The notes under the pieces: generated by a model | Seen by the model: the letters and a program-made list of their open reading frames with translations, nothing else | Told to the model about the DNA's origin: nothing | Database searches by the model: none | NCBI GenBank assembly: GCA_024231025.1 | Contig: JAAEQW010000256.1 | Location: 66,954 to 130,953, forward strand | DNA length: 64,000 bases | Source of the DNA: Candidatus Omnitrophota bacterium | Lineage (GTDB): Bacteria > Omnitrophota > Gorgyraeia > Duberdicusellales > 4484-171 | Reading direction: 5' to 3' | In this document: one piece after another, positions 1-64,000 of the stretch | Position numbering within the stretch: the stretch's first letter is position 1 | Layout of the letters: each line of letters opens with the position of its first letter | Made by a program: the position numbers and the translations under genes

Positions 1-282
1 GCCAAAAATGGGCAGGGGCAGAAAATTTCTCTTTTTGGCCGTTGGAAAATCAACAAAACCAGATTAGAATTTTCAGTCGATAAGCAAACCCTACGTTTTA
101 TACTTAACAAAAAGCTAACCAACACTCGTGATATATGCTTTCGGTTGGTCGATAAGAAGAATGAACCTCTCGGTTATGAATTAATTTTCAGAAAAAAGAT
201 CCTCAAAACCTGCTCCTTCTACATAAAAGCCAAAACCGGCAAGAAAGAACAACTCCAAGTTGGCTTCCACTTCCCTTTCTAA
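1..282 (+). CDS. C-terminal fragment of an outer-membrane beta-barrel protein; the 5' end lies outside the window
   Basis: Frame 1 is open from position 1 to TAA at 280-282. The C-terminus ...LQVGFHFPF has alternating hydrophobics and a terminal Phe, the classic OMP beta-signal. Confidence 0.45.
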   Translation, partial: AKNGQGQKISLFGRWKINKTRLEFSVDKQTLRFILNKKLTNTRDICFRLVDKKNEPLGYELIFRKKILKTCSFYIKAKTGKKEQLQVGFHFPF

Positions 283-284
283 TA

Positions 285-360
285 AATTCGGGACACATCC
301 CAAATAAATCAACAACACTCTTTCCAACAACCTGCCTTTCAATGGCTTGCGCGTTTAATG
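285..360 (+). repeat. 75-bp repeat, copy 1 (contains REP1 core TTCGGGACACATCCCA); its direct-repeat partner is at 7725-7803
   Basis: About 90% identical to 7725-7803. Starts immediately after the upstream stop codon. Confidence 0.8.
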
Positions 361-473
361 GTTTATGCTATTAAAGTGTAATCAGTTATAGGCTGTAAGC
401 GCTTACAAAAAAGGGTAAATAAACGCTATATACTGTCGTTTTTTAAATATAGATATGGTATATATTATACGGT

Positions 474-3400
474 ATGGGCTATAGCTATGTTAATAGATCT
501 AGATTTATGATGAAAAAAGCTAAGATATCTTTTGAGTTAGTTTGCTTGGGGATTGTTTTTTGTTTTCTGACCGGCTTAGGTTTGTCGGGATTAATGAAAG
601 ATATCGCACTCAAGAAAGTTAACTCTGTTGCATTTCAGGATAATCTTGATCTTCCGGCCCCAGGAGCAATGGTAAAACAAACTTCCGATTTTGCTCCTGC
701 CAAACTCAAAGGCATTAAGATCTTTCCCGACAATCCGCTAAAATTCGATTTTGTTATTGATTGCGGAAACACCAACCTGGAAAGAAAAGAGTTAGAAGAA
801 GAATCCGCAAAGCTAATTAAATATTTTTTAGCTTCCTTAACCGTGCCGGAAAAGGAACTATGGGTTAACCTTTCACCTTATGAAGCAAATCGTGTTATCC
901 CCGAGAAGCTTGGTCAAACCGAAATGGGGAAAGATTTGTTAGCCCAGGATTATATCCTAAAACAACTTACCGCTTCTTTGATGTATCCCGAGGACGAAAT
1001 AGGTCAAACATTTTGGGACCGTGTTTACGCCAAAGCTAACGAGCTTTACGGCACAAGTAAGATTGCGGTTAACACCTTTCACAAGGTGTGGATTGTGCCG
1101 GATAAAGCGGTAGTTTATCAAAGCGGCGACACTGCTTTTATAATAGAGAGCCATTTGAAAGTAATGCTTGAAAGTGATTACCTTGCATTAGCAAATGCTG
1201 AATCTGTAGGGGCGGCTAGTCAGCCGCCCGCTGAAGAAACAAACGACATTTCATCAGAAGTCATGAGAGAGGTGATTCTTCCCGAAATAGAAAAAGAGAT
1301 AAATAGTGGAGAGAATTTCGCCAACCTGCGCCAGATTTATCAGTCTTTAATCTTAGCCGCATGGTTTAAACGCAATCTTAAAGAGAATTCATTGGCGAAA
1401 GTTTATGCTGACGAAAATAAAGTCGGCGGAGTTCAGATTAAGGACAAAACAATAAAGAAAAAGATATATGATCGATATGTTGAGGCTTATAAAAGAGGTG
1501 TGTATAACTACATTAAGAAAGATTATGACATAGCTTCAAAGAAATTTATTAAACGAAAGTATTTTTCCGGTGGTTTTGAAGGCAAAATGGATGATGCTTT
1601 AAGGGTTGAGGGCAAAAGTCAAGATGAGACCGCAGTTGCAGTTCGTGATACCCAAAAAGGCTCACTTGAGACAGTGTCGGTTACTTTAGATCCAGTGCGA
1701 AATTTAGATCGTCTACGCGAAAAATTAGTTGAGATTGCGCAAGACAAACGCAATGATTTGCCGCCTGATGCCAGCGAAGATCAAATTATGGTGCATATCA
1801 TTGATTCCCTAAAGGCGCGCCAATCGCGTGAGGGCGAGCTTATTCGAGAAGTTACCAAAAAAGATGGAACGATCGTTGTTGAAATCGACGACACAATAAA
1901 AGATGAACTTCTTGGCCGAGCAATTCAGAAAGAGGTTATTGACCGACCAGGGGGGGTTAAGGCGGTTAATTTTAAAGATTCAAATGATGTTTGGAGGGTT
2001 GTTGGTTTTTCTAGCGAATTAACAGAAGATCAACTTCGCGATGAACTTGAAGAAGTTCGGCTTCGTCGTGATAAAGGCATGAATTGGATACAGGCTTTTA
2101 ACGCGGTCAGGCGTAAATTCCATGGTGGCAAGGGCCAGATTGATCAAGGAAGAGCCCAAGAGTACGCGGTAGGCAGAAGAGATGTTTTAAGTGCAAGCGT
2201 AAGTGCCGCTGGTGGTAAGGAAAATATTGTTGCCTTTGGTAAAATAGTGTCAGCGCTTAGAAATCACATCGGCAAACCTGGGTCAACACTTTATGAGGAT
2301 ATAAAAGGTCGCATTTTAAAGGGAGGAACCCCCATTCGTAGCGGTGATAATATAGGCAATCAAAGTAGTGTTGCAACGATGGGGACATTTATTGATGAGC
2401 ATTTTTCTCTTCCAGAAGAAGCTATACGCGAAATTATCACCAATGCATATGATAGTATGCGTAGCGAGCCAAATCCCGAAAGCAGGGAAGTCCAGGTCCA
2501 AATTAATAATGGATATATGAGTGTATCTGATGACGGAAGTGGAATGAGCCTTGATACGATATTAAAGAAATTTTATCCCCCATTTGAAGGAGAAAAAAGT
2601 GGTGCAGTTTTGTCTCAAATAAGGGACATTATTAACGATGAAGAAGCAGATAAGATTTCGCGTATTCGCGAATTCATTAAATCACTAGTTCTTTCTGAGC
2701 TTTCGGATACCGAAAGAAATTCTATAAAAGATGTGCAAAGCAGGTTAGGTGGTTTGACTTCAGATGGTGGTCAGCTCATCAAGACCATTAACAGTCTTAT
2801 TACTTTTACAGGTCGTTTTGGGATCGGATTCGAATCACTTCTCTACTTTGTGAAATCTGAAGAGGATTTTATTGAAATTATTACCTCTACCGGTAAAGAA
2901 GCACATCGGATTAAATTTTTCTGGGTTAATGGAGAGCTGCAAACAGGCGTTGATGTTCTTGATCCTCAAACAACCGCTAAAGGCACGAAGGTAACCTTGC
3001 AAAGCAGTAGATTTAATAAAGATAATGCACGAGGGGTAGTCAATCGGTATCTTAGTTTTAATTCTAACGCAAGAATTAATGTCAGCGTTGATGGTCAAGC
3101 AGCCGAATTTATTAATCGAGAAGTGTTTGACCCAATGAATTTTACTCACGTAAGTGGCGATGCGCAGGTAGAGGCATTTTATTCAAAGGCAGAAAATACT
3201 ACCGGAAGGTCAACCGTGCGCATTAATGTTCATGGCGTAACTATTTTGACCAAAGAAATCGAAGGGTATGGATTACCATCCGAGGTTATTTTTAATTTTC
3301 CTGCACAAATTGGTTTGCCGATATCGCGCAATAAAATTCAGGTTAATGAGCTTTTCATTGAAAAGGCAAAGGATATGTTGCAAATGATTGCACCAGAACC

Positions 3401-6400
3401 TAAGTTGATGAGCGCGTTTTATCCTTTGATTGCGATACTAGAATCTAGCGCGAAAGCATCCGAACGTAATGTATTGGCTCAGGCTGCCGCTGATGCTGCT
3501 TATTCTGCATGGGAGGATGAATTTTTAGTTTATTTGCCTAATGGAGAAGAGCACTCTAAAGTAAAGCATGAAAATGTGGTTTTGGTAGATCCAAAATTAA
3601 TGCGTGTGTTATCTTTGAGAGGTTTTAGAAATTCTTATTTCGGCATAGCCGAATTACTAAAGCTTACTTCAGGAGAATATCCAAAAGTCGGAAACAAAAA
3701 TGTTTACATCGTTGATTTTGTCGATGAAACAAAAATGGTGACAACCAGCGATGCAATTTTGATTAATCGAAAATATGCTCCCCAAGTAGACGACGAAAAG
3801 GCTCTCTATAATGTCTTGTTAAAGCTAAACAAAGAAAAAGATCGCTTTGAATATAATTATCAGGAAGCAGCCGTCCAGAGACAAGAGGATGCTGATGCAA
3901 CGTTGGATCGTAGAATTGACGCATCTGATCCGATAGTAATTCAAGCATTGGATAGCCTGCCAGATGAAAGATCTAAAGAGCATTTTTTGAGCATAGTAAA
4001 TCGGTCTGAAAATGATGCTAAATTGGTAGGATATATTATGAATCCGGCAAGTTTTGTAAGTATCTATAACAGATTAAAAAGATTTTCGTTGCATGATGCT
4101 TTTGCGCTTAATTGGTCGGAATTTTACAGTAAGATTGTATGGAACGATCTTTCAGAAGACGATGATACTTTAGATTTTATTCTTGAAAATGAACGGATTG
4201 GAAAGTTGCAAGAATATTTTTTGGCACAAAACAGGTCAGAGTTTACCATGGAGCTGCTTAATATACTCATAGGTAAAAATTTTCATCCGAACAGAGAGAA
4301 TATTTCGAGGCAAGTATTGAATGATGAATTAGATAGATTGTGGGAATTGCGCGAATTTTTGAATAAAAAAACTGTTAATCTCATCATGCGTGCGACACTT
4401 CTTGATGCCGATACTTATCAGGAATTCAGAAATAGATTGGTAGCCGATAGAGATACGGGTGGAATTAAGCTTGACGATTTAAGCCAAACAGAATGGGAAG
4501 TATTAAATAAAGTTGATTGGAATAGTTTCGATTCATCAAGTGAGATCCCTTTTCAGTTGTTTTTGGATGGTAATCTTGCAGCGGTAAGAAGAATAGCAGA
4601 AATTTCTGCGAGATTGAATCGAGCATTTATGGAAAGAAGAGCCAATATTTCACTTGCGACTAGTATGTGCAACATGCTCGATGAGGAGATCGGGAGGTTT
4701 ATTAGTAGCGGAAAGTATATTGATATAAGTGAATTAGAGATGGGCTATGGGAATGTGTTTTGTCTTCCATATTATTTTCAGTTTTTCTATGGGGATGGTT
4801 GGAGAGAAAAACTTAACGTATATTTGGAATTAGAAATGAGAGGAAGAGAAATATGGAGTCTTGAGAAAATTATGGCGTCAACCATTCCAATAGAGCAGAA
4901 AATGAGGTTATTAGAAGCAGTGATAGAAAGTGTTAGTGCTTTAGAGAGTGAAGTAGATAGTTTTTTAGAGTTTCCGTTTGAATTTGATGGCGAATTGCTT
5001 CAGGAGATAGAAAATCCAGCGTTGTTTATTCAATTTATTTCAGGTTTTCCGTTATTTGATGAAGCGTTTCTTAACAGAAAGCATTTGTCTGATCAACAGA
5101 ATGAAAGCATTCCTTTTGGATATCAATACCTCTTAAGATATGAAAAAGAAATTTTGCGTAAAATTATTACGGTCTTTCATCATGTTAGCAATTTGCCAAA
5201 TGATGAATACGTGCGGACACAAGAAGACCTCAAGCGTTACTTCAAAAAGGGTTCTGTTACCGGTCGCATCGCGCCGTATGTCCAGTATCTTTTAAATGCC
5301 CAAGATGTTAAAGATGTCGAGGGGCGAGAATTAAAAGTTACCCCACAACGTAAGTTTGCTCTTGTTGATTTGTATGATACTTATCTTGAGAATTCATCAG
5401 AGCAAGAATCTCACGAAGAAACTGCTGGCCGAAATGGAGATTTCACTAGTGTTGATCAACGCGTCAGTAGGGCCGCTCAACGATCATCTGAGAAAAGAGA
5501 TGAAGAGAGGCAAAAATTACTGAGAAATACCTTTAGAGCTGCGGCCCAACAGTCTGTTGATGATCTGGTACTGATTCGTGAGGCCATCCAAAATGTTATT
5601 GATGAAACGCCTGCCGGTGCCGACGCACAAAAAGTTTCCATTAATGTTTATCGAAAACGAGTAGCTTTAGGTGAAGAGTTAACCGTTATCGATATCCAAG
5701 ATATGATTGGTATGAATGCTGAGCGGCTTTTTAATAAACTGCTTATGCCATTTTCGAGCAGTAAAAAGGATTCTAAAAAGTTTCTTGGCAAACAAGGTCA
5801 GGGGTTTTTTACTTTGCTTGCTAACTCAGAGTATGTAATGCTTAAGACTGTAAAAGATGGTAGGGTTTGTATTTTAAAGATAACGCCGGAGAAGCTCAAT
5901 GGTCAGGTGGTTGATTTTTTTGTCAAAGAAGAGCAAAGAGACGCCTTCGCCGACGAAAGCAATGGGACTCATATCCAAGCAACTGTAAGAGCTGATTTGC
6001 CAGGTCTTGAAGCAGTGAGGGTTAGTGTTGCTGGACAAAAATATGCTGCTTTGGTTGATCCAGAAAGGTTGGCGGTAGAGATTAATGGAGAGCAGGTCAA
6101 CGCCAATAGTGGCCGCAAACTTGCCGTGGAAGAAACACGTTATGGAGATGTGGAATTTTATTCGATTTCAGGCGAATCATTTATGGCGTTGGGGGGGCCT
6201 TTTGTGAAACCCATTGATGATGATTTCATGGCTTTAGTGCCGCCGGCTCTTCGTAAAGTTCTTTTGGAAAATGGTTTTGCCGTTAATTTACCATTTCAAA
6301 ATATTAGACGTATTCAAGGCGGCAGTGATATTGCTAATAAAGAGGAGATATATGAAAACATAGAAGATCCTGTGGCTAGAGGTACTATAAAGCTTGTTAT

Positions 6401-7727
6401 CGCTATGTTTGCCCGGGGCGACATTCAGTCTTTAGGCTTGTTTGGACATGATTACTATAATTGGGCTTATAATGACCAAGCAGCAGAAGATGCTCATGCG
6501 ATCATGGATGGTTCGGCAGACATTGATGTTATGAGAGCTAGATATTTTTCTTTAGATCGATCAAATCAACTGGCAAAGTTATTACTAGCTTTACCTTTGG
6601 ATTTTCTTAATGATATTTTGGGGACACCGATGTCTATGGCTGAGCTTTTTGATAATTTTATAAGAAACAGATCGATGTTTACCGCTGAAATTATAGAAAA
6701 ATTACCACAACCTATCAAGGATGTTTTTGCGTTAATCGAAGAAAAAGAACGAAAAGAACAAACGCAACAGGAAGTTGCTAGAAATTTGGGGGTTCCTGAT
6801 GAGCTAATTAGTAGGGATTTTTCTTTACCAAACGAACAAGGGGATGGGATGGGCGCCTATTGGGCATTCATTGAAATGAGTAACCAAATTGCAAATGTTG
6901 CGTTAACAAGTATATCGAGAGAAACTCCTACCGAAACGTTTGGTGTTTTTCGAGATAGACTAGAATATTTACAAAGAAATCCCACTCAAGCAGGATATTA
7001 TGCAGAAGCAAATAGAATGTCAACGGCGCACGCACAACGGGGAGGGATATTCTATGCGTGGAATCTATTAGAACAAGGTAGATTTCTGGATTTATTTTCT
7101 CAGTATATGGGAAGGCAAATTACCCTTAATGAATTTTTAAATAAAGCATTTGAAGAGATGCTTGATACCTTAACGCATGAATTAATTCATATTCTTGAAG
7201 AGAGCGATGAAGAGACTCACAACGAAGTGTTTTTCGAACGCCAAAAGATCTTAGTTTCCGTTTTAATAGGTGAAAAAGAGAGGGTCACTGACATTCTTGA
7301 AGAGATTATAAGTAGCTCTCAATACGCTGATAATTTAGGGGATGTCTCGGTTAAAAATTTTCTTGAGCACATTGCTGGTCAACAAGGCAGCCATCGTGTT
7401 GAATTCGATAGGGTTGTTATTCCAGAACCAGAAGCAGTTGATTCACTTGAGATGTCGCCAACACCAGAAAATTCTGTTGTTTCATCTGAACTTATAAATT
7501 CGCAAAAAGAAAGCACTGGCGGTATCAATCTTGACCCTAGTGAGCTAGACTTCCAAATGCAAGGTGCAGAGTCAACAATTAAGCCATCTGTCAACTATCA
7601 CCATATTATTCAAGAAATACCGATTAACGGCTTTTCTCCAATTATTTTTCAGATTGCCCCCACTAACCTACCTCTTTTCCTCCAAAATTCGGGACACATC
7701 CCACATAACCGCCGCACTTATCTTTAA
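474..7727 (+). CDS. Giant secreted or membrane-anchored protein (2417 aa). It has two HSP90/sacsin-like GHKL ATPase modules and a C-terminal HEXXH motif. The true start may be ATG 507 (MMKKAKISF..., signal-like).
   Basis: Single 7.25-kb ORF. The N-terminal hydrophobic segment is LVCLGIVFCFLTGLGL. Bergerat-fold motifs are ITNAYDSM...SVSDDGSGMS...GRFGIGFESL (around aa 640-760) and IQNVIDE...IDIQDMIGMN...GKQGQGFFTLLANS (around aa 1700-1790). LTHELIHILEE lies near aa 2240. Confidence 0.75.
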   Translation: MGYSYVNRSRFMMKKAKISFELVCLGIVFCFLTGLGLSGLMKDIALKKVNSVAFQDNLDLPAPGAMVKQTSDFAPAKLKGIKIFPDNPLKFDFVIDCGNTNLERKELEEESAKLIKYFLASLTVPEKELWVNLSPYEANRVIPEKLGQTEMGKDLLAQDYILKQLTASLMYPEDEIGQTFWDRVYAKANELYGTSKIAVNTFHKVWIVPDKAVVYQSGDTAFIIESHLKVMLESDYLALANAESVGAASQPPAEETNDISSEVMREVILPEIEKEINSGENFANLRQIYQSLILAAWFKRNLKENSLAKVYADENKVGGVQIKDKTIKKKIYDRYVEAYKRGVYNYIKKDYDIASKKFIKRKYFSGGFEGKMDDALRVEGKSQDETAVAVRDTQKGSLETVSVTLDPVRNLDRLREKLVEIAQDKRNDLPPDASEDQIMVHIIDSLKARQSREGELIREVTKKDGTIVVEIDDTIKDELLGRAIQKEVIDRPGGVKAVNFKDSNDVWRVVGFSSELTEDQLRDELEEVRLRRDKGMNWIQAFNAVRRKFHGGKGQIDQGRAQEYAVGRRDVLSASVSAAGGKENIVAFGKIVSALRNHIGKPGSTLYEDIKGRILKGGTPIRSGDNIGNQSSVATMGTFIDEHFSLPEEAIREIITNAYDSMRSEPNPESREVQVQINNGYMSVSDDGSGMSLDTILKKFYPPFEGEKSGAVLSQIRDIINDEEADKISRIREFIKSLVLSELSDTERNSIKDVQSRLGGLTSDGGQLIKTINSLITFTGRFGIGFESLLYFVKSEEDFIEIITSTGKEAHRIKFFWVNGELQTGVDVLDPQTTAKGTKVTLQSSRFNKDNARGVVNRYLSFNSNARINVSVDGQAAEFINREVFDPMNFTHVSGDAQVEAFYSKAENTTGRSTVRINVHGVTILTKEIEGYGLPSEVIFNFPAQIGLPISRNKIQVNELFIEKAKDMLQMIAPEPKLMSAFYPLIAILESSAKASERNVLAQAAADAAYSAWEDEFLVYLPNGEEHSKVKHENVVLVDPKLMRVLSLRGFRNSYFGIAELLKLTSGEYPKVGNKNVYIVDFVDETKMVTTSDAILINRKYAPQVDDEKALYNVLLKLNKEKDRFEYNYQEAAVQRQEDADATLDRRIDASDPIVIQALDSLPDERSKEHFLSIVNRSENDAKLVGYIMNPASFVSIYNRLKRFSLHDAFALNWSEFYSKIVWNDLSEDDDTLDFILENERIGKLQEYFLAQNRSEFTMELLNILIGKNFHPNRENISRQVLNDELDRLWELREFLNKKTVNLIMRATLLDADTYQEFRNRLVADRDTGGIKLDDLSQTEWEVLNKVDWNSFDSSSEIPFQLFLDGNLAAVRRIAEISARLNRAFMERRANISLATSMCNMLDEEIGRFISSGKYIDISELEMGYGNVFCLPYYFQFFYGDGWREKLNVYLELEMRGREIWSLEKIMASTIPIEQKMRLLEAVIESVSALESEVDSFLEFPFEFDGELLQEIENPALFIQFISGFPLFDEAFLNRKHLSDQQNESIPFGYQYLLRYEKEILRKIITVFHHVSNLPNDEYVRTQEDLKRYFKKGSVTGRIAPYVQYLLNAQDVKDVEGRELKVTPQRKFALVDLYDTYLENSSEQESHEETAGRNGDFTSVDQRVSRAAQRSSEKRDEERQKLLRNTFRAAAQQSVDDLVLIREAIQNVIDETPAGADAQKVSINVYRKRVALGEELTVIDIQDMIGMNAERLFNKLLMPFSSSKKDSKKFLGKQGQGFFTLLANSEYVMLKTVKDGRVCILKITPEKLNGQVVDFFVKEEQRDAFADESNGTHIQATVRADLPGLEAVRVSVAGQKYAALVDPERLAVEINGEQVNANSGRKLAVEETRYGDVEFYSISGESFMALGGPFVKPIDDDFMALVPPALRKVLLENGFAVNLPFQNIRRIQGGSDIANKEEIYENIEDPVARGTIKLVIAMFARGDIQSLGLFGHDYYNWAYNDQAAEDAHAIMDGSADIDVMRARYFSLDRSNQLAKLLLALPLDFLNDILGTPMSMAELFDNFIRNRSMFTAEIIEKLPQPIKDVFALIEEKERKEQTQQEVARNLGVPDELISRDFSLPNEQGDGMGAYWAFIEMSNQIANVALTSISRETPTETFGVFRDRLEYLQRNPTQAGYYAEANRMSTAHAQRGGIFYAWNLLEQGRFLDLFSQYMGRQITLNEFLNKAFEEMLDTLTHELIHILEESDEETHNEVFFERQKILVSVLIGEKERVTDILEEIISSSQYADNLGDVSVKNFLEHIAGQQGSHRVEFDRVVIPEPEAVDSLEMSPTPENSVVSSELINSQKESTGGINLDPSELDFQMQGAESTIKPSVNYHHIIQEIPINGFSPIIFQIAPTNLPLFLQNSGHIPHNRRTYL
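7686..7703 (+). repeat. REP1 copy inside the 3' end of the giant gene
   Basis: AATTCGGGACACATCCCA; it encodes ...NSGHIPH in the giant ORF tail. Confidence 0.7.
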
Positions 7728-7803
7728 TTCGGGACACATCCCAAATAAATCAGGAACACTCTTTCCAACAACCTGCCTCCCAATGGCTTACGTGTTTAAA
7801 TGC
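7725..7803 (+). repeat. 75-bp repeat, copy 2 (REP1 plus a conserved 55-bp extension)
   Basis: Direct repeat of 285-360; begins at the giant gene stop codon. Confidence 0.8.
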
Positions 7804-7910
7804 ATTATTTGCTCAATACCTCCAAAAATACATGCAAAATGGAGGTATGCGTTCCAAATTGAATAGATTAATAACCATAAATATTTGAAACGGGACATTT
7901 CTAAATTGGT

Positions 7911-7930
7911 TTAATTCGGGACACATCCCA
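7911..7930 (+). repeat. REP1 copy upstream of the RAYT gene
   Basis: TTAATTCGGGACACATCCCA, 40 bp before the RAYT start. Confidence 0.7.
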
Positions 7931-7971
7931 TTTTTCTTGAAAATGACTAATTTTGTGGTATAGTTCTTGCC

Positions 7972-8691
7972 ATGTCAAGAATAGCAAGGCTAGTTGCGGT
8001 TGATTATCCCCACCATATTATTCAAAGAGGAAATAATCGGAGAAATGTTTTTTTGTCTGATGACGACAGACAGCACTACTTAAGATTATTAGCTAAGTAT
8101 AGTGAAGAATGTGCATGCAAGGTGAAAGCCTTTTGCTTAATGAGTAACCATGTTCACTTGCTGTTAGTTCCAACCGACAAAACTGCACTGGCTAAAGCAA
8201 TGCAAAAAATAAGTTTAAGTTATACGCAATATGTAAATCGAAAATATAAACGAACTGGAAGGCTATGGGAATGTAGGTTTCATTCAAGTATTGTGGATGA
8301 TGATATATATTTATTGTCCGTATGCCGATACATTGAAAAGAATCCGACAAGGGCAGGTGTTGCAAAGAGGGCAGAATCTTATAGATGGTCTAGCGTAAGA
8401 GTGAATACCAATACCACTAGCAGAGAATATAAATTTTTAGACCCCATATGGCGGGATTATAATATAGATTGTCAGCAATATAAGAGCTTTTTAGAAGAAG
8501 ATGCGGCAGCTTATAGCATTAAAAATAAAAATATCACTCAATACACATACACGGGCAAACCATTAGGAAGTAAGGATTTTATAAAGAAGCTATCCGCAAC
8601 GCTAGGTCGAGAAATTTTAATTGAGAGGAAAAGGGGAAGGCCTGGGAAAAATGGGATGTGTCCCGAATTTAAACAGCAGTTGTCTTTTTAA
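7972..8691 (+). CDS. REP-associated tyrosine transposase (RAYT; IS200-like Y1 HUH transposase)
   Basis: HUH motif SNHVHLLLVP with the conserved N-terminal IQRGNNRRNVF. Inverted REP1 copies lie at 7913-7930 and 8653-8670. Confidence 0.8.
   Translation: MSRIARLVAVDYPHHIIQRGNNRRNVFLSDDDRQHYLRLLAKYSEECACKVKAFCLMSNHVHLLLVPTDKTALAKAMQKISLSYTQYVNRKYKRTGRLWECRFHSSIVDDDIYLLSVCRYIEKNPTRAGVAKRAESYRWSSVRVNTNTTSREYKFLDPIWRDYNIDCQQYKSFLEEDAAAYSIKNKNITQYTYTGKPLGSKDFIKKLSATLGREILIERKRGRPGKNGMCPEFKQQLSF
8653..8670 (-). repeat. REP1 copy in inverted orientation, inside the 3' end of the RAYT coding sequence
   Basis: GGGATGTGTCCCGAATTT is the reverse complement of the REP1 core; it encodes ...MCPEF. Confidence 0.7.
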
Positions 8692-8884
8692 TCTTAAATG
8701 ATATAATTTATATTACCTATTTCTCGCATGCTACTATCGCATTTAGCGGGATCCTGACACGTGGTAGGAATAACTTACGATCGTACAAGAACCAAAGTAT
8801 ATTTGGCACTTTGGGGCGGAACCCTCAGTGCCAATAAAATTTAGGGAATCACCCTAGATAATTACAATTTTATTGGAGAAAATT

Positions 8885-10558
8885 ATGAAAGGTTCAAAAA
8901 TCTTAGTTGAAAGTCTTATCAAAGAGGGTGTAGACACAATATTTGGCTATCCTGGAGGGTCAGTTATTCCATTTTTTGATTCTCTTTATGATGCGCCAAT
9001 AAAATTTTATCTTACACGTCATGAACAGGCAGCTTCTCATGCCGCCGATGGTTATGCGCGTTTAACTGGAAGAGTTGGGGTTTGTGTTGCGACTTCAGGT
9101 CCTGGCGCAACCAACTTAACTACCGGTATTGCTACTGCGCATATGGATTCAGTTCCAATGGTTGCGATTACCGGCCAGGTAAAAACATCGTTAATTGGAA
9201 ATGATGCTTTTCAGGAGGCCGATGTTACTGGAGTTACTCGTTCAGTATCAAAGCATAATTATTTGGTAAAGGACATAAAGGATCTCGCGCCAACGGTAAA
9301 AGAAGCTTTTCATATTGCTAAAACCGGACGGCCCGGGCCGGTAGTTATAGACTTGCCGGTAGATATACAAATTCAAGATGCCGAGTTTGATTATCCTCGC
9401 GAGATTAATTTAAGAAGTTACAAGCCTACTTACTTTGGTCATCCCGGACAAATTAAAAGAGCAATTAGGCTAATTAATAAAGCTAAAAAGCCAGTAATCA
9501 TCGCCGGAGGAGGAGTATTAATTGCAAATGCTGCGGGTCAGCTCTTGAAATTTGCGCAAAAAATTAAAGCTCCGGTTACAACTACACTTATGGGGTTGGG
9601 TGGTTTTCCTTCTACTCATCCATTGGCTTTGGGAATGCCGGGGATGCACGGAACAATTTATGCTAACTTGGCAATTACTGAGTGCGATCTTCTTATTTCA
9701 GCAGGTTGCCGTTTCGATGACAGAGTTACCGGACGTCTTGACGCTTTTGCGCCTGGTGCGAAAATAATTCATATTGATATTGATCCAACTTCGATCAGTA
9801 AAAATGTTAAGGTTGATGTTCCGATTGTTGGTGATGCCAAAAATATATTGGGTCAACTAACTGAAGAGATTGATAAAGAAAAATTACCGGATGTGTCTGC
9901 TTGGAATAAAAAAGTAACTAGCTGGAAAAAAAAGCATCCGCTCAGCTACAAAAAAGGCGGCAAGAGAATTAAGCCGCAATTTATTTTAGAAGAGATTTAC
10001 CGCCAAACTAAAGGTAAAGCGGTTATTGTTACTGAAGTTGGTCAAAACCAAATGTGGGCAGCGCAATTTTATAAGTATGATTATCCGCGCCATTTTTTAT
10101 CGAGTGGAGGCCTTGGCACAATGGGCTATGGTTTTCCCGCGGCAATTGGCGCAAAGATTGCCGATCCTTCAAAACAGGTTTTAGACATTGCCGGGGATGG
10201 TTCGATACAGATGAACATTCAAGAACTTGCTACGGTTGCTGCTTATGACATTGGAGTAAAAATAATCATTCTTAATAATAACTATTTGGGAATGGTTAGG
10301 CAGTGGCAAGAACTTTTTTATGATCGCAGATATTCCGGAACACCTTTGGCCAATCCTGATTTTGTAAAACTTGCCGCTGCTTGTGGCGTTAAGGGGGTAA
10401 GAGTTAAAAAAGATGCCGAAGTTAAAACAGCGATCAAAAGCATTTTAGCAGCTAAAGGTCCTGTATTGGCAGATTTTTGGATTGAAGAAGAAGAGAATGT
10501 TTTTCCTATGGTTCCTGCTGGTGAGGCGATTAACCGAATGATAGGAGGGATGGCTTAA
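8885..10558 (+). CDS. ilvB: Acetolactate synthase large subunit
   Basis: N-terminal [12 protein letters not shown] and the TPP-binding [14 protein letters not shown]. The ORF track begins at TTG 8873; ATG 8885 has the better RBS. Confidence 0.9.
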
Positions 10559-10580
10559 TTTAAAGTCATCGGGCCATTCT

Positions 10581-12023
10581 ATGGAAAAAGAAAGAAACGA
10601 CTGGATAAAGTCAAGTTATCTGCTTAGGATGTTTAATCTTTCCTTCGCGGTTTTTACAATGCTTCCGATGCTTGTGTTTCTGTATCTTTTTTCTAAATAT
10701 AATGGTAGTGATGCGATTGCGATCAGCAAGAGCCACTTATCTTCGTTGGTTAGCATTATCGCGGTGGCTTCTCTTTTGCTATTTGTGTTGCTGGGAAAAT
10801 TACTAAGAAAAATAACCATTCTTACCTATGGAATGAGAAAGGCTCTGTTCGGCAAGATAGACACTGACGTTATTTCTAAATTAGCAAAAGAAGATGGCGA
10901 AGTAGCTCAGTTGGCGCAAAGTTTTGAAGATATTATGATGCGTCTTGAAGACAACATAAAAGATCTTCAGGAAACCAAAAAAACACTTCACGACGTTCTT
11001 TCAAAAGTAGGCAAAGCGTTAACCTCAATGGAGAACTTTGATCTTTTGATTAATCTTATTTTAGAAACCGCAATTGATGCTCTGGGCTCTGTAAAGGGAG
11101 CTATTTTTTCTTTAGAAGGTGGCAAAGATTTTAAGCTAAAAGCTGCTGTAGGGTTGGATAGTATCTCTCAAAGAGAAATGCTTGAGAACGTAAAACCCTT
11201 AATGGACGAAACCATTCGTGGTCAGGAGAGCATAATTGATTCTGAGGCCGGGTCTTGCGGTCAGCAGTTGTTTCCACGGCCGCTGGTGTCTACGCCATTA
11301 GTTTGCCATCAAAAAACACAAGGGGTGATTATTCTAAGCGGTAAAAAGAAGGAAGGCAACTTCACCGAAGATGAGCTAACCATGTTAGCTAATCTAAGTT
11401 ATCAAGTTGCAATATCTTTTGAGAATGCCGCACTTAGCAAAGATGTTGAAAAAACGTATTTTGAAACAATGGCCGCATTAGCCTTAGCGGTTGAGGCAAA
11501 AGACTCTTATTCGCGAGGGCACTCTGAAAGAGTTGGCGATTATGCCGTAAAGATAGCACAAGAGCTCACAATGAAGGAAAAAGAAATTACAACTTTAAAA
11601 GATGCTTCTCGGCTCCATGATATTGGAAAAATTGGCATTGCTGATAAGATTCTCAATAAGAATGATGCGCTGTCTTCTGAGGAAAAAGATATCATGAGAA
11701 AACATTCTCTAATAGGAGAAAGCATTGTTTATCCGCTTAAGACATTTTCTCATTTGTTAGAGCCAATACGCCATCATCACGAATTTCTAGATGGTACTGG
11801 TTACCCTGACGGGGTATCCGGTGATAAGTTGCCTTTGGTGACTAGGGTTTTAACTGTTGCAGATATCTTTGATGCACTGTCAAGCGATCGCGTATATCGA
11901 AAGGCTTTGGGTATAAATAAAATTGTAGACGAACTTAAAGAAATGGTAGCTCAGGGCAAGCTTGACGGTAAAGTAGTGGACGCGCTTGCTAAAGTAGTGG
12001 GCGATAAGAAAATAAAATTGTAG
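10581..12023 (+). CDS. Membrane-anchored GAF / HD-GYP c-di-GMP phosphodiesterase
   Basis: N-terminal TM segments, a HAMP-like linker, HDIGKIG (HD) and HHHEFLDGTGYPDG (GYP). Confidence 0.85.
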   Translation: MEKERNDWIKSSYLLRMFNLSFAVFTMLPMLVFLYLFSKYNGSDAIAISKSHLSSLVSIIAVASLLLFVLLGKLLRKITILTYGMRKALFGKIDTDVISKLAKEDGEVAQLAQSFEDIMMRLEDNIKDLQETKKTLHDVLSKVGKALTSMENFDLLINLILETAIDALGSVKGAIFSLEGGKDFKLKAAVGLDSISQREMLENVKPLMDETIRGQESIIDSEAGSCGQQLFPRPLVSTPLVCHQKTQGVIILSGKKKEGNFTEDELTMLANLSYQVAISFENAALSKDVEKTYFETMAALALAVEAKDSYSRGHSERVGDYAVKIAQELTMKEKEITTLKDASRLHDIGKIGIADKILNKNDALSSEEKDIMRKHSLIGESIVYPLKTFSHLLEPIRHHHEFLDGTGYPDGVSGDKLPLVTRVLTVADIFDALSSDRVYRKALGINKIVDELKEMVAQGKLDGKVVDALAKVVGDKKIKL

Positions 12024-12059
12024 TTTTTAAAGGAATGTTCTAAAAAGCAGAGGTAAAAT

Positions 12060-12533
12060 ATGAAGCATACAATACAAGCATTAGTAGAAAATAAGTTTGG
12101 TGTTTTAGCAAGGATTGCGTCTTTATTTAGTGCCCGTGGTTATAATATTGAATCATTAGCCGTTGGTCAAACGCATGATGAGCTAGTTTCGTGCATGACA
12201 ATTGTTGTTGATGCTTCTGACGAAAGGGTTTTGGACCAAATAAAAAAACAGCTCAACAAGCTCATTGATGTTATTACCGTTACCGATTTTACCCGTCGTG
12301 AATATATTGATCGCGATCTGATGTTGATCAAAGTGTTTAAAAGAGGTAATGGCAAAAAATCAGTGGATAAAATTGTTAAAAAATTTCCGGCAAGGATTGC
12401 CGAGGAGAAAAAAACTTATTATCTTTTAGAAATTTGCGCTCAGCGCCATCAAGAAGATGAAATTTTAAAAGAATTAAAAAAAGCAGGAATAAAAGAATTA
12501 GTTCGCACAGGAAGAATAGCAATCGCTAAATAA
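12060..12533 (+). CDS. ilvN: Acetolactate synthase small (regulatory) subunit
   Basis: ACT domain [25 protein letters not shown]; sits between ilvB and ilvC. Confidence 0.85.
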
Positions 12534-12547
12534 AAGAGGAGGACGCG

Positions 12548-13537
12548 ATGACAAAAGTTTATTATTGTAAAGATGTTACAACCGACGTTTTAAAAGGTAA
12601 GACTGTTGCGATTGTTGGGTATGGCGCTCAAGGAAGGGCGCATGCACTTAATCTGCGAGATTCCAAAGTCAAAGTTGTAATCGCGGAGCTTGAAAAATCA
12701 GTTAATTATAAGCAAGCCGTAAAAGACGGCTTTAAGCCAATGAGTGCTTTTGCTGCGGCTAAGGCGGCTGATGTAATTCATATCTTAACCGAGGATCTAG
12801 TTCAGGCGAAAGTTTATAAAAATGAAATCGAACCTAATTTAAAAAAAGGAAAGGCAATTGGCTTTTCTCATGGATTTAATATTCATTTTCATCAAATAGT
12901 TCCGCCACCGTTTGTTGATGTTTATATGGTTGCCCCAAAAGGGCCAGGAACTTTGGTTCGCGATATGTATGAACAGAAAAAAGGCGTTCCTTGTCTTATT
13001 GCGGTTTATCAGGATGCAAGCAACAAGGCAAAAAAATTAGCCCTAAGTTATGCTAAAGCAATCGGCGGAACAAAAGCCGGCGTTTTAGAAACAACTTTTA
13101 AGGAAGAGACTGAAACCGATCTTTTTGGTGAACAAGTTGTTTTGTGCGGAGGTGTAAGCAAATTGGTTCAGCGTGGTTTTGAAACTTTAGTTGAAGCCGG
13201 ATACCAACCAGAAATTGCTTATTTTGAGTGTTTGCATGAATTAAAATTGATTACCGATTTAATTTACGCAAAAGGTATTTCCGGTATGCGTTATGTTGTT
13301 TCTGATACCGCTGAATATGGCGATTTTTCGCGTGGTAAGCGGATTGTTAATGACGACACTAAAAAAGAAATGAAGAAAATTCTTGGTGAAATTCAGTCAG
13401 GTGAATTTGCCCGGGAATGGATTTTAGAAAATCAAGCCGGCATGCCGGTTCTTAAAGCTGCTCGAAAAGAAGAGGGCGAACATATTATTGAAAAAGTTGG
13501 AGCAAAACTAAGAAAAATGATGTCTTGGATCAAGTAG
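12548..13537 (+). CDS. ilvC: Ketol-acid reductoisomerase
   Basis: [16 protein letters not shown] Rossmann motif. Confidence 0.9.
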
Positions 13538-13542
13538 CCACG

Positions 13543-13610
13543 TGATGCGCAACAGGCGCAAACGTGACAAGTTCACGTGATGCGCAACAGGCGCAAACGT
13601 GACAAGGAGT
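13543..13610. repeat. Tandem 34-bp direct repeat (2 units), each internally palindromic, in the ilvC-leuA spacer
   Basis: CACGTGATGCGCAACAGGCGCAAACGTGACAAG(T) occurs twice; ACGTGA/TCACGT inverted repeats span the junction. Confidence 0.8.
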
Positions 13611-13619
13611 TTTTAGAAA

Positions 13620-15128
13620 GTGAAAAAAGAAAAATTAATTGTTTTTGATACTACTTTGCGTGATGGCGAACAAGCTCCCGGGGCTTCGATGACATCTGAG
13701 CAAAAACTCGAAGTGGCTTTTCAGCTTGATAAGCTTGGAGTGGATTTTATTGAAGCAGGATTCCCTATTGCTAGCCCTGACGACTTTAAAGCAGTGAGCA
13801 TGGTTTCCTCCAGTATGAAGCGTTCAGGGGTGTGCGGTTTGGCAAGATGCCTAAAACCAGACATTGAAGCTGCGAGCAAAGCTTTAAAAAAAGCAAAGCA
13901 TCCGCGTATTCACATATTTCTTGCGACTTCTAAAATTCACCTTGAGCATAAATTCAGAAAAGTCGAAGACGAAATAGTTGCGCTCGCTAAGAAGGCAACC
14001 ACACTTACGAGAAATCTTTGTGATGATGTTGAATTCTCTCCTGAGGATGCAACCCGAACTAATCGGGATTTTTTGTTTAGAGTTATTGAAACTGCAATTG
14101 CTCATGGAGCGCGAACAATAAATATCCCAGATACTGTGGGTTATACTTATCCGGGCGAGATGCATTCTTTGATCGAAGACATTTTCAACAATGTCCCCAA
14201 TATTAACAAGGCAGTTATCGCGGTGCATTGCCATGATGACTTAGGAATGGCGGTTGCTAATTCGCTTTCGGCGGTATTGGCTGGAGCACGTCAGGTGCAT
14301 TGCACAATTAATGGTATTGGGGAACGTGCCGGAAATGCTTCTCTTGAAGAAACAATTATGGCAGTTAAAACGCGCAAAGATGTTTTTGGCCATCTTGTTA
14401 CGTCAATTAATACGAAAGAAATTTATCGGGCGTCACGATTGGTTAGTAACCTAACTGGTTTTGTTGTGCCACCGAACAAAGCAATTGTGGGAAGAAATGC
14501 TTTTCGTCATGAATCAGGTATTCATCAAGACGCAGTAATTAAAAAAAGAACTACTTATGAGATTATGAATCCTAAAGATGTTGGGATTGGTGCAAGTGAA
14601 CTTGTTTTAGGAAAGCATTCCGGGCGCCATGCTTTAATAAAAAGGCTTAAAGAACTTGGAGTAAAACTTGATGGTGATCGAGTTGCAGTAATTTTTACAA
14701 AATTTAAAGAACTTGCCGACAAGAAAAAGGAAGTTTTCGATGATGATTTACTTGCCTTGGTTGATCAGGAAACAAAACCCAAGAAAGAGGCGTATGCTCT
14801 TTTAACTTTGCGAGTCAATACCGGAACTGATATTGTTCCCCAAGCAATGGTTAAGCTTAAGGTTAAGCGTAAAACAATTGAAGCAACATCTTCCGGAGAC
14901 GGTCCGGTGGACGCTTGTTATAAAGCAATTGATAAGATTACAAAAATAAAAGTCAAACTTATCAATTACGAGTTAGAATCAATCACCAAAGGTAAAGACG
15001 CCCAGGGAATGGTTAAGGTAGAGTTAGAAGTGCGAAAGAAAGTTTTTTCAGGCAAAGGGGCAAGCACAGATATCCTCGAAGCTTCAGTAAGAGCTTATCT
15101 AGATGCCCTTAACAAAATAACAGCTTAA
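13620..15128 (+). CDS. leuA: 2-isopropylmalate synthase
   Basis: GTG start after an AGGAG RBS. FDTTLRDGEQAPG and the HxH metal site VHCHDDLGMAVANS. Confidence 0.85.
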   Translation: MKKEKLIVFDTTLRDGEQAPGASMTSEQKLEVAFQLDKLGVDFIEAGFPIASPDDFKAVSMVSSSMKRSGVCGLARCLKPDIEAASKALKKAKHPRIHIFLATSKIHLEHKFRKVEDEIVALAKKATTLTRNLCDDVEFSPEDATRTNRDFLFRVIETAIAHGARTINIPDTVGYTYPGEMHSLIEDIFNNVPNINKAVIAVHCHDDLGMAVANSLSAVLAGARQVHCTINGIGERAGNASLEETIMAVKTRKDVFGHLVTSINTKEIYRASRLVSNLTGFVVPPNKAIVGRNAFRHESGIHQDAVIKKRTTYEIMNPKDVGIGASELVLGKHSGRHALIKRLKELGVKLDGDRVAVIFTKFKELADKKKEVFDDDLLALVDQETKPKKEAYALLTLRVNTGTDIVPQAMVKLKVKRKTIEATSSGDGPVDACYKAIDKITKIKVKLINYELESITKGKDAQGMVKVELEVRKKVFSGKGASTDILEASVRAYLDALNKITA

Positions 15129-16048
15129 TGAAAATTTATGGCTTGATCGGATACCCCGTTAGACACAGCCTTTCGCCGGCAATGCATAATGCGGCCTTTG
15201 CTGCAGCCAAAATTGATGCGCAATACCGTTTATTTGCAATAAGACCAATTGAATTAAAGAAATTTCTTCTCGAAGGCGGCACTTCAATAGTTGATGCGAA
15301 TGATCAAATTGTTAACGCGAATGATATTTTGGGTTTTAATGTTACTATTCCGCATAAAATAGCTACTAAGGAAATTTTAGATAAAGCATATCCGGATTAT
15401 TACAAAGCTCGTTCGATAAGAAATAGTTGGTTTGTGCAAATTTGTGGTGCAGTTAACACAGTCATAAAGAGAGACACTGCAAAATATGGTCCGGTATTAG
15501 AGTATCACAATACTGATGGTTTGGGTTTTTGTCAGTCGTTGAAAGAGGATTTACAATTTAACCCTAAAGGGAAGAAGGTTCTCCTTCTTGGTTGTGGTGG
15601 AGCGGGGCGGTCTGTTGTTGGTGGCTTAACCTGGTCCGATGAAAGTGTGGATAAAATTTACATTTACGAAGAGGACGAGATGACCATGCGTATAATCGAT
15701 GATCATTTTAAAGCTATCGAAGATAAGTTTGAGGTTATTTCCAAAAAACTAATACCGGAGGTTATCGGAGATTGTTCCCTTTTGGTTAACGCAACGCCTC
15801 TTGGCATGAGAGATGGAGACCCTTCACCAATTGATAAAGAGTTACTTTTCAGTAATCTAGCGGTTTATGATGTAGTTTATAACCGTCAAACCCAACTTGT
15901 GATTGATGCTAATAACAAAGGGTGTCGAGCCGTAACGGGGCTAGGCATGCTTTTGCACCAAGGGGTTAAAGCTTGGGAGCTTTGGACGGGCATTGAGGCG
16001 CCGATTGATGTGATGCGTCAATCCTTGAAAATAGCAATGGAGGAGTAA
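15128..16048 (+). CDS. aroE: Shikimate 5-dehydrogenase
   Basis: N-terminal YGLIGYPVRHSLSPAMHNAAF. Start overlaps the leuA stop (TAATG). Confidence 0.8.
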   Translation: MKIYGLIGYPVRHSLSPAMHNAAFAAAKIDAQYRLFAIRPIELKKFLLEGGTSIVDANDQIVNANDILGFNVTIPHKIATKEILDKAYPDYYKARSIRNSWFVQICGAVNTVIKRDTAKYGPVLEYHNTDGLGFCQSLKEDLQFNPKGKKVLLLGCGGAGRSVVGGLTWSDESVDKIYIYEEDEMTMRIIDDHFKAIEDKFEVISKKLIPEVIGDCSLLVNATPLGMRDGDPSPIDKELLFSNLAVYDVVYNRQTQLVIDANNKGCRAVTGLGMLLHQGVKAWELWTGIEAPIDVMRQSLKIAMEE

Positions 16049-16866
16049 TGGAATTATTCATGATTTTTATTATTGGGTTGTGTTTTGGGAGTTTCTTGAA
16101 TGTATGCATTTATCGTTTGCCAAAAGAGCAGTCGATTGTAAAGCCTGGTTCGTTTTGTCCGAAGTGTAATACGCCAATAAAGTGGTATGACAACATTCCT
16201 TTGCTTGGCTATATAGCCTTAAGGGGGCAATGCCGCAGCTGTAAAGACAAAATATCGTTTCGTTATCCTTTTGTTGAACTTTTGACTGGACTTTTATTTT
16301 TGATTCTTTTTATGAAATTCAATTTAACCGCTGATTTCTATAAGTATGCTTTTTTCTTTTCTTTATTAATTGCTGTGTCGGTTATAGATATAGACTATCA
16401 TGCGATACCGGTATATTTTTGTTTTATTGGAATTGTTATCGGGTTGATGTTTAGCGTTTGGGAGACTGCTAAATTCTTGCGATTTGGCGTAACTGATTAT
16501 GCAATTTTGCCCATCGTTGAATCCTTTAAGGGAGTTGTTTTTGGTTTTGGCTTTGCGTATCTTTTTAAGTTTTTTGGAGATATACTTGTAAGTTTTTATC
16601 TTCAATTTCGCAAGCAGGAATCAATTGAAGGAGAAACTGAATCTTTAGGATTAGGTGATGTGGATTTTTTAGGGATGGTTGGTGTTTTTTTAGGGCTTAA
16701 GGGAGCGGTGCTGGTATTTTTTATCGCGCCTTTTATTGCTGTGATTTATGCCGTGTTTGCGATTACTTTTAAGAAGTCGCATCTTATTCCATATCTACCG
16801 TATTTGTCCTTAGCCACACTAGTTACATTTTTTTGGGGCAATGACATATTGAAACTAATATTTTAG
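16048..16866 (+). CDS. pilD: Type IV prepilin leader peptidase (A24 family) with an N-terminal Zn-finger
   Basis: CPKC...CRSC tetracysteine, multiple TM helices and a conserved Asp-containing core. Confidence 0.8.
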   Translation: MELFMIFIIGLCFGSFLNVCIYRLPKEQSIVKPGSFCPKCNTPIKWYDNIPLLGYIALRGQCRSCKDKISFRYPFVELLTGLLFLILFMKFNLTADFYKYAFFFSLLIAVSVIDIDYHAIPVYFCFIGIVIGLMFSVWETAKFLRFGVTDYAILPIVESFKGVVFGFGFAYLFKFFGDILVSFYLQFRKQESIEGETESLGLGDVDFLGMVGVFLGLKGAVLVFFIAPFIAVIYAVFAITFKKSHLIPYLPYLSLATLVTFFWGNDILKLIF

Positions 16867-16878
16867 TTAGGAGGCACA

Positions 16879-17994
16879 ATGCGTATATTAACTGCTGGTG
16901 AGTCACATGGCGAGTACGTATCGACAATAATAGAAGGTTTTCCTAAAGGCGTTCGCCTTGAGGGTGGCCTTATTGACCAGGAGTTAAAAAAGAGAATGTC
17001 TGGTGCTGGAAGGGGCCAGCGGATGAGCATTGAGTCAGACAAAGTTAGCATTGTTTCGGGGCTTCGCAATAAGATAACTTTAGGTAGTCCGATAACAATG
17101 TTGGTTAAAAATAAAGATGCACATATTTTTTCTCAAAAAAGCGATAAGCTTACTTGCCTTTCGGTGCCTCGTCCAGCGCATGCTGATCTGGCCGGAGCGC
17201 TTAAATATGGCGAAAAAGATATTCGAAATATTTTAGAACGTGCATCAGCCCGAGAGACTGTCGCTCGGGTGTGTGCCGGTGCGGCTTGTAGGCAGTTTCT
17301 TTCTAGCTTTGGTGTGAAAATCGCAGGTTTTACCATGAGTGTTGGCAGCATTGAATCAAGTAAAAAACCAAAAAGCATAAATGAGATCATAATAAAAACT
17401 AAGAAATCAAAGGTAAACTCTATTGATAAAGAAAAATTGATGCTTGGTGAAATTGCAAATGCTGACAAAAATAAAGACAGCTTAGGTGGAATAATTGAAA
17501 TTTGGATAGATGGCCTGTGCCCTGGATTAGGCAGCGTTATGCATTTTGATCAGCGCTTAGATGGGCAATTAGCCCAAAGCCTTATGAGTATTCCGGCGAT
17601 AAAAGGTGTCGAAGTTGGGTTAGGTTTTGAGTACGGTAAAAGAACAGGATCAACTTCCCATGACGAAATCTACTATAACGGTAAGTTTAGTCATAAAACT
17701 AATAATTCTGGTGGCATCGAAGGCGGTATCTCAAATGGTGAACCGATCGTTTTGCGAATTGCGATGAAGCCGATTGCTACAATTCGCAAACCCTTGCTTT
17801 CAGTAAACCTTTCTTCAAAGAAAAAAGCAAAAGCTGCCGTGATACGTTCCGACGTTTGCGCTTTAACTGCGTGTGCGGTTATTGCTGAAGGGATGTCGGC
17901 GACGGTAATTATGCAAGCTTTTTTAAACAAGTTTGGAGAAGATAGCCTTAAGGAAATCAAGACTAACTACAAAAATTATATCAAAACCCTTTGA
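16879..17994 (+). CDS. aroC: Chorismate synthase
   Basis: MRILTAGESHGEYVSTIIEGFPKG N-terminus. Confidence 0.9.
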   Translation: MRILTAGESHGEYVSTIIEGFPKGVRLEGGLIDQELKKRMSGAGRGQRMSIESDKVSIVSGLRNKITLGSPITMLVKNKDAHIFSQKSDKLTCLSVPRPAHADLAGALKYGEKDIRNILERASARETVARVCAGAACRQFLSSFGVKIAGFTMSVGSIESSKKPKSINEIIIKTKKSKVNSIDKEKLMLGEIANADKNKDSLGGIIEIWIDGLCPGLGSVMHFDQRLDGQLAQSLMSIPAIKGVEVGLGFEYGKRTGSTSHDEIYYNGKFSHKTNNSGGIEGGISNGEPIVLRIAMKPIATIRKPLLSVNLSSKKKAKAAVIRSDVCALTACAVIAEGMSATVIMQAFLNKFGEDSLKEIKTNYKNYIKTL

Positions 17995-18008
17995 GGCTTA
18001 AGTGACTC

Positions 18009-19247
18009 ATGAGCTTCGCACGCACGAAAAACTACCTCAACACTTTTGTTAATTATGAAAAAAATATTAACTTTTCTTACCAGAATGACCTCAACCTTAA
18101 TCGCGTAAAGAAGCTATTAAAAAATCTCAAGATACCATATCAAAAATTAAATGTAATCCATATTGCCGGAACAAAGGGCAAGGGTTCAACTGCTCATTTT
18201 TGCGCTAGCATCCTTAAAAAATCGGGATATAAAGTTGGCCTCTATACTTCTCCGCATTTTTTTGATGTTCGTGAAAGAATCAAAGTTTCCGATAAAGATA
18301 TTTCGCGTAAAGATTTTAGTCAAATCATAAATTGGATTAGGCGCAAGCGTTGCGATGATTGTTCATTTTTTGAGATTATAACAATCGCAGCTTTCAAATA
18401 TTTTATTGATAAAAAAGTTGATTTTGTTGTTTTAGAAACTGGCATGGGGGGCCGCCTTGACGCGACAAATGTTTCGTCGGCGGGAATTTCTATTATTACT
18501 CGTATCGGCTATGACCATACCGATAAATTAGGTACAACGCTTTTTAGCATTGCTAAAGAAAAGGCAGGAATCATCAAAAGAAAGGTGCCGGTTATAAGCG
18601 CCAAGCAACCTGCGTCTGCTGCGTTGGCGATAAAGAACCAATGCAATAAATTGAGTTCAAGGCTTTATTCGTTTGGCAGGGAAATTAAGGTAATTGACGG
18701 TAAAGATTTTTATTTTCAAAATAAATGTATAAAAAATTTAAAAACAAAATTGTTAGGCGATCATCAAATTGAAAATGCATCTCTTGCGATTGCGGCTCTT
18801 GTAAATTTAGAGCAAAGAGGAATTATTAAAAAACCGCTGATGGTTAAACCTGGGGTTAAGAGTGCCTTTTTGCCCGGACGTTTTGAGGTAGTAAAAAGAA
18901 AACCTTTAACTATTTTGGATATCGCCCATAATTCAACGGCGTTTGCTGTTTTACAAAACACTTTGGAGAAGCATTTTGCGAATAAAAAAATCATTTTGAT
19001 ATTTGCGGCCTCGTCTGATAAAAATATAAAAGGAATGCTTAAAAAAATACATTATTCCAAGCTTATATTGACGCAATTTGAGAATTCTCGCTGTTTTAAT
19101 CCGTCAAAAATAAAAGCTGATTTTATAAGTGATAATGTAGCCGTAGCATATTGCCAGGCGCGTAAGCTCTACACCAAAGATTCACTAATTCTAATTGCGG
19201 GTTCAATTTTTTTAGTGGCACAAGCCAAAAAAATGCTGAAACTTTGA
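18009..19247 (+). CDS. folC: Folylpolyglutamate synthase / dihydrofolate synthase (Mur ligase family)
   Basis: P-loop HIAGTKGKGST and Mur-ligase middle and C-terminal regions. Confidence 0.75.
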   Translation: MSFARTKNYLNTFVNYEKNINFSYQNDLNLNRVKKLLKNLKIPYQKLNVIHIAGTKGKGSTAHFCASILKKSGYKVGLYTSPHFFDVRERIKVSDKDISRKDFSQIINWIRRKRCDDCSFFEIITIAAFKYFIDKKVDFVVLETGMGGRLDATNVSSAGISIITRIGYDHTDKLGTTLFSIAKEKAGIIKRKVPVISAKQPASAALAIKNQCNKLSSRLYSFGREIKVIDGKDFYFQNKCIKNLKTKLLGDHQIENASLAIAALVNLEQRGIIKKPLMVKPGVKSAFLPGRFEVVKRKPLTILDIAHNSTAFAVLQNTLEKHFANKKIILIFAASSDKNIKGMLKKIHYSKLILTQFENSRCFNPSKIKADFISDNVAVAYCQARKLYTKDSLILIAGSIFLVAQAKKMLKL

Positions 19248-19289
19248 AAAGCTGGACTTTTTATTGATTTCTAATAAAATACCTTTTCT

Positions 19290-20660
19290 ATGAGGAGTTT
19301 TAAATTAAAAGATTACATTTTACGCGACACCATCGCTGCCGTCTCTACGTTTCCTTCTAAGTCTGCTTTAGGGGTAATTAAAATTTCCGGCAAACGCGCC
19401 TTAACCATTGCTAATAAAATATTTACGCCTAAGCACAAAAAAGATTTAAAAAAGGTTAAAAATTTCACAATTCATTATGGTTGGATAAAAGACATTGATG
19501 AAGTTTTAGTTAGCGTTATGCGTGGCCCGCATTCTTATACTACTGAAAATGTAATTGAGATATCTTCTCATGGCGGCGCAGTTGTTTTAAATAAAATTTT
19601 ACAAACCGTGTTAGATTGTGGTGCTCGTCTTGCTCTTGTCGGAGAGTTTACTTATCGGGCTCTTGTTTACGGCAGAATCGATCTTTTTCAAGCTCAAAGC
19701 ATTTGCAATATTGTTGAAGCGAGAAGCTCAGAGGGCTTAAAGCTTGCTCAGGCTCAATTACGCGGAGAGAGTTCGCAAACGATAAGCAAATTAAAAGAAG
19801 AAGTAAAAGATTTGTTTACTCAATTCGAAGCGTATATTAATTTTCCTGAGGATCAAATAAGCTTTTCTAAAAGCTTAATCAGAAAAAGATTAAAAAAAGC
19901 ATTTAATAAGATAGATCATATTTTAGATGGAAGTAAAGAGGCGAAGGTGTTGACTGAGGGGCTGCGTTGTGTGATTTGCGGCAGAGCCAACGTTGGTAAA
20001 TCTACTCTTTTTAATCGCTTGCTTAAGCAAGAGCGCGTGATTGTTAGCCATATTTCAGGAACAACTCGCGATGTAGTTGAAGAAACAATAAGTATAAAAG
20101 GGGTGCCCTTAAAAATTTACGATACTGCTGGTATTTTTGAGGGGAAAGATCTGATTACTAAGCGGGCGATTGAACATTCTCATCGGGCTTTTGATGAGGC
20201 AGACTTAATTATTCTGCTTTTAGATGGGTCAAAGCCATTAAGCAAAGACGATAACCTTTTGCTTAAGAAGATAGATGGGCGCAATGTGATAATTTGTATA
20301 AATAAAAGTGATTTAAAACAGAAAATAAACCTTAAAGCGATTAAAGGAAGAAAAGTTCGCCTAAGTGCTTTAAGGAATAAAGGAATCAAAGATTTAGAAG
20401 AAGCAGTTCATAAAGCAGTTTATAAAGACGGAATAAGTAGGCAAGACATGATTTTTTTGAGTCAACATCAGAGCAAAATGCTAAAAGAGGCAAAAAGTCA
20501 TATTTCTCAAGCCTGTGATTTTTTTGATCAAGGATACACGGTTGATTTTACCGCAACAGCATTAAAAAATTGCCTAGATTCCCTAGGTGCCCTAAGTGGC
20601 GATGTCTTATCGCAAGACATATTAAAAAGTATTTTCAGTAATTTCTGCATCGGCAAATAA
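19290..20660 (+). CDS. mnmE: tRNA modification GTPase MnmE
   Basis: G-domain GRANVGKSTLFN, DTAG, NKSD and the C-terminal CIGK motif. Confidence 0.85.
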   Translation: MRSFKLKDYILRDTIAAVSTFPSKSALGVIKISGKRALTIANKIFTPKHKKDLKKVKNFTIHYGWIKDIDEVLVSVMRGPHSYTTENVIEISSHGGAVVLNKILQTVLDCGARLALVGEFTYRALVYGRIDLFQAQSICNIVEARSSEGLKLAQAQLRGESSQTISKLKEEVKDLFTQFEAYINFPEDQISFSKSLIRKRLKKAFNKIDHILDGSKEAKVLTEGLRCVICGRANVGKSTLFNRLLKQERVIVSHISGTTRDVVEETISIKGVPLKIYDTAGIFEGKDLITKRAIEHSHRAFDEADLIILLLDGSKPLSKDDNLLLKKIDGRNVIICINKSDLKQKINLKAIKGRKVRLSALRNKGIKDLEEAVHKAVYKDGISRQDMIFLSQHQSKMLKEAKSHISQACDFFDQGYTVDFTATALKNCLDSLGALSGDVLSQDILKSIFSNFCIGK

Positions 20661-20748
20661 AAACCCGTGTACACCGCGTAGGTGTACACGGGTTAAGGCT
20701 TTAAACAAAGGGAATAAAATGTACACCGCGTAGGTGTACACGGGTTTT
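20661..20748. repeat. REP2 doublet: two palindromic units (CCCGTGTACACCGCGTAGGTGTACACGGG) separated by a 25-bp spacer
   Basis: Perfect 14-bp arms. Starts one base after the mnmE stop, so it may act as its terminator. Confidence 0.85.
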
Positions 20749-20807
20749 AGAGAGGAAATAGGTAAAAATTTAGTGTATAATAAAAGAATAAACAGGGCTA
20801 ATTACAG

Positions 20808-21155
20808 ATGAAAAATACTATTCTAATAATTTTTGTTGTTATGTGCGTGGGTTGCCAGGGAGTTATGAGTGATTTTAGGCAAGATTTTTCTTCTGCATTT
20901 TTTTCTCCACAAGATCCTAAAGCTATCGTAAGCGTTAAAGAAGCGAAAAAGATTGCCCTAGCTGCTTTTTGCAAAGATCCGGATAGGCATTTGTTTCGTT
21001 CATGGTGGCCAAATGTTAGTCAAACTGATGATTTTTGGATTGTAACGTATATACCCAAAGGAATTAATATTTTTGACACTAGATCGTTTAACGTTTATGT
21101 TGATAAGGTAACCGGTGTGGTTGATTCCAGTGGTCCTCGGCGACTTAAATATTAG
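20808..21155 (+). CDS. Small putative lipoprotein (115 aa)
   Basis: Signal plus lipobox MKNTILIIFVVMCVGC; lies inside the REP2-bounded unit. Confidence 0.45.
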   Translation: MKNTILIIFVVMCVGCQGVMSDFRQDFSSAFFSPQDPKAIVSVKEAKKIALAAFCKDPDRHLFRSWWPNVSQTDDFWIVTYIPKGINIFDTRSFNVYVDKVTGVVDSSGPRRLKY

Positions 21156-21173
21156 CTGGATGCGCTGAGAGCT

Positions 21174-21887
21174 TTGAATAGTAGAAAAAAAGGAGAAATT
21201 GTGTCTAGAAAAGAACCGTTGGTTGTAGGAAAAACTTATCACATTTTCAGTAAAAGCATTGCTAATTTTAAAGTATTTAATAGTTCTTTTGAATATGAGA
21301 GAATGGTTAAGATGATTCAATATTATCGACAAGAAAATCCTTCGCAAAGGTTTTCTCGTTTTATTGAACGTAGAGGGAGTGATAAAAAGACAGACGACCT
21401 GCGAACTCTTTCTTCGAATGAAAAAGCATTGGTAGAAATAATTTCATATTGCATAATGCCTACTCATTTTCATTTGGTATTGACCCAGATGAAAGATGGA
21501 GGTATATCAATTTTTGTGAATAATCTCCTAAACAGTTATACAAGATATTTCAATACCAAACTTAAAAGAAAAGGCCCTTTGTGGGAATCGAGGTTTAAGA
21601 GTGTTTTTGTTGGCACAGACGAGCAATTGCTTCACTTAACGCGCTATATACATCTTAACCCCGTTACCGCATATTTAGTTGATCAACCAGAAGATTGGGG
21701 ATTTTCTTCATATAACGAATATGTTGGCAACGCTCTTTCTGAAAATAAGATATGTGAATACGATAATGTTTTGGACATCACCCCTAGTTCCTATGGAGAT
21801 TTTGTAAAAGACAGAATCTCATACCAGAGGTCGTTAGGGTGGATAAAAAATGTGGCTCTTGAAGAAACCCAAATGTACACCGCGTAG
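21174..21887 (+). CDS. REP-associated tyrosine transposase (RAYT / IS200-like), family 2
   Basis: HUH motif MPTHFHLVL. The last codons (..MYTA*) are encoded by the REP2 palindrome. Confidence 0.8.
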   Translation: MNSRKKGEIVSRKEPLVVGKTYHIFSKSIANFKVFNSSFEYERMVKMIQYYRQENPSQRFSRFIERRGSDKKTDDLRTLSSNEKALVEIISYCIMPTHFHLVLTQMKDGGISIFVNNLLNSYTRYFNTKLKRKGPLWESRFKSVFVGTDEQLLHLTRYIHLNPVTAYLVDQPEDWGFSSYNEYVGNALSENKICEYDNVLDITPSSYGDFVKDRISYQRSLGWIKNVALEETQMYTA

Positions 21888-21953
21888 GTGTACACGGGTT
21901 AAGGCTTTAAACAAAGGGAATAAAGTGTACACCTACGCGGTGTACACGGGTAA
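21871..21953. repeat. REP2 doublet, second copy (second unit inverted)
   Basis: Same composite as 20661-20748, including the TAAGGCTTTAAACAAAGGGAATAAA spacer. Confidence 0.85.
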
Positions 21954-21974
21954 AAGTGTGTTGGGAGGGCTATT

Positions 21975-22529
21975 ATGGATAAGAAAAAGATAGAAAAAGC
22001 AGCGAGAATGATTTTGGAGGCGGTTGGTGCTGATTTAACAAAAAAAGACATTGCAAGTACGCCTAAACGCGTTGCTAGTATGTACGCGGAAGTTTTATCG
22101 GGACAGAATAAAAATCCCGAAAATGAGCTGGAAGTAATTCTGGAAGAAAAACATGATGAGATAATCTTACTAAAAAATATACCTTTATACAGCATGTGTG
22201 AACACCATCTTCTTCCGTTTATCGGCAAGGCAAGCGTTGCCTATATTCCTGACAAAAGAATAACCGGCCTTAGCAAGATAGCAAGAGTGGTTGAAGTTTT
22301 GGCTCGCCGTCTTCAGGTGCAAGAGCGCCTTACTGCTAAAGTCGCTGACGCAATTATGAAAAAATTAAAACCTAAGGGGGTGATGGTAGTAATTGAAGCC
22401 GAGCATCTTTGCATGACAATGAGAGGGGTGCAAAAACCCGGCGCAGTTACAGTAACCTCAGTTGTAAGAGGGGTTTTTAGAAGCAACCAGAAAACGCGTC
22501 AAGAAGCATTAGGGCTAATAAGAAATTAG
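21975..22529 (+). CDS. folE: GTP cyclohydrolase I
   Basis: CEHHLLPF active-site motif. Confidence 0.9.
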
Positions 22530-22559
22530 TTAAAAACGTAAAACTATAATTGGTTTTAA

Positions 22560-23000
22560 GTTATAAGCTGTGCCCTCAATAAATATGGTAAAATTATTTA
22601 TGATGAATGGATTAATACCGGTCAATTACGCAAGAATGTGTTAATGGATGTATCTGTTATAATGCCAAATCATATGCATGGTATTATTGCGATAAGTGAC
22701 ATCGGTAAGGAATCCGGAAAGCAGAAGGGGTTGGGAAGGGTACCTGCTGGATCATTAGCGGCAATTATCCGAGCATTTAAATCGTCGGTAACCAAGCGCG
22801 TTAATGAATCACATGATCTCTCGGGAGCGCCAATATGGCAGCGTAATTATTACGAACATATTATTCGTAATGATCAGGAATTGGATAAAATCCGTAAATA
22901 TATTATCGATAATCCCATAAATTGGATTAATGATGATGAAAACAATAAAAAGGGCACAGCGCGCTGTGCCCCTACTCGCTTACAACTGTACAAGGATTAA
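22560..23000 (+). pseudogene. 5'-truncated RAYT / IS200-like transposase gene (family 3). The N-terminal ~40 aa are missing.
   Basis: HUH motif MPNHMHGII present. The frame opens at a stop at 22557 with no start codon upstream of the HUH region. The 3' end overlaps REP3. Confidence 0.6.
22952..22972. repeat. REP3 palindrome GGGCACAGCGCGCTGTGCCCC
   Basis: Perfect 20-bp palindrome; encodes ..GTARCAPT at the RAYT3 C-terminus. A half-site lies at 22567-22575. Confidence 0.8.
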
Positions 23001-23087
23001 GAGATTATTGTGTAGACTTTTTTGATGGGGTTTGCGTCTAATTTGGTGAGAGTGAAAAGCAGTGATTATTGAAAAAAGGAGGTCAGA

Positions 23088-23870
23088 ATGGTGAAAAAAG
23101 TAGTTTTTTTAGTAGTTTTTTTAATCGTCGGTTCAGTTTATGCTCAAGATACTCAGCGTCAGACTCAAAAAAGTGAAAATCAGGCCTATCGCGAAACACA
23201 AGTGCAAGAACGCCAATCCTTTAGGGAATCTCAAAGAGATGAAAATCAAGCTTATCGCAAAGATCAAAAAGAGCAACGTCAGGATTTTAGATCTACACAA
23301 AAGCAAGAAAATCAAGCTTATCGAGACACCCAAAAGGGTGAGAATCAAGATTTCAAATCTACGCAAAAGCAAGAAAATCAAGATTTCAGGTCTACGCAAA
23401 AGCAAGAAAACCAAAATTATCGCCAATCTCAAAAAGCTAAAGATCAGGCTTTTATCGATGGTTTAAAAAATTCCGACATGACTCCTCGGCAAAAACAAGA
23501 GGCAGTAGCTCAATATAGGAAAGAGAAAAAAGGAGAAAACAAAGAATATCGCCAGTCACAACGCAAGGAAAACAAAGAGCACCAACAATCACAACGCGGT
23601 GAAAACAAAGAGTATCGTCAGTCACAACGCAAGGAAAGAAAAGATCACCGACAGTCACAACGTGGCGAAAACAAAGAGTATCGTCAGTCACAACGCAAGG
23701 AAAGAAAAGATCATCGACAGTCGCAACGTGGCGAAAAAAAAGAATATCGCCAGTCGCAACGCAAAGAGAACAAAGAATTTAGAAAGTCTCAAAAGTCTGA
23801 AAACAAGAGTCATAGAAAAACTCAAAAGTCAGAAAATCGATCCCATCGAAAATCAAAAAGAGGACGGTGA
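23088..23870 (+). CDS. Secreted low-complexity repeat protein (Q/E/N/K/R-rich; ENQAYRxTQ and QSQR[KG]ENKEYR repeats)
   Basis: Signal peptide MVKKVVFLVVFLIVGSVYA. Tandem 30-bp and 60-bp coding repeats account for the overlapping ORFs on the other frames. Confidence 0.6.
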   Translation: MVKKVVFLVVFLIVGSVYAQDTQRQTQKSENQAYRETQVQERQSFRESQRDENQAYRKDQKEQRQDFRSTQKQENQAYRDTQKGENQDFKSTQKQENQDFRSTQKQENQNYRQSQKAKDQAFIDGLKNSDMTPRQKQEAVAQYRKEKKGENKEYRQSQRKENKEHQQSQRGENKEYRQSQRKERKDHRQSQRGENKEYRQSQRKERKDHRQSQRGEKKEYRQSQRKENKEFRKSQKSENKSHRKTQKSENRSHRKSKRGR

Positions 23871-24520
23871 TTAAAATGAAGACGGCTCGGTTATGGTTAA
23901 TCGCAATTTTTTGCACAGTTTGTTTAAGCGCGTCGCTTTTTGCTCAGGAGGACCATGTGCTTTTTGAAGGTTTGTCTAAGGCCGATAAGGAGGAGATGGT
24001 TAAGCTAAAGAATGATGATCCTGAAAAGTTTCATGAAGCAATGCGTGCTAAGATGCAGGCAAAAAAGCAAGAGTTAAAAGCTTTAAAAGAGAGCGATCCC
24101 GAAAAGTTTAAGGCAATTATGAAGGGCCATCGTCAAAAAATAAAGCAACGTATGGACAAGCTGAAAAAAGAGAATCCTCAAAAATATGAGGAAATGACCA
24201 AAAAACACCGCGCTAAAAGAAGAGAGCGCGCCAAAAAACTTCGCAAAGAGGACCCCGAAAAATTTAAAGAAATGATGCAGAATCGTCGCCGCAAGATGAA
24301 GGCGCGTCTGGAGAAACTTAAAGAAAGCGATCCTAAAAAGTATGAGGAAATGAAAGCGAAGATCGAAAAAAGAAGGACCCAACGCCTTAAAAGAATTTGC
24401 GAAGAGGATCCCGATCGATGTGAAAAAATTAAAGCGAGAAGAAAAAAACGACGTCTTAAGCGCGATAGCCACCGAAAAACTGATAGTGATAATTTTAGCG
24501 GGAGTGAGCCTAGTGAGTAG
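23867..24520 (+). CDS. Secreted K/E/R-rich repeat protein (DPEKF...EEM repeats)
   Basis: Signal peptide MIKMKTARLWLIAIFCTVCLSASLFA and six repeats of about 30 aa. Confidence 0.6.
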   Translation: MIKMKTARLWLIAIFCTVCLSASLFAQEDHVLFEGLSKADKEEMVKLKNDDPEKFHEAMRAKMQAKKQELKALKESDPEKFKAIMKGHRQKIKQRMDKLKKENPQKYEEMTKKHRAKRRERAKKLRKEDPEKFKEMMQNRRRKMKARLEKLKESDPKKYEEMKAKIEKRRTQRLKRICEEDPDRCEKIKARRKKRRLKRDSHRKTDSDNFSGSEPSE

Positions 24521-24534
24521 TTGTTCTTTAAAAT

Positions 24535-25074
24535 ATGCTTTACAATAAAGAGGAAGAACTATTGGCAAAGTTGGATGAGCTTGCATCAGGCTCTGATGAG
24601 GCATTTGAGGATATTTTGCGCCTTGTGTATTCGGACATTTTAAATATTGCGCTGAAATATTTATTAAACTATGAAGACGCAAAAGATGTTTCTCAAGAGG
24701 TGTCCTTAAAGCTTTATCATAAGATCAAAACTTATCATCGGGCATCAAAGCTCTCAACATGGATATATCGAGTTGTTGTAAATGCTTGTATTGATTTTTT
24801 ACGGCGTAAAAAAAGCGTAGTTAGTTTTAATGATGCGATAAAAACAGATACAAAAGCAATGGACGAAGTAGAAAAAAGAGATAACCAGAATTTAATTAGC
24901 AAAGCGATTGCTAAATTGCCCAATCGACAAAAAAACGTAATTATACTAAAGCATTTTGAAGGATTAAAAATAGCTCAAATAAGTAAAGTTTTGCGTTGTT
25001 CGCAAAGTAGCGTAAAGACGCATTTGTATCGAGCGATAGACAGTTTAAGAAATGAGCTAGGAGGAATAATATGA
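24535..25074 (+). CDS. ECF-type RNA polymerase sigma factor (sigma-70 regions 2 and 4)
   Basis: Region 2 is DVSQEVSLKLYHKI...TWIYRVVVNACIDFLRRK; region 4 is LPNRQKNVIILKHFEGLKIAQISKVL. Confidence 0.8.
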   Translation: MLYNKEEELLAKLDELASGSDEAFEDILRLVYSDILNIALKYLLNYEDAKDVSQEVSLKLYHKIKTYHRASKLSTWIYRVVVNACIDFLRRKKSVVSFNDAIKTDTKAMDEVEKRDNQNLISKAIAKLPNRQKNVIILKHFEGLKIAQISKVLRCSQSSVKTHLYRAIDSLRNELGGII

Positions 25075-25574
25075 TTTGTCCTAAAAAAGAAGAAATTACC
25101 CTTTATTATTATCGTGAATTAAGTGCTAGCAAAGTAAAATTTGTAAAAAACCACTTAAAAATTTGTAAAAAATGCGCTAGCGAATATGCGGCGGTAGAGT
25201 CTTTTTTGAAAGGTTTAGATTTAGAGGGCGTTGTGCCTGAAGAGCTAGACTATTCACTTATAATGGACAAGGCAAAAGAGCCGCGCTTTAATCCGATACT
25301 TGATTTTGTTAATAATTTGCGCTTTGGCTTATCGTTTTCGCCAAGACTTGTTCCTGTTTTGGCAGTATTAATTTTAACTCTGGCGATATTTCCGTTCATC
25401 GGCAAAAAGGAAAGCAATTATAATTTAGAGATTTTACAAATTGAAATGGAGCTATCATTAGGCAGTGCATCAGCGCTTGATGAGTATTTTGATGATGAGG
25501 TTATAGAGGAGCTATCGAACCCCGAATATTCCATTCTTCAAAGCAATCAGGGTCCAGCTCATAAAGAAACTTAG
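25071..25574 (+). CDS. Putative zinc-finger anti-sigma factor with one TM segment
   Basis: Overlaps the sigma gene stop (ATGA). Has Cys pairs CPKK..HLKICKKC and the TM LVPVLAVLILTLAIF. Confidence 0.5.
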   Translation: MICPKKEEITLYYYRELSASKVKFVKNHLKICKKCASEYAAVESFLKGLDLEGVVPEELDYSLIMDKAKEPRFNPILDFVNNLRFGLSFSPRLVPVLAVLILTLAIFPFIGKKESNYNLEILQIEMELSLGSASALDEYFDDEVIEELSNPEYSILQSNQGPAHKET

Positions 25575-27456
25575 AGCCACGGGTTATAATCATTCCGCTT
25601 TTAAATGTATATTTGTTTTGTGGATAAGTTATGTAAAGATGTGACTTTGTGCGCGTAGCAGCAACATAAAATAAACGACGTTCCTCTTCCATTGCCTCGT
25701 CTGATTCAATCGCTTTTGGATGAGGAAAATCGTAATCATTGAATCCGATCAAAAACACAACTTTCCATTCCAAACCCTTTGCTTGATGAATAGTAGAGAG
25801 CACTAAAGTTTCTCCTTTTTCGGACGCCGACAGAATAGTCTCGCCTTTAAAGCCTTCGGTGTTTAAATCAAGAATGAAATTTTTTATCGTAGGGTATCCA
25901 TCAGCCATTTTTGCTAGCTCTTCTAAATCAAGAATGCGGTCTTGCGGATTTTCGAAAGAAAGTTGACAGTAATCTTTGTAGAATTCCAAAACTTCCTTAA
26001 TTGCCTTTTGCGGCTCTTTTATTTTTTGCAATGCCCCAAGAACAGACGCAAAATTTCTGAATCCTGTTTGCTGTTTTTTTGGGAGCTCTTTTATTATTGA
26101 GGCGGGTGTTTTTTTATCTTGGAGTTTGCGCCATATTTTATGAGCGTATCCACGGCCAATGCCTTGGTGCAGTGAAATTGCTCGTTTAAAAGATATTTCA
26201 TCGTGGTGGTTTACGAGTATTTTAAGATAGCTCATTACATCCTTAATGTGTGATTGTTCAAAGAAGCGCATACCGCCGCGTATCAAATATGGTATGTTGC
26301 GCTTGATCAGTTCCATTTCAAGTTCTAAAGCTTGAAAACGCGAACGAAATAATACTGCAATGTTGTTTATTGAAATGTTTTCTTGGTTTAATTCTAATAT
26401 TCTCTGGGTAACGAATTGTGCTTGTTGATAAACATCATTGGTTTTTACGGCAATGGGCAGGTTACCGTCGAGTTTTATTGCGCGTAGAGTTTTAGGAAAT
26501 TGATTTATGTTATGTTTAATTATCTCATTAGCCAGGCAAAGTATTTGTGGCGTTGAGCGATAGTTAATTTCAAGGCGAAATATTTTAGCTCCTTTAAAAA
26601 TTTGAGGGAAATCTAAAAGATTTTTTATTTGTGCTCCGCGAAAAGAATATATTGATTGGGCATCGTCACCAACAACTAAGATGTTATTGTGATGGGAAGA
26701 AAGTTTTTGTAATATTTGAAATTGAACTTTATTAGTATCCTGATATTCATCCACTAAAACATGAGTAAACATTTGTGAATACTTGTCGCAGATTTCTTTT
26801 TCTTTTAAAACATTTAAAAAGTTGATGAGCAAGTCATCAAAGTCCATGGTGTTAGCTTCTTTTTTCCTTTTTTCATAACGCGCTAAAACTTTTCTTATTT
26901 GAGGAATAAAATCTTCTAAATGCGGATAGAAGTTAATGATCAGGTCGCTAACTTTTTTTTGACTACTTGCTTGTAAGCTGCGGATGTTGGCGATTACATT
27001 TTTTTTGGGAGTGAGCTTACCTTGTTTAGAAAATTGCCCTTCTTCTAGGCACTCTTGAATTAGACTTAAAGAGTCTTGGCGGTCAACAATTGTAAAGTTT
27101 GAAGAATACCCCAACAAATGCGCCTCACGTCGTAAAATCATATTCGCAATATGGTGAAAAGTGCCCGCCCAAAGCCCCGTCAGATTAGATTTTAGCAGCA
27201 CTTCAGCACGATGAATCATTTCCTGGGCTGCCTTATTGGTGAAAGTTGCCAGGAGAATATTTGTTGGATGCACCCCTTGCTCTAGCAGATAAGCCAGGCG
27301 ATAGATTAAGACCCTGGTTTTTCCGCTTCCGGCACCGGCTAAAACAAGAGCGGGGCCGCTTGCCTCTTTGATTACTTTGAGTTGTTGGGAGTTTAAATTG
27401 TTGGCGTAATCTATTGTTGTTTTTCTTTGGAAAGATTGTAGCTGATAGTCCTTCAT
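25501..27456 (-). CDS. uvrD: UvrD/PcrA/Rep-family ATP-dependent DNA helicase
   Basis: Walker A LAGAGSGKT and UvrD motifs throughout. The ORF track start is 27537; the internal Met at 27456 (MKDYQLQSF) is the more likely start. Confidence 0.85.
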   Translation of the reverse strand: MKDYQLQSFQRKTTIDYANNLNSQQLKVIKEASGPALVLAGAGSGKTRVLIYRLAYLLEQGVHPTNILLATFTNKAAQEMIHRAEVLLKSNLTGLWAGTFHHIANMILRREAHLLGYSSNFTIVDRQDSLSLIQECLEEGQFSKQGKLTPKKNVIANIRSLQASSQKKVSDLIINFYPHLEDFIPQIRKVLARYEKRKKEANTMDFDDLLINFLNVLKEKEICDKYSQMFTHVLVDEYQDTNKVQFQILQKLSSHHNNILVVGDDAQSIYSFRGAQIKNLLDFPQIFKGAKIFRLEINYRSTPQILCLANEIIKHNINQFPKTLRAIKLDGNLPIAVKTNDVYQQAQFVTQRILELNQENISINNIAVLFRSRFQALELEMELIKRNIPYLIRGGMRFFEQSHIKDVMSYLKILVNHHDEISFKRAISLHQGIGRGYAHKIWRKLQDKKTPASIIKELPKKQQTGFRNFASVLGALQKIKEPQKAIKEVLEFYKDYCQLSFENPQDRILDLEELAKMADGYPTIKNFILDLNTEGFKGETILSASEKGETLVLSTIHQAKGLEWKVVFLIGFNDYDFPHPKAIESDEAMEEERRLFYVAATRTKSHLYITYPQNKYTFKSGMIITRGSKFLYELDPDCFEEWNIRGSIAPL

Positions 27457-27553
27457 AATTAAAGTATTATAGACAAAATGTGAAAAGAGACAATAGTTTT
27501 CTTTCCAGACAAAGGGTTTTGTGATAAAATAAGTCACAAGGGAGGTGGTTTAA

Positions 27554-27913
27554 ATGAGTAGCGATAGCAGAAAATTTGTAAGATTTGAAATACCACTTGA
27601 TGTAGCACTCAAAGAGCCCGGGCTCGAAAATGGCAAACGAGAGGCGCTTACTAAGGATTTTTCCCGTAAGGGTCTTTGTTTAACCTCTAACAGTTTTAAC
27701 TTTGACTTAAACTCAGTTGTTGAGCTGGAACTAATGGTTCCCGACAAGAAAGATCCTTTAAAAATTTCCGGTGAAGTTGTCTGGAAAAAGCAAGTTGACG
27801 ATAAGTGGGCAGTCGGGTTAGAATTTAAGGAAATTGATTCCGCATGCAAAATCGACATTTTAGAATTTGCATATAATAGCTGGCTGGCTAAGATACGCCG
27901 TCATGAGGCTTAA
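27554..27913 (+). CDS. PilZ-domain c-di-GMP binding protein
   Basis: RKFVR (RxxxR) and DFSRKG (DxSxxG) motifs. Confidence 0.7.
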   Translation: MSSDSRKFVRFEIPLDVALKEPGLENGKREALTKDFSRKGLCLTSNSFNFDLNSVVELELMVPDKKDPLKISGEVVWKKQVDDKWAVGLEFKEIDSACKIDILEFAYNSWLAKIRRHEA

Positions 27914-28006
27914 TTTTTGTTCTGTTTGAGTTGATTTTGCAACGTTACGATTAAACTGCAATGGACGATAATCCTTCCAATAATCTTGTTCCCGATGTGA
28001 GGAGTA

Positions 28007-29218
28007 ATGGTTAATTTTATTCTGTTTTTCGTTTTTATAGCTCTGTCAGCGTTTTTTTCAGCTTCAGAGACCGCACTTTTTTCCTTAAGTGATTTAAAGC
28101 TGCGTCGTTTGCAAGAACAAAAACCTCAAGCAAAAATAGTCAAAAAAATACTTAAAAAACCTACGCGTCTGCTTTCGGCGATTGTTTTTGGCAATATGCT
28201 GGTTAATATTGGTCTTGTTTCGCTTTCGACCGCTGTTTTTGTATCTCTTTGGGGTCAGCAAGGCCTAATCGTTTCAATTTTTCTAAGCGGTATTCTTATT
28301 CTTTTCTTCGGAGAGATTTTTCCAAAAACTCTTGCTATATATGCGGCTGATAAATTGTCTTTGGCATTTGCGCCAACATTGGATTTTTTCTCTAAAACGT
28401 TTTCCCCATTAGTTATGGTTATCGAAAAGATCGTTGCTTTTTTCTCATCTTATTTGATAAGGAGTTCACGCAAAAAACCATTAACCGACGAAGAGCTAAG
28501 AACTGCACTTCTTTTAGGCAAAGAAGAAGGGCAAATTACAGTTGAAGAAGAAGAGATGATTAGTCATGTTTTAGAGTTTAAAGATACCTGGGCCAGTGAA
28601 ATATTAACTGCGCGTATTGACATTGAAGGTATTGACATAAAATCAACTAAGTCCGAGGCGTTGGCAGCATTGCGCAAGAGCAAGCATTCGCGTTTTCCGG
28701 TTTATGAGAGCTCGTTGGATAACATCGTTGGTATCTTGCGGGTTAAGAAAGTGTTTCTTAATCCGGATAAGGATTGGCGTTTGTTTTTGCGTGAGCCGAT
28801 TTTTGTTCCTGAGAGCAAAAGGATCGACGATCTCCTAAAGTTATTTATGGATAAAAAAGAAAGAATCGCCATTGTTTTAGATGAGTACGGAGGCACCGAG
28901 GGACTGGTTACCTTAGAGGATATCGAGGAAGAGATCTTTGGCGAAATTTACGATGAATTTGAAACTCCAAAAGCTGCGATCGAAAAAATTGATGAAAACA
29001 CTTGGCGCCTTTATGGCAAGACGCCGCTTAAAAATGTGAACATGGAGTTAGATTTAGATTTACCGGAGCGAGAAAATAATGTTGCTGGATTTTTACTCTC
29101 CAAAATGGAAAAGATCCCTCGCTCTAAAGAAAAATATATCTCACAAAACATGGAGTTTACGATTGAGCGGGCAACAGCAAAGAGAATTACCAGCGTAATT
29201 TTAAAGTTAAAACGATGA
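28007..29218 (+). CDS. CNNM/CorC-family membrane protein (DUF21-CBS-CorC_HlyC)
   Basis: Four N-terminal TM helices, a CBS pair and a C-terminal transporter-associated domain. Confidence 0.75.
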   Translation: MVNFILFFVFIALSAFFSASETALFSLSDLKLRRLQEQKPQAKIVKKILKKPTRLLSAIVFGNMLVNIGLVSLSTAVFVSLWGQQGLIVSIFLSGILILFFGEIFPKTLAIYAADKLSLAFAPTLDFFSKTFSPLVMVIEKIVAFFSSYLIRSSRKKPLTDEELRTALLLGKEEGQITVEEEEMISHVLEFKDTWASEILTARIDIEGIDIKSTKSEALAALRKSKHSRFPVYESSLDNIVGILRVKKVFLNPDKDWRLFLREPIFVPESKRIDDLLKLFMDKKERIAIVLDEYGGTEGLVTLEDIEEEIFGEIYDEFETPKAAIEKIDENTWRLYGKTPLKNVNMELDLDLPERENNVAGFLLSKMEKIPRSKEKYISQNMEFTIERATAKRITSVILKLKR

Positions 29219-30174
29219 TTATATTATACTTACTAGGCAGTTTTTGTTTCATTATTTTGCAGGGATTTTTTGCCGCAAGCGAAATAAGTTTTATTTCCTC
29301 AAGTCTGCTTAAGTTGCGTCACCGTAAAGATAAGGGCGATAAGTTTTCAGCTGATGCATATCGGATAATGCTTTCTCCGGAGAAATTTTTAGCGACCACT
29401 TTGGTTGGCACCAATCTATCAGTAATTCTAAGCACAAGCTTGCTGACTTCGTTTTTAGTTAAAGCGGGAGTGCAGAACAGTAATGTTTGGATTACAATTT
29501 TCTTTACGCCGCTAATTGTTATTTTTGCTGAACTTATTCCTAAAAATATTGGAAGGTACTTTAAAGAAGATTTTAGTATTTGGGCAGTAAAGCCTTTTTC
29601 TATTTTTGAAAAGTTGTTTTCTCCGGTTGTGGTGAGTATTGAGGCGATCAGTAAATTTGTGATAAGAGTTTTTATTGGCAAAGTGCGTCCGCGCTCTTTG
29701 TTTGTAACCAAGGAAGAAATTAGATTGCTGATTAACGAAATTAAAAAAGAGGGAGGAATCGATAAAGGCGAGCAAGAGGCGATAGAAGAGGTGTTTGAAT
29801 TTAGAAGCAATAAAATTAAAGAAGTTTGCGTAGGTATTAAAAAAGTAGCCGCGGTTGATTATACTGACTCATATAAAAAGATTATTGAGGTAGTAAGTAA
29901 ATCCGGGTACACGCGTTATCCGGTGTTTAAAAATCGGGAGATAGCTGGTTATATAAATATTTACGATTTGTTTTATAATGAGCAAGAAAATTGGCATTCG
30001 TTTATCCGGCCAATCACAAAGGTTAGCGTTAACCAAAAACTTTATGAGGTTTTCAGTAGTTTAAGAAAGAAAAAAGAAAGCATGGCTCTGGTGTTTAAAG
30101 GAAAGCGTGTTTTCGGAATCATTACTTTGCAGGACCTTATCCGCGAAATAATCACTTCAATCGTCAAAATTTAA
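29215..30174 (+). CDS. DUF21-CBS membrane protein, paralogue of the preceding gene
   Basis: Overlapping start (ATGA); TM N-terminus plus a CBS pair. Confidence 0.65.
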   Translation: MIILYLLGSFCFIILQGFFAASEISFISSSLLKLRHRKDKGDKFSADAYRIMLSPEKFLATTLVGTNLSVILSTSLLTSFLVKAGVQNSNVWITIFFTPLIVIFAELIPKNIGRYFKEDFSIWAVKPFSIFEKLFSPVVVSIEAISKFVIRVFIGKVRPRSLFVTKEEIRLLINEIKKEGGIDKGEQEAIEEVFEFRSNKIKEVCVGIKKVAAVDYTDSYKKIIEVVSKSGYTRYPVFKNREIAGYINIYDLFYNEQENWHSFIRPITKVSVNQKLYEVFSSLRKKKESMALVFKGKRVFGIITLQDLIREIITSIVKI

Positions 30175-30221
30175 TCAAGCGAAGAGCGTATAAGTGGTAA
30201 GTGGTAAGTATTAAATTAGCG

Positions 30222-30475
30222 CAAAACTAAAAGCTAAAAACGCAAAACCATAGCGTAAAAGTTAGAATTAAACATGGCGCTGTTGCAAAATAAACACGTC
30301 ATTGCGAGGAACAAAGTGACGAAGCAATCTCTTATTTATCAAGGGTTTTGAGATTGCTTCGCTTCGCTCGCAATGACAAAAATGCATTTTGCAACAGCGC
30401 CAACATATCTTTTATTTCGGGAAAAACTTTTGAATTTTGAATTATGGTTTTTCGTTCTTAGCTTTTCATTTTTAG
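30222..30475. repeat. Hairpin-forming inverted-repeat element, copy A. Outer arms are CTAAAAACGCAAAACCATAGCGTAAAAG and its inverse; the centre is a 130-bp imperfect palindrome.
   Basis: The arms are reverse complements of each other. The central palindrome is 30276-30405 (TCATTGCGAGGAACAAAGTGACGAAGCAATCTC .. GAGATTGCTTCGCTTCGCTCGCAATGAC). Confidence 0.7.
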
Positions 30476-30489
30476 TTGACATGCGGTAG

Positions 30490-31062
30490 CTAGTCAATAA
30501 TTCCTTTTAATTCTTTGGCGGTTAAGCAGGCGATGCCCAATTTTTGAGCCCATTTCACGAGGCCGTTGTCTGAAGTTGCGATACAAGCACCCAATTCTTG
30601 TGCCAGAAGGATCAAGTCGAAGTCTTCTTTGCTGTCAATAATGCCTTCTCTTAAAGCGGTGCGAAATTCAACACGGAGACTTTTTATTGTTTCCTGTTCC
30701 TGATCGCTGGAAGCTTTTGTTCCTTTGCGAGTATATTTTTCAGCGATTCTTAAACCTTTATTGATTCGTGCGCGAACCTCTTCAATAAATTCATACACCA
30801 TTAGCGCCGGAACAGATGTTTGGTATGAGGAAGGAGGTTGTTTTTTAATCAATATTGATTTTTTTGCTTCCGGTTCTTTTTTTAAAAAGTTTGATAATTC
30901 TTCCCATATCGAAGGGGGCATATAGCAGTTAATTTCTTGTTTTTGGTGTAACTTGTCCAGAAAAAAGTCTAAAGCATTATCGGTGGTTTTCCCGAAAAAA
31001 TGCCGTGAGTCGGGATTTACAAAAATACTGGTATCAAGAATGATGTGTTTGATTTTTTTCAT
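30490..31062 (-). CDS. PIN-domain protein (predicted nuclease)
   Basis: N-terminal HIILDTSIF (PIN Asp) and acidic residues downstream. Confidence 0.5.
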   Translation of the reverse strand: MKKIKHIILDTSIFVNPDSRHFFGKTTDNALDFFLDKLHQKQEINCYMPPSIWEELSNFLKKEPEAKKSILIKKQPPSSYQTSVPALMVYEFIEEVRARINKGLRIAEKYTRKGTKASSDQEQETIKSLRVEFRTALREGIIDSKEDFDLILLAQELGACIATSDNGLVKWAQKLGIACLTAKELKGIID

Positions 31063-31096
31063 ATGTGTTTTGTTTCTTATGATCTGTGTTGAGAAT

Positions 31097-31268
31097 AACC
31101 AAAATATGTTTACAACTAAGAAGAAGCAAAAACCAATTTTCTTGGCACCACTTAAGTCATCCAGCGATGACTTTCGTTGGCGCTTCGGCCTTAAAAATCC
31201 TTCGCTTTACTCAGGATACCATGCTTTTAAGGCCTCAGGGCCTGCCTGGAAAACTGTTTTTACTTCTT
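31097..31268. repeat. ~170-bp structured repeat, copy A; its terminal inverted repeats are AAGAAGCAAAAACCAATTTTC and GGAAAACTGTTTTTACTTCTT
   Basis: About 88% identical to 51088-51259. An internal hairpin GGCCTTAAAA..TTTTAAGGCC covaries with the other copy. Confidence 0.75.
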
Positions 31269-31436
31269 GCCCCCTTGTCTCTTGTCTATGGTCTCTTGTC
31301 TATGGTCTATCCACATTTTGCAACTGACCTATTCTAAAGCATATTTTCTAATAAGGCAATTAAAAAAACAGAAATATTTAATTGACTTTTAAGCTAAAAA
31401 ATTTTACAATAGAACCATAATAAAAGGAGGCAATCA

Positions 31437-32351
31437 ATGAAATATTCCATGATTTTTGTGTGTGTTTTTGCGGTTTTTTTCTGTGGCTGTGATGAAATTC
31501 CTTTTCTTTCGAAAAAGGCGCCCAAGCAGCAAGTTGCTGTCTCTCAAAAGGTTGCCAAAGAAGAGGTAAAAATAAAAGGTCCTCTTTTGGCGAGGGTCAA
31601 CAGTTGGGCGATTGGTTTAGATGATTTTGACGGTTACTTAAACAGTTTACGCCCATTGGCCGAAGCACAGGAATTGCCAATTGATAATTACGAATTTAAA
31701 GCGAGGTTGTTAAACGATCTTGTTAAAAATCAGGTATTGGCGCAGATTGCCATCGAGCAAGGGCTGGACAAAGATGAAGATATCGCAAGAGCGATGCGCG
31801 ATTACAAAACCACACTTCTTTCTTCGAAAATAAGAGCTAGCTTAGAAAATACAGTGGTAGTTTCTTATACCGAGTTAGAAGAGTTTTACGAAAAGAATAA
31901 AGCGTTTTTACGGAAGCCTCAAGAAGTAGACGTAAGCGAAATTGCATTAAATAGCGAGTTTGAGGCTAAAGAGGTGTATATTAAAATATTACAAGGTGAA
32001 GAATTCTCTTCTCTAGCACGGCGTTTTTCGGTTCTTGATAGCGCGAAAGATGGGGGAGCTTTAGGATTTTTGACTTATGATCCAGAGATAAAGTTTCAAA
32101 AATTTTGGGAAACCGCCGCAGCGTTAAAAAAAGGCGCTACTTCAAATATTTTCCAGGATGAAGTAGAAGGCAAGTGGTATATTGTTAAACTAAACGATGT
32201 TCGAGGCGGGCAAGAGATTCCTCTTGCTGAAGTTGAAGAAAATTTAAAGGCAGGATTAAAAGCCAATAAAATAGAGGAACAAGTCACCAATATGGCTGAT
32301 TCGTTCAAGGCAAGGGCAAAGGTTGAAATAAACGAGGATTTAATAAACTAA
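31437..32351 (+). CDS. Secreted parvulin-type peptidyl-prolyl isomerase (SurA/PrsA-like)
   Basis: Signal peptide and a PpiC rotamase domain (FSSLARRFSVLDSAKDGGALGF). Confidence 0.7.
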   Translation: MKYSMIFVCVFAVFFCGCDEIPFLSKKAPKQQVAVSQKVAKEEVKIKGPLLARVNSWAIGLDDFDGYLNSLRPLAEAQELPIDNYEFKARLLNDLVKNQVLAQIAIEQGLDKDEDIARAMRDYKTTLLSSKIRASLENTVVVSYTELEEFYEKNKAFLRKPQEVDVSEIALNSEFEAKEVYIKILQGEEFSSLARRFSVLDSAKDGGALGFLTYDPEIKFQKFWETAAALKKGATSNIFQDEVEGKWYIVKLNDVRGGQEIPLAEVEENLKAGLKANKIEEQVTNMADSFKARAKVEINEDLIN

Positions 32352-32360
32352 GGTGGAAAA

Positions 32361-33338
32361 ATGAAAGATAAAATTGTACCGTTGGCGATCGGCATAATTC
32401 TTGCGGCAGTTGCCACATTTATGATTAAGTCATATTTGGATGAGCAAAAAAAAGAAATGATTCAGCAAACTCGCGAAACAGTGATCAGCATGCGCGAAAA
32501 TCAGTCTGCCGTGTTTGTTGCAAGGAGGGATATCCGCAAAGGCGTTCCCATTCAGGCTAGTTTAGTGGATACGGCAGTGCTTGATAAACGCAACGTTAAT
32601 CCAAAAGCAGTAAGGTATTTTAGTGAAATTGAGAATAAGTCAACAGCAAAAGCTATTCGTGCGGGTGAGCAAATCACAACCGATGCCCTAAGAACTACTC
32701 GCATAGAAGCCGGTGGTCCTGGTGGCGGTCCGGTTACTTTTTCGATGGTTATTCCCGAAGGCAAGCGGGCGGTTTCGGTTTCGGTTGATAACGTTGCTTC
32801 AATTGTGCATATGATGCGTCCCGGGGATCACGTTGACGTTTTTGCGATAATCGCTTTTCCTCTGCCGGGGCAGCAAGGCAAACAACTTATGAATATTCCT
32901 CTTTTTCAGGATGTGGAGGTTTTGGCAGTGGGCGACCAGTTTAGTGAATCCAAATTAGCCAAGGTTGGGTCAAGCATAAAAAAGCTAGTTAACGAGAAAA
33001 AGAAAGATGAAAAGAAAAAGAAAGCAGCTAATAACCCAGCGATTACCCTTGCCTTAGATCCTCAAGAGGCCAACATAATTTCTTTCGTTCAAGAAGAAGG
33101 CAAAGTAAGACTTGCTTTACGTTCGCCAAACGATACTAGTAAAGTTAATTACAGAGCGCAAGTTGCTCAACAGCAGGTGGCACCATTAGTTACTACGCAG
33201 TCGTTTTTTCAGTATTTAGCGGCTAATGGATTAGTTACTCTTCCTAAACCAAAACCAACAGCGCCACCAAAACCCAAAGGTCCTCAGGTCGAAATATATC
33301 GCGGCCAGGAGAAGGAGGTTAAAACACTTAGAAAATGA
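32361..33338 (+). CDS. cpaB: Flp/Tad pilus assembly protein CpaB/RcpC-like
   Basis: N-terminal TM then the SAF-like VARRDIRKGVPIQASLVD. Confidence 0.7.
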   Translation: MKDKIVPLAIGIILAAVATFMIKSYLDEQKKEMIQQTRETVISMRENQSAVFVARRDIRKGVPIQASLVDTAVLDKRNVNPKAVRYFSEIENKSTAKAIRAGEQITTDALRTTRIEAGGPGGGPVTFSMVIPEGKRAVSVSVDNVASIVHMMRPGDHVDVFAIIAFPLPGQQGKQLMNIPLFQDVEVLAVGDQFSESKLAKVGSSIKKLVNEKKKDEKKKKAANNPAITLALDPQEANIISFVQEEGKVRLALRSPNDTSKVNYRAQVAQQQVAPLVTTQSFFQYLAANGLVTLPKPKPTAPPKPKGPQVEIYRGQEKEVKTLRK

Positions 33339-34915
33339 GAAAAAAAACTATAATTACTCTTGGTATTATCGGATGTTTGCTTGGTGGTGTCTTAGGCCAT
33401 TCTCAGGATTTTATTGAAGAGATCACCCTAATTTCCGGAGAAACTGTTTCAGTACCGGTTTATTCCCCTAAGAAGGTGGGGGTTGCCGATCCTAATATTG
33501 CCGATATCGTAACCACAAGTGATAGGGAAGTTGTTTTAATCGGCAAAATGAAAGGAAGAACAAGCTTTTTTGTGAATGACAGCACCGGTGATTACACCTA
33601 TAAGGTGCAGGTTATTCCTGAAGATATGGATCATTTACTCAAACGTGTGCGCAGTATCCTTAAGGACATGAGCTTAAAGGACGTAAAAGTAAAACCAGTT
33701 GCCGACCAGGGTAAAGTTTTACTTATTGGAAGCGTGCGCACCGTAGAAGACAAAGAGCTTTTAGAGGTTGGTTTGGGGGAATTATTTCCTAAAGTAACCG
33801 ACTTGGTAAAGATCGAAGAAGCGGCTCTTGTTGAAATTTTAGTTGAAGTGTTAGAGATGAGCACCGGCGCAACCAAAGAACTTGGTTTTGTTCCGCCGCG
33901 AACGGTTACTTTTGCTGAAGCCGCCGTTCCTCCTGCTGGGATTTCAGCAACAAGTTTGGTAAGAATTGCTCCGCTGCAGCGTTCTGATGTATACAGTTGG
34001 AAGTGGGACATGCTCGAAAGCGAAGGAAAAGTAAAGGTTCTTTCACGTCCGCGGGTGATATGCCAGAGCGGTAAAGAAGCAGAAATTTTAGTTGGCGGCG
34101 AAGTGCCGATATTTACAACTTCGGTTGCTAGTGCCGGCGGAGAAGGAACAACAGTTGAATATAAGGAATACGGCATAAAGCTAAAGATCAATCCTACCGT
34201 AACCGCGACCGAAAGAGTTGAGTTGGGCTTGAAAATTGAGATAAGCGAACTAGGTGAGGCCGAATACATTGGTACAGCGCTTGACCCTACCGCCAGAGCT
34301 TATCCGATTAAAAAGAGAGATATCTCTACATCACTTCATCTTACCGATGGTTCGACTCTTGCTATTGGTGGGTTGATAAGACAAAAAACAAGCGAAGATT
34401 TAATCAAATTTCCTTGGTTATCTGAAGTCCCTGTTTTGGGTGCTTTTTTTCGTCATAAGAAAAGCGAAAGCGGTGAAGGTTCAACTGCAAAAGGCGACAC
34501 TGAACTTTACATAACCATTACGCCGAAGGTTGTTTACACTGCTGATCCTAAAAGCCTAGAAGAGAAGCGTGTGATCGCCCAAGAAGAAAAGTTTATTGAT
34601 AAGTACAAAAAGTCGGACATTCCCGAAGAGCTGCAAAATTATATTTTAGAAATTCAAAGAATGATTCTAGCTAATATTAGCTATCCTTCGGTGCTTGTTG
34701 GTACCGGATGGGAAGGCAATATTGCCTTAAGACTTACAATTGTAGAAACCGGAGAACTAAAAGAGGTGCAGGTTCTTAAAGCTTCAGGCTATAAGATTTT
34801 TGACGAGCAAGCCTTAAAGCTCGTTAACTCTTTAAAGTATGCTCCGTTTCCTTTTGATAAGCCGTTAGAAGAATTAAAAATTGATGTACCGATAGTTTAT
34901 CGCGAAGGAAATTAA
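33335..34915 (+). CDS. cpaC: Secretin (CpaC/RcpA-like) fused to a C-terminal TonB_C domain
   Basis: Secretin core LSRPRVICQSGKEAEILVGGEVPI. The C-terminal ~90 aa (YPSVLVGTGWEGNIALRLTIVETGELKEVQVLKASGYKIFDEQALKLVNSLKYAPFP) match the TonB C-terminal fold. Confidence 0.75.
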   Translation: MRKKTIITLGIIGCLLGGVLGHSQDFIEEITLISGETVSVPVYSPKKVGVADPNIADIVTTSDREVVLIGKMKGRTSFFVNDSTGDYTYKVQVIPEDMDHLLKRVRSILKDMSLKDVKVKPVADQGKVLLIGSVRTVEDKELLEVGLGELFPKVTDLVKIEEAALVEILVEVLEMSTGATKELGFVPPRTVTFAEAAVPPAGISATSLVRIAPLQRSDVYSWKWDMLESEGKVKVLSRPRVICQSGKEAEILVGGEVPIFTTSVASAGGEGTTVEYKEYGIKLKINPTVTATERVELGLKIEISELGEAEYIGTALDPTARAYPIKKRDISTSLHLTDGSTLAIGGLIRQKTSEDLIKFPWLSEVPVLGAFFRHKKSESGEGSTAKGDTELYITITPKVVYTADPKSLEEKRVIAQEEKFIDKYKKSDIPEELQNYILEIQRMILANISYPSVLVGTGWEGNIALRLTIVETGELKEVQVLKASGYKIFDEQALKLVNSLKYAPFPFDKPLEELKIDVPIVYREGN

Positions 34916-37056
34916 TGGCTCAAACCATTGTTTTGTTTAGTACCAAGGGAGGAACAGGTAAAACCCTGATTTCTGCCAATCTTGCCTTTAGCCTCGCTAA
35001 GCTTAAGAAAAAAGTTTTACTCATTGATGGCGATTTAGATGTTGTTGGCAATATGGCCTGGATGCTTAATGTCTCTCCAAACAGGTCTATGGCCGATGTT
35101 ATGTATCTTTTGAAAAGAAAGAAGGTGTTTGATATTGGCGAATATATCACAAAAAAATATCAAAATGTTCACTTTCTTCCCTGCATTCTTAAGCCTCAGC
35201 AAAGTTCGCATTTTGATCCCGATTTGATAAGAGAAGTTATTGAGCCGTTACGTGAAAATTATGACTACATAATTATTGATGGCGGAAAGGCTTTTAGTGA
35301 AAGTTTGATCAGATTTTTTGACGAAGCAAATCTATTTTCATTAATTGTTACACCGGATGTTATTTCGGTTTATCAAACCAAATGGGCATTGGATACATTA
35401 CAATCTTTGTATTTTCCTCTTAAAATGTTGAAAATTGTTCTAAACCGTGCCGAATCGCTTGCGAGCATAAGCTTGCAGGAGATAAAATTAGTTTTTCCTT
35501 GTGAAGTAATCGCTAAAGTTCCTTCCGAAGGTAAAACAGCGATGCTTTCGGTTAACAAGAAAGTTCTTCTAGTAAATGAATTTCCCTTTAGTAAGATAGC
35601 AGCTTCAATAAAGCAATTTGCTAAAGATTTAGTTGATCGATCAGATATTTTTCTTCAGCGTAAAGAGATAAAAACGATTAAAGGCGAATTCGCAAAGAAA
35701 AAAGATCTTTGGGAAAAGCAAGGCCTGAAAGGAAATTTGGAATCCGAACTCAAAGAAGACCAAGAGTATGACGAAATCTCAATGCTAAAGCAAAAAATCC
35801 ATCAAAAGTTAATTGAAAATCTTAATTTGAAAAAAATGGATTATGAGAGTTTTTCTGAAATCGGAAAAGCTAAAGAAATAAGAAAACGCGCCGAACGCCT
35901 TATTGGCGAATTTTTAGCCGGCGAAACACATTCTTTAATTGGCTCGGTCGAAACCAGAAAAAAGCTTACTCTTGAAATTATTGACGAAGCGCTAGGCTAT
36001 GGTCCGTTAGAAGATCTTCTAAAGAACCAAGACATAACTGATATTATGGTAAACAATAAAGATGAAATTTACATTGAAGAAAGAGGCAAATTACAGCTTA
36101 CCAGTAAAAGATTTGTTTCTAACGAACAGGTAAAAACAGTAATCGAACGAATTATAGCTCCGATTGGCCGGCGGATTGATGAAAGTTCTCCTTACGTTGA
36201 CGCGCGTCTTCCTGATGGATCGCGGGTTAACGCGATAATCTCTCCATTAGTTTTAACTGGTCCGACATTGACGATAAGAAAATTTAGAAAAGAGCGCTTT
36301 AAACTAAAAGAACTTATTGAATATGAAGCGTTAAGCGAAGACATGGGCAAATTTATTGAGGCGTGTGTTTTAGCACGAAAGAATATAATTGTTTCCGGTG
36401 GTACCGGAAGCGGCAAGACGACAGTGTTAAATATTTTGTCTTCTTTTATCCCTGACGATGAACGTATCATAACCATTGAAGATGCCGCAGAACTTAAGCT
36501 TGATCAGCGTCACTGGGTAAGACTCGAATCACGTCCGCCTAATATAGAAGGTAAGGGGGCAATCGCTATTCGGGATCTTTTTAAGAACACCTTACGAATG
36601 CGTCCGGATAGAATCATTGTTGGTGAGTGCCGCGGGGTTGAATCGTTAGACATGTTACAAGCAATGAATACCGGCCATGACGGCTCAATGACAACAATCC
36701 ATGCTAATTCTACCCATGATATTTTAACTCGTCTTGATTCAATGATTCTAATGAGTGGAGTGGAGTTGCCGCTGCGTGCGATACGTGAAATGATCGCTTC
36801 AGCAATTCACATCATTGTGCATACTCAGCGCCTAAGCGATGGAAGCCGAAAAGTTGTTCAGGTTACCGAATTAACAGAGCTTGACGATGATATGCATATA
36901 AGTCTTAAAGATGTATTCAAATTTAATCAAACCGGCCTTGGCGAAAATGGTGAAGTGCAGGGCTACTTTGGTCCTACCGGATATATTCCTTCCTTTTATG
37001 ATGAAATAAAGGTGAGGGGGATACCTCTTCTTGAAGAAATTTTCAAGCCTAAATGA
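34915..37056 (+). CDS. cpaF: Fusion of a ParA/MinD-like CpaE/TadZ domain to a CpaF/TadA secretion ATPase
   Basis: N-terminal deviant Walker A STKGGTGKT; C-terminal VirB11-like SGGTGSGKTT with Asp/His boxes. Confidence 0.8.
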   Translation: MAQTIVLFSTKGGTGKTLISANLAFSLAKLKKKVLLIDGDLDVVGNMAWMLNVSPNRSMADVMYLLKRKKVFDIGEYITKKYQNVHFLPCILKPQQSSHFDPDLIREVIEPLRENYDYIIIDGGKAFSESLIRFFDEANLFSLIVTPDVISVYQTKWALDTLQSLYFPLKMLKIVLNRAESLASISLQEIKLVFPCEVIAKVPSEGKTAMLSVNKKVLLVNEFPFSKIAASIKQFAKDLVDRSDIFLQRKEIKTIKGEFAKKKDLWEKQGLKGNLESELKEDQEYDEISMLKQKIHQKLIENLNLKKMDYESFSEIGKAKEIRKRAERLIGEFLAGETHSLIGSVETRKKLTLEIIDEALGYGPLEDLLKNQDITDIMVNNKDEIYIEERGKLQLTSKRFVSNEQVKTVIERIIAPIGRRIDESSPYVDARLPDGSRVNAIISPLVLTGPTLTIRKFRKERFKLKELIEYEALSEDMGKFIEACVLARKNIIVSGGTGSGKTTVLNILSSFIPDDERIITIEDAAELKLDQRHWVRLESRPPNIEGKGAIAIRDLFKNTLRMRPDRIIVGECRGVESLDMLQAMNTGHDGSMTTIHANSTHDILTRLDSMILMSGVELPLRAIREMIASAIHIIVHTQRLSDGSRKVVQVTELTELDDDMHISLKDVFKFNQTGLGENGEVQGYFGPTGYIPSFYDEIKVRGIPLLEEIFKPK

Positions 37057-37083
37057 AATTAAATAATTGGAGACAAACAGCTA

Positions 37084-37205
37084 TCTAACTAAAAATGTAA
37101 AACGCAAAGCGTAAAATCATAATTCAAAACTAAAAACTTATTCCGAATAGAGAATTTGTTTAATTTTGGATTTTAAGTTATGGTTTTGCATTTTTCGTTT
37201 TTAGT
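37084..37205. repeat. Hairpin-forming inverted-repeat element, copy B
   Basis: CTAAAAATGTAAAACGCAAAGCGTAAAATCATAATTCAAAA with an inverse arm 40 bp downstream. Confidence 0.65.
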
Positions 37206-37223
37206 TGTAGAAACCATGGATTA

Positions 37224-38645
37224 TTGATGCATCGACAAAAAGCGAAATTAAAAAATTTAATTTTAAAATCTTTTAAAAAGAATCCTTATTTTGGTGTACG
37301 TAAGATCGCCAAAGATTTAAAAGAGAAACACAATATCTTTGTTTCAAAAAGCTATGTTCACAAAATTCTAACCCAACAAGAGCCCGATGCGCAAACCGGC
37401 TGTAAAAAAAGTATTCTCGCCTATAAGAAAAAACACCTTGATGACTGCGGAGCGTTTTTGTTGCGGGCGATAGATTCGCACCTGGGATTATTCAACAATC
37501 TAACTAGCCTATTGCAGCCACATTTTCCTAAGTTGCAAGCGAAACTCCTTAAGAAAATTATTGTTTTCTTTTCACTTTCTTCATTTTTAGGATACGACCT
37601 AAACCAGGCATCAGAAGAAAAAAGCCTGCTTAGGGCCGCGGATTTATATGTTTATCCAGCTCGAAATATAAAATACTTCCTAGATCAGTTGAATGATTGC
37701 AAGCCGACGATCAGCCTTGACAATTTTGCTAAAAGCTTAGTTTCGGTGGCAAGCGTGAAATTTTCTTTTGTAAATGGCACAAAAAGCTATTGTGATGGGA
37801 GTTTTTCTTGTTTTTGGGGTAAACCTGCATTTATTGATGAATTTTTTGTTCCTTATAGTTTGGCACAAAAGAGAGTAAAGGCGATAATAAAGAATAAAAT
37901 CATCATGATCAACTATACTAAGAGTTTTGACTATCTTTCGTCGTTAACCACGAGTTTTATTGATGGTTTAGCAAGCGGAATAAAAACAATCGAACTTCTC
38001 GACAAAAAAGGTAATGTTTTGGAGGAATTTACTCCACCTCCGGTGAAAATGTCTTTTTTGATTGGATATTACCCCCAAATTCTCTCTAAAGGGGTGGTTT
38101 TTTTGCGTAAATCAGCCCGTTTTAAGAAATTTGACGCAATAGATGGCGATATCCACTATATTTCGGCCCTGGCTAGATTTTTACAACCAAAAGGGAGCAA
38201 AGGGCTTATATTAAATAGTGTACTTATTAACCGAAAACGTCAAAGTTTGCCTTCGTGGGGACTGCTTACCGATAAGCGGTCAAATTTCACTCTTTTTTTA
38301 AAAAGGTATCTTAATTCTTGGCCGTATATGGATAAGGTTTTTAAGGAGGAGATGGAGTTAGTTGAGAAGTTTTACACGCAAAGCAATAAAACAAAGGAGT
38401 TGGGCGATTTTGTGCCCGAGCACGTAGTTTTGAGTAAATTTGACGATTTCAAGGGAATTGGCGCTATTTTGGCGGCTGTTTTCAGGGATCGAGTGGCTCG
38501 GGTTGAATTGAGGGGCAAAAAGGGCCAAGTTGCCACCGGTAAAGATTATTTGCGAATTAAACTCTTAAGATTCTCTCCGGCATTTAAGAGGAAGTTCAAC
38601 AAATTCTCATTCTCAATTGATAAGCGCAATGTTTTCCTCATCTAG
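37224..38645 (+). CDS. Hypothetical protein with an N-terminal HTH-like region; candidate transposase-like cargo between two inverted-repeat elements
   Basis: A 473-aa ORF flanked by element copies B and C. Only the N-terminus (FGVRKIAKDLKEKHNIFVSKSYVHKIL) resembles transposase HTH modules. Confidence 0.45.
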   Translation: MMHRQKAKLKNLILKSFKKNPYFGVRKIAKDLKEKHNIFVSKSYVHKILTQQEPDAQTGCKKSILAYKKKHLDDCGAFLLRAIDSHLGLFNNLTSLLQPHFPKLQAKLLKKIIVFFSLSSFLGYDLNQASEEKSLLRAADLYVYPARNIKYFLDQLNDCKPTISLDNFAKSLVSVASVKFSFVNGTKSYCDGSFSCFWGKPAFIDEFFVPYSLAQKRVKAIIKNKIIMINYTKSFDYLSSLTTSFIDGLASGIKTIELLDKKGNVLEEFTPPPVKMSFLIGYYPQILSKGVVFLRKSARFKKFDAIDGDIHYISALARFLQPKGSKGLILNSVLINRKRQSLPSWGLLTDKRSNFTLFLKRYLNSWPYMDKVFKEEMELVEKFYTQSNKTKELGDFVPEHVVLSKFDDFKGIGAILAAVFRDRVARVELRGKKGQVATGKDYLRIKLLRFSPAFKRKFNKFSFSIDKRNVFLI

Positions 38646-38671
38646 AAACTGTTGCGTTTTTCAACAGTTTC
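38645..38671 (+). terminator. Stem-loop GAAACTGTTG-CGTTTTT-CAACAGTTTC just after the stop codon; no T-tract follows
   Basis: 10-bp perfect stem overlapping the TAG stop. Confidence 0.3.
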
Positions 38672-38746
38672 TGATTACGGAGATTGGAGAAAGATTACAA
38701 CGATTAGAAACATTGGTAAATGGTGATTAGGATCAATAAATTGGCT

Positions 38747-38871
38747 AAAAACGAAAAACTAAGAACGTAGAGCCATAATTCAAAATTGTTCCGGAAACAT
38801 TACAATTTATTACATTTTCAGTAATTTTTAATTTCACGCTATGGCTTTGCGTTTTGCGCTTTTAGCTTTGC
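38747..38871. repeat. Hairpin-forming inverted-repeat element, copy C
   Basis: GCTAAAAACGAAAAACTAAGAACGTAGAGCCATAATTCAAAAT with the inverse arm CACGCTATGGCTTTGCGTTTTGCGCTTTTAGC. Confidence 0.65.
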
Positions 38872-39014
38872 GCTAACGTGATATTTTCAATTGTACAAGA
38901 ATTATAAAAATATCCGCTGAAAACGTTTACAATTTAGGTGTGTTTTTTTGAATTTCGCCTTGCTTTTGCTTAAGAGTATATGGTATATTGAAATGGTACC
39001 GAGATTAAGAAATG

Positions 39015-39150
39015 GGGGGCGGCGAAAAGGCAATCTTAAACTCGCCCTAGAGTTTAAGCGCGCAAAGCCACGGGTCCTATAAGGGCAAAAGATCAGGACG
39101 GCCGGGCTACCGAAGGTCTCTTAGAGGCGAGGTGGGCCGGTTTTTGTATT
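39015..39150 (+). promoter_or_regulatory. c-di-GMP-I (GEMM) riboswitch-like leader, copy 1, upstream of the pilin operon
   Basis: GGCAA..P1 stem-loop..CGCGCAAAGCCACGGGTCC..GGCCGGGCTACCGAA matches the Vc2 core (GGGCAAACC-P1-GACGCAAAGCC-P2-GCGGGGUUACCGA). A promoter-like TTGCTT..TATATT lies upstream. Confidence 0.65.
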
Positions 39151-39163
39151 ATAGAGGTAATTA

Positions 39164-39339
39164 TGTTAATAAGGCGCAAAAAATTGTGTGCACAAACAGT
39201 TCTTGAGTATATTCTCTTGACGGCGGCGGCAGTAATTGCCATTGCGGGGTTCGGAAAGTTTTTTAATATAATTGTAGGAGATTCCGGTGCATTAACCCGG
39301 CATTTTAATGTGATGAAGCAAAGTATAACCGGACAATAA
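39164..39339 (+). CDS. Small pilin-like protein with a class-III-like signal (58 aa; not in the ORF track)
   Basis: RBS AGAGGT; N-terminus MLIRRKKLCAQTVLEYILLTAAAVIAIAG. Confidence 0.55.
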
Positions 39340-39342
39340 AGT

Positions 39343-39498
39343 ATGAAGCGCAGAACAAAAACTCAAAGCATCGTTGAATACGTAATGCTGTTTATGATTG
39401 TGTCAGCAGCAATTATGATGACTTATAAATACCTGAACCGCTCGATGAACGCTCGCTTAAAACAGGTTCAGGAAGAATTAGAATACGAAGCATACTAA
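39343..39498 (+). CDS. Small pilin-like protein (51 aa; not in the ORF track)
   Basis: N-terminus MKRRTKTQSIVEYVMLFMIVSAAIMM. Confidence 0.5.
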   Translation: MKRRTKTQSIVEYVMLFMIVSAAIMMTYKYLNRSMNARLKQVQEELEYEAY

Positions 39499-39694
39499 TG
39501 ATTTTTTAACAGGGAGGTATTAAAATTCCAAATAACAAATCCCAAATCACAAACAAATCACAATGATTAAAATTCAAAACAGGAAAAGACACGTTTTTGG
39601 TCATTTGATATTGGAATTTGGTAATTGTTTGTGATTTGTTTTTTGGAGCTTGTATTTTTTGACAATATGATTTCTTAATGGGGGAGGTGAAGGG

Positions 39695-39931
39695 ATGTTG
39701 ATACGCAAAAAAGCGCAAGGAATTTTGGAGTATACCCTGCTTTTAGGGGCAATCATCGCGGTGGTCGTTACGGTAATGATGAAAAAGGATAGCGGTGTAG
39801 CCGCTAGGGTTAAAAAGACTTATGAAAAAGCAGGGACGGCGATTGATAAAACAAATAAAGACTTAAACGTTGGCGTTTTTGCACCACCGGCGAGTACTGT
39901 TCCCGGAGAAGTAACCGTGCGGCGGCGCTGA
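39695..39931 (+). CDS. Pilin-like protein with a class-III-like signal
   Basis: RBS GGAGGTGAAGGG; N-terminus MLIRKKAQGILEYTLLLGAIIAVVV. Confidence 0.75.
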   Translation: MLIRKKAQGILEYTLLLGAIIAVVVTVMMKKDSGVAARVKKTYEKAGTAIDKTNKDLNVGVFAPPASTVPGEVTVRRR

Positions 39932-39975
39932 TGATGATTAGTATATGGTAATTACGTTTTTAAGGAGGTGAAGCA

Positions 39976-40167
39976 ATGTTGATACGCAAAAAAGCACAGG
40001 GAATTTTGGAGTACACCCTGCTTTTAGGGGCAATCATCGCGGTGGTTGTTACGGTGATGATGAAAGAAGGGGGCGTAGCAAGTAAAGTTTCAGATACTTA
40101 CGAGAAAGCAGCGACGGCAATTGAGACGACAACCGATGATTTAACGTCGGGTGTTTTTGGGCCTTGA
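39976..40167 (+). CDS. Pilin-like protein, a paralogue identical to the previous one over its N-terminal 30 aa
   Basis: N-terminus MLIRKKAQGILEYTLLLGAIIAVVV. Confidence 0.75.
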   Translation: MLIRKKAQGILEYTLLLGAIIAVVVTVMMKEGGVASKVSDTYEKAATAIETTTDDLTSGVFGP

Positions 40168-40206
40168 TCGATATATAGTAACCATGTTTTTAAGGAGGTG
40201 AAAGAA

Positions 40207-40617
40207 ATGTTATTACGAAAAAAAGCACAATCAACCGCGGAATATGCAATTACCATTGGTTTAGTAGTTGCGGTTGCCGCAGGCATCATGCAAGTTGCCC
40301 TAAAGAATGGAATGCGTCAAAAGAGCAAGGAAGCTAATGATATTTTGCGCCGAGCAGGTACCGCTGCGATGGGGAGTATGGACGTTGACACGACTATTTT
40401 TGGTGGTGCGTCAACGGGTCTTAACCCTGATGCACAAGGGGCGTTTAACGTTTACAACGAAAGTGCGCGCTCAACAGTGGTTGACCAAGAAAGCTATCTT
40501 GATAAAACTATTCTTGAGAAGGGCGGAGCCGAAAAGAAACTTCAACACCGTGAAACGGTAACTACGTCGATGGATGTCGATAATTTTGAAAATGTAAATA
40601 AAGATACTACGCCATAG
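40207..40617 (+). CDS. Pilin-like protein with a longer C-terminal domain
   Basis: N-terminus MLLRKKAQSTAEYAITIGLVVAVAAG. ATG 40207 has the same RBS spacing as its paralogues; the ORF track begins at GTG 40198. Confidence 0.7.
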   Translation: MLLRKKAQSTAEYAITIGLVVAVAAGIMQVALKNGMRQKSKEANDILRRAGTAAMGSMDVDTTIFGGASTGLNPDAQGAFNVYNESARSTVVDQESYLDKTILEKGGAEKKLQHRETVTTSMDVDNFENVNKDTTP

Positions 40618-40654
40618 AAAATGAATAATGAAACCTAAAAAGGGGGGTGAAAAA

Positions 40655-41143
40655 ATGTTTTTACGCAAACAAAGAAAGTCGCAATCTATCTTAGAGTACG
40701 CTCTTTTATTGGGGGTAATTGTTGCCGCGATTTTGATTATGCAAACATTCGTTAAAAGAGGTTTTCAAGGGCGAATGAAGGATTCCGCCGATAGAATCGG
40801 CGGCGGTGAAACATTTTCAACTAGTGATACCGCAATTATTAGCACCAATACGATGACTTCTGACCAAGTTATTGTTGACGTTAAGGGCACCGCAGGTGCA
40901 GATGGTGCGATGCATGGTTTACTCACCGATGCGATTGGTGCAAAGCTTGCCGATCAAGCCGTAGTCGATATCGTAGGAAAGGGTGCGGCCGCTGCGAACG
41001 CACGTTTTGGTGGTGACATGACTTCCGAGACATTGCAGAAAACTTCTGATGCAACCAGTGAAGCTTATCGTCAAGCGGATTACACCGAGGCTGTAGTTGA
41101 AGATTTTGAGGATGACGACATTATTGACGCATTTGGTGACTAA
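40655..41143 (+). CDS. Pilin-like protein with a C-terminal domain
   Basis: N-terminus MFLRKQRKSQSILEYALLLGVIVAAIL; the likely start is the internal ATG 40655. Confidence 0.7.
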   Translation: MFLRKQRKSQSILEYALLLGVIVAAILIMQTFVKRGFQGRMKDSADRIGGGETFSTSDTAIISTNTMTSDQVIVDVKGTAGADGAMHGLLTDAIGAKLADQAVVDIVGKGAAAANARFGGDMTSETLQKTSDATSEAYRQADYTEAVVEDFEDDDIIDAFGD

Positions 41144-41222
41144 ATAGGCCATTGCTTGCGTATAGAGCTTTAGCGGTTTTTGAGTGTGCGCTATGCGCGC
41201 GTGAGCAAAAGGGTAAAGGATT

Positions 41223-41591
41223 ATGAAACTTAGAAAAGGACAGAGCATTTTGGAGTATGCCGTTTTACTTGCGGTGATTATTGCGGCACTGGCGGTTATG
41301 CAGACTTACATTAAGCGAGCCTATCAGGGTCGCCTAAAGCGTGAGGCGGATAATTTGGGCCAGCAATATTCTCCGGGGCACACAGTTACATTAAACGCAA
41401 CTGTGACCGAAAGTGATTCGGTAACCTATAGTGGTGGCAAAACCGACCCTGATGATTCTGATCTTATCGATGGAGAAGTGGAAGTTCCCGATGGGGTAAG
41501 CGTAACCTTTACCAAAACCAGCACGCGTACCGAACGCAGAGAAGGAATAGATTCTTACGCTACAGAGTTTGACGACGAAGATGACGATTAA
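41223..41591 (+). CDS. Pilin-like protein with an acidic C-terminus
   Basis: N-terminus MKLRKGQSILEYAVLLAVIIAALAV. Confidence 0.7.
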   Translation: MKLRKGQSILEYAVLLAVIIAALAVMQTYIKRAYQGRLKREADNLGQQYSPGHTVTLNATVTESDSVTYSGGKTDPDDSDLIDGEVEVPDGVSVTFTKTSTRTERREGIDSYATEFDDEDDD

Positions 41592-41663
41592 GATAAGGTT
41601 GTAGCGATTGCATGCAGGTATAATCTTAGTAGATTATACCTGAAGATTATACCAGGAGGACGA

Positions 41664-42170
41664 GTGAGTATGTTTTTGCGCAGGGGCCATAGTGTGATTG
41701 GGTGGATGCTGGTCTTTTCAGTGTTAATTTCGGTTACGGCCCTATTTAGAGCATCTTTAAAGCGCGAAATCGATAAAAAAGCGCGCGCTACCTCTGACTA
41801 TATTTTCTGGACCGGTTGGAAAACCGCAGACGGGACCGAAAATATGGAAGTTCCCCGCGATGACGACATTTTCAAACGCGATAAAAATTCAAAAGCAAAA
41901 ATTGTTGCCCATAACGAACAGAAACAATCTGTCGTCGAACGGAAAAAAGATTTTGTCACGATCGATTACAGTAGAGATCTTGATGGTAAACTGCATTCTG
42001 ATGTGACGAGATATAAAAGGGGTATTAATTATAACTATGAGAATGAGGACGCAAGAAGGATAATTTCTGCAGGAACCGGGAAGAATCAAGAGTATCTTTT
42101 AGATCGATTTGATCTTAATCATGATAAGTTTAAAATGGATGCTTCAGAGGACTTTGACACTGATGAATAG
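41664..42170 (+). CDS. Minor pilin / pseudopilin-like protein
   Basis: N-terminal hydrophobic helix MLVFSVLISVTALF following a basic stretch; lies in the pilin array. Confidence 0.4.
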   Translation: MSMFLRRGHSVIGWMLVFSVLISVTALFRASLKREIDKKARATSDYIFWTGWKTADGTENMEVPRDDDIFKRDKNSKAKIVAHNEQKQSVVERKKDFVTIDYSRDLDGKLHSDVTRYKRGINYNYENEDARRIISAGTGKNQEYLLDRFDLNHDKFKMDASEDFDTDE

Positions 42171-42966
42171 TAAATTTAAAAAAAGAGTTAGGGCGCAAGC
42201 TATAGCGGAGCTGGCAATTATGGGCAGTTTGATTATGGTTGCCTTCAGTATGATTTTATCTTATGGCCATCGCTTAGACAGAATACAAAACTTAAAAATG
42301 AAAACGTTCAGAGAGGCTCTGCGCAAAGCTTATTATAAAAACAGCACAGTAAACGTTACCAAGCGGGTCGATAGCCGTTCGGTGGATTTATTTAATTTTG
42401 GTAAGGGTCAGCCTTCAACCGCGCAGGCATCGGCGGCGGTAATGTGGCACAAAGGTATGCCGGGTGCGCAAGACACAAATGATGCTGCATTTAGCTTTTA
42501 TAGCATAAATGGTGTATATATTGGAGAGTACGGGTTCGCTGAGACTACTGGGCTTCCTAGGTACCACAAAACAGTTATTGGTGCAACTGGGGCAGAGTCT
42601 GAAATTCATAGTCCGGTGAGCGTTTATCGTGAAGAGTCAAAAAGGTATAGTTTTTATTCTGGAAATAAAGAGAAATCGGAAAGCGAGGATGGCATAGAAA
42701 ACGTTCGCTATGCTGATTTGCGTGACGATCTTGATATAAAAGTTAAAACTCGTTTTGATGCTGCCAAATACGATTCACGATTGGGTCCGGATGATCCCGA
42801 GCAGGAGTCACCTAAATATACACAGCATAGAAAATATGATTTAAAACAAACCGCGGTCTTTGATCCTTTGCTTGATGATGATACAATAACTTACAAAGAT
42901 GTAGAGGATGTCGATAGTGATTATCATGGTATTCATGTTGAAAGAACTCGGCATACGCCAAATTAA
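42163..42966 (+). CDS. TadE-like pseudopilin
   Basis: N-terminus MNSKFKKRVRAQAIAELAIMGSLIMVAF resembles the TadE/TadF N-terminal motif. The start overlaps the previous stop (ATGAATAG). Confidence 0.5.
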   Translation: MNSKFKKRVRAQAIAELAIMGSLIMVAFSMILSYGHRLDRIQNLKMKTFREALRKAYYKNSTVNVTKRVDSRSVDLFNFGKGQPSTAQASAAVMWHKGMPGAQDTNDAAFSFYSINGVYIGEYGFAETTGLPRYHKTVIGATGAESEIHSPVSVYREESKRYSFYSGNKEKSESEDGIENVRYADLRDDLDIKVKTRFDAAKYDSRLGPDDPEQESPKYTQHRKYDLKQTAVFDPLLDDDTITYKDVEDVDSDYHGIHVERTRHTPN

Positions 42967-43199
42967 TGGCAACAAAAATTTTATAAAAATTGGATTGTAA
43001 TTTGTAGTTTGTATATTATAATTTGTTTGTAATTTGTAATTTGTAGTTTGTAAGTTTTAAGTCCGGAAAATTCCGTAAAACGGGAAATCCTTAATTCTTA
43101 TCACTTACGACTTACGACTTATAACTTTACTCACGGGAGGTAAATATCAGTAAAAGAAGGCACAGTAAAAAAGGTTTCAAGAGGTGGGGTCAATCCATT

Positions 43200-44825
43200 T
43201 TGGGTTTTGTTTTTGCCTTTATCGCTTTAATGCTTCTTGTAATCGGCCTTACTCGCATTTGGATATGGTTTAACGCTAATTATGCCGGTCGTGCGGTTGG
43301 TTATCAAAATAGTCGGCTTGTTGCCGGAGGTGGAGAGTTAAGATCGGAAGGTGTTGGCAGTAATGCGAAGTTAGCAGAAGCCTATATGAAGGAAAGTATT
43401 CATGGCGAGCAGGGTTACTACGGCACAGAAGGTTACCTGAAAGACTTCAATCGATTTTTTTTAACTAAGGACTGGGTATTTAGGGGGGTTTCTAGCGGTA
43501 CAATTGATGACGGTCTAAGTGGTGGAATCACCGAAGCTGAGATTAATGATTGTTGTGAGGGTTGTTGTTCGGCTACCTCCTATGATAATGATATCTGCTC
43601 TTGTAAGGATCCCGGTGATTGCGGTGTTGGCGATGATTATGATAGTAATTGCGTTTGCCATGCTCATTGTGCCTGTGATGCTTCGGTTGCGGCCCAAATT
43701 TGGCTCTTAGAGAATCAAGCAGGGCTTTTAATTGAACAGGGAAACTCCCTAGAGGATAATGCAAGGTCATTAAGAAAGGCGGCTGGTGAGTGTGATGACC
43801 CCTGGGAGTTGTGTTTTTGGGGTGATTGGGGCAAAACTCCTCGCGAGCTAAGAAGTGCAGCCGCTGAATTAGACGATATGGCCTTAGAATTGTTTCTTGA
43901 GGCTGGCGCTTGGAAGACTACGTTTCATGAGGGTGATAATCCGGCGCATAATGATCAAGGCTACTATACTTTTTCTGATTATCTAGATCATAGAGCTACA
44001 GTAGATGAAAGTATAATAGGCAAAGGCGGAATCACTGATAGGATGCGCGAATGTTGCAAAATAGATGACGCTCCGTCACAAAAAGAATGCATTAATGCTG
44101 CTCGAACCGAAGCAGGAGATAGCTGTGATAGTTTAGTTTACAACTATGAGCTTGAACTAGTTGGCGAGCAAAGAAAATATCTTGAAAAATTGAGTGATGC
44201 AAGAGAGATCCTTGAGGATTTAGAGCCGGCAGTAACTGAGTGTGGCGTGAGTGCTGCTAATGGGTGTAGATCTGCATGCATGGGCAAGTGTACCACTTTT
44301 TGCCGTGATGCTGAAGGTGTTCCCTATGAATGTGTAGATGACGCCTGTTATCGAAATTGCCTCGGTCCGGTTGATGAGTGCACCCACGGTGCTAATTGCT
44401 ATGAGACGTGTTACCCTATTAGAAAAGAGCAATGTTGCCGTGACTATTGCGGTCCGAATTGTAGCGACGGTAATGGGTGGGGAAGAAATTGCGATAGTGC
44501 AGCTCCAATTGAAGCAAGTAGGCAGCATGAAAATGGCTTTATCGGCGGTTTAATTGGTGATACTGATCCCTCTGATAGTGCTGAGGAAATTATTGGAGCT
44601 TTTATTCCCGCGGCAAAGGATCATCTTGAAACAATCATTAGCGCGAAAGAGGCAATAGCGACCTGTTGCGCACAAGAGGCAGAAGATGCGGAAGAGGCAC
44701 AAGAGTTTGAAATCAATGAATTTAGTGAACAAGTAGAGTGTATAAGTGAAAAATTAGGCAACGCGTTGCTTTCTCCGGAGACATTAAAAAAAGGAGAGTA
44801 TGACGAATTCATGGGTGAGGAGTAA
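43200..44825 (+). CDS. Cys-rich (>40 Cys) large protein with a pilin-like N-terminal TM segment; candidate pilus-associated adhesin or minor pilin
   Basis: The frame is open upstream to 43146 and encodes ..KKGFKRWGQSILGFVFAFIALMLLV after a GGAGG RBS (43136-43140), but there is no ATG; the candidate starts are ATC 43146 or TTG 43200. Cys clusters include CCEGCCSATSYDNDICSCKDPGDCG. Confidence 0.6.
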   Translation: MGFVFAFIALMLLVIGLTRIWIWFNANYAGRAVGYQNSRLVAGGGELRSEGVGSNAKLAEAYMKESIHGEQGYYGTEGYLKDFNRFFLTKDWVFRGVSSGTIDDGLSGGITEAEINDCCEGCCSATSYDNDICSCKDPGDCGVGDDYDSNCVCHAHCACDASVAAQIWLLENQAGLLIEQGNSLEDNARSLRKAAGECDDPWELCFWGDWGKTPRELRSAAAELDDMALELFLEAGAWKTTFHEGDNPAHNDQGYYTFSDYLDHRATVDESIIGKGGITDRMRECCKIDDAPSQKECINAARTEAGDSCDSLVYNYELELVGEQRKYLEKLSDAREILEDLEPAVTECGVSAANGCRSACMGKCTTFCRDAEGVPYECVDDACYRNCLGPVDECTHGANCYETCYPIRKEQCCRDYCGPNCSDGNGWGRNCDSAAPIEASRQHENGFIGGLIGDTDPSDSAEEIIGAFIPAAKDHLETIISAKEAIATCCAQEAEDAEEAQEFEINEFSEQVECISEKLGNALLSPETLKKGEYDEFMGEE

Positions 44826-44840
44826 TGAGGTGACTTTATT

Positions 44841-46259
44841 ATGATGGTATTTTTTTCAAAAAACAAAGCTAATTATCGCAAGGGTCAGATTTTTCCCTTT
44901 TTACTTGCCCTGGTTGTTGTGATTATGATTATGTTAATGATTACAGTTAATTTGGGTCGTATTGGTGTGTTTAAAACCGATGTGTCAAATGCTGCTGATG
45001 CCGGTGCATTGGCCGGTGCAAGTGTATTAAGTGCGACTTTGCTTGAAATGGGTCTTAAGAATGACAGTATTTTTGGTTATGCGTTAACAATGTTTGGCTG
45101 TATTATTGTTGCGATAATTGCTTTTATGTATGTTGCAGCAATTGCTTGTGCGATTTCGCTTTTAATAACAATGTGGTCGGAATACTTTATAGTCAAAGGG
45201 GCCGGTGTTGTTGGTTGGGGAAACGCTAAAAAAACAGCGATCCAATATGCTTTTCAGAATGCCGGTATTGATGAACCGCGGCCCAGCTTTAAGCATTTTT
45301 TAGTTAAGGGCTGCGGGTTCTCTGAAGCCGAAGTCACCGAACTTCCACCGAATACAATTTCTGATCGTTACGATGAATATATGAACCAAAAATCTCGTCG
45401 TTCCCGTGACCACGGACGCAGTGGTTTTGGTAGATTTTTGGCAGACGATGAAAATGGTTTTTGGCGCCACACTATTGCTCCGGGTGATCGTCCGCCTCAC
45501 AAAGTGCACGCTGAATACGCTTGGAATAAAGATGGCACCAATTGCTGGGATGACGGTATTTGTAATAACCAGCCATTTGATAGTTGCCCCACTAGAGATC
45601 GTACTGCTGACTCAAGTGATAATTCAATATCACCTGAGTCAGCCTCAGATTGCATGGATAATTACGACTACAGCGTTAAGGTTGAAGTTAGCGGTGTAAA
45701 AATGTATGGAATTAAAATGTGGAGTTTTTTGGAGGGTGCCGAGCTGGTTACTTGTATGATCAACTATGTTTTAGGTAAGATAAACTGGCCGAGTTGGCTG
45801 GAGTGGCTGGGTAGTATTTTAAAGTTTATTATGTCGATATTTGGTTGGTTTCTTAATAAACTAGTTGCTACAATTTCTCCTTCAGGTTTTCGGCTAATGG
45901 GCGGTGATATAGTACAAACTGCCAAAAGTCCCTTAACAGTAACGGTTATAAAAAGAACAAGAGGTGGGAATGTTGGCTTCTGGAATTTTGTCTATGGTAA
46001 TAGCGATAATGAAGTTAGGGCAAGATCATCCGCGGTTGCCGGCTGGAATGAAAATCCTAATAATCCCGGTTTTGATTTTGAAGGGTGCGGTTGTCGAAGC
46101 ATTATTCCCACAGGAGGGTATACAAATTGTAAGGGGGGGGACTTAAAAGTTACCGGATTGTGTAATATACTCGTTGGTCTTCTTAAGGGTGATGCCGATT
46201 GGCAATATATGAATACAAAATATCATTTATTTGAAACTCGTTTAACTGCGGCGCAATAA
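44841..46259 (+). CDS. TadG-like pilus-associated protein
   Basis: N-terminus RKGQIFPFLLALVVVIMIML...SNAADAGALAGASVLS resembles the Tad_N/TadG N-terminal module. Confidence 0.5.
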   Translation: MMVFFSKNKANYRKGQIFPFLLALVVVIMIMLMITVNLGRIGVFKTDVSNAADAGALAGASVLSATLLEMGLKNDSIFGYALTMFGCIIVAIIAFMYVAAIACAISLLITMWSEYFIVKGAGVVGWGNAKKTAIQYAFQNAGIDEPRPSFKHFLVKGCGFSEAEVTELPPNTISDRYDEYMNQKSRRSRDHGRSGFGRFLADDENGFWRHTIAPGDRPPHKVHAEYAWNKDGTNCWDDGICNNQPFDSCPTRDRTADSSDNSISPESASDCMDNYDYSVKVEVSGVKMYGIKMWSFLEGAELVTCMINYVLGKINWPSWLEWLGSILKFIMSIFGWFLNKLVATISPSGFRLMGGDIVQTAKSPLTVTVIKRTRGGNVGFWNFVYGNSDNEVRARSSAVAGWNENPNNPGFDFEGCGCRSIIPTGGYTNCKGGDLKVTGLCNILVGLLKGDADWQYMNTKYHLFETRLTAAQ

Positions 46260-46261
46260 TT

Positions 46262-47110
46262 ATGGATATAAAAAAGTTAGCCGTGATTTTAAGTTTGTTT
46301 ATTGTTGGTTCGGTTTTTGCGGTGGACTTCCCTATTCCTCAGCCGCCACAAGGGCAAATGATTGACACCCATAGTATTGCTATGGGGGGGATTAATGTTA
46401 CCTCTTATGTTTATAGAAGCAGCAAAAAAAAGAGTGAGTTGGTTGATTACTACAAAGAGTTGTTTGATAAAAAAGAATTCAAACTCATTTTAGATCAAAA
46501 AGATTCCTCACGCGACAAGCGGCTTCTGCGTTATCGGCGCGAAGATTTAGTGATGACAGTTGCGATTTTGCCCAAAGATGGCGAAACTGAAGTTGTAATC
46601 GCAAAGTATATTCAACCTGAAGGAACTGCACCGCCGGAGGAGCGTAAAATGTCTTTTCAGGAAATGCTTGGGCAAATGCCAAAAGAAGACGAGGCCGGGG
46701 GTGATTTGGATGTTGTTCCGCGACCGCCGGATAGTGTGCGCATTCATTCTTATGTTCGAGGAAATGTGGCAGTTATTATTTATAATAGCGCTATTTCAGT
46801 AGAATCGTTAAGGGATTTTTACGATAATCAAATGGGATTGCACGGTTGGAAAAAAAATAAAGATATCGCAACCGGCGAGGTGGCACGTTCTTATAATACT
46901 GAAAAAGGTTTAAAAAAGGCATCGCCGATGGGAATGAGCTTTGCTTCAGATGTAAATGTTGGACAACTTATGCAGGGCGGTCGCAAGTTGCTTTTTCATG
47001 GACGGATGGGTAGTGCCGATATCACCCTATTAAATGCCGGTTCTGAAGATGAACCGCTAACGATAGTAACGATTAATTACAGAGAAGACGAAGAAATATA
47101 CGGAGAGTAG
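46262..47110 (+). CDS. Secreted hypothetical protein
   Basis: Signal peptide MDIKKLAVILSLFIVGSVFA; tightly linked to the TadG-like gene. Confidence 0.5.
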   Translation: MDIKKLAVILSLFIVGSVFAVDFPIPQPPQGQMIDTHSIAMGGINVTSYVYRSSKKKSELVDYYKELFDKKEFKLILDQKDSSRDKRLLRYRREDLVMTVAILPKDGETEVVIAKYIQPEGTAPPEERKMSFQEMLGQMPKEDEAGGDLDVVPRPPDSVRIHSYVRGNVAVIIYNSAISVESLRDFYDNQMGLHGWKKNKDIATGEVARSYNTEKGLKKASPMGMSFASDVNVGQLMQGGRKLLFHGRMGSADITLLNAGSEDEPLTIVTINYREDEEIYGE

Positions 47111-47111
47111 C

Positions 47112-47306
47112 ATGTTGCCAAGAAAGAAAAAATTATCACAAGCTGTAATTGGCTATGCTATTTTATTCTGCCTTATAGTATCAGCTTTGCTTATTGTTGG
47201 CCGCTACGTGAGAAATGCTTTTTCCGGTAGAGTCCGCCAAGCCGGTGATTCATTCGGCAGCGGCGAAGTATACGCCCCCTACGGTCCCGATGCCAGTAGG
47301 GATTAG
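47112..47306 (+). CDS. Small pilin-like protein
   Basis: N-terminus MLPRKKKLSQAVIGYAILFCLIVSALLIV. Confidence 0.55.
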   Translation: MLPRKKKLSQAVIGYAILFCLIVSALLIVGRYVRNAFSGRVRQAGDSFGSGEVYAPYGPDASRD

Positions 47307-47447
47307 AAATAATTATAGAAACCATGCCAGGAAAACGTCGAACCATAAGATTAAAGAATTATAATTACGCCTAAAATGGGATATATTGTGTAACAATATG
47401 CGCGTATAATCGCAAATATTTATTTGGAAGGATAAAAAATAATTGTA

Positions 47448-47675
47448 GGGGCACAGCGTGCTGTGCCCTCAATAAATATGGTAAAATTATTTATGATGAA
47501 TTGTGGATTTAATCCGTAATATCCATTGAATAATTAATATCGTAGGGGCGAATAATTATTCGCCCGTAAAAACGTCTTCCTTACGTAATTAAAATCCGTA
47601 AATATATTATCGATAATCCCATAAATTGGATTAATGATGATGAAAACAATAAAGAGGGCACAGCACGCTGTGCCC
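47448..47675. repeat. Internally deleted RAYT3 remnant bounded by two REP3 palindromes
   Basis: REP3 at 47448-47469 and 47655-47675. A 5' fragment is homologous to 22576-22608, and a 3' fragment (47595-47654) is homologous to 22887-22951. A further palindrome GGGCGAATAATTATTCGCCC lies at 47545-47564. Confidence 0.75.
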
Positions 47676-47847
47676 CTACAGATAATCTCATTAAATAATT
47701 ATAAATCGGTTTATTTTTATTGCCCTTCTTTCACGTTCTTAATTACTCCATTCCCTGTTTTTGCTTTACATCCCACCTCTTCAAAAGTATAATGTAATAA
47801 GACTTGAGGGCTGTTGCAAAATACAATAGCCAATTAATAAATAACCT

Positions 47848-48690
47848 ATGACTACAGCAATTTATTTAGCAGTTTTTGTCTCGGCAGTCCTTATCTTTAA
47901 TGTTATCGCCACTTATTTGTTTACCACTTGGTTTAAATGGCAGGCGAAACAGGCAAAGATGATGACAAACAAGCTGGATGATTCCTTTATCTTTCTTGAA
48001 AAGAAAAAGGTAATTGTCTTAACCGCTGCCCCTTTGATTCTAGGCTTTATTACTTACCTTTTATTAGGTAACATATTTATTGCTATTGCCGGTGGCTCTA
48101 TCGGTTTGGCTGTACCAACACTAATCGCTAATGCTGCAAAACAAAAACGAATTAAGGATTTTCAGGATCAGCTAGTCGACACCTTGATGATTTTTTCTTC
48201 TTCTCTTAAGGGCGGTTTAAGTTTTATTCAAGCGCTGGAGATTGTTTGTGAAGAAATGCCCACTCCAACCAGCCAAGAGTTTGGCCTTATATTAAAGGAA
48301 AATAAGCTTGGTGTGGGTTTAGAGGATTCACTGGAAGGATTGCGCAAACGAATGCCTTTAGAAGAGGTTGGGCTTATTGTGAGTTCGATTTTAGTGGCTA
48401 AAGAAACCGGCGGTGAGTTAACCAGGGTTTTTAGCCGTTTGGTTGAGACCATTCGCGATAATGTTAAATTAAAAGAAAAAATAGCAACGCTTACTTTGCA
48501 AGGTAAATTGCAAGGCTACATTATGGCGTGCTTGCCATTTGTTTTTACCTTTTTCGTTTATAAACAGAATCCGGAGCATTTTAGTGTTATGCTGGAGTCT
48601 CAATTTGGCCAGATGCTTCTTGCTGGTGCGATTGTTTGGCAGATAATTGGTATGGTTTTAATCAGAGTAATGAGTAAATTAAAAGTATGA
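47848..48690 (+). CDS. tadB: Tad pilus inner-membrane platform protein TadB-like (T2SS F domain)
   Basis: T2SSF-type membrane topology; sits next to the tadC-like gene. Confidence 0.7.
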   Translation: MTTAIYLAVFVSAVLIFNVIATYLFTTWFKWQAKQAKMMTNKLDDSFIFLEKKKVIVLTAAPLILGFITYLLLGNIFIAIAGGSIGLAVPTLIANAAKQKRIKDFQDQLVDTLMIFSSSLKGGLSFIQALEIVCEEMPTPTSQEFGLILKENKLGVGLEDSLEGLRKRMPLEEVGLIVSSILVAKETGGELTRVFSRLVETIRDNVKLKEKIATLTLQGKLQGYIMACLPFVFTFFVYKQNPEHFSVMLESQFGQMLLAGAIVWQIIGMVLIRVMSKLKV

Positions 48691-49559
48691 TTTTTGTTGT
48701 AATTTTTGTTTTAATATTGGCGGCTACTTATATGATTATGAGCGGGATTAGCTCTTTTACATATGAGAAGAAGGAGCGTTTTTATGCTCACCTTCCTTCT
48801 AAATCCAAGACGAATATATTTACTACCGGTATTTTTAGAAACATTTCAACGTTGATTAATCGACCGTTTGCCGAGGTGCCTTATTTAAGGAGCATTAATG
48901 CAAAAGCCAAGTTCTTAAAACTTCCTTTTGGGTCGTTAGAGATATTGCTAATGAAAGAGCTTCTAATGGTAGGTGGGGGAGTTGCCGGGTTTATACTTTT
49001 TGAGCCGATGCACGGGGTTATTGGTGCTTTTGTTGGTTTTTTATTGCCTGATTTTGTGGTTAATAGTAAGGTTAATGGCAAAAAGGATGCTCTCTTGCGT
49101 GTATTTCCCGAAACGGTAGACATTATGGATTTGTGTATCGGTGCGGGGTTAGATTTTTTAGCGGCTTTGCGTTGGGTGGTTGAAAAATCAACACCGAGTC
49201 CTTTTATCGAACAGCTCGAGGTAGTTTTGAGCGAAATACAAGTTGGCAAAAGCCGAAGCGAGGCGCTGCGTGATATGGCTAAACGGGTTAAGCTTCCTGA
49301 TATAAATAGTTTTGTGCGAACGATAGTTCAGGCGGAGCGAATGGGTATTTCTATTGAAGAAGCCTTACGTAATTTGTCTGAAGATACACGGATGACCCGC
49401 TTTCAAAGAGGAGAGAGATATGCGATTAAAGCTGGTTTAAAAATGTTGATTCCTCTAATGTTATTTATTCTGCCTGTAATTTTGGTTGTAGTAGCCGGTC
49501 CGGTTATTATTCAATTCACCCAGGGCGATCTTATTCCCGGTTCAGGGGTAATGCAGTGA
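48687..49559 (+). CDS. tadC: Tad pilus inner-membrane platform protein TadC-like (T2SS F domain)
   Basis: Overlapping start; T2SSF domain. Confidence 0.7.
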   Translation: MIFVVIFVLILAATYMIMSGISSFTYEKKERFYAHLPSKSKTNIFTTGIFRNISTLINRPFAEVPYLRSINAKAKFLKLPFGSLEILLMKELLMVGGGVAGFILFEPMHGVIGAFVGFLLPDFVVNSKVNGKKDALLRVFPETVDIMDLCIGAGLDFLAALRWVVEKSTPSPFIEQLEVVLSEIQVGKSRSEALRDMAKRVKLPDINSFVRTIVQAERMGISIEEALRNLSEDTRMTRFQRGERYAIKAGLKMLIPLMLFILPVILVVVAGPVIIQFTQGDLIPGSGVMQ

Positions 49560-50080
49560 GAAAAAAAATAGTTTCGATCAGCGTAATTATTATAGCTTGC
49601 GTTGCGCTTAGCGGTTGTCATTTTTTGTGGATTAAATATAAGAATAAAGATAAAAAGTTCTCTATTTTGTTTTCTAGATTTTGGACAATCGAAGAAAACA
49701 AAGGACCGTTAGATGTTGTTTGTCACGCTCCTTTAAAAGGAAAAAATGATCTCTATCGTGAAAATATAAATGTAATTGCAGCAGAGCTGCCGAATCAGGA
49801 TGCGGTAGACACTTTTTTTCAGATGAATAAAGATGTTACAATGCGTGTTTTACCGGGGCTAAAGAGCAATGTGTCTGAAGGTGAGATATTTGCCGGCTCT
49901 CACCGCGGCCAATACTTTTCTTTTGAGACCAGCATGGAGGACCATAAAATAAAAATTAAAAGCGCAGTCTTTTTTAAGGGGCTTAAAGCTTATATCGTTA
50001 CCTGCAGTGCGCAGACTAGCCAGTACCATAAGTATAAAGATGTTTTTGAGAAATCCATCAAAAGCTTGCGGATTAAATAG
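49556..50080 (+). CDS. Lipoprotein, function unknown
   Basis: Lipobox VALSGC. Confidence 0.5.
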   Translation: MRKKIVSISVIIIACVALSGCHFLWIKYKNKDKKFSILFSRFWTIEENKGPLDVVCHAPLKGKNDLYRENINVIAAELPNQDAVDTFFQMNKDVTMRVLPGLKSNVSEGEIFAGSHRGQYFSFETSMEDHKIKIKSAVFFKGLKAYIVTCSAQTSQYHKYKDVFEKSIKSLRIK

Positions 50081-50092
50081 TACCTACCTCCA

Positions 50093-51025
50093 ATGAGTAA
50101 AAAATATTTTTTAATAATTAATCCTACCGCGCATTCCGGCCGGGCTCGCCGTGATGGCGAGAAAATAATCGCCTTATTCAAAGAGCGCGGGGCAGATTTT
50201 GATTTTGAGTGGACCAAGAAAAAAGAGGATGCAATTAGCATTGCTCATCAGGCTACTTGTAAGGGGTATCAAATTTTAGTGGCGATAGGCGGTGACGGCA
50301 CAATTTGCGAAGTAATCAGTGGTATTTTTGCAGCAGAAGTCACGTCTCGACCGAAATTAGGGGTTATTCATGTTGGCACCAGCCCTGATTTTAATAAAAA
50401 TCATGGGATTGCTCTTGATATAGAAGGTGCCGCTGAAGCCTTGTTTTCTAATAATACAAAAATAATCGATATCGGCAAAGTTACTTACCGGCAGGATTTA
50501 GAAGGTGGGCAACAAAGAATTGGATTTTTTGCCAGTAACGCTAATTTTGGTGTAGGACCGTTGGTTGTGGGTAAATCTAATTCGCGTTACCGCAAATATC
50601 TGGGTGATTTTTTAGGAACGTTAACCGCGTTGTTGGTGTCTTTGGTTGGCTTTCGAAAGGTTGATTTTTCGGTAGAAATCGAAGGCAAAAAAAGAACATT
50701 CAATAAGTTGATTAACCTTACTGTTGGTAAGGATCCCTACATTGGCTCAGGAATGCGAATTTTCAGTGAGATAAAGCCCGATGACGGAAAATTTTATATT
50801 TTTTCAATTGAGCGTAAGACCAGTTGGTCTAAGTTTTTAATGAGTATTCCCAAATTATACAATGGTAATTTCTTAGAGTATAGCGGCGCGGCCTTACAGT
50901 ACGCGTCAGAAATAACAATTAATGCTTGCCCGCAATACCCTTTTATCGAATGCGACGGCGACATAAAAGGATACCTACCCGCCAAAATCGAAATACTACC
51001 CAAAGCCCTTGCGATTGTTGTGTAA
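50093..51025 (+). CDS. Diacylglycerol/lipid kinase catalytic-domain protein (YegS/BmrU-like)
   Basis: FLIINPTAHSGRA ... VAIGGDGTICEV. Confidence 0.7.
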   Translation: MSKKYFLIINPTAHSGRARRDGEKIIALFKERGADFDFEWTKKKEDAISIAHQATCKGYQILVAIGGDGTICEVISGIFAAEVTSRPKLGVIHVGTSPDFNKNHGIALDIEGAAEALFSNNTKIIDIGKVTYRQDLEGGQQRIGFFASNANFGVGPLVVGKSNSRYRKYLGDFLGTLTALLVSLVGFRKVDFSVEIEGKKRTFNKLINLTVGKDPYIGSGMRIFSEIKPDDGKFYIFSIERKTSWSKFLMSIPKLYNGNFLEYSGAALQYASEITINACPQYPFIECDGDIKGYLPAKIEILPKALAIVV

Positions 51026-51087
51026 GGGGGCAAGGATTAAGGATTAAGAATCTCCCGTTTTTACAGGACCCCACTAAATAAAACAAT

Positions 51088-51259
51088 AACCAAGATATAT
51101 TTACAACTAACAAGAAGTAAAAACCAATTTCCCTGGCACCATTCAAATCATCCAGCGATGATTTTCTTTGGCGCTTCGACCTTAAAAATCCTTCACTTCG
51201 CTCAGGATACCATGCTTTTAAGGTCTCAGGGCCTGCCTGGAAAACTATTTTTACTTCTT
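51088..51259. repeat. ~170-bp structured repeat, copy B
   Basis: Homologous to 31097-31268; the internal hairpin here is GACCTTAAAA..TTTTAAGGTC, a compensatory pair relative to copy A. Confidence 0.75.
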
Positions 51260-51397
51260 GTCTTTATTTATTCCTGCTCAAAAGTATTCAATAACCAAAC
51301 TGTTTGATTATTGGATATTGAATATTGAAATTTGTTTGTATCTTGTGTCTTGTTTCTTGTATCTTGATTTGAAAATAACCAACTTGCTATTTAATCT

Positions 51398-52363
51398 TCA
51401 TGCATCGTAAACAACAAAGAGAAGATTGATTGCGATTAGGTTAAAGATAAAAAGAAACATCGCAGTGCATGGCGAGACTAGGCCAATTAGGGCTGCTTCA
51501 AAGCAGGCAGTTGCGATAATCGCCCACTTTAAAATATGATAAGCATTATCGCGTGGATTAATGATTAAGCTTATTGCGGTATATACAAAAATCAATGCTG
51601 ATAGAGTTATTAGCCCATAAAATATATCTTGGGAATAAGGTGCCAAAAACAAGGACTCCTTCAAGAGAAAAAATCTCACTAAAGTAAAAAGTATTGCCAC
51701 AAAAGGTAGGCTAAGATACTTGGCTCGATTCGGAGTAAGTAGAATAACTAAGTTGCGTATGCCCGCTGCTTTGTCTCCTTCGGCATCTTTGAAATTAGAG
51801 AAAAAGCAAAAGATAAAGTTTACAAACCAAACTAAAATTGCTGCCGCAGCGAGATCTTGCCTCCAAATGATCGCAAACCCGCTTGAACCGGCGCATAATG
51901 CCCCATAATAGACGCATAGAGCGATCAAAAGACCGTAGACGGCGTTTCCTAGGATTATCTTTTTAAATCGACTATAAGCGAAATTCATGGCAAATATAAG
52001 TACATAAACTACTACCGCGTACCCATTCAGAAAATAAGTAGCGATCGCCCCAATGATAAATAAAATGGCGCTTATTGCAATGGCATGTTTCACTTGTAAT
52101 GTTCCGGTAACCATTGCCCGACTTGGAGCATTTATGCGATCTTCAGTGAGACTTAAATAGTCGTTAACAACTTGGTTAACTCCCCAACCAGCAAACATAA
52201 TGATTAAAATCGCCATTTGCCGCAACAGATTTGGCTCAGGAACAATTAAATACATGCCCAAAAGCCCGGCCATTGCCGGAATGAAGCCGCAATACCAACG
52301 CATAGAAATAAAGTAGGCAGCAATGTTTTTCTTCATTTTAGAAGTAATTAAGCCAGAAAGCAA
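51398..52363 (-). CDS. UbiA-family prenyltransferase
   Basis: Eight or nine TM helices and the Asp-rich NDYLSLTEDRINAPSR motif. Confidence 0.55.
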   Translation of the reverse strand: MLSGLITSKMKKNIAAYFISMRWYCGFIPAMAGLLGMYLIVPEPNLLRQMAILIIMFAGWGVNQVVNDYLSLTEDRINAPSRAMVTGTLQVKHAIAISAILFIIGAIATYFLNGYAVVVYVLIFAMNFAYSRFKKIILGNAVYGLLIALCVYYGALCAGSSGFAIIWRQDLAAAAILVWFVNFIFCFFSNFKDAEGDKAAGIRNLVILLTPNRAKYLSLPFVAILFTLVRFFLLKESLFLAPYSQDIFYGLITLSALIFVYTAISLIINPRDNAYHILKWAIIATACFEAALIGLVSPCTAMFLFIFNLIAINLLFVVYDA

Positions 52364-53795
52364 GTACCGATAAAGTTACGGCGTGCAGGAAAAAGGCGTA
52401 TTTGTCTTTGTAATTGACAGAACTAACTAAATAGCATTGCAGTACTGCCAAAATCACCATAGGAAAAAATAGCAACGGATCCAATAATAACAGCGGCAAA
52501 ATCAAATAGGATATAAGAATAACAATGCCTATGAGTAATTTGCTTTTCTTCTTGCCGAACAGATTAAGAATCGACCATTTTTCCTTAGACTCCAGATCCA
52601 TAAAATTTAAGCATAGCGCGGGAAATATTAAAAAATAAAGCGAAAAAATATGGGGAAAACCGCGCAGCTCTCCACCGGCAAATAACCAACCAAGCAGCAC
52701 CAAAAGCAATAGGCCGGCCGATATTAAGAATTTAGAAAAAACCGGAACACGTTTTAATTGCAGTGGTGGCAATGAGTGCAAAGTGATCAGCGAGAGAGCG
52801 ATCAAGGCAAAGTAAAAGGTAGTGAAATTAACCGCTAAAGCACAGATCGCGGTGACTAAAAAAACAGCACCGATTACGCTTTTTGTGTTTTTGTGGTATG
52901 GGCGATTAAGCGTTATCGCCACAGAGTAGGTGCCGATGATTGCAAATATCGTTAATATAAAGGATGAAAAGTTTCTAATTAAGGTAGTGGTTATCAGATA
53001 TTGCCTTAAGGTGACGCCCAAAATGAAACAAAGAACAAGGCATATTGCTTTAGAGGGGTAAATGTTTTTAAAAATATTCTTATCCTTTAAATAAAGCAGA
53101 ATGAACACTTCTGCAAAAATAATTACGCAGAAAAAGCGAATTACTGGTATCGGTCGAGTAGTCAGTAAGCTTACCTTTAGTAACGCGGCAATTTTACCCA
53201 TAATTGTTGGTAGAATAAAGAAGATTAAAATTACAGCGTATGAACATAAAACTCCTAAAAGGGCGGTAGTAATTTTCTTTGTTTTAATTAGGCAGTAGCT
53301 GAAAATAACCGTAAGAAATAGTATGCCAGTTAGGAATTCACCCGGAGTTACTCCATGCGGTGGCAAAAACGCTGCCAACCCTGTGGGCGTAATGTAGTGA
53401 ATTTCAATTCCTTTGCCCGCGGATAAGATTAAATCAACAATCGGAGTTAACACGACAATTGGAGTTACCCCCAGCACGATCCGCAATGTCTTGTCGATTT
53501 TTCGGCGAGTAAGCAATGTTAAGATTATGGGAAATGCAAAAGCTACCGCGACCCACCAAAGACAATTATGGGTAAACCATATTGCAATGCTGGTGCCGGC
53601 AGAAAGAAAAGATTCGTGATTAAACGGAAATAGCTTAAAAGGAACCCAACCGGTATCTGAGAAAATTTCCAGAAAGTTTTCAATAGTTATGACGCCAAAG
53701 AATGTTAGAAAATAGTATATTGCAGGGATGCTTGTATCTTCGATTACCGAGACAAAATTTTTGATTTTTTGTGCGAGATTACCCATCAATACCAA
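52338..53795 (-). CDS. Polytopic integral membrane protein, function unknown
   Basis: At least 12 predicted TM helices; its 3' end overlaps the start of the UbiA gene. Confidence 0.5.
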   Translation of the reverse strand: MVLMGNLAQKIKNFVSVIEDTSIPAIYYFLTFFGVITIENFLEIFSDTGWVPFKLFPFNHESFLSAGTSIAIWFTHNCLWWVAVAFAFPIILTLLTRRKIDKTLRIVLGVTPIVVLTPIVDLILSAGKGIEIHYITPTGLAAFLPPHGVTPGEFLTGILFLTVIFSYCLIKTKKITTALLGVLCSYAVILIFFILPTIMGKIAALLKVSLLTTRPIPVIRFFCVIIFAEVFILLYLKDKNIFKNIYPSKAICLVLCFILGVTLRQYLITTTLIRNFSSFILTIFAIIGTYSVAITLNRPYHKNTKSVIGAVFLVTAICALAVNFTTFYFALIALSLITLHSLPPLQLKRVPVFSKFLISAGLLLLVLLGWLFAGGELRGFPHIFSLYFLIFPALCLNFMDLESKEKWSILNLFGKKKSKLLIGIVILISYLILPLLLLDPLLFFPMVILAVLQCYLVSSVNYKDKYAFFLHAVTLSVLAFWLNYF

Positions 53796-53837
53796 GTATA
53801 GGAGATTACCTATTTTTTGTCAAGCGATGGGGGCAGA

Positions 53838-53956
53838 TCGGGGACATGTACCGGAAGCCCCGAAGGGGATCGGTACGTGTCCCCGGAAGCCAAAAATAAT
53901 CGTAGGGGCACAGCGTGCTGTGCCCTCAATAAATAGGGATCGGTACGTGTCCCCGG
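53838..53956. repeat. REP cluster: REP3 (53905-53925) flanked by 25-bp direct repeats GGGATCGGTACGTGTCCCCGGAAGC, plus a GGGGACATGTACCGGAAGCCCC hairpin
   Basis: The direct repeats are at 53866-53890 and 53932-53956. Confidence 0.7.
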
Positions 53957-54198
53957 AAGCAGTAAATATGGTACCAATTAAATTCGTTTGGTTGATGCCT
54001 CCGGTAAAATAGCTATTTGTTGCTTCGCGCATGAGTCCTTTGAACGTAATCAATAAAAAGTCGATGGGCGAAATGCTCGAAACAAAGAACTCCACGGCTT
54101 CGCGCGTGGAGGCGAACCGGACATCAAGCCTTCGCAAAAATAGATTTCACCTGCGGCTAATTTTGCCTATCGTTTTGTTACCAAACCCGGAAAGAAAA

Positions 54199-54280
54199 TC
54201 CGTAAATATATTATCGATAATCCCATAAATTGGATTAATGATGATGAAAACGATAAAGAGGGCACAGCGCGCTGTGCCCC
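54199..54280. repeat. RAYT3 3'-end fragment plus a REP3 palindrome (54260-54280)
   Basis: Near-identical to 22887-22972 and 47595-47675. Confidence 0.75.
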
Positions 54281-54496
54281 TACGTATAATCTATGATTTA
54301 TTATTATCAAGAAAACATTTGTAGATTGTTCTGTTATAATGGGTTATGGATTGAAATGTCCAAAAATGATAGGAATTTTCACACTTTTTTCGGACACTCT
54401 TTTCAGGGGTTTTTGCGCTTTTTTTGGACACCCTTTATTGGAGGTATCTTGAAGAATGGCGTCTTTATATATTAAGAATTTATAAGTTAAATAGTG

Positions 54497-54527
54497 TTGA
54501 CATTTTACTCATAAAAATGTTATATTT
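54497..54527 (+). promoter_or_regulatory. Sigma-70-like promoter (TTGACA, 17-bp spacer, TTATAT) driving riboswitch copy 2
   Basis: TTGACA at 54497-54502 and TTATAT at 54520-54525. Confidence 0.5.
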
Positions 54528-54532
54528 GTATG

Positions 54533-54615
54533 GTAGCGAAGGGCAAACCTCGAGTAATCGAGTGGCGCAAAGCCACGGGCCCCGAATGTTTTGGGGCAGC
54601 CGGGTTGTGGGTATC
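54533..54615 (+). promoter_or_regulatory. c-di-GMP-I (GEMM) riboswitch-like leader, copy 2, upstream of the 2102-aa gene
   Basis: AGGGCAAACC-TCGAGTAATCGAG (P1 with a GUAA loop) - GGCGCAAAGCC - ACGGGCCCC..GGGGCAGCCGGGTT. Confidence 0.65.
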
Positions 54616-54652
54616 AAAAGTAGTTGAGTAGTTTGTTTTTAACATTAAAGTT

Positions 54653-57600
54653 ATGAAACAAAAAAGTAATAAAATGGGGAGTGGGGATAGGGGGAGGTTT
54701 TTAAACTTTTCTCTTAGCTCGTTTAAAGGTAAGAAAATAGTGAGTGCGATAGTCGCACTCATTTTTTTATTTAACGTCTGTACCCCTGCGTATGCTTGGC
54801 GTGACGGTAATCATAGCCATACAACTAGCGCTGCAGCTTTTGGTGGCGGAGCGCTCGGCGGACTCGTAACCGGTGTTTTTATTTTGATCGGTAATGGTGG
54901 CCTAACCAGTTGGGGATCGGTAGTTGCCGGTGCTGCGTCTGATATAACCGGAGCGATCATGTACTACGAAAGTTATGACACCTACGATGAGACGATGACC
55001 ATTGGCGGGGAAGAGCTTGATTGGAGTCTTGGCAAAGTTGACATAACGATTACTAAAGGTCAGTTTTGGAGTATGACTGCCGGAATAATTGCTGGCTGTA
55101 TAGTTGGTGTTGTCGGCGGTGTTGCTTCAGGAGTGAAAACCGCAGCCGCTGAAGCAGCTAAAGAAGGCGTGAAAGAAATATCGAGTGAGGCGATCAAAGA
55201 AGTCACAAAAACCGCAACTGACATTGCAGTAGAGACAATGAAGAATGTAGTTGTCGGATCGATGATTGGTGCCGTGGCCGGTGCCGCCGGAGGCGCGATA
55301 GTTGGGGCAATTAGCGATGGTAAGGAAGGCGCCCTTAAAGGCTTGGGAAAAGGTGCTGTTCTTGGTGCCGCGGCGGGGGCAGGCGGTGCGTTACTAACTG
55401 GTGTTTTGAGAGGTATTGAAAAGGTGCTTGCTTCAACGATGGGCGATTCTCTTGCCGGTACGATTGCTGAGAACGTTATTAATCATACTTTGCGCAACGC
55501 TTTAATTAAGCTTCCGGTTGACTTTGCTTGTGCTTTTGGAGCGCTAGTAGTTTCTCGTACCGTTGAAGAAGTGCTAGTTCAAAAACACGACATGGATCGA
55601 ACCCTTGCCGGGATGATTGGTGGCGTTGCCGGAATGGGGGCGCGTTTTCTTACCCAGCCGGTATTAATGCAAACGTGGACCCAGAACAATTATTACATGA
55701 GCAACCGAGGCATTGTGCTTAGCGCAGGTGAGAAAAAGCGACTGGACATGGTTGCGAATTTTAAAAAGACCCTCAAGAAATCCAAGGATAAAATCGAAGT
55801 TGGTCAAATTGACGCCAAAACCGGAGAAGTAACCCAAAGTAAGACCATTAGCGTCTCTCGTCTTGCTGATGCAAAATATATAGGTAGTGGAGTGTTTCAA
55901 TTGGAAAATGGAAGTCAAGTTGACATTAATTCTAACGGCATGAGGGGGTTATCTCCTGAAATAATGAAAGCGGTGAAGGGTTATGCCAACATAGTTGCGA
56001 GGGTGGATCCTTCAATGAGAATAACCGGCGACGTTGCGCGCACCTTTGGCGGAGGCGCGGTGCAGGATTCGTTTTTTGCTCCGATTCATTCGGTGGTGAG
56101 CGTTGGGCCGCGACCGATTATTTCAACAGCAACACAAGTTGCGATATTATATGCTTTGGATTATAAGACGTTTTACGGCCGGGGTGATTCAGAACGCGGC
56201 AAAAAGAAAAATTATCGCAATGCGCTTAAGATGGCGCTTGCGCGCAGCGCAGGTTCGCTTGCTGGTGAGCTGTCGACAGGTTGGTTAACGCAAGCTTATA
56301 ATCCTTGGAGTTCAAGGCCGCAAGATATGGCGGGTTTTAAAGGTTGGGCGCAACATACCGGCAGGGCGGTTGCGGTGGAAAGCGGCGGACTGCTAGCTGA
56401 CGTTGCTTTTGCTCGGATGACTTACGCTTGGAATTTAAATACTGCCTATGGCCTTCAAGGCCTGGTGCATTTGGGAATGAGTAGTCTTGTTGGTGGAACA
56501 TTGGATACCTTATTTAGAGAAGATCGAATGAAAGCCGAGAAAACAGTTTTCGTTGAGGTTAAAGATGAGCCCGAATACGTTGATGAAAAAAAACTTGTTA
56601 AGAAAGAGCCCGAAACGCTCAGCGAAGAAGAACACCGAGAAAGATATAGTGCCGCAAGAGGTTGGGAGCCCGATGAAAACGCGACTAAGCCATCAAAGGG
56701 TATCTACGTTTATACAAACACTAAAACCGATGAAACAAAAACTTATAAAAAGCAGCACAGCGTGGTGGATGTTCCTAAAGGCTATGAATCGGCCTATTCG
56801 AAGGCAAGCGTTGGCGCGCCACGAGTGGATATTTTCTTTATTTGTGTAGGAATGGATTTTGCTAATAACTTCAAAGAAGCATCAATTAACGCGGCACTGA
56901 TGCCTTATCCGTATCGTTCAACCGGCACTGGAATGGGGGCAATGGCCGCAAATTTTGAAAATCAAGATCGGTTTACTCGTCGCATAGCAATGCATATGCG
57001 CGGGGTTGGCCCAGTTCAAGCAAGGGCAATCGAGGCGGGCCAGGCTCTAAGCGGCCAGGCACGGGGACGTTTTGCTAATAGTTTCGGTTATTCAATTGCT
57101 AATACATGGCTTCCGTATCGGTACCAATCTTACGCGGCATTTATGCCGGACGTTGACGCGCACTTAGATGAAAACGTTTCTACGCCGGGTAGAGAATCTG
57201 AAAAGCTCTATAAGGATCGTAAGGAAACGAAAGAACAGCGCCAAAAAGTAAGACAAGAAACTCAGGAAGTAGAGAAAAAAATAGCAACAATTGAACTCTC
57301 CAACTTAGATAAAAAAAGTGATGATACTTTAGTTGCGTTACAAAAACGTTTAATTGAGCTAAAGGTACAAGATAAAGCATTGGGGAATAAACTTGCCCAA
57401 AATAAAAAAGATATTCAAAATCTCCGTACCAAAACGGTCAATGCGTACGGTGATTTGTCGCCAATATATTTTAATGGCGGGATCGTGAATTATTCAGTTG
57501 ACCGGCGTATCTCTGATTATGCGGTGGTAAGAGAATCAATTCAGTTTACCGGCGAAAGATCCGCTGAAGAAAAAGAAAACGCAATGATTCACAACGAAGA

Positions 57601-60600
57601 TCCTTCGCAATATAGATCAATTGAGGTAGAGGCAAAAGCAACGCTAGAGAGGGCGGGTGATGATGAGGAAATTGAAATATCTTCTTTTCAAGGAACGTAT
57701 AATCCTTCATTGGCCGGCCGACCGTTGGCAGTTGAGCACTACAGCACACAATTATCACATGGCGTTAGTGTTAATAACTTAGCCGGTGCTCTTGAAGGCG
57801 CTGAGCATCCGTTGATTGTGGGTGATGGCCTTACCATAACTAAGCCCGATCAACTTGATGAGGCTAAAAACAGGCTTTATGATATTATGGCAGACGATCC
57901 GGACGCGCCGATATATTATAAGGAGTTAAAAGCAGAGAAAGACTTAAACGATCAGGTAGTCGAGAAGCGGGCACAAGAGCAAGTTAAAGGTGCGAAAGCT
58001 TCAACTGAGAAAGTTAAGCCGATAATCCTGGTTACCGACAAGAAAAAGCGAGCCATCGCCGAAGAGATGACGGGTATTGTTGAGCGGCTTAATGGCGCGG
58101 TAAAGGGTGACGAAAACGCGAAACGTAATTTCGGTTCGGGTTTAATTGGCGTAATGGCCCTAAGAAGACAGGGTAATTCTTATTATCGGGCAACATGGGT
58201 TTTGGGTGAGGGCGATGAAAAGAAAGCAAAAGTTGCCAGAGTAATCGATGATTTAGGGGTTAGCCGTGGCGGTGGTATAAAATTGCAACATTCAGATAAG
58301 CCGTCTTTAACTGCCCGCACCACACGCGATATTTACGGCAGAAGTATTGAAACAAAAGAATACGGTTGGCATTATGATGTGAAAGAAGAAGAGATTGGGG
58401 TAAGTGATCCTCAAAGTAAAAGAAAGCCGGGTACAACAACACCTGAGAAGAAAAAAGTATCGGGTAACGGCGGGTATCGCCTTGTATCCCGTGATTTAGA
58501 AGGTGATGATAAGGTGTTAAAAGTCACTAAGCACGTTTATAAGGATTCGAAAGAAGCAAGAGAGGCTGCGATTGAGCTCAGTAAAAAGATGCCTAATTGG
58601 CATATTCAAATATACGAGAACGACGAAATTGCCGAAATCGAAGACGACAAGTTTCTTTTGGTTGAGGATTCCCCGGAACATTCTTTGATTGCGGCCATTT
58701 CGCCAGAAGCCGCGGCGGCAGGCCTAATCCCTTCTAAAATTCCTGATGATTATAAAATAAGAGCAGCTTATCCAAGAACCGAGACCACCGGAACCTGGAA
58801 AAACGTTGAAGTAGCAACCACCGAATACTATTATGGGCCGATGGGCCAGGCGATGTCAATAAGAAGCGAGGATCCAATAAAGTCACAACGCCGCAAAAAA
58901 GATTATAGTGCGGCGAATATAGTTGACGTTAGGCAATTAACTTTGCGTAAGCACGAGGATGAGACCGGGGCAATTAGAAAAGTAGAGCTCATCGAGAATG
59001 TTGATGGTGAGGAAAAAGTATTAAGTGAATTTAGAGGGAAAGAGGGAGAAAATCCTTTTGATGAAGCAGTAGCGTATGCGGCTACGCTCCAAAGCCCTGA
59101 TCCTACGATGGAGACAGTAGATTATGATTCGACAGGCGATCAACATTATATTGTGATGCGTGATCCAAAGACACAAAAGATAACTGGATTTGCCACGAAA
59201 GATTCTTATGCTAAGCATAAGGACGCATACGCTAAAGCCAATGAGCTTATTGATGGGCTTCTCCAAGGAGGTGGCGATGAAGCTTTACCTAAGGATACGA
59301 TTTTTGAAATATACATGGCTCATGAAATAGGTAAAACCAAAGACGGTCAACTGGTTATTTTAGATGATGAAGCAAGCGATGCCGCTTTGGCAGAAGCGCC
59401 AGTTGGAAAATATGCTTTGAAACCAAGCAGCCTTACCGGCAGAAAAGCGCCTAGTCAGGGGCCGGATGATCACAGCCCCGACGCGGTTGATTTTGGCAAG
59501 GCAACAGTTCAAGCGGCATCTGTTGCTAAAGGTGATGACCCGAACGTTACCTATGCGATAAGCATTTACGACACAAAAAGTGATCTTGAGTTTGTTAAGT
59601 CGTTAGGTGATGGCGGCTGGACGCGTTCGCCGTATGTTGGCGGTCCTAGCGGGCGATTAATTGCCCAAGACATACACCATGGTCCGCAGCTCTTATCAAA
59701 AAACGTACCGTATAATCCTAACATGCCCAGCAACCTTTTAAAAGTTGTGCGGATACATCTTGAAAATAGATTTCTCCAAGAAGCCGGCTTAAAAGAATTG
59801 GCAGTTGATGACATAGACGTTGACACAGAAGAAATTGTTGATGAGATGTATGATCGATTTGTTAAGAAAGCGCCGAAGTTTAAAGATCGGGTACTTGATG
59901 TGCGAGGCGCCAAAGGCAATAAGGAAGAGGCTTATAGCAAAGTAATGAGCAATTCGAATTACAATTTAGGCAAAATAGCTAACGAAACGTATAATGAAGT
60001 AGTTAATGAGCGCTTTAAAAGGGCGGGCCTAAACGATCAGGCTTGGAATACAATGATGCAAAGGCCAATAACAAGAATGGAGAGTTTTCAGTTTTTTGAA
60101 AATAAAAATATTGCCGGCAAAACATATTCGCTTCCAACCTGGGGCGCTAAGGCGGGGTATAATGCCGCTCGTCGTCCCAATAGGGATGTGGTTTATGATG
60201 CCCTAAGGCCGAATACAATGTTAAGCGCAACCGAAGATTATGTGCTACAATATGACGCAGGCGATCGGGTGATTGACATAACTGTTGTAGCCGGTGAAAC
60301 CATTGAAGATGCCTTAGCTAGAGAGGATATTTTTGTGTCACGCAAAGAGTATACCGCAAGCAAAGATGGGCGCAAATTTGCCGTTAATAAAGATAAAACT
60401 TTCAATGAGGCTGAGTATGAGGAAACCGGATTTTTATCGAAGCCTAAAGAGCGTAACATTGTGCTTGGCGGCGACAAAGCGATAAGGGTTGGACCGTCTC
60501 AGAGCCCACAAGAAGCCTTGAAAGAGCACGAGATAATCGGCACAACTTTTATTAGTGAAGAGGATTTTGTAAATAGAGTTGTTGCGCCTAATGAGGAGAT

Positions 60601-60961
60601 GTTTACTGTGATGGTTGATGGCGAACTGCCAAGCAGTGCTGATGGTGGAATGCGCTTTGTGAAGAGTAGTTTCTATGATTATCGTCCCGAACAAGTAAGA
60701 GCTGCTCATGCTCAACGCATCGAAGCGGCTAAAAAGCGTGGCGATAGCGCGGCGCTCAATTATTGGAAGAGCTCGGCGGTGATAGATGTTGATGGAGTAG
60801 CAATGGTGGTTGAACCCGGTGAAGCCGGGGTTAACCCAATGTATCGCTATGAAATTCAAACCTTATTCGACGATTACATGGATACAATGATTGGCATAAC
60901 CCGTAGTGGTGCAGGAACTGGACCAACGATACAGATGCGGCCGAATGGGATCGGAAAATAG
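54653..60961 (+). CDS. Giant membrane-anchored protein (2102 aa). The N-terminus carries Gly/Ala-rich glycine-zipper-like hydrophobic segments; a coiled-coil region lies mid-protein.
   Basis: Single 6.3-kb ORF. Segments such as GGGALGGLVTGVFILIGNGG and IGAVAGAAGGAIVGAI; no recognisable enzymatic motif. Confidence 0.75.
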   Translation: MKQKSNKMGSGDRGRFLNFSLSSFKGKKIVSAIVALIFLFNVCTPAYAWRDGNHSHTTSAAAFGGGALGGLVTGVFILIGNGGLTSWGSVVAGAASDITGAIMYYESYDTYDETMTIGGEELDWSLGKVDITITKGQFWSMTAGIIAGCIVGVVGGVASGVKTAAAEAAKEGVKEISSEAIKEVTKTATDIAVETMKNVVVGSMIGAVAGAAGGAIVGAISDGKEGALKGLGKGAVLGAAAGAGGALLTGVLRGIEKVLASTMGDSLAGTIAENVINHTLRNALIKLPVDFACAFGALVVSRTVEEVLVQKHDMDRTLAGMIGGVAGMGARFLTQPVLMQTWTQNNYYMSNRGIVLSAGEKKRLDMVANFKKTLKKSKDKIEVGQIDAKTGEVTQSKTISVSRLADAKYIGSGVFQLENGSQVDINSNGMRGLSPEIMKAVKGYANIVARVDPSMRITGDVARTFGGGAVQDSFFAPIHSVVSVGPRPIISTATQVAILYALDYKTFYGRGDSERGKKKNYRNALKMALARSAGSLAGELSTGWLTQAYNPWSSRPQDMAGFKGWAQHTGRAVAVESGGLLADVAFARMTYAWNLNTAYGLQGLVHLGMSSLVGGTLDTLFREDRMKAEKTVFVEVKDEPEYVDEKKLVKKEPETLSEEEHRERYSAARGWEPDENATKPSKGIYVYTNTKTDETKTYKKQHSVVDVPKGYESAYSKASVGAPRVDIFFICVGMDFANNFKEASINAALMPYPYRSTGTGMGAMAANFENQDRFTRRIAMHMRGVGPVQARAIEAGQALSGQARGRFANSFGYSIANTWLPYRYQSYAAFMPDVDAHLDENVSTPGRESEKLYKDRKETKEQRQKVRQETQEVEKKIATIELSNLDKKSDDTLVALQKRLIELKVQDKALGNKLAQNKKDIQNLRTKTVNAYGDLSPIYFNGGIVNYSVDRRISDYAVVRESIQFTGERSAEEKENAMIHNEDPSQYRSIEVEAKATLERAGDDEEIEISSFQGTYNPSLAGRPLAVEHYSTQLSHGVSVNNLAGALEGAEHPLIVGDGLTITKPDQLDEAKNRLYDIMADDPDAPIYYKELKAEKDLNDQVVEKRAQEQVKGAKASTEKVKPIILVTDKKKRAIAEEMTGIVERLNGAVKGDENAKRNFGSGLIGVMALRRQGNSYYRATWVLGEGDEKKAKVARVIDDLGVSRGGGIKLQHSDKPSLTARTTRDIYGRSIETKEYGWHYDVKEEEIGVSDPQSKRKPGTTTPEKKKVSGNGGYRLVSRDLEGDDKVLKVTKHVYKDSKEAREAAIELSKKMPNWHIQIYENDEIAEIEDDKFLLVEDSPEHSLIAAISPEAAAAGLIPSKIPDDYKIRAAYPRTETTGTWKNVEVATTEYYYGPMGQAMSIRSEDPIKSQRRKKDYSAANIVDVRQLTLRKHEDETGAIRKVELIENVDGEEKVLSEFRGKEGENPFDEAVAYAATLQSPDPTMETVDYDSTGDQHYIVMRDPKTQKITGFATKDSYAKHKDAYAKANELIDGLLQGGGDEALPKDTIFEIYMAHEIGKTKDGQLVILDDEASDAALAEAPVGKYALKPSSLTGRKAPSQGPDDHSPDAVDFGKATVQAASVAKGDDPNVTYAISIYDTKSDLEFVKSLGDGGWTRSPYVGGPSGRLIAQDIHHGPQLLSKNVPYNPNMPSNLLKVVRIHLENRFLQEAGLKELAVDDIDVDTEEIVDEMYDRFVKKAPKFKDRVLDVRGAKGNKEEAYSKVMSNSNYNLGKIANETYNEVVNERFKRAGLNDQAWNTMMQRPITRMESFQFFENKNIAGKTYSLPTWGAKAGYNAARRPNRDVVYDALRPNTMLSATEDYVLQYDAGDRVIDITVVAGETIEDALAREDIFVSRKEYTASKDGRKFAVNKDKTFNEAEYEETGFLSKPKERNIVLGGDKAIRVGPSQSPQEALKEHEIIGTTFISEEDFVNRVVAPNEEMFTVMVDGELPSSADGGMRFVKSSFYDYRPEQVRAAHAQRIEAAKKRGDSAALNYWKSSAVIDVDGVAMVVEPGEAGVNPMYRYEIQTLFDDYMDTMIGITRSGAGTGPTIQMRPNGIGK

Positions 60962-61089
60962 ATGCATAGTTCAAATAAAGAGAGCATAAGTGATTGATTG
61001 TCAAATAGTTATGAGACGAAATGTCCTTTTTTATAAAAAGATGTAAATTTACTTGTTTTTTACTAATATAAGTGTTATAAATGGGTGAA

Positions 61090-61249
61090 GTACGAAAAGG
61101 CAAACCCCGAGTGATCGGGGGGCGCAAAGCCACGGGTCCTGAAGTTAGGTGTATTCTCGCAGATTGCCTAAGGGTGATCTGTCTGTGCACATTTAGTTTG
61201 ACGATAGCCGGGTTACCGAATATTATTGATATTTAGTAACCCGGTTTTC
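61090..61249 (+). promoter_or_regulatory. c-di-GMP-I (GEMM) riboswitch-like element, copy 3, ending in an intrinsic terminator
   Basis: AGGCAAACC-CCGAGTGATCGGGG (P1 with a GUGA GNRA loop) - GGCGCAAAGCC - ACGGGTCC..AGCCGGGTTACCGAA. Terminator CCGGGTTAC..GTAACCCGG plus TTTT at 61208-61249. Confidence 0.7.
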
Positions 61250-61428
61250 ATTTTTCCGCCTTAAGCGGGAAAATGACCCTGAGCACCTCGACCTTGCTCG
61301 GCATAAACTCCGTCGAAGGGTCTTGAGACTTGGTTTCTAAGCGATTGAAACTAAGATTAAAGCGGTTGTGGTAATAGTGTTTTTTGATTGTAGATAGCGG
61401 AAAGTGGAAAAAAGACGTTAAAATCGGC

Positions 61429-61460
61429 GGAAAATGCTTTTGAAAGCATTTTCATTTTTT
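61429..61460 (+). terminator. Intrinsic terminator hairpin GAAAATGCTTT-TGA-AAGCATTTTC plus ATTTTTT
   Basis: 11-bp stem followed by a T-run, between the duplicated riboswitch units. Confidence 0.5.
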
Positions 61461-61524
61461 GCCAAAAAAACGTCTTTTTGGCTTGCTTTCACTTATCTAT
61501 AAATGTTATATATGTATTGCAGAC

Positions 61525-61678
61525 AGCGGTACGAAAAGGCAAACCTCGAGTGATCGGGGGGCGCAAAACCACGGGTCCCAAAATTACGGTTAAAGTAAGA
61601 AATAGCTTTTGGCTGGATTTTGCATTAGGGATAGCCGGGTTACCGAATATTATTGATATTTAGTAACCCGGTTTTTTA
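61525..61678 (+). promoter_or_regulatory. c-di-GMP-I (GEMM) riboswitch-like element, copy 4, with a terminator-type expression platform
   Basis: Same core as copy 3 (GCAAACCTCGAGTGATCGGGGGGCGCAAAACCACGGGTCC). Terminator 61635-61678. Confidence 0.7.
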
Positions 61679-61802
61679 ATGAGACTTGCATTCTGGTAGT
61701 TCAGAATGCGTAGCCGAATTAATCCCGTTTTACGGGATAAGTGAGACTTGGTTTCTAAGCGATTGAAATTGAGATTACAACGATTCGACGATTGTGACTG
61801 CT

Positions 61803-64000
61803 ATGAGAGAAAAACTTAACAATAGAGCGAACTGTGGGGGAAAGGGGGAGGTTTTGAGCCTCTCAATTCCGTTAAAAGAAGAGAACCTCAAAGTTTCCGT
61901 ATCCTTCAAACAGGACACTCCCAACCCCGATGAACCGTACGTAAGCGCTTGGCAAAAGTTTAAAAAGTCACCGCTTTTTAAAGTTGTTGCTTTCACGGTG
62001 CTGTTTATTTTTGTTTTTGAAGACATAACTCGTGCCGCTGGTTTAAGCGCGCCAATTATTCCTGTTCAATCATCTCCAATGATGATGGCTAGCGCTCCTT
62101 TGCCGTTGCGCTTGCTGCCTTTGGTTCATGCTTCTTTTGAAGACGGGGACAGTTCGGGCTGGTCGGCAGTCAACGATTACCAAGATTTTCAAACAACTCC
62201 CTACAGCTACGATGTTTCAATGAGCGGATACCAAATGCAATCTAATAATTTGAGTGCTCAGGACCTGCAACATTCCGAGAATATTCCGCTGGGAGTTACT
62301 TACACCACCCATGGTGCTAATGGTCAGGTTGAATGGATGGGTCAAAGCGTTGCTGGAAAACAGATAATTAACACCTACACCGCTGCTGATGGTCTTGAAA
62401 GGACCACCGGCATAAACATATATTATGACGACCCGGCTAGTATCCAGCAGGATGGTGGCGTGGTTACTTCGGCTCGTTTAGGCGAAGTTTTAATGACACC
62501 TGAGGGCGGCGAAGTCAAAATTGGTTTTAGCGGAAACAGTTATTGGAAGTCTGAAGACGGTGCGCAAGGCTCTACCGCGTTTAAGGTGTCTAAAGAGGAC
62601 GGAGCAGCAACGTTATGGATCGCAGAAAATGGTGGGCTCAGATTTCATGGTAAGCCAACGCAGGACTCTTTTTACCAAATGGATCACAGCGCGATTCGTG
62701 GTGGTGATTTTTCTAGTGCGCCGACTACTTCGTGGAACGCGATCATGGATACGGTTCGCAATCCTGATCCGATAAGAAAACAAGGTGGCGGTTACACCCC
62801 CCATAGCGGTGCTGATCACATTTCAACATTTTCTGTTGTACCGGTTGCCGGTCAAGATGGTAGCGGATTGCAACACATGATTCCGTTTCAAACGAAAGAG
62901 ATGGATAAGTCGGTAATGGCAATTGATATTACCGATGCCGGAGTAACCGTTGGTGCCGGTAGCACGATTGGTTGGGGTTATGGCCCTGGAAAGTCGGTAA
63001 ACGTGGTAGATAATTTTGGCTTTAGGACCAAAGGCGTGGGGATAAAAAACGGGATTGTTGACGGCTCTGTTAGTTTTCATCCGCAAGCAATGCCGGGGCA
63101 GTCTTTGGTTATGCAGACACATAATTTAACCGCGATTAACACCGGTAGAAGTGACCTTTCCTGGGTTGCACGTACTTATGAGACAAATGCTTCCGGCGGT
63201 TTTAGTGATACAACAGCGTACGTTGAATTGGAGGATCACTTTAGCATTGATTCGAACATTGACGGAGCGCTTTATGTGAAAGACTTAAATAAGGCAGCAA
63301 GGGGAGGACAGTCGAATTACGGTGATATTATAAGTAAGAGATTTGATACAAACCAAGTTGGTCATTTGAAAATCACCGAATTTAAAGCAGATACTCAAGG
63401 GTATATGCGGGCAATCGTTGGTCGAGAAGGCCAATACATTGGTGCTCAGGGGATAGATGTAATGCAAAACCGAGTCGGACTCACCGGAGCTGTTAACCGT
63501 GAAGCCGAATACAATAAAACAACGGATATTCTGGATGCGCCAGCGGTGGCTACTTTTGGGAATCTAACCAACAATACCGGTTCATTTGCGGCTAATGACC
63601 CTGACGAATATATAACGTTTACTCCTTATGCTAAATCGCTTGCCCTTGAAGACGGAGCGAAAATTACCTTGCTGGATCCAATTGGTGATGACGCCGATAA
63701 AATTCATTTTATGAACCTAACGGCAAAAGATAACCATGGTTTTATTGACGGTGATCTTATAACTATTGATTACCGTGCCGATAGCGGGATTAGATTAGAA
63801 AATAGTAACACGAGGAGAGAGCTGGTTAATTTTAGAGACATTAATCACGTGGTAACAGTTATCAACCGAGATGTTACGGAGTTGCAGGGGTTTTCTTCAA
63901 TTAAGGTGGGGGCCGAATTTACGCTTTTGAATAACTTAGTTGACGGCGAAGTTGAATATGGAGAAGTTATTAACGCGCCGGTGCACGAAATTGGCAAAAC
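61803..64000 (+). CDS. Large secreted or membrane-anchored protein, 5' partial; it continues beyond the window and is absent from the ORF track
   Basis: ATG 61803 opens a frame with no stop through 64000 (more than 730 codons). There is a signal-anchor VVAFTVLFIFVF, and it lies downstream of riboswitch copy 4. Confidence 0.6.
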   Translation, partial: MREKLNNRANCGGKGEVLSLSIPLKEENLKVSVSFKQDTPNPDEPYVSAWQKFKKSPLFKVVAFTVLFIFVFEDITRAAGLSAPIIPVQSSPMMMASAPLPLRLLPLVHASFEDGDSSGWSAVNDYQDFQTTPYSYDVSMSGYQMQSNNLSAQDLQHSENIPLGVTYTTHGANGQVEWMGQSVAGKQIINTYTAADGLERTTGINIYYDDPASIQQDGGVVTSARLGEVLMTPEGGEVKIGFSGNSYWKSEDGAQGSTAFKVSKEDGAATLWIAENGGLRFHGKPTQDSFYQMDHSAIRGGDFSSAPTTSWNAIMDTVRNPDPIRKQGGGYTPHSGADHISTFSVVPVAGQDGSGLQHMIPFQTKEMDKSVMAIDITDAGVTVGAGSTIGWGYGPGKSVNVVDNFGFRTKGVGIKNGIVDGSVSFHPQAMPGQSLVMQTHNLTAINTGRSDLSWVARTYETNASGGFSDTTAYVELEDHFSIDSNIDGALYVKDLNKAARGGQSNYGDIISKRFDTNQVGHLKITEFKADTQGYMRAIVGREGQYIGAQGIDVMQNRVGLTGAVNREAEYNKTTDILDAPAVATFGNLTNNTGSFAANDPDEYITFTPYAKSLALEDGAKITLLDPIGDDADKIHFMNLTAKDNHGFIDGDLITIDYRADSGIRLENSNTRRELVNFRDINHVVTVINRDVTELQGFSSIKVGAEFTLLNNLVDGEVEYGEVINAPVHEIGK

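Follow-up and report, generated by a model that had tools for sequence, protein, structure and literature searches.

A TonB_C-bearing secretin and a TadZA-type fusion ATPase in the Tad pilus locus of Omnitrophota

Introduction

The Tad pilus machine is localized to a cell pole or landmark by TadZ/CpaE in Caulobacter, Aggregatibacter and Bdellovibrio (bioRxiv 10.64898/2026.07.08.737194). Tad locus 1 of Bdellovibrio bacteriovorus HD100 encodes a fusion ATPase, TadZA, which is essential for predation and binds RomR, a polarity hub, through its TadZ domain and linker; the Bdellovibrio tad loci lack TadV, and the T4aP prepilin peptidase has been proposed, and tested, as a shared enzyme (bioRxiv 10.64898/2026.07.08.737194). 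In Pseudomonas aeruginosa, the S-domain of the Tad secretin RcpA binds the pilotin TadD and is essential for assembly (PMC10499894). This S-domain is short and unstructured, and its last four residues enter a groove formed by the TPR of TadD, a lipoprotein (PMC10499894; PDB 8odn).

TonB-related proteins are known to act alongside secretins and pili. ExeB acts with the secretin ExeD in trans (PMC4098917), and TonB3 and PocAB act with the P. aeruginosa T4aP machinery, possibly with PilQ (PMC5285504). A β-strand contact with the periplasmic domains of the secretin has been hypothesized for these TonB-like factors (PMC4098917; PMC5285504), and the C-terminal domains (CTDs) of TonB and TolA bind their targets by β-strand addition (PMC12204202).

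Omnitrophota are small bacteria with a predatory or parasitic lifestyle (PMC10066038). The tad locus described here lies in a single metagenome-derived sequence, the 64-kb stretch of DNA that was analysed as a whole (the window). Coordinates are positions within this window, and the focal segment spans positions 32361–37056.

Organization of the locus

The focal segment is made up of three forward-strand ORFs of 325, 526 and 713 residues, encoding in order CpaB/RcpC, a secretin with a C-terminal TonB_C domain and a ParA–CpaF fusion ATPase (Table 1). Start and stop codons overlap throughout, as ATGA between the CpaB and secretin genes and as TAATG between the secretin and ATPase genes. A peptidyl-prolyl isomerase (PPIase) is the first gene of the conserved block PPIase–CpaB–secretin–TadZA and has the same position at the Omnitrophota loci L001, L002 and L004. 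On the 3′ side of the ATPase, a syntenic gene encodes a 473-residue protein, an orthologue of which is equally placed in the Omnitrophota genome CP070684.1 (400 bits).

Table 1 Features of the tad locus and their positions in the 64-kb window
Feature	Position	Strand	Evidence
PilD-type prepilin peptidase	16048–16866	+	A24_N_bact 9.8e-38, Peptidase_A24 3.6e-12
Parvulin-type peptidyl-prolyl isomerase (SurA/PrsA-like)	31437–32351	+	Pfam Rotamase_2/Rotamase 3e-10
CpaB/RcpC periplasmic alignment protein	32361–33338	+	Pfam RcpC 6e-25, SAF; TIGR03177 CpaB 2.6e-38
Tad secretin (RcpA/CpaC type) with C-terminal TonB_C, 526 aa	33335–34915	+	Pfam, NCBIfam, PDB
Secretin periplasmic N-domains, aa 28–168	33416–33838	+	T2SS-T3SS_pil_N + BON-like; family HMM; pLDDT 77–92
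Secretin β-barrel core, aa 223–401	34001–34537	+	Pfam Secretin 2.7e-40
Variable linker between barrel and TonB_C, aa 402–430	34538–34624	+	Homologue comparison; predicted helix, low confidence
TonB_C domain, aa 431–524	34625–34906	+	Pfam, TIGR01352, PDB, Foldseek
TadZA-type fusion ATPase, 713 aa	34915–37056	+	Pfam, NCBIfam, PDB
ParA/MinD-fold, TadZ/CpaE-like domain, aa 1–250	34915–35664	+	AAA_31/CbiA, minD_arch; pLDDT 80–94
Charged linker, aa ~251–306	35665–35832	+	Low pLDDT aa 270–287; 30% identity, variable length
CpaF/TadA motor ATPase, aa 307–713 (motor aa ~307–703)	35833–37053	+	PDB, T2SSE, TIGR03819
Conserved protein with weak N-terminal HTH, 473 aa	37224–38645	+	HTH_21 6e-5, under its cutoff
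Array of ~8 Flp-like prepilin/pseudopilin genes	39163–42170	+	N-terminal motif K/R..Q[GS]xxEY in translations
TadG/TadE-like protein, 472 aa	44841–46259	+	Pfam Tad (PF13400) 1.8e-7
TadB and TadC inner-membrane platform proteins	47848–49559	+	Pfam T2SSF

The locus contains about nine Flp-type prepilin ORFs of 51–171 residues, comprising the array and a further ORF at 47112–47306. Each translation has a K/R-rich leader, then the motif Q[GS]xxEY (E5–Y6; the cleavage site is a predicted one) and then a hydrophobic helix. Matches to Class_IIIsignal in the array are weak, and a homologous array is present in L001. Beyond the array, 10.8 kb 3′ of the focal block, lie the two platform ORFs (47848–48690 and 48687–49559; T2SSF 1.6e-18 and 7.8e-18), where an earlier note made from the sequence alone had placed tadB and tadC, about 11 kb downstream.

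No TadV/CpaA prepilin peptidase was found within the tad locus, and the PilD-type enzyme encoded 16 kb upstream, the window's single A24 peptidase, is therefore the candidate for prepilin processing. The tad-locus ORFs that were tested gave no Pfam match to TPR, TadD or CpaD and no PDB match; a pilotin gene may lie elsewhere in the genome, beyond these 64 kb. With a motor ATPase, TadB/TadC, Flp prepilins, a secretin and RcpC all present, the locus is a Tad/Flp (type IVc) pilus system. ORF calls together with Pfam, NCBIfam and PDB matches agree with the ORF coordinates and Tad/Cpa assignment of the earlier note.

The secretin and its C-terminal domain

A cleavable-type signal peptide at the N terminus is followed by the secretin domains, with Pfam matches to T2SS-T3SS_pil_N at residues 44–93 and to Secretin at residues 227–400 (2.7e-40). 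Pfam detected no N0/STN domain in this Tad secretin, and its best sequence match in the PDB is RcpA (8odn, E = 1e-27). The barrel core has a mean pairwise identity of 62% among 26 homologues, and the linker that follows, of about 29 residues here, is 22–34 residues long among homologues with a mean pairwise identity of 13%.

The linker leads to a TonB_C domain (PF03544), which is matched over residues 447–523 (4.6e-14, 53 bits; cutoff 24.6) and also scores above the cutoff for TIGR01352 tonB_Cterm (40.5 bits; cutoff 27.1). By sequence it matches the TonB CTD structures 6sly and 5lw8 (E ~2e-6), and its predicted fold aligns with 5lw8 at a TM-score of 0.71 over 91 columns (Foldseek; local pLDDT 83–91). 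Among homologues the domain has a fixed length of 96–97 residues and a mean identity of 43%, and residues Y450-P451, S484-G485, D490, P519 and Y522 are invariant in the homologue alignment. The secretin ends in a conserved globular domain, TonB_C, which is joined to the barrel by a variable tether and occupies the position in which other secretins, such as RcpA, carry the pilotin-binding S-domain. The structure of the secretin is a monomer model (pTM 0.38) that does not fix the placement of TonB_C relative to the barrel.

The sequence IIGC occurs at residues 11–14, with the cysteine shifted or missing in most of 26 homologues. The secretin thus does not have the conserved lipobox cysteine that marks self-piloting lipoprotein secretins such as HxcQ.

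The fusion ATPase

Family HMMs divide the 713-residue ORF into a ParA-like part (residues 1–250) and a CpaF part (residues 313–711). The N-terminal part is matched by AAA_31/CbiA/ParA at residues 3–181 (2.5e-16) and by minD_arch at residues 4–250 (5.5e-28), and its deviant Walker A motif, KGGTGKT at residues 11–17, is complete. Its predicted fold is closest to 3ea0 (TM-score 0.90), followed by MinD structures, with TM-scores ranging from 0.84 to 0.90 (Foldseek). A receiver-like N-terminal domain (ARD/TadZ_N) is absent, the ParA-like domain beginning at residue 3.

The linker stands in place of the disordered N terminus of stand-alone CpaF, and the alignment with CpaF 9e24 begins at residue 307 of the fusion, which corresponds to CpaF residue 96. 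The C-terminal part is matched by T2SSE at residues 361–642 (2.9e-63), by TIGR03819 (1e-99) and by the Caulobacter CpaF structures 8rkd and 9e24 (E = 5e-120). Its motor motifs include the Walker A GGTGSGKTT (residues 495–503), RMRPDRIIVGECRG and AMNTGHDGS; across 26 homologues there is no variation in the Walker A, Walker B, Asp-box and His-box motifs.

Distribution of the two fusions

All 120 of the 120 secretin homologues among the matches listed carry both PF00263 and PF03544, at the same length and with 39–57% identity. The homologues of the secretin and of the ATPase that are named all belong to Omnitrophota/Omnitrophica. The secretin–TonB_C fusion is present at five of five Omnitrophota loci and in none of ~45 other Tad secretins among the matches listed, and no published description of it was found in the literature searched. 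Other Tad secretins in the sample have different C-terminal additions, namely a weak SPOR match (L066) and a weak SH3_3 match (L076), both at or under the Pfam cutoffs, and an extension of ~330 residues with no family assigned (L045). The complete 1.28-Mb Omnitrophota genome CP070684.1 and the divergent Omnitrophota locus L004 both share the gene order described here.

Homologues of the ATPase among the matches listed are ~715 residues long, share 59–74% identity and combine ParA-type families with PF00437, except for five tandem-CpaF proteins of ~1150 residues. Single-ORF ParA–CpaF fusions occur also in Bdellovibrionota (loci L008 and L011–L014 among them), Elusimicrobiales and WOR-3 among the matches listed, and the architecture is an already described one, that of Bdellovibrio TadZA. 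Beyond the fusion-bearing groups, cpaE and cpaF are neighbouring but separate genes.

Both fusions are thus the rule in Omnitrophota, conserved across the homologues examined, and not a quirk of one genome. Domain annotation detected both folds on which the earlier note had relied, TonB_C at the end of the secretin and the ParA-like fold in the ATPase. Its view that both fusions are unusual holds for the secretin when set against other Tad secretins, but both are standard in Omnitrophota and the ATPase type is known; equally, CpaE and CpaF are separate genes elsewhere, as it had stated, but not in the three other groups named above. Its description of the 713-residue protein as CpaE/TadZ joined to CpaF is borne out for the ParA-like half and for CpaF, but not for the receiver-like N-terminal domain, which is missing.

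Proposed function and alternatives

The reading that we prefer, with middling confidence, is that the locus encodes the core that crosses the cell envelope in a Tad (Flp) pilus machine of the Omnitrophota type, built of standard parts onto which two accessory functions have been fused. By analogy, the 713-residue protein would work like Bdellovibrio TadZA, its CpaF part assembling into a hexameric motor that acts on the TadB/TadC platform to extend and retract Flp pili. The ParA/MinD-type domain, with its intact KGGTGKT motif, probably dimerizes upon ATP binding and probably ties the position or assembly of the motor to a cellular landmark, at a fixed 1:1 stoichiometry.

Because TonB_C holds the position of the S-domain and the locus has no TadD-, RcpB- or CpaD-like gene, we propose that 13–14 copies of TonB_C form a periplasmic collar round the base of the barrel, just beneath the outer membrane. 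By β-strand addition, each copy would grip a short β-strand of a partner, candidate partners being the neighbouring protomer, CpaB or an envelope protein, and would supply in cis the assembly, stabilization or docking otherwise given by a separate pilotin or accessory protein. TonB_C is best interpreted as a putative built-in assembly or docking module, and the pore that carries it suggests another way of assembling or docking a secretin. The proposal of the earlier note that TonB_C points to a different mode of anchoring the pore is reasonable, peptidoglycan binding being one possibility among several. A broader reading, which we consider rather unlikely, takes the fusion as a ‘Rosetta stone’ indicating that TonB-CTD-type domains bind and organize secretins directly; if correct, it would explain the need for TonB3/PocAB and ExeB/GspB in secretin or pilus assembly. 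On that reading the fusion would also represent a self-contained route of secretin assembly or docking that needs no pilotin, phylum-wide in ultra-small, host-dependent bacteria.

It is possible, although somewhat unlikely, that TonB_C is instead a peptidoglycan anchor that fixes the secretin to the cell wall and binds no protein strand. The domain is periplasmic and its flexible linker could reach the wall, to which AMIN domains fix PilQ; peptidoglycan binding by the TonB C terminus is said to have been reported by Kaserer and colleagues in 2008. The SPOR match of the L066 secretin, to a peptidoglycan-binding family, lies in the same position, and the SH3_3 match at L076 points the same way, but neither rises above the Pfam cutoffs. 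Documented binding by TonB and TolA CTDs is β-strand addition to protein motifs, and Pfam detected no LysM, SPOR, OmpA_C or AMIN domain in the secretin studied here; both points speak against the anchor.

Quite unlikely is an origin of the N-terminal domain of the ATPase in a MinD/ParA-type protein recruited independently of CpaE/TadZ, which would make ‘CpaE–CpaF fusion’ a misnomer. Its best PDB sequence matches are MinD (4v03, E = 1e-18) and FleN, its best fold matches are 3ea0 and archaeal MinD, with the solved TadZ structure not among the matches listed, JGI labels many homologues as MinD, and the Walker A motif is identical to that of MinD. However, the domain lies where cpaE usually does, after the secretin gene and before cpaF, and its nearest stand-alone relatives (from 1.84 billion representatives searched) have CpaE architecture. 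These are ~400-residue proteins matching over residues ~140–385; those sampled carry Response_reg or TadZ_N in front (residues 1–130), and proteins of this kind, detected with the same HMM, are encoded directly 5′ of cpaF in ~55 loci among the matches listed, from many phyla. The ParA-like domain is a member of the CpaE/TadZ lineage, minus the receiver-like N-terminal domain.

That TonB_C links the pore to TonB-dependent transporters or to an energy system of the Ton/Tol kind, for example by gating the secretin or competing for TonB boxes, is very unlikely. The domain is a genuine TonB_C in which the YP and SG motifs are conserved, and P. aeruginosa needs TonB3 to assemble its type IV pili (PMC5285504), but in this protein TonB_C is carried by an outer-membrane barrel and not by an inner-membrane anchor, and the ExbB, ExbD and TonB-dependent-receptor families were unmatched among the window ORFs scanned. 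The lack of a membrane anchor, of the ExbBD-binding (SHLS) motif of a transmembrane helix and of a proline-rich spacer rules out a TonB energy transducer. The NCBI name of the secretin–TonB_C homologues, ‘TonB family protein’, is misleading, since the secretin has neither the TonB inner-membrane helix nor the proline-rich spacer.

The chance that either fusion, or both, is an assembly or frameshift artefact is negligible, since both ORFs are continuous, the junction regions align without a change of frame, and the same architectures are found in the complete genome CP070684.1 and in more than 100 of the homologues listed, which come from independent assemblies (NCBI, JGI, ENA and Logan), a comparison that upholds the fusions described in the earlier note.

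Comparison with known systems

The closest described counterpart of the ATPase is TadZA of Bdellovibrio. As in Bdellovibrio TadZA, an N-terminal TadZ, a linker and TadA form one polypeptide, whose gene adjoins rcpC and rcpA; the tad locus lacks TadV, the sole A24 peptidase of the window being of the PilD type, and the host is small with a predatory or parasitic lifestyle. In Bdellovibrionota, tadB comes straight after tadZA, whereas here the gene for the 473-residue HTH-like protein and the pilin array lie between them, and the secretin of Bdellovibrio sp. HCB288 (L014), unlike that described here, is without TonB_C. The ParA-like domain is only 24–27% identical to those of the Bdellovibrionota fusions, compared with 30–32% to separate CpaE proteins, and identity of the CpaF domain outside Omnitrophota is flat, at 54–58%. 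Since these values bring the ParA-like domain no nearer to the Bdellovibrio fusion than to CpaE, the fusions may be independent, and partners such as RomR therefore need not be shared. Like the CpaE/TadZ proteins of Caulobacter and Aggregatibacter, the domain is a Tad-specific ParA/MinD-fold ATPase located between the secretin gene and cpaF; those proteins, in contrast, are separate polypeptides with a receiver-like N-terminal domain of ~130–150 residues.

The secretin resembles P. aeruginosa RcpA in its pil_N-type N-domain, its β-barrel and the position of an accessory-binding C terminus after the barrel. Unlike RcpA, its C terminus consists of the ~29-residue linker and a folded TonB_C domain of 96 residues, and, in contrast to the RcpA–TadD pair, the locus shows no gene resembling tadD. 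TonB_C shares its fold and the YP and SG residues with the Helicobacter pylori TonB CTD (5lw8/6sly; 26–27% identity, E = 2e-6, TM-score 0.71). TonB, however, is anchored in the inner membrane, proline-rich and energized by ExbBD, whereas the domain here is carried by an outer-membrane pore; with the topology inverted in this way, no connection to the motor is possible.

The hypotheses put forward for ExeB–ExeD and TonB3–PilQ target the N0 domain, a domain absent from the Tad secretin described here. [quoted passage not shown]

Organization of the tad locus

The three core ORFs of the Tad/Cpa pilus locus encode CpaB/RcpC, a secretin and an ATPase, and lie exactly where an earlier note, made by a model from the sequence alone, had placed them in proposing two fusions here, secretin-TonB_C and CpaE-CpaF. 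The cpaB stop and secretin start share ATGA (33335-33338), and the secretin stop and ATPase start share TAATG (34913-34917). Pfam and NCBIfam models, together with PDB sequence searches, bear out both the TonB_C and the ParA-like assignments. In the PDB searches, the secretin core matched RcpA (8odn, 1e-27) and the last 113 aa of the secretin matched the H. pylori TonB C-terminal domain (CTD; 2e-6), whereas the N-terminal 265 aa of the ATPase matched MinD (1e-18) and its C-terminal 448 aa matched Caulobacter CpaF (5e-120), with ATPase residues 307-703 aligned to CpaF residues 96-489. The secretin also contains a sub-threshold BON-like stretch. The genes for TadB and TadC lie beyond the pilin array, as had been noted, and the Flp-like prepilin genes of the window share the leader motif K/R..Q[GS]xxEY. 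The PilD-type peptidase gene is flanked by those for shikimate dehydrogenase and chorismate synthase, at a distance of 16 kb from tad.

Features of the tad locus and its surroundings (window coordinates; aa, residues of the protein; identity, mean pairwise identity among 26 homologues)
Feature	Position	Matches and remarks	Identity
Giant ORF, 2417 aa	474-7727	Two HATPase_c-type matches	
Y1_Tnp ORF	7972-8691	4e-19	
PilD-type prepilin peptidase	16048-16866	A24_N_bact + Peptidase_A24; sole A24 peptidase in window	
Y1_Tnp ORF	21174-21887	6e-9	
CpaB/RcpC	32361-33338	RcpC 6e-25; TIGR03177 2.6e-38	
Secretin, 526 aa	33335-34915	T2SS-T3SS_pil_N aa 44-93; Secretin aa 227-400, 2.7e-40	
Secretin N-domains			42%
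Secretin barrel core			62%
Secretin linker		22-34 aa, variable	13%
Secretin TonB_C domain		Length fixed, 96-97 aa	43%
TonB_C match of secretin	aa 447-523	4.6e-14; PF03544 and TIGR01352 both exceed curated cutoffs	
Fusion ATPase, 713 aa	34915-37056	ParA/MinD-type families aa 3-250; T2SSE aa 361-642, 2.9e-63	
HTH-like protein, 473 aa	37224-38645	N-terminal HTH_21 match, weak	
Cysteine-rich protein, 541 aa	43200-44825	No Pfam match	
Secreted-looking protein, 282 aa	46262-47110	After TadG-like gene; no PDB sequence match	
TadB + TadC	47848-49559	3' of Flp-like prepilin array and TadG-like gene	
PsbP-like protein, 174 aa	49556-50080	Immediately 3' of tadC; no PDB sequence match	
Giant ORF, 2102 aa	54653-60961	No Pfam match	

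Conservation of both fusions in Omnitrophota

The fusions are genuine and not artefacts, as the same architectures are present in independent assemblies and in the complete Omnitrophota genome CP070684.1 (1.28 Mb). Homologues were drawn from NCBI, JGI, ENA and Logan assemblies, with the best 120 matches listed. A look-up of the exact sequence of the window ATPase gave no entry, and the homologue P0132 served in its place. All 120 listed secretin homologues (39-57% identity, ~500-560 aa) contain both PF00263 and PF03544, and the listed ATPase homologues (59-74% identity, ~711-725 aa) combine ParA-type families with PF00437; every named homologue among those listed, for either protein, is assigned to "Candidatus Omnitrophota/Omnitrophica". 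Gene order around the fused genes in CP070684.1 is that of the window, running CNNM, CNNM, PIN_5 (opposite strand), PPIase, RcpC, Secretin::TonB_C, ParA::CpaF, a 477-aa HTH-like protein and small pilins, and the order PPIase-CpaB-Secretin::TonB_C-fusion ATPase is kept in L004, an Omnitrophota locus of much greater divergence (607-aa secretin). Given this shared architecture and gene order, the window derives from an Omnitrophota bacterium, and the phylum normally has both proteins in fused form.

Databases name the secretin family "TonB family protein" (NCBI) or "pilus assembly protein CpaC" (JGI), and the fusion ATPase "septum site-determining protein MinD" (JGI) or "TadA" or "ATPase, T2SS/T4P/T4SS family" (NCBI). 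The names "TonB family protein" and "MinD" can misdirect metabolic or lifestyle inferences.

The ATPase is a TadZA-type fusion

The ParA-like domain alone was searched against 1.84 billion representative proteins. Its best stand-alone relatives outside the immediate family are ~400-aa proteins, matching over residues ~140-385, and in those scanned the ParA-like domain is preceded by Response_reg or TadZ_N, which is the CpaE/TadZ architecture. A domain-specific HMM detected CpaE-type genes immediately 5' of cpaF in many phyla among the GTDB loci sampled. The architecture of the relatives and these cpaF-adjacent genes place the domain in the CpaE/TadZ lineage, with loss of the receiver-like N-terminal domain. 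No solved TadZ structure was matched in the PDB sequence search (E <= 1e-3) or occurred among the 50 Foldseek matches listed, and the assignment consequently rests on the representative-library search and gene context. The predicted domain (pLDDT 80-94) has 3ea0 and MinD as its top Foldseek matches, and its deviant Walker A motif, KGGTGKT, is complete; all of 26 homologues have K11, D38 and D122, and at least 90% have K16 and T17. The true linker, residues ~251-306, stands in for the disordered N-terminus of stand-alone CpaF.

One genome per GTDB species was scanned by tblastn with an alignment of fusion ATPases, and the best 80 of at least 600 stretches were kept and examined by ORF analysis and family HMMs. 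Single-ORF ParA::CpaF proteins were found in Omnitrophota, Bdellovibrionota (L008 and L011-L014, including the isolate Bdellovibrio sp. HCB288), a "Deltaproteobacteria" MAG (L006), Elusimicrobiales (L040 and L064), WOR-3 (L051) and two unclassified MAGs (L005 and L029). Tblastn coverage of query residues 2-710 had suggested widespread fusions in Firmicutes, Actinomycetota, Chloroflexota and Acidobacteriota, but ORF analysis resolved these into adjacent separate genes, as also in Planctomycetota, Nitrospirales and others. In such unfused pairs, cpaE (~380-440 aa, ParA-like domain ~130-400) lies immediately 5' of cpaF (~430-490 aa). The ParA-like domain of the Omnitrophota fusions is 24-27% identical to that of the Bdellovibrionota fusions and 30-32% identical to separate CpaE, and fused forms from different phyla do not group together by pairwise identity. 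Since cpaE and cpaF are adjacent almost universally, the genes may plausibly have fused independently in different phyla.

The ATPase fusion is thus of a known kind, comparable to the Bdellovibrio bacteriovorus protein termed an "atypical TadZA fusion ATPase" in a July 2026 preprint, which is essential for predation and binds RomR, a polarity hub, through its TadZ part and linker (bioRxiv 10.64898/2026.07.08.737194). The tad loci of Bdellovibrio are without TadV, and the type IV pilus (T4aP) prepilin peptidase was proposed as a common enzyme (bioRxiv 10.64898/2026.07.08.737194); likewise, the only A24 peptidase within the 64 kb of the window is PilD-type. Beyond showing that the TadZA design recurs across several phyla with small or predatory members, the Omnitrophota ATPase adds little.

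Metagenomic proteins of ~1150 aa (P0122, P0123, P0129, P0130 and P0137) also occur among the listed ATPase homologues. Three of them (P0122, P0123 and P0137) contain three tandem CpaF-like ATPase modules per chain, each with GGTGSGKTT and DMLQAMNTGH, such that a hexamer with covalently linked modules would be made up of two chains.

Neighbouring genes

The HTH-like gene immediately 3' of the fusion ATPase, in the slot occupied by tadB in Bdellovibrionota and Elusimicrobiales loci, has its counterpart at the same position in CP070684.1 (400 bits). The very cysteine-rich 541-aa protein is acidic and encoded within the pilin/TadG region, and the PsbP-like and 282-aa proteins may serve the Tad machine as accessory proteins in the periplasm. 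The window further contains two IS200-like transposase ORFs and two giant ORFs; giant proteins encoded beside genes for pili and secretion have been reported as characteristic of Omnitrophota (2026 complete-genomes preprint).

A Tad secretin with a TonB-type domain

The TonB_C domain of the secretin has invariant residues Y450-P451, G473, S484-G485, D490, P519 and Y522 among 26 homologues. In the AlphaFold model, which is of a monomer with a pTM of 0.38, residues 431-522 (pLDDT 83-91) adopt an alpha-beta-beta-alpha-beta topology that resembles the H. pylori TonB CTD with a TM of 0.71 (Foldseek). IIGC occurs in the signal peptide of the window secretin, but homologues do not conserve its Cys, and a liposecretin was rejected.

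In the GTDB sample, a family HMM for this TonB_C domain matched the secretin of every Omnitrophota locus (five, window included) and none of ~45 secretins adjoining cpaE/cpaF in other phyla; as the scan kept the best 80 of at least 600 stretches, absence outside Omnitrophota is a statement about this sample. Pfam scans of eight secretins from it found TonB_C in the Omnitrophota one only. Tad systems in Omnitrophota, and expression of the Velamenicoccus archaeovorus Tad locus in co-culture, were described by Seymour et al. 2023 (PMC10066038), whose text lacks the words secretin, TonB and fusion. A preprint of 2026, devoted to complete Omnitrophota genomes, records "TonB C-terminal domain" genes of unstated nature in secretion- and pilus-rich flanks, and our full-text literature searches found no description of a secretin carrying the C-terminal domain of TonB. 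We regard secretin::TonB_C as a new form of Tad secretin, phylum-wide in Omnitrophota.

Other C-terminal additions occur in sampled Tad secretins: an unassigned ~330-aa extension in an Acidobacteriota locus (L045:7238-9592), a long extension with a SPOR match at its cutoff in Acidobacteriaceae (L066:7495-9492) and another with a sub-threshold SH3_3 match in Piscinibacter (L076:7335-9530). Modules for contact with the envelope thus seem to accumulate at the C-terminal end of Tad secretins. "Mini" secretins of 240-315 aa, comprising the barrel core and at most a pil_N domain, adjoin fusion ATPases in Elusimicrobiales (L040:9189-9911 and L064:9216-9962) and unclassified MAGs (L029:3990-4784 and L005:3109-4056). 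A Firmicutes MAG with a Tad secretin (UBA3943, L007) encodes a stand-alone 246-aa TonB_C protein (17250-17990, 3e-23) 5 kb 3' of cpaF, which could be coincidence or a trans form of the secretin/TonB_C partnership.

Proposed role and comparison with known secretins

Tad pili are regarded as a central means by which Omnitrophota and Bdellovibrio-like predators attach to hosts or prey. To our knowledge, targeting, assembly and envelope connection of a Tad secretin are known for one pilotin pair only, RcpA-TadD. No TadD-, CpaD- or RcpB-like gene was detected within the tad locus, and a pilotin-type search with the ORF at 42109-42966 and those of the cysteine-rich, 282-aa and PsbP-like proteins gave no relevant Pfam (E <= 0.1) or PDB match.

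The C-terminal domains of TonB and TolA bind their targets by beta-strand addition (PMC12204202). TonB_C is best interpreted, tentatively, as a built-in assembly or docking module of the secretin, which would clamp a strand of a partner, be it an adjacent protomer, CpaB or some protein of the envelope. The main rival to such strand-gripping is that the domain serves as a peptidoglycan anchor. An energy-transduction role is unlikely, and the protein, having neither an inner-membrane anchor nor a proline-rich spacer, is not a TonB.

In P. aeruginosa RcpA, the barrel is followed by an unstructured S-domain whose final four residues bind the pilotin TadD, a TPR lipoprotein, in a contact essential for secretin assembly (PMC10499894); in the Omnitrophota secretin, the position of the S-domain is taken by the linker and TonB_C. 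Links in trans between TonB-like proteins and secretins have been reported repeatedly: assembly of ExeD depends on ExeB, which binds its periplasmic domains (PMC4098917), and TonB3/PocAB, for which contact with PilQ has been proposed, is required for type IV pili to be assembled and localised (PMC5285504). With a folded TonB-type domain in place of a pilotin-binding tail, the Omnitrophota secretin offers a natural test case for pilotin-independent assembly and a way to test whether TonB-like proteins and secretins are linked, as has long been suspected.

Follow-up and report, generated by a model that had tools for sequence, protein, structure and literature searches.

That GEMM-I (c-di-GMP-I) elements regulate pilus and adhesin genes has been established since the original account of the motif in 2007, in which cpaA, pilM, pilO, and pilQ were among its targets and the Geobacter members were associated with pilus-assembly and extracellular electron-transfer genes; that account gives a GNRA loop on P1 as “almost always” present, often with a receptor in P2, and the P1–P2 linker as virtually always AAA (PMC1950547). 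Related arrangements are found in other bacteria: Cdi-2-4 of C. difficile, a c-di-GMP-II riboswitch, turns on pilA1 by preventing termination (PMC6366702), a GEMM-I element is placed upstream of the collagen-binding adhesin gene cbpA of Bacillus thuringiensis (PMC7423583), and tandem c-di-GMP-I arrays are known in Bacillota (PMC12452182). GEMM variants that bind cGAMP are linked to an A at position 20 (G20A), as in the 3′3′-cGAMP riboswitches (GEMM-Ib) of Geobacter.

The Omnitrophota are uncultured, mostly ultra-small, and thought to be attached to or preying on other cells, with Tad pili and giant ORFs as the main genomic clues to this lifestyle (PMC10066038). That paper, the main one on Omnitrophota genomics, mentions neither riboswitches nor c-di-GMP. 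Our literature search returned no paper linking riboswitches to Omnitrophota Tad or giant-ORF genes, and the papers containing both “Omnitroph” and “riboswitch” draw no connection between them.

The whole stretch of DNA analyzed here (64 kb, hereafter the window) comes from a metagenome-assembled genome (MAG) of an uncultured Omnitrophota bacterium. Scanning it with cmscan against Rfam 15 (4227 families) at gathering thresholds returned exactly four matches, all on the + strand and all within clan CL00126 (the c-di-GMP-I clan):

39019–39114, + strand: GEMM-I copy 1, the aptamer of the 39-kb leader; RF01051, 42.5 bits (gathering threshold 35), E = 6e-05 for the whole window against all families, model positions 1–87 of 87; 69.1 bits with our own covariance model R1 (described below)
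54532–54612, + strand: GEMM-I copy 2; RF01051, 57.7 bits
61090–61221, + strand: GEMM-I copy 3; RF03167, 59.8 bits (gathering threshold 59)
61528–61647, + strand: GEMM-I copy 4; RF01051, 59.6 bits

These are exactly the places (about 39.0, 54.5, 61.1, and 61.5 kb) at which a first-pass annotation of the same DNA had put four copies of a leader, and its class assignment is borne out by the covariance models, with all four copies above curated thresholds (three in RF01051 and one in RF03167). The class II family (RF01786), which it had listed alongside, has no match anywhere in the window at its gathering threshold. The sequence blocks that it quoted are present as well: GGCAAxC, a GNRA loop in three copies (GUAA, GUGA, and GUGA), GGCGCAAAGCCACGGG, and GCCGGGyUACCGA. 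The copy at 39 kb, which precedes an array of pilin-like genes, has the lowest bit score of the four and is the one that lacks a GNRA loop.

Comparison with the type GEMM-I aptamer, Vc2 of Vibrio cholerae, reveals the same P1 architecture in the 39-kb copy, with a two-base-pair foot (39030–31 with 39062–63), a three-nucleotide internal loop and a distal stem, followed by an AAA linker (39064–66) and P2 (39066–76 with 39097–39108). Both P1 and P2 form when this aptamer is folded alone; shuffled sequence reaches fold energies as good as that of the full leader (z −1.1). Alignment to the model predicts the ligand-contacting bases as G20 (39029), A47 (39064), and C92 (39110), where the placement of the Vc2 numbers on model positions follows the Vc2 structure. 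In these three bases, and in its 5′-leader position before cell-surface or motility genes, the element resembles described members of RF01051. It differs from them in that the P1 stem is 9 bp long (39035–43 with 39050–58) and capped by the hexaloop GCCCUA (39044–49), where the family consensus has 6 bp and a GNRA tetraloop, in an AAU/CGC internal loop instead of AAA/GAC, and in a P2 without any recognizable tetraloop receptor; it differs also in its host, and ligand binding here is a prediction. Given the lack of a GNRA loop, the altered internal loop and the lack of a P2 receptor, the affinity, and even the ligand, could differ. A GNRA loop on P1 is nonetheless a typical and not an obligatory feature of GEMM-I, and judged on its sequence the 39-kb copy is a member of the class by score, architecture, and predicted binding-site bases, with an atypical P1. 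We are thus highly confident that the RNA from 39019 to 39114 is a GEMM-I aptamer.

All four window copies carry G at position 20, where A is the mark of GEMM-Ib, so that they share the scaffold of the Geobacter 3′3′-cGAMP riboswitches but not their diagnostic base; on this ground a cGAMP specificity of the window copies was considered and rejected.

The pilin-like array lies within a Tad locus, whose genes flank the 39-kb leader on both sides (the list opens with an HD-GYP gene found elsewhere in the window):

10581–12023, + strand: GAF + HD-GYP protein, putative c-di-GMP phosphodiesterase (Pfam HD_5, 1.1e-30, and GAF)
32361–33338, + strand: RcpC/CpaB (Pfam RcpC), upstream of the leader
33335–34915, + strand: secretin RcpA/CpaC (Pfam Secretin), upstream of the leader
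34915–37056, + strand: TadZ-like/TadA ATPase fusion (Pfam AAA_31/CbiA and T2SSE), upstream of the leader
39163–41591, + strand: seven Flp-like pilin ORFs (starts 39163, 39343, 39695, 39976, 40198, 40628, and 41223)
41664, 42109, and 47112, + strand: looser pilin- or pseudopilin-like ORFs, part of a unit from 41664 to 47306
43200–44825, + strand: Cys-rich 541-aa ORF
44841–46259, + strand: TadE/G-like protein (Pfam Tad domain, PF13400)
46262–47110, + strand: 282-aa ORF
47848–48690 and 48687–49559, + strand: TadB- and TadC-like platform proteins (Pfam T2SSF in both)

Between the end of the aptamer and the first pilin-like ORF lie 48 nt (39114 to 39163), within the 15–150 nt given by the first-pass annotation, whose count of nine pilin-like genes is also about right (seven clear ORFs and three or four looser ones). 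A motif scan places [K/R]..[G/A]-Q-x-x-x-E-Y followed by a hydrophobic stretch at the N-termini of the seven, as is typical of Flp/class-III prepilins. Against Pfam these ORFs have sub-threshold Class_IIIsignal matches only, and against NCBIfam no family above its cut-off; “non-canonical pilins” is therefore fair wording. Pilin arrays that are orthologous and in the same order occur in related loci L001, L005, L007, L009, L022, and L030. A prepilin peptidase of the A24 family is encoded at 16048–16866.

The unit placed under the riboswitch likely reaches 47306. Terminator-like sites between 39100 and 51400 are as frequent as in shuffles (10 found, 11.4 expected), and a strong promoter-like site at 47765–47793 lies ahead of the TadB and TadC genes. 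As to enzymes and receptors of c-di-GMP, the HD-GYP phosphodiesterase claimed for the window is there, with its motifs intact (HDIGK, HHHEFLDGTGYP, and HHE...GTGYP), whereas the claimed PilZ receptor is not borne out, since no ORF scanned has a Pfam PilZ match at thresholds from 1e-4 to 0.5 (the scan covering the Tad cluster and, outside it, all but very small ORFs). The window showed no diguanylate cyclase.

Three elements around the 39-kb aptamer complete the leader:

38919–38930, no strand assigned: near-palindrome GAAAACGTTTAC, matching GAAArCGyTTTC at 11 of 12 positions (read from the sequence)
38960–38989, + strand: promoter-like element, with −35 TTGCTT (38960–65), TG (38981–82), −10 TATATT (38984–89), and a spacer of 18 nt
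39102–39145, + strand: intrinsic terminator, present in both the MFE and the centroid folds of the leader

Transcription would be expected to start near 38996, as judged from the extended −10 promoter. The promoter fails a consensus scan because its −35 box matches at only three of six positions. That each of the four copies has a promoter of its own, as the first-pass annotation held, stands fully for the 54.5-kb copy, which passes the scan (TTGACA-18-TATATT with TG, 54497–54526); for the copies at 39, 61.1, and 61.5 kb it stands on direct reading, which finds a TTG-type −35 box, a spacing of 17–18 nt and a TGn-extended −10 box.

The terminator is formed by a 5′ arm at 39102–39111 and a 3′ arm at 39131–39140, enclosing an inner hairpin (39116–39128) and followed by five U (39141–39145). 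Because of this nested hairpin, the loop exceeds the length allowed by the rule of the consensus terminator scan, which does not list the site; the terminator is established by folding. Its weak points are the short run of only five U and one G-G mismatch. The 5′ arm consists of the 3′ strand of P2 together with A91, C92, and C93, such that the MFE fold of the leader holds the terminator at the cost of P2. For the RNA from 38997 to 39146, the terminator fold (MFE) has −50.1 kcal/mol and the aptamer-constrained fold −44.0 kcal/mol. This gap of 6 kcal/mol is smaller than the binding energy to be expected of a ligand held at pM–nM affinity, if the Vc2 affinities are taken as a guide.

Aptamer and terminator share one strand and cannot coexist, so a ligand that stabilizes the aptamer should prevent termination; it is from this topology that we infer the ON direction. 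The 39-kb leader is thus probably a c-di-GMP-dependent ON switch that acts by anti-termination, a reading that we hold with good but not full confidence from its predicted folds. Without ligand, residues 39102–39111 (the 3′ strand of P2 and C92) would pair with 39131–39140, forming the terminator and its U5 tract and stopping transcription before the first pilin start at 39163. With c-di-GMP occupying the P1/P2 junction, via the predicted contacts G20, A47, and C92, the strand would be held within the aptamer and the terminator blocked, and RNA polymerase could read on into the pilin and pseudopilin genes, such that high c-di-GMP would turn the supply of pilin ON. The proposed logic is the same as that of Cdi-2-4, in which an intrinsic terminator is prevented and a pilin gene and the pilus genes downstream are transcribed; Cdi-2-4 differs in its class II aptamer, in serving a type IVa-like pilus and in its Gram-positive host, in place of a Tad/Flp array with at least seven small pilins.

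We sought relatives of the locus through its TadG-like protein, which is 100% identical to a protein from a “Candidatus Omnitrophica bacterium” MAG. An exact-protein look-up gave no match, a scan of genome contigs with the single protein gave no relative, and relatives were reached only via an alignment of homologues. The 30 TadG-like homologues aligned were used to fetch 112 loci, comprising 32 from species-representative genomes (all Omnitrophota, or mislabeled as Planctomycetes) and 80 metagenome loci. Rfam scans of the first 32 returned many GEMM-I matches; our own covariance model, built from 19 Rfam-confirmed sequences, was searched over all 112 loci.

The matches of this model fall into two fixed contexts. 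Pilin leaders (19 non-redundant sequences) lie 40–120 nt ahead of an array in which three to seven Flp-like pilin ORFs were detected, in the same syntenic place as the 39-kb copy of the window, which thereby has orthologues in 18 other Omnitrophota loci. Big-ORF leaders (25 sequences, the window copies at 54532 and 61528 belonging to this group) lie downstream of the Tad cluster, before ORFs of ~300 to >2000 aa where the contig allows. In the alignment of all 44 sequences, 95.8% of cells make standard pairs and 12 of the 18 pairs have changes on both sides; sliding the 3′ partners as a control reduces pairing to 29–46%. This alignment was fitted to a model and so favors the structure, but a MAFFT alignment that predates any model gives the same picture. 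Pairing in the pilin class alone is 94.1%. The reading of the first-pass annotation, a c-di-GMP-I element, is upheld by these orthologues in 18 loci together with the match to the full RF01051 model, the bases G20, A47, and C92, and the 5′ site before a pilin-like array in a Tad locus. It is hardly credible that the 39-kb aptamer resembles the family by chance or is a relic without function: its score is below those of the other three copies and its fold energy is indistinguishable from that of shuffled sequence, but these stand against its E-value, three stronger paralogues in the same window, compensatory changes among syntenic orthologues, and a matched promoter and terminator.

The two contexts differ in structure. 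Of the 25 big-ORF leaders, 21 have P1 capped by a GNRA loop; the 19 pilin leaders all lack one, have GGCAAU instead of GGCAAA and frequently GGAGG in the P1 loop, and share a class-specific element, AGGGyCAArAG, on the 3′ side of P2 (in the window, AAGGGCAAAAG). Upstream sequence is conserved too. The promoter layout TTGAC-17/18-TGnTATAkT is kept in about 35 related loci, and the promoter of the pilin array has the palindrome ~20 nt 5′ of its −35 box in 39 related loci. On the + strand of 1.19 Mb, 39 of 54 matches to GAAArCGyTTTC fall within 450 nt upstream of a first pilin gene (the window palindrome, with its one mismatch, is outside these pattern counts). We regard the palindrome as a candidate site for a dimeric transcription factor.

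Within this shared frame, the leader itself is labile. Among 35 non-identical pilin leaders that have the palindrome and promoter, the model matches 12, and 23 have no detectable GEMM-I aptamer; the non-matching leaders keep GCCACGG and a terminator, without P1 or the 3′ strand of P2, and none of the four that were compared with Rfam matches a family, even with the limit relaxed to E ≤ 10. Sister lineages therefore dispense with control by this RNA, which is not universal in the group, and the leader is evolutionarily labile. It is possible, though we consider it doubtful, that the pilin-leader copies form a lineage-specific structural subclass of GEMM-I (without GNRA, with an extended P1 that often has a GGAGG loop, an AAU/UGC internal loop, and AGGGyCAArAG in P2), of which the P1-less or truncated sister leaders would be derivatives remodeled in place. 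Were this so, a different tertiary contact might be used, or the derivatives might answer a different signal.

The same features could be read as those of a GEMM-I descendant that no longer senses c-di-GMP, whether because its ligand has changed (to 3′3′-cGAMP or another dinucleotide) or because it has become a decayed or protein-controlled attenuator. The class-wide lack of GNRA loops, the altered P1 internal loops, the class-specific P2 element, and the sister leaders reduced to GCCACGG and a terminator would all suit such a history, and the conserved palindrome points to added protein control. We judge it unlikely nonetheless for the 39-kb copy, which scores above the curated Rfam threshold and has G20 (not A20), A47, and C92 in place. 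The pilin leaders as a class keep these bases almost throughout (G20 in 17 of 19, A47 in 19 of 19, C92 in 17 of 19), which is unexpected after loss of ligand binding. Position 47 is A in all 44 related sequences, and A20, to which cGAMP-binding variants are tied, is absent from the window and present in three related loci (L049, L001 at 15018, and L023 at 4925).

If c-di-GMP is indeed bound, the leader might still work otherwise than by anti-termination: as an OFF switch, through translation or RNA stability, or by tuning a constitutive attenuator. GEMM-I riboswitches of both signs exist, Cd1 being an OFF switch (PMC6366702), and Vc2 is described as an off-switch acting on RNA stability (bioRxiv 10.1101/617340); among the orthologous leaders, those of L001, L007, L102, and L021 have a terminator just 3′ of the aptamer that does not overlap P2. 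In the 39-kb leader, the 5′ arm of the terminator coincides exactly with the P2 3′ strand and C92, a topology that gives ON. No other anti-terminator is apparent, and the leader fold has no helix that sequesters the Shine-Dalgarno sequence, leaving an action of another kind quite improbable. A terminator that overlaps the P2 3′ strand, built on CCGGGyUrCC, recurs in the copies at 61090 and 61528 and in most orthologous leaders, in line with the ON switch by anti-termination that we favor.

Loop–loop contacts were considered in place of the tetraloop–receptor contact. In the 39-kb copy, GCCCU of the P1 loop is complementary to AGGGC of the P2 loop, a match equaled by 11 of 500 loop shuffles. 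A kissing contact as a feature of the class was rejected, as none of the 18 orthologous pilin leaders, including the closest (L027 and L101), is comparably complementary; one case at p ~0.02 among 19 is what chance would give, and the complementarity in the window copy is probably fortuitous.

The other three copies probably represent the same device before large ORFs, and together the four would make up a small c-di-GMP regulon of attachment genes. The copy at 54532 has a canonical GUAA loop on P1 and a U at the position of C92, and precedes a 2102-aa ORF (54653–60961) whose homologues in L003 and L001 likewise follow a riboswitch. No simple terminator was found for it, and in its MFE fold 54618–54640, ahead of a U-run, is base-paired to the 5′ portion of the aptamer; its mechanism is accordingly less clear. 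Behind the copy at 61528 lies a large ORF whose start is at 61803 and which continues past the end of the window (>732 aa). Neither large ORF has a Pfam domain. We take these unannotated large ORFs to be surface proteins, and a GEMM-I element before a large surface-protein gene has its parallel in the cbpA leader; the window ORFs differ in their lack of Pfam domains.

Both the riboswitch class and its connection with pili are textbook matter, and the 39-kb leader is another example of GEMM-I, with an unusual P1 and no new principle. What is added, for an uncultured phylum, is a conserved regulon with two targets, and with it an unusual P1 subclass. The same RNA stands before a pilin array and before large ORFs, recurring in dozens of related loci, which predicts coordinated control of the attachment apparatus, exerted on transcription termination by a single second messenger. 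If true, this would be a first regulatory handle on the attachment or predation apparatus of Omnitrophota, and the prediction is open to in vitro testing without culturing the organism.

The last two copies form a pair whose duplication is visible in the alignment. Both have the same terminator, which in the 61090 copy reads CCGGGUUAC...GUAACCCGG followed by U4 and ends at about 61249; since no ORF lies between this copy and the next, it is an orphan duplicate leader. Tandem c-di-GMP-I arrays of Bacillota are a parallel, with the difference that each of these two neighboring copies has its own promoter and terminator and the two do not share one leader. The assignment of the 61090 copy to RF03167, the “GGC” variant, was examined and rejected: this copy and many of the big-ORF leaders in relatives score slightly better with RF03167 than with RF01051, but the RF03167 consensus is CGCGAAg (G at position 47), whereas the 61090 copy reads CGCAAAG and the window and its relatives have CGCAAAG or CACAAAG, with A at this position. 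The binding site of the 61090 copy is thus canonical, and its RF03167 label an effect of clan competition.

In 39 related loci (e.g., L002 4893, L020 6196, and L024 6820; L numbers denote these relatives), the promoter of the pilin array is preceded by a 12-bp palindrome, GAAArCGyTTTC, placed ~20 nt 5′ of the −35 box, and 39 of its 54 matches on the + strand of the 1.19 Mb searched fall no more than 450 nt ahead of the first pilin gene. A counterpart is present in the window, with a degenerate second copy near 38795–38812. The palindrome is probably bound by a dimeric regulator, which would place the pilin operon under dual control. A duplicated promoter-proximal segment occupies part of the 370 nt 5′ of the pilin leader (the RNA preceding the Flp-like pilin array); it may reflect an insertion. 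The neighboring and transposon-related features are as follows:

38919–38930, palindrome GAAAACGTTTAC
34915–37056, TadZ/CpaE–TadA/CpaF fusion, a single 713-aa ORF
37224–38645, 473-aa ORF whose match to a transposase-type HTH (HTH_21) is weak and below threshold
7972–8691, 21174–21887 and 22638–23000, three IS200-like (Y1_Tnp) ORFs, two of them partial

The fusion ORF comprises a ParA/MinD-like TadZ/CpaE domain (residues 3–181) and a TadA/CpaF secretion ATPase (residues 361–642); the 473-aa ORF separates this ATPase gene from the pilin leader.

Within the pilin-class GEMM-I (c-di-GMP-I) aptamers, the P1 loop contains a Shine–Dalgarno-like GGAGG in 8 of 19 cases (L001, L007, L109, L102, L110, L005, L023, and L002), and nearly all pilin-class and variant leaders present AGGGyCAArAG on the 3′ side of P2, preceded by GCUUy. 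No pairing partner was found.

Other pilin leaders lack the GEMM-I aptamer while promoter and terminator position are unchanged (L014 6084–6225, L020 6262–6400, L065 4007–4155, L067, and L069; L024/L025/L026/L086/L095/L105 near 6886–7070; L004, L006, L015, L043, and L053). These form three groups: the first resembles GEMM-I minus P1, with the order GCAAC, A-rich stretch, GCCACGGUGCGUUGC, and retains a P2-like helix with an overlapping terminator; the second has an AUGCAU/AUGCAU hairpin displaying GCCACGG in its loop; the third keeps a P1-like hairpin and has lost the P2 3′ strand. Four such leaders were compared with Rfam, with no match at E ≤ 10. Riboswitch decay could explain the aptamer-less leaders; alternatively, they could represent a derived regulatory RNA.

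Ligand-contact position 20 (Vc2 numbering) is A in three related GEMM-I leaders (L049 11034–11149, L001 15018–15174, and L023 4925–5054) and in none from the window; the same base is associated with 3′3′-cGAMP binding in Geobacter GEMM-Ib. Many leaders preceding large ORFs carry the Rfam label RF03167 (c-di-GMP-I-GGC; L023 15012, L024 16644, L025 15995, L028 8008, L029 10364, L031 9204, and L032 12361), yet position 47 is A, not G, in all, and they differ from the RF01051 consensus mainly in a P1-base U–A for C–G (GGUAAAC...CACAAAG); their assignment would be a mislabeling by automatic annotation. The window copy at 54532–54612 has U rather than C at the C92 position (54608), as do L003 at 15775 and L002 at 4996, and GUGGGU replaces ACCGAA after its P2. 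A G–U wobble with the ligand is conceivable at 54608, such that affinity or selectivity of this copy may differ. No simple terminator was found 3′ of it.

Comparison of 61040–61480 with 61470–61830 shows that the 61090 copy arose by recent duplication of the 61528 leader: the two share their promoter, aptamer core, terminator, and a box, GAGACTTGGTTTCTAAGCGATTGAAA, and have diverged in distal P2. No ORF follows the 61090 copy, beyond which terminator-like hairpins occur at 61430–61482; the copy is an orphan riboswitch from which a ~250–400-nt non-coding transcript is driven, or else a dead duplicate.

We found no Pfam domains in the large riboswitch-preceded ORFs (window 54653–60961 and 61803–63998; L003 16020, L028 8193, and L018 13992). 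A further long ORF of the window is:

474–7727, 2417-aa ORF with two HATPase_c-type domains, near residues 648–717 and 1704–1809

These two are its only recognized domains. Several of the riboswitch-preceded ORFs share an N-terminal GGKGG-x4-L-x-S-S followed by a hydrophobic segment, and a second large-ORF family in relatives begins FKSSFKxWIRVVAFIVVAVFLPEQVAQAVEYDWRVLW. Within the 2102-aa ORF (54653–60961), a perfect 11-bp hairpin, then a T-run, occurs at 54739–54773.

Follow-up and report, generated by a model that had tools for sequence, protein, structure and literature searches.

The window analysed here is a 64-kb stretch of an Omnitrophota MAG, with the host assigned from related loci and NCBI records. 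Seven tandem + strand genes (39163-41591) and a solo copy (47112-47306) share an N-terminal plan in which a leader that is short and basic ends in a small residue (-1), Gln opens the putative mature part (+1), Tyr stands at +6 and a hydrophobic helix follows (here and below, a slash in a motif marks the putative cleavage site):

39163..39339, + strand: pilin-like gene 1, 58 aa, MLIRRKKLCA/QTVLEY, PF04021 16.9 bits, MCP4652931.1 (hypothetical protein)
39343..39498, + strand: pilin-like gene 2, 51 aa, MKRRTKT/QSIVEY, highly conserved subfamily
39695..39931, + strand: pilin-like gene 3, 78 aa, MLIRKKA/QGILEY, PF04021 18.8 bits, strong SD GGAGGTG
39976..40167, + strand: pilin-like gene 4, 63 aa, MLIRKKA/QGILEY, PF04021 19.4 bits
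40207..40617, + strand: pilin-like gene 5, 136 aa, MLLRKKA/QSTAEY, long type
40655..41143, + strand: pilin-like gene 6, 162 aa, MFLRKQRKS/QSILEY, long type
41223..41591, + strand: pilin-like gene 7, 122 aa, MKLRKG/QSILEY, long type
47112..47306, + strand: solo pilin-like gene, 64 aa, MLPRKKKLS/QAVIGY, Gly replaces Glu at +5

NCBI names the array genes "hypothetical protein". An exact look-up returned 10 of 10 queried products (the eight pilin-like proteins, a TadE-like protein and a PilD-type peptidase) with the starts used here (MCP4652931-37, -39, -43 and MCP4652909). For genes 5 and 6 we used the Shine-Dalgarno-backed starts at 40207 and 40655, whereas the longest open reading frames begin at 40198 and 40628. 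A sequence-only reading of this DNA had described seven consecutive genes plus a copy at 47112 with a common N-terminus; gene calls and a motif scan bore this out and confirmed the pilin-like array, with the genes in place and the first start displaced, from 39164 to 39163. Its count of at least nine pilin-like genes also holds, as the eight copies are joined by a TadE-like gene (QAIAEL), a TadG-like gene (QIFPF) and a gene beginning RRG/HSVIGW.

The copies differ in size and predicted fold. Precursors of five of the eight are 51-78 aa long, and the other three (122-162 aa) are far longer than canonical Flp pilins. A very short all-helical form without a globular domain fits the shorter copies but not the longer ones, which have an added predicted beta-hairpin. 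AlphaFold2 modelled the gene 2 product as a single continuous helix (residues 5-50, pLDDT 86) and the gene 7 product as a helix (5-48) with a long beta-hairpin after it (54-109; pLDDT 72). No PDB relatives of the array proteins were found, by sequence or by fold. Genes 3 and 4 are recent tandem duplicates (93% identity over 102 nt), gene 2 shares 60-85% identity with many metagenomic clusters, and gene 5 has orthologues at the same locus position in L055, L057, L058, L061 and L080. Orthologues of the solo copy in other loci lie directly before TadB and mostly keep Glu or Asp at +5.

The sequence-only reading had placed these genes inside a Tad-like locus, and Pfam agreed, detecting RcpC, Secretin, ParA-like plus T2SSE, Tad and two T2SSF domains around the array:

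31437-32351, + strand: PPIase (Pfam)
32361-33338, + strand: RcpC/CpaB (Pfam)
33335-34915, + strand: secretin with a C-terminal TonB_C domain (Pfam)
34915-37056, + strand: TadZ-like ParA domain fused to CpaF ATPase (T2SSE; Pfam)
37224..38645, + strand: conserved protein containing an HTH, encoded after the ATPase and before the pilin array, weak HTH_21 match
41670..42170, + strand: pilin-like/pseudopilin gene, 166 aa, MFLRRG/HSVIGW, without Gln+1 or Glu+5, no Pfam family
42163..42966, + strand: TadE-like minor pilin, 267 aa, MNSKFKKRVRA/QAIAEL, Gln+1, syntenic homologues in 30 loci
43200..44825, + strand: Cys-rich protein between the TadE-like and TadG-like genes, 541 aa, 36 Cys, no family, syntenic in 9 loci
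44841..46259, + strand: TadG-like protein, 472 aa, YRKG/QIFPF, Gln+1, PF13400 (Tad) E 1.8e-7, syntenic in 24 loci
46262..47110, + strand: conserved 282-aa protein with an N-terminal hydrophobic signal, no family, 13 loci
47848-48690 and 48687-49559, + strand: TadB and TadC platform genes, one T2SSF domain each

Compared with 80 related loci (1.39 Mb), synteny spanned the whole locus and the paralogue subfamilies were ordered; the upstream half (31437..37056) was syntenic in 68-80 of the 80 loci. Homologues of the 41670..42170 gene occupy the same position in 5 loci, and larger homologues of the 37224..38645 protein do so in L058 and L022. The label 'TadE-like' rests on position and motif, because Pfam TadE, one of three models that the sequence-only reading had named for checking, did not match the 42163..42966 protein. 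Together, the TadE-like, Cys-rich and TadG-like proteins probably form a tip or priming complex. We consider it highly likely that the array is the pilin set of a Tad-type pilus/secretion locus conserved across the uncultured phylum Omnitrophota.

The N-terminal motif is strongly conserved. Within the window, Gln+1 and Tyr+6 are present in 8/8 copies, and position -1 reads A, T, A, A, A, S, G and S from gene 1 to the solo copy, with Gly in 1/8. The motif put forward by the sequence-only reading therefore stands for Gln+1 and the small -1 residue, but its Glu+5 occurs in 7/8 copies and gives way to Gly in the solo copy (QAVIGY). Motif scans of the six-frame translation of the window found no match besides these copies. 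An unbiased scan of the 80 related loci, in which Glu at +5 was a requirement, yielded 353 motif N-termini, all but one of them (352) on the strand of the operon; +1 was Gln in 338 (96%), and -1 was Gly in 210 (60%), Ala in 127 (36%) and Ser in 10 (3%). A Gln-anchored scan of the family gave Glu+5 in 96% and Tyr+6 in 92%, with Phe in 7%. Leaders were mostly 4-10 aa. Position +7 was Ala (45%), Val (22%) or Thr (10%), replacing the Gly7 of the Flp motif (…IEYGLI…), and Pro at +22 was not found in the family. In a library of 1.84 billion proteins, 3400 clusters matched at E<=1e-3, and 148 of the best 149 had Gln+1. The type IVa N-terminus G/F(M)-T-L-x-E occurs nowhere in the window; its absence, with Gln at +1 and no Pro22, sets the array apart from type IVa pilins, as the sequence-only reading had argued.

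Upstream of the array lie two overlapping RNA elements:

39019..39114, + strand: c-di-GMP-I riboswitch aptamer, Rfam RF01051 42.5 bits (gathering score 35), ending 48 nt before the first pilin gene
39101..39146, + strand: terminator-like hairpin and U-run, predicted expression platform, sharing the aptamer 3' strand (fold -26.5 kcal/mol, z -2.8)

Its score, conserved core nucleotides and covarying helices assign the aptamer to RF01051, the threshold of which was also reached in three further loci. A covariance model that we built from the window and three loci placed the aptamer 44-160 nt before the first pilin gene, and always on the + strand, in the window and in 23 related loci (24 sources in all), and the P1 helix covaries among four loci. 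Most (about six) of eight other loci that we folded have an equivalent hairpin and U-run with compensatory changes. Because the aptamer 3' strand can form the terminator instead, high c-di-GMP should turn pilin expression on, a predicted ON switch that follows from the folding of the competing terminator. After the Tad locus come a 2102-aa ORF (54653-60961) and an open frame of at least 742 aa. A riboswitch of the c-di-GMP-I class stands before the array, another before the giant ORF and a third before the ORF after it, which suggests co-regulation.

The sequence-only reading had also noted a PilD-type peptidase 23 kb away, and we located this gene 22.3 kb upstream of the array, measured from its end:

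16048..16866, + strand: PilD-type prepilin peptidase between aroE and aroC, A24_N_bact and Peptidase_A24, NCBI 'prepilin peptidase' MCP4652909.1

It is the sole A24 peptidase in the window, with Cys-x-x-Cys pairs and both Asp motifs intact. Searches by tblastn and for the GxGD motif found no A24/TadV-type peptidase in the 80 loci or in the window's Tad locus, although tblastn was insensitive, as TadV queries missed the window's own PilD. Since no Tad-specific peptidase is encoded in the locus, the PilD-type enzyme probably cuts the array prepilins; another part of the genome may also hold a peptidase gene. PilD has been proposed to serve the Tad pilin KilP of Myxococcus (PMC12075869) and was allowed in an early MacSyFinder Tad model (PMC6668835). 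As generally described, enzymes of the PilD and TadV types require Gly at -1 (PMC4471445), and cleavage after Ala, Ser or Thr is therefore putative. Tad loci in Omnitrophota (PMC10066038) and small genes with class III signal homology at the Omnitrophota Tad locus (bioRxiv 10.1101/2023.11.21.568195) had already been described; the ordered paralogue subfamilies, the missing TadV-type peptidase in the loci and the c-di-GMP-I riboswitch with its overlapping terminator are additions from the present analysis.

In Flp pilins, cleavage after Gly places Glu at +5 and Tyr at +6 counted from the cleavage site. Annotated examples (EKG/ATAVEY, ESG/ATAIEY and ERG/VTAIEY, with Gly or Ala at +7) have the same register as the Omnitrophota copies. 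The sequence-only reading had set the array apart from the Flp pattern, a claim that is unsupported because Glu+5/Tyr+6 is exactly the Flp register (G/xxxxEY); phylum-wide, moreover, -1 is Gly in 60%. When 39 Omnitrophota N-termini were compared by hhalign with a Flp profile of three annotated sequences only, they aligned over 45 columns at 90.9% probability (E 1.1e-6), with the cleavage sites in register. Of the remaining models named for checking, PF04964 (Flp_Fap) matched no window copy, even at E<=10; at E<=0.1 it matched 30/149 relatives (best 2.8e-5), a few relatives carry precomputed PF04964, and JGI names include 'Flp pilus assembly pilin Flp'. PF04021 (Class_IIIsignal) matched three of the eight window copies below the gathering score (16.9-19.4 versus 23.7 bits), the other five not at all, and 56/149 relatives at E<=0.1, so the resemblance that had been seen to the archaeal QxSxExxxL class III signal is supported. 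The array pilins share with Flp pilins the tad-locus setting, the Glu+5/Tyr+6 register, profile homology and, in the 51-78 aa copies, the short helical form; they lack Gly7, a PF04964 match at the gathering score and, in all but 1/8 window copies, the Gly at -1 that most relatives have. They belong to the known kind of Flp pilins, as a branch specific to this lineage, and the interpretation given in the sequence-only reading is partly supported.

Could these instead be archaeal-type pilins (Epd/UPF0333, Class_IIIsignal), distinct from Flp, with an archaeal-style signal, perhaps an EppA-like peptidase or an ancestral state kept from an archaeal Tad donor? PF04021 is the sole pilin model that touches the window copies and the commonest weak match among relatives, weak TIGR04205 class III matches occur, and some relatives carry the JGI label 'UPF0333 family'. 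Epd pilins of Methanococcus maripaludis share the short basic leader (5-13 aa), Gln+1 and Glu+5 (PMC3875500), and Tad systems have been inferred to derive from Epd-like archaeal pili (PMC6668835). Non-Gly at -1 has been described as an archaeal exception, in a paper that applies 'class III signal peptide' generically, to every type IV pilin signal (PMC4471445). We nevertheless consider this origin unlikely. Tyr+6 is a Flp hallmark missing from Epd pilins (PMC3875500), the hhalign result places the family on Flp pilins, and every PF04021 match on the window copies fell short of gathering. The machinery, which includes a secretin, RcpC and TadZ, is also that of a bacterial Tad system rather than EppA/FlaH-like machinery without a secretin, and tblastn with TadV queries and the GxGD motif revealed no EppA-like or TadV-like gene in the locus. 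Omnitrophota TadB/C group with Bdellovibrionales, not at the Tad base (PMC10066038). Furthermore, Gln+1/Glu+5 occurs in a Bacillus Tad-like locus too; the combination is not new, having already been described for archaeal Epd and Gram-positive Flp-like pilins.

Two further readings concern function. The array proteins might be pseudopilins of a secretion machine, not of a long adhesive pilus, with the Tad-like apparatus working as a type II-like piston in the export or display of the neighbouring giant proteins. In Omnitrophota, giant genes are generally preceded by a locus described as a 'secretion system' (bioRxiv 10.1101/2023.11.21.568195). In the window, the 2102-aa ORF and the open frame follow the Tad locus, the three riboswitches suggest co-regulation, and the many pilin paralogues and tip-like gene set recall multi-pseudopilin systems. 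We judge this decidedly unlikely: the link between filament and export is not directly supported, the components are of Tad type, the short pilins agree with a Tad pilus subunit that is helical throughout (PMC10710030), and the Tad complex of V. archaeovorus has been interpreted as an attachment/predation pilus (PMC10066038). Pilus and export roles are in any case compatible, as in Myxococcus Kil pili (PMC12075869). That the proteins are generic single-pass membrane proteins, unprocessed by prepilin peptidase and alike at the N-terminus through paralogy only, is scarcely credible, even though no model reached its curated threshold, -1 is often not Gly and the locus is without a dedicated peptidase. 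Gln+1, Glu+5 and Tyr+6 are near-invariant at a fixed spacing from the basic leader in 353 copies while the remainder of the proteins diverges, the motif genes lie on the operon strand and exclusively inside Tad loci, and the profile matches Flp pilins.

The array thus very probably encodes prepilins of a Tad (type IVc, Flp-type) apparatus: short all-helical forms (51-78 aa), longer forms with a beta-hairpin (122-162 aa) and the solo copy by tadB, with a putative major pilin among these paralogues. In the proposed mechanism, precursors would enter the inner membrane through the N-terminal helix, and a prepilin peptidase, probably the PilD-type housekeeping enzyme, would then cut before Gln+1, with Gly, Ala or Ser as the small residue at -1. 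The fused TadZ-CpaF ATPase would polymerise the mature subunits, whose Glu+5 and Tyr+6 are in Flp register, on the TadB/TadC platform, and they would leave as filament subunits via an RcpA-type secretin. The riboswitch, its 3' strand alternatively forming the terminator, would gate transcription of the array. A more speculative proposal, which we regard as possible but doubtful, is that a c-di-GMP riboswitch regulon jointly turns on the multi-pilin Tad filament and giant surface proteins, and that PilD cuts an Epd-like signal (basic leader, Gly/Ala/Ser at -1, Gln+1) to leave an N-terminal Gln that becomes pyroglutamate and is not N-methylated. If so, a bacterial lineage would have kept or re-evolved archaeal-style pilin maturation in a diderm predation/attachment machine.

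Among known systems, Flp pilins (Aggregatibacter Flp1 and Caulobacter PilA; PF04964) are alike in their tad locus, the small -1 residue followed by xxxx-Glu5-Tyr6, a hydroxyl at +2 and the lack of Pro22. They are very short all-helical subunits like the 51-78 aa copies (PMC10710030, PMC3244431), and Caulobacter PilA was solved as a single continuous helix, as predicted for the 51-aa pilin (PMC10710030). Flp leaders run to 13-26 aa and have an acidic residue close to the cleavage site; those of Omnitrophota are basic and short, as a rule about 5-10 aa long and with K/R at -2/-3. Omnitrophota pilins have Gln rather than Ala or Val at +1, Ala or Ser at -1 in about 40%, and no Gly7. Their arrays comprise 6-10 paralogues, including beta-hairpin forms of 100-160 aa, the locus lacks tadV, TadZ is fused to CpaF, and the window copies have no Flp_Fap match. 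Epd pilins of M. maripaludis (DUF361/UPF0333, PF04021) resemble the array in leader length, Gln+1, Glu+5 and the presence of several paralogues, some small (about 55-65 aa when mature) and some larger; they lack Tyr+6 and the Flp motif (PMC3875500), and they occur in archaea that have EppA but no secretin, unlike the diderm bacterial Tad system here. Tad and Epd systems are sister groups (PMC6668835). Gram-positive Flp-like pilins, such as three tandem copies on Bacillus cereus plasmid pJ1_1 (NEDS/QLSSEN), share Ser at -1, Gln+1, Glu+5 and a position beside CpaF/TadB/TadC, but lack Tyr+6 ('Flp-like', PMC3244431), have a longer acidic leader and belong to monoderms with no secretin.

On gene set, the Myxococcus xanthus Kil predation pilus (major Flp KilP, Flp 'adapter' KilK/KilO) is likewise one Tad machine with many pilin genes of varied size and disulfide-rich TadE/F/G-like tip proteins. 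A lifestyle that is predatory or host-attached has been proposed for the Omnitrophota organism too. The major Kil pilin, as proposed here for Omnitrophota, is probably processed by a general PilD and not a locus peptidase (PMC12075869). The pilin genes of Kil are spread across several clusters; those of Omnitrophota form one ordered array. For regulation, Clostridioides difficile pilA1 (a class II c-di-GMP riboswitch, ON by antitermination) and Bacillus thuringiensis Bc2 (a class I ON switch) similarly pair a c-di-GMP aptamer with a competing terminator (PMC6366702). Pilin-operon riboswitches such as that of pilA1 share with Omnitrophota an aptamer in the 5' leader and a predicted increase in pilus with more c-di-GMP; the Omnitrophota element differs from pilA1 and Bc2 in being a predicted class I aptamer that precedes an array of Tad (type IVc) pilin genes, and in belonging to an uncultured phylum.

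Eight pilin-like genes of the window share an N-terminal signal in which glutamine occupies position +1 of the putative prepilin cleavage site (marked |), and related N-termini are found in neighbouring genes:

39163–41591, + strand: seven consecutive pilin-like genes (genes 1–7; 58, 51, 78, 63, 136, 162 and 122 aa)
41670: gene with the N-terminus RRG|HSVIGW
42163 (true start): TadE-like gene, MNSKFKKRVRA|QAIAEL, Gln+1
44841: TadG-like gene, YRKG|QIFPF, Gln+1
47112–47306, + strand: solo pilin-like gene (64 aa), adjoining tadB

A basic leader of 6–10 residues precedes the site in all eight pilin-like proteins, the −1 residue is small (A, T, A, A, A, S, G and S in genes 1–7 and the solo copy, respectively), and Gln+1 and Tyr+6 are present throughout, followed by around 20 uncharged residues. 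The sequence-only reading had described both Gln+1 and Glu+5 as common to the family; the glutamine held in 8/8 copies, but Glu+5 held in 7/8, with Gly in the solo copy. Its count of at least nine such genes was correct, because the eight copies are joined by the TadE-like and TadG-like genes with Gln+1 and by gene 41670; motif scans of the six-frame translation of the 64-kb window yielded no further matches. Most array genes have good Shine–Dalgarno sequences (for example, GGAGGTG, AAGGAGGTG); by these, genes 5 and 6 begin at 40207 and 40655, not where the longest ORFs begin. With the adopted starts, an exact NCBI look-up returned 10/10 products (eight pilin-like, TadE-like and PilD), the pilin-like and TadE-like proteins under the name 'hypothetical protein' (Candidatus Omnitrophica MAG, contig of 142,758 nt) and the peptidase as 'prepilin peptidase'.

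The solo pilin (47112–47306) reads QAVIGY, with Gly+5 where Glu is near-invariant and where its orthologues elsewhere mostly have Glu or Asp; this gene beside tadB may be a degenerate or specialised copy. In the 51-aa subfamily (39343–39498 and the relatives P0252, P0240 and P0271), the proteins nearest to the window copy have Thr or Cys at −1 and the others Ala or Gly; such residues are unusual at a prepilin peptidase site.

The placement of these prepilin-like genes inside a Tad-like locus was borne out by Pfam, which identified a Tad-type system around the array (PPIase, RcpC/CpaB, secretin, ParA/TadZ–CpaF, TadG-like, TadB and TadC), the platform proteins TadB and TadC having one T2SSF domain each. 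Selected components and the peptidase are as follows:

16048–16866: PilD-type peptidase, the sole A24 peptidase in the window, flanked by the genes for shikimate dehydrogenase and chorismate synthase
33335–34915: RcpA/CpaC-type secretin whose C-terminus carries a TonB_C domain (Pfam E 4.6e-14)
34915–37056: TadZ-like ParA/MinD domain fused to the CpaF ATPase (713 aa)
37224–38645: ORF with an N-terminal HTH, between the ATPase and the riboswitch and pilin array
43200–44825: Cys-rich protein (541 aa, 36 Cys) without a Pfam family, encoded between the genes for the TadE-like and TadG-like proteins

The whole gene order is kept among 80 related Tad loci (1.39 Mb in all), labelled mostly Omnitrophota, with around 19 Planctomycetales/Planctomycetia, one 'bacterium' and one Deltaproteobacteria. 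Full-length relatives of the fused ATPase are present in nearly all of them (55–63% identity), unlike the plasmid Tad loci inspected, in which TadZ and CpaF are separate genes. The Cys-rich protein is syntenic in nine loci and is reminiscent of the tip pilins, rich in disulfides, of the Kil system in Myxococcus; the TonB_C addition is unusual for a Tad secretin. A reading of the ORF at 37224–38645 as a transposase interrupting the locus was rejected because larger homologues with the same N-terminal HTH hold the same position in other loci (12809–14533 in locus L058 and 13365–15320 in locus L022), and the protein is a possible regulator of the locus. A 113-aa ORF follows the ATPase in L058 and L022 but is absent from the window. 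IS200-like Y1 transposase domains were recognised in three ORFs (7972–8691, 21174–21887 and 22638–23000), in two of these as weak or partial matches.

Conservation of the motif was assessed in the 80 loci and the window with a scan that left +1 free, requiring any four residues, E-[YF], 14 uncharged residues, a nearby start codon and one basic leader residue. Of 353 candidates, 352 lay on the operon strand and 1 on the opposite strand, and +1 was Gln in 338 (96%), with Gly (210), Ala (127) or Ser (10) at −1. The Gln-anchored logo had Lys or Arg at −2 and −3 in around 75% of copies, Ser+2 in 76%, Glu+5 in 96% and Tyr+6 in 92% (Phe+6 in 7%), and beyond the helix lies another conserved block, M-Q-x-Y-x-K-R-G-x-Q-G-R. 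When the window alignment was used to search 1.84 billion cluster representatives exhaustively by HMMER, 3,400 proteins matched at E ≤ 1e-3; Gln+1 was present in 148 of the best 149 of these, and every organism-named match was Omnitrophica.

Arrays typically comprise 5–8 genes, and in the closest loci the paralogues follow one order: types of around 58 aa, 50 aa and 63 aa, three long types, then the solo gene before tadB, the 51-aa pilin being the most conserved type. The only recent duplication in the window array is that of genes 3 and 4, which have 102 nt in common at 93% identity. Recent local amplification as the origin of the whole array was nevertheless rejected, because orthologues of the other paralogue types stand in unchanged order in other genomes. 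Between genes 2 and 3, the 196-nt gap (39499–39694) can form a long imperfect hairpin, which was no better than those of shuffled sequences (z −0.8).

The sequence-only reading had likened the signal to the class III type and set it apart from the Flp pattern. 'Class III signal peptide' is a generic name that covers every type IV pilin signal, and the curated models are ambivalent. Among the three Pfam models that reading had named, Class_IIIsignal (PF04021) gave sub-threshold matches to the window copies (16.9–19.4 bits versus 23.7), and neither Flp_Fap nor TadE matched any of them; among the 149 relatives, 56 matched Class_IIIsignal and 30 matched Flp_Fap at E ≤ 0.1. JGI names the relatives 'Flp pilus assembly pilin Flp' or 'UPF0333 family'. 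An NCBIfam scan of ten proteins gave chance-level matches plus weak class III ones (TIGR04205), and PDB sequence profile searches with the full-length and N-terminal alignments returned nothing meaningful. Two textbook Flp features are missing, Gly−1 in the window genome and Gly7. The Pfam thresholds of both candidate models were missed.

The register is nevertheless that of Flp pilins. Annotated Flp pilins of plasmid Tad loci from Arthrobacter, Sinorhizobium and Photobacterium begin EKG|ATAVEY, ESG|ATAIEY and ERG|VTAIEY, all with Glu at +5 and Tyr at +6 from the cleavage site, and hhalign aligned 39 Omnitrophota N-termini with these three pilins (probability 90.9%, E 1.1e-6), superposing the −1 residue, Glu5 and Tyr6. 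A tblastn search of plasmids with a consensus-like pilin found no match, probably owing to low-complexity masking. The separation from Flp was mistaken, whereas the earlier recognition of prepilins, a Tad locus and an Epd-like flavour stands, the last in the sub-threshold PF04021 matches and in Gln+1/Glu+5. The family aligns to Flp pilins and is predicted to work like them, and the most fitting place for it is among the Flp-type (type IVc) pilins, as a branch specific to this lineage. AlphaFold2 predicted the 51-aa type to be a single continuous helix (pLDDT 86), which fits the 45-residue continuous helix of the solved Caulobacter Tad pilin (PMC10710030), and the 122-aa type to have a helix of 44 residues and, after it, a long beta-hairpin (pLDDT 72). 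Foldseek found no PDB match at E ≤ 0.001 for either model, an elongated helix being a poor query whether or not a hairpin follows it.

By the Flp register, cleavage would fall between −1 and Gln+1. The window's PilD has two Cys-x-x-Cys pairs and both catalytic Asp motifs. A tblastn search with PilD found no A24 gene in the 80 loci; a search with two annotated TadV sequences also found nothing, a weak negative because it missed the window's own PilD. To compensate, we scanned the 1.39 Mb for the GxGD catalytic motif, which recovered the window's PilD alone. Because no A24 gene was found in the loci, and because processing by PilD has been proposed for the major pilin of the Myxococcus Kil system (PMC12075869), the housekeeping PilD is a candidate processing enzyme, a proposal to which we give even odds. 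If the Kil system is a guide, the major subunit and adapters would come from the short pilins, and tip or priming complexes from the TadE-like, Cys-rich and TadG-like proteins.

Rfam searches and modelling placed c-di-GMP riboswitches before the array and before giant genes; the elements and the giant ORFs of the window are:

474–7727: giant ORF (2417 aa) at the window start
39019–39114: c-di-GMP-I riboswitch (Rfam, 42.5 bits versus 35), ending 48 nt before gene 1; 39019–39146 with overlapping terminator
54532–54612: c-di-GMP-I class aptamer, ending 40 nt before a 2102-aa ORF (54653–60961)
61090–61221 and 61528–61647: tandem pair of c-di-GMP-I class aptamers before an ORF running off the window end
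Around 61773 to the window end: this open ORF (at least 742 aa)

The Rfam threshold was reached at the same position in three other loci, and the P1 helices covary. A covariance model built from these four sequences found the element in 24 sources, the window and 23 loci, at 44–160 nt before the first pilin gene; the loci comprise L055 (6951–7080), L014 (15327–15458), L006 (14647–14785) and 20 more. It was never inside an array and was present in 20 of 47 sources with at least three pilin genes. In the window and most (around six) of eight other loci folded, the aptamer 3′ strand CCGGGYUACC can pair with a downstream complement followed by a U-run, and the terminator hairpin has compensatory changes in most (around six) of those eight. 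A sigma-70 promoter and terminator scan of 38600–47900 gave nothing above shuffles and missed the riboswitch terminator. The apparent architecture is that of an antitermination ON switch, such as those of C. difficile pilA1 (class II) and B. thuringiensis Bc2 (class I) (PMC6366702), and we lean towards c-di-GMP turning the pilin operon on. The first element of the tandem pair is the RF03167 GGC variant (59.8 bits, just above the gathering score of 59), and no riboswitch was detected within the window upstream of the giant ORF at 474–7727. Together, the pilin riboswitch and the three further aptamers look like a riboswitch regulon over the pilus and giant proteins. A word search of two Omnitrophota genome papers found no mention of riboswitches.

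Omnitrophota are uncultured ultra-small bacteria thought to be predators or parasites, and the Tad locus and adjacent giant genes are their main host-contact candidates; the riboswitches offer a testable link from second-messenger signalling to the attachment apparatus. A 2023 preprint on Omnitrophota giant genes describes this very locus, with its Rotamase_2 PPIase, rcpC and gspD/E/F homologues, so the array's existence is already on record, and the detailed motif, paralogue order, peptidase and riboswitch points are refinements. Tad loci are also a recognised Omnitrophota trait, in a description that does not cover the pilins (PMC10066038). The 'hypothetical' small genes can now be identified as Flp-type prepilins, their cleavage motif defined and their paralogues sorted into ordered classes. 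This enables consistent annotation of around 3,400 clusters (50% identity) now unnamed or inconsistently named, and the predicted mature N-terminus is a target for proteomics.

Compared with textbook Flp pilins, the Omnitrophota family has a short basic leader, Gln+1, Ala or Ser at −1 in around 40%, no Gly7 and long paralogues, and its locus lacks tadV. Epd (EppA-dependent) pilins of M. maripaludis, compared through the Pfam model and the literature, have leaders of 5–13 aa, Gln+1 and Glu+5 without Tyr+6. A Tad-like locus on Bacillus cereus plasmid pJ1_1 (L084, 9973–10727) holds three tandem, nearly identical genes (67–68 aa) with the N-terminus NEDS|QLSSEN, beside CpaF and platform genes and followed by WxL-domain surface proteins; annotated 'hypothetical protein', they are unannotated Flp-like pilins. 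The signal peptide embodies no new principle, Gln+1/Glu+5 being known from Epd pilins of archaea and Flp-like pilins of Gram-positive bacteria, and it agrees with the published inference that Tad systems descend from Epd-like archaeal pili (PMC6668835).
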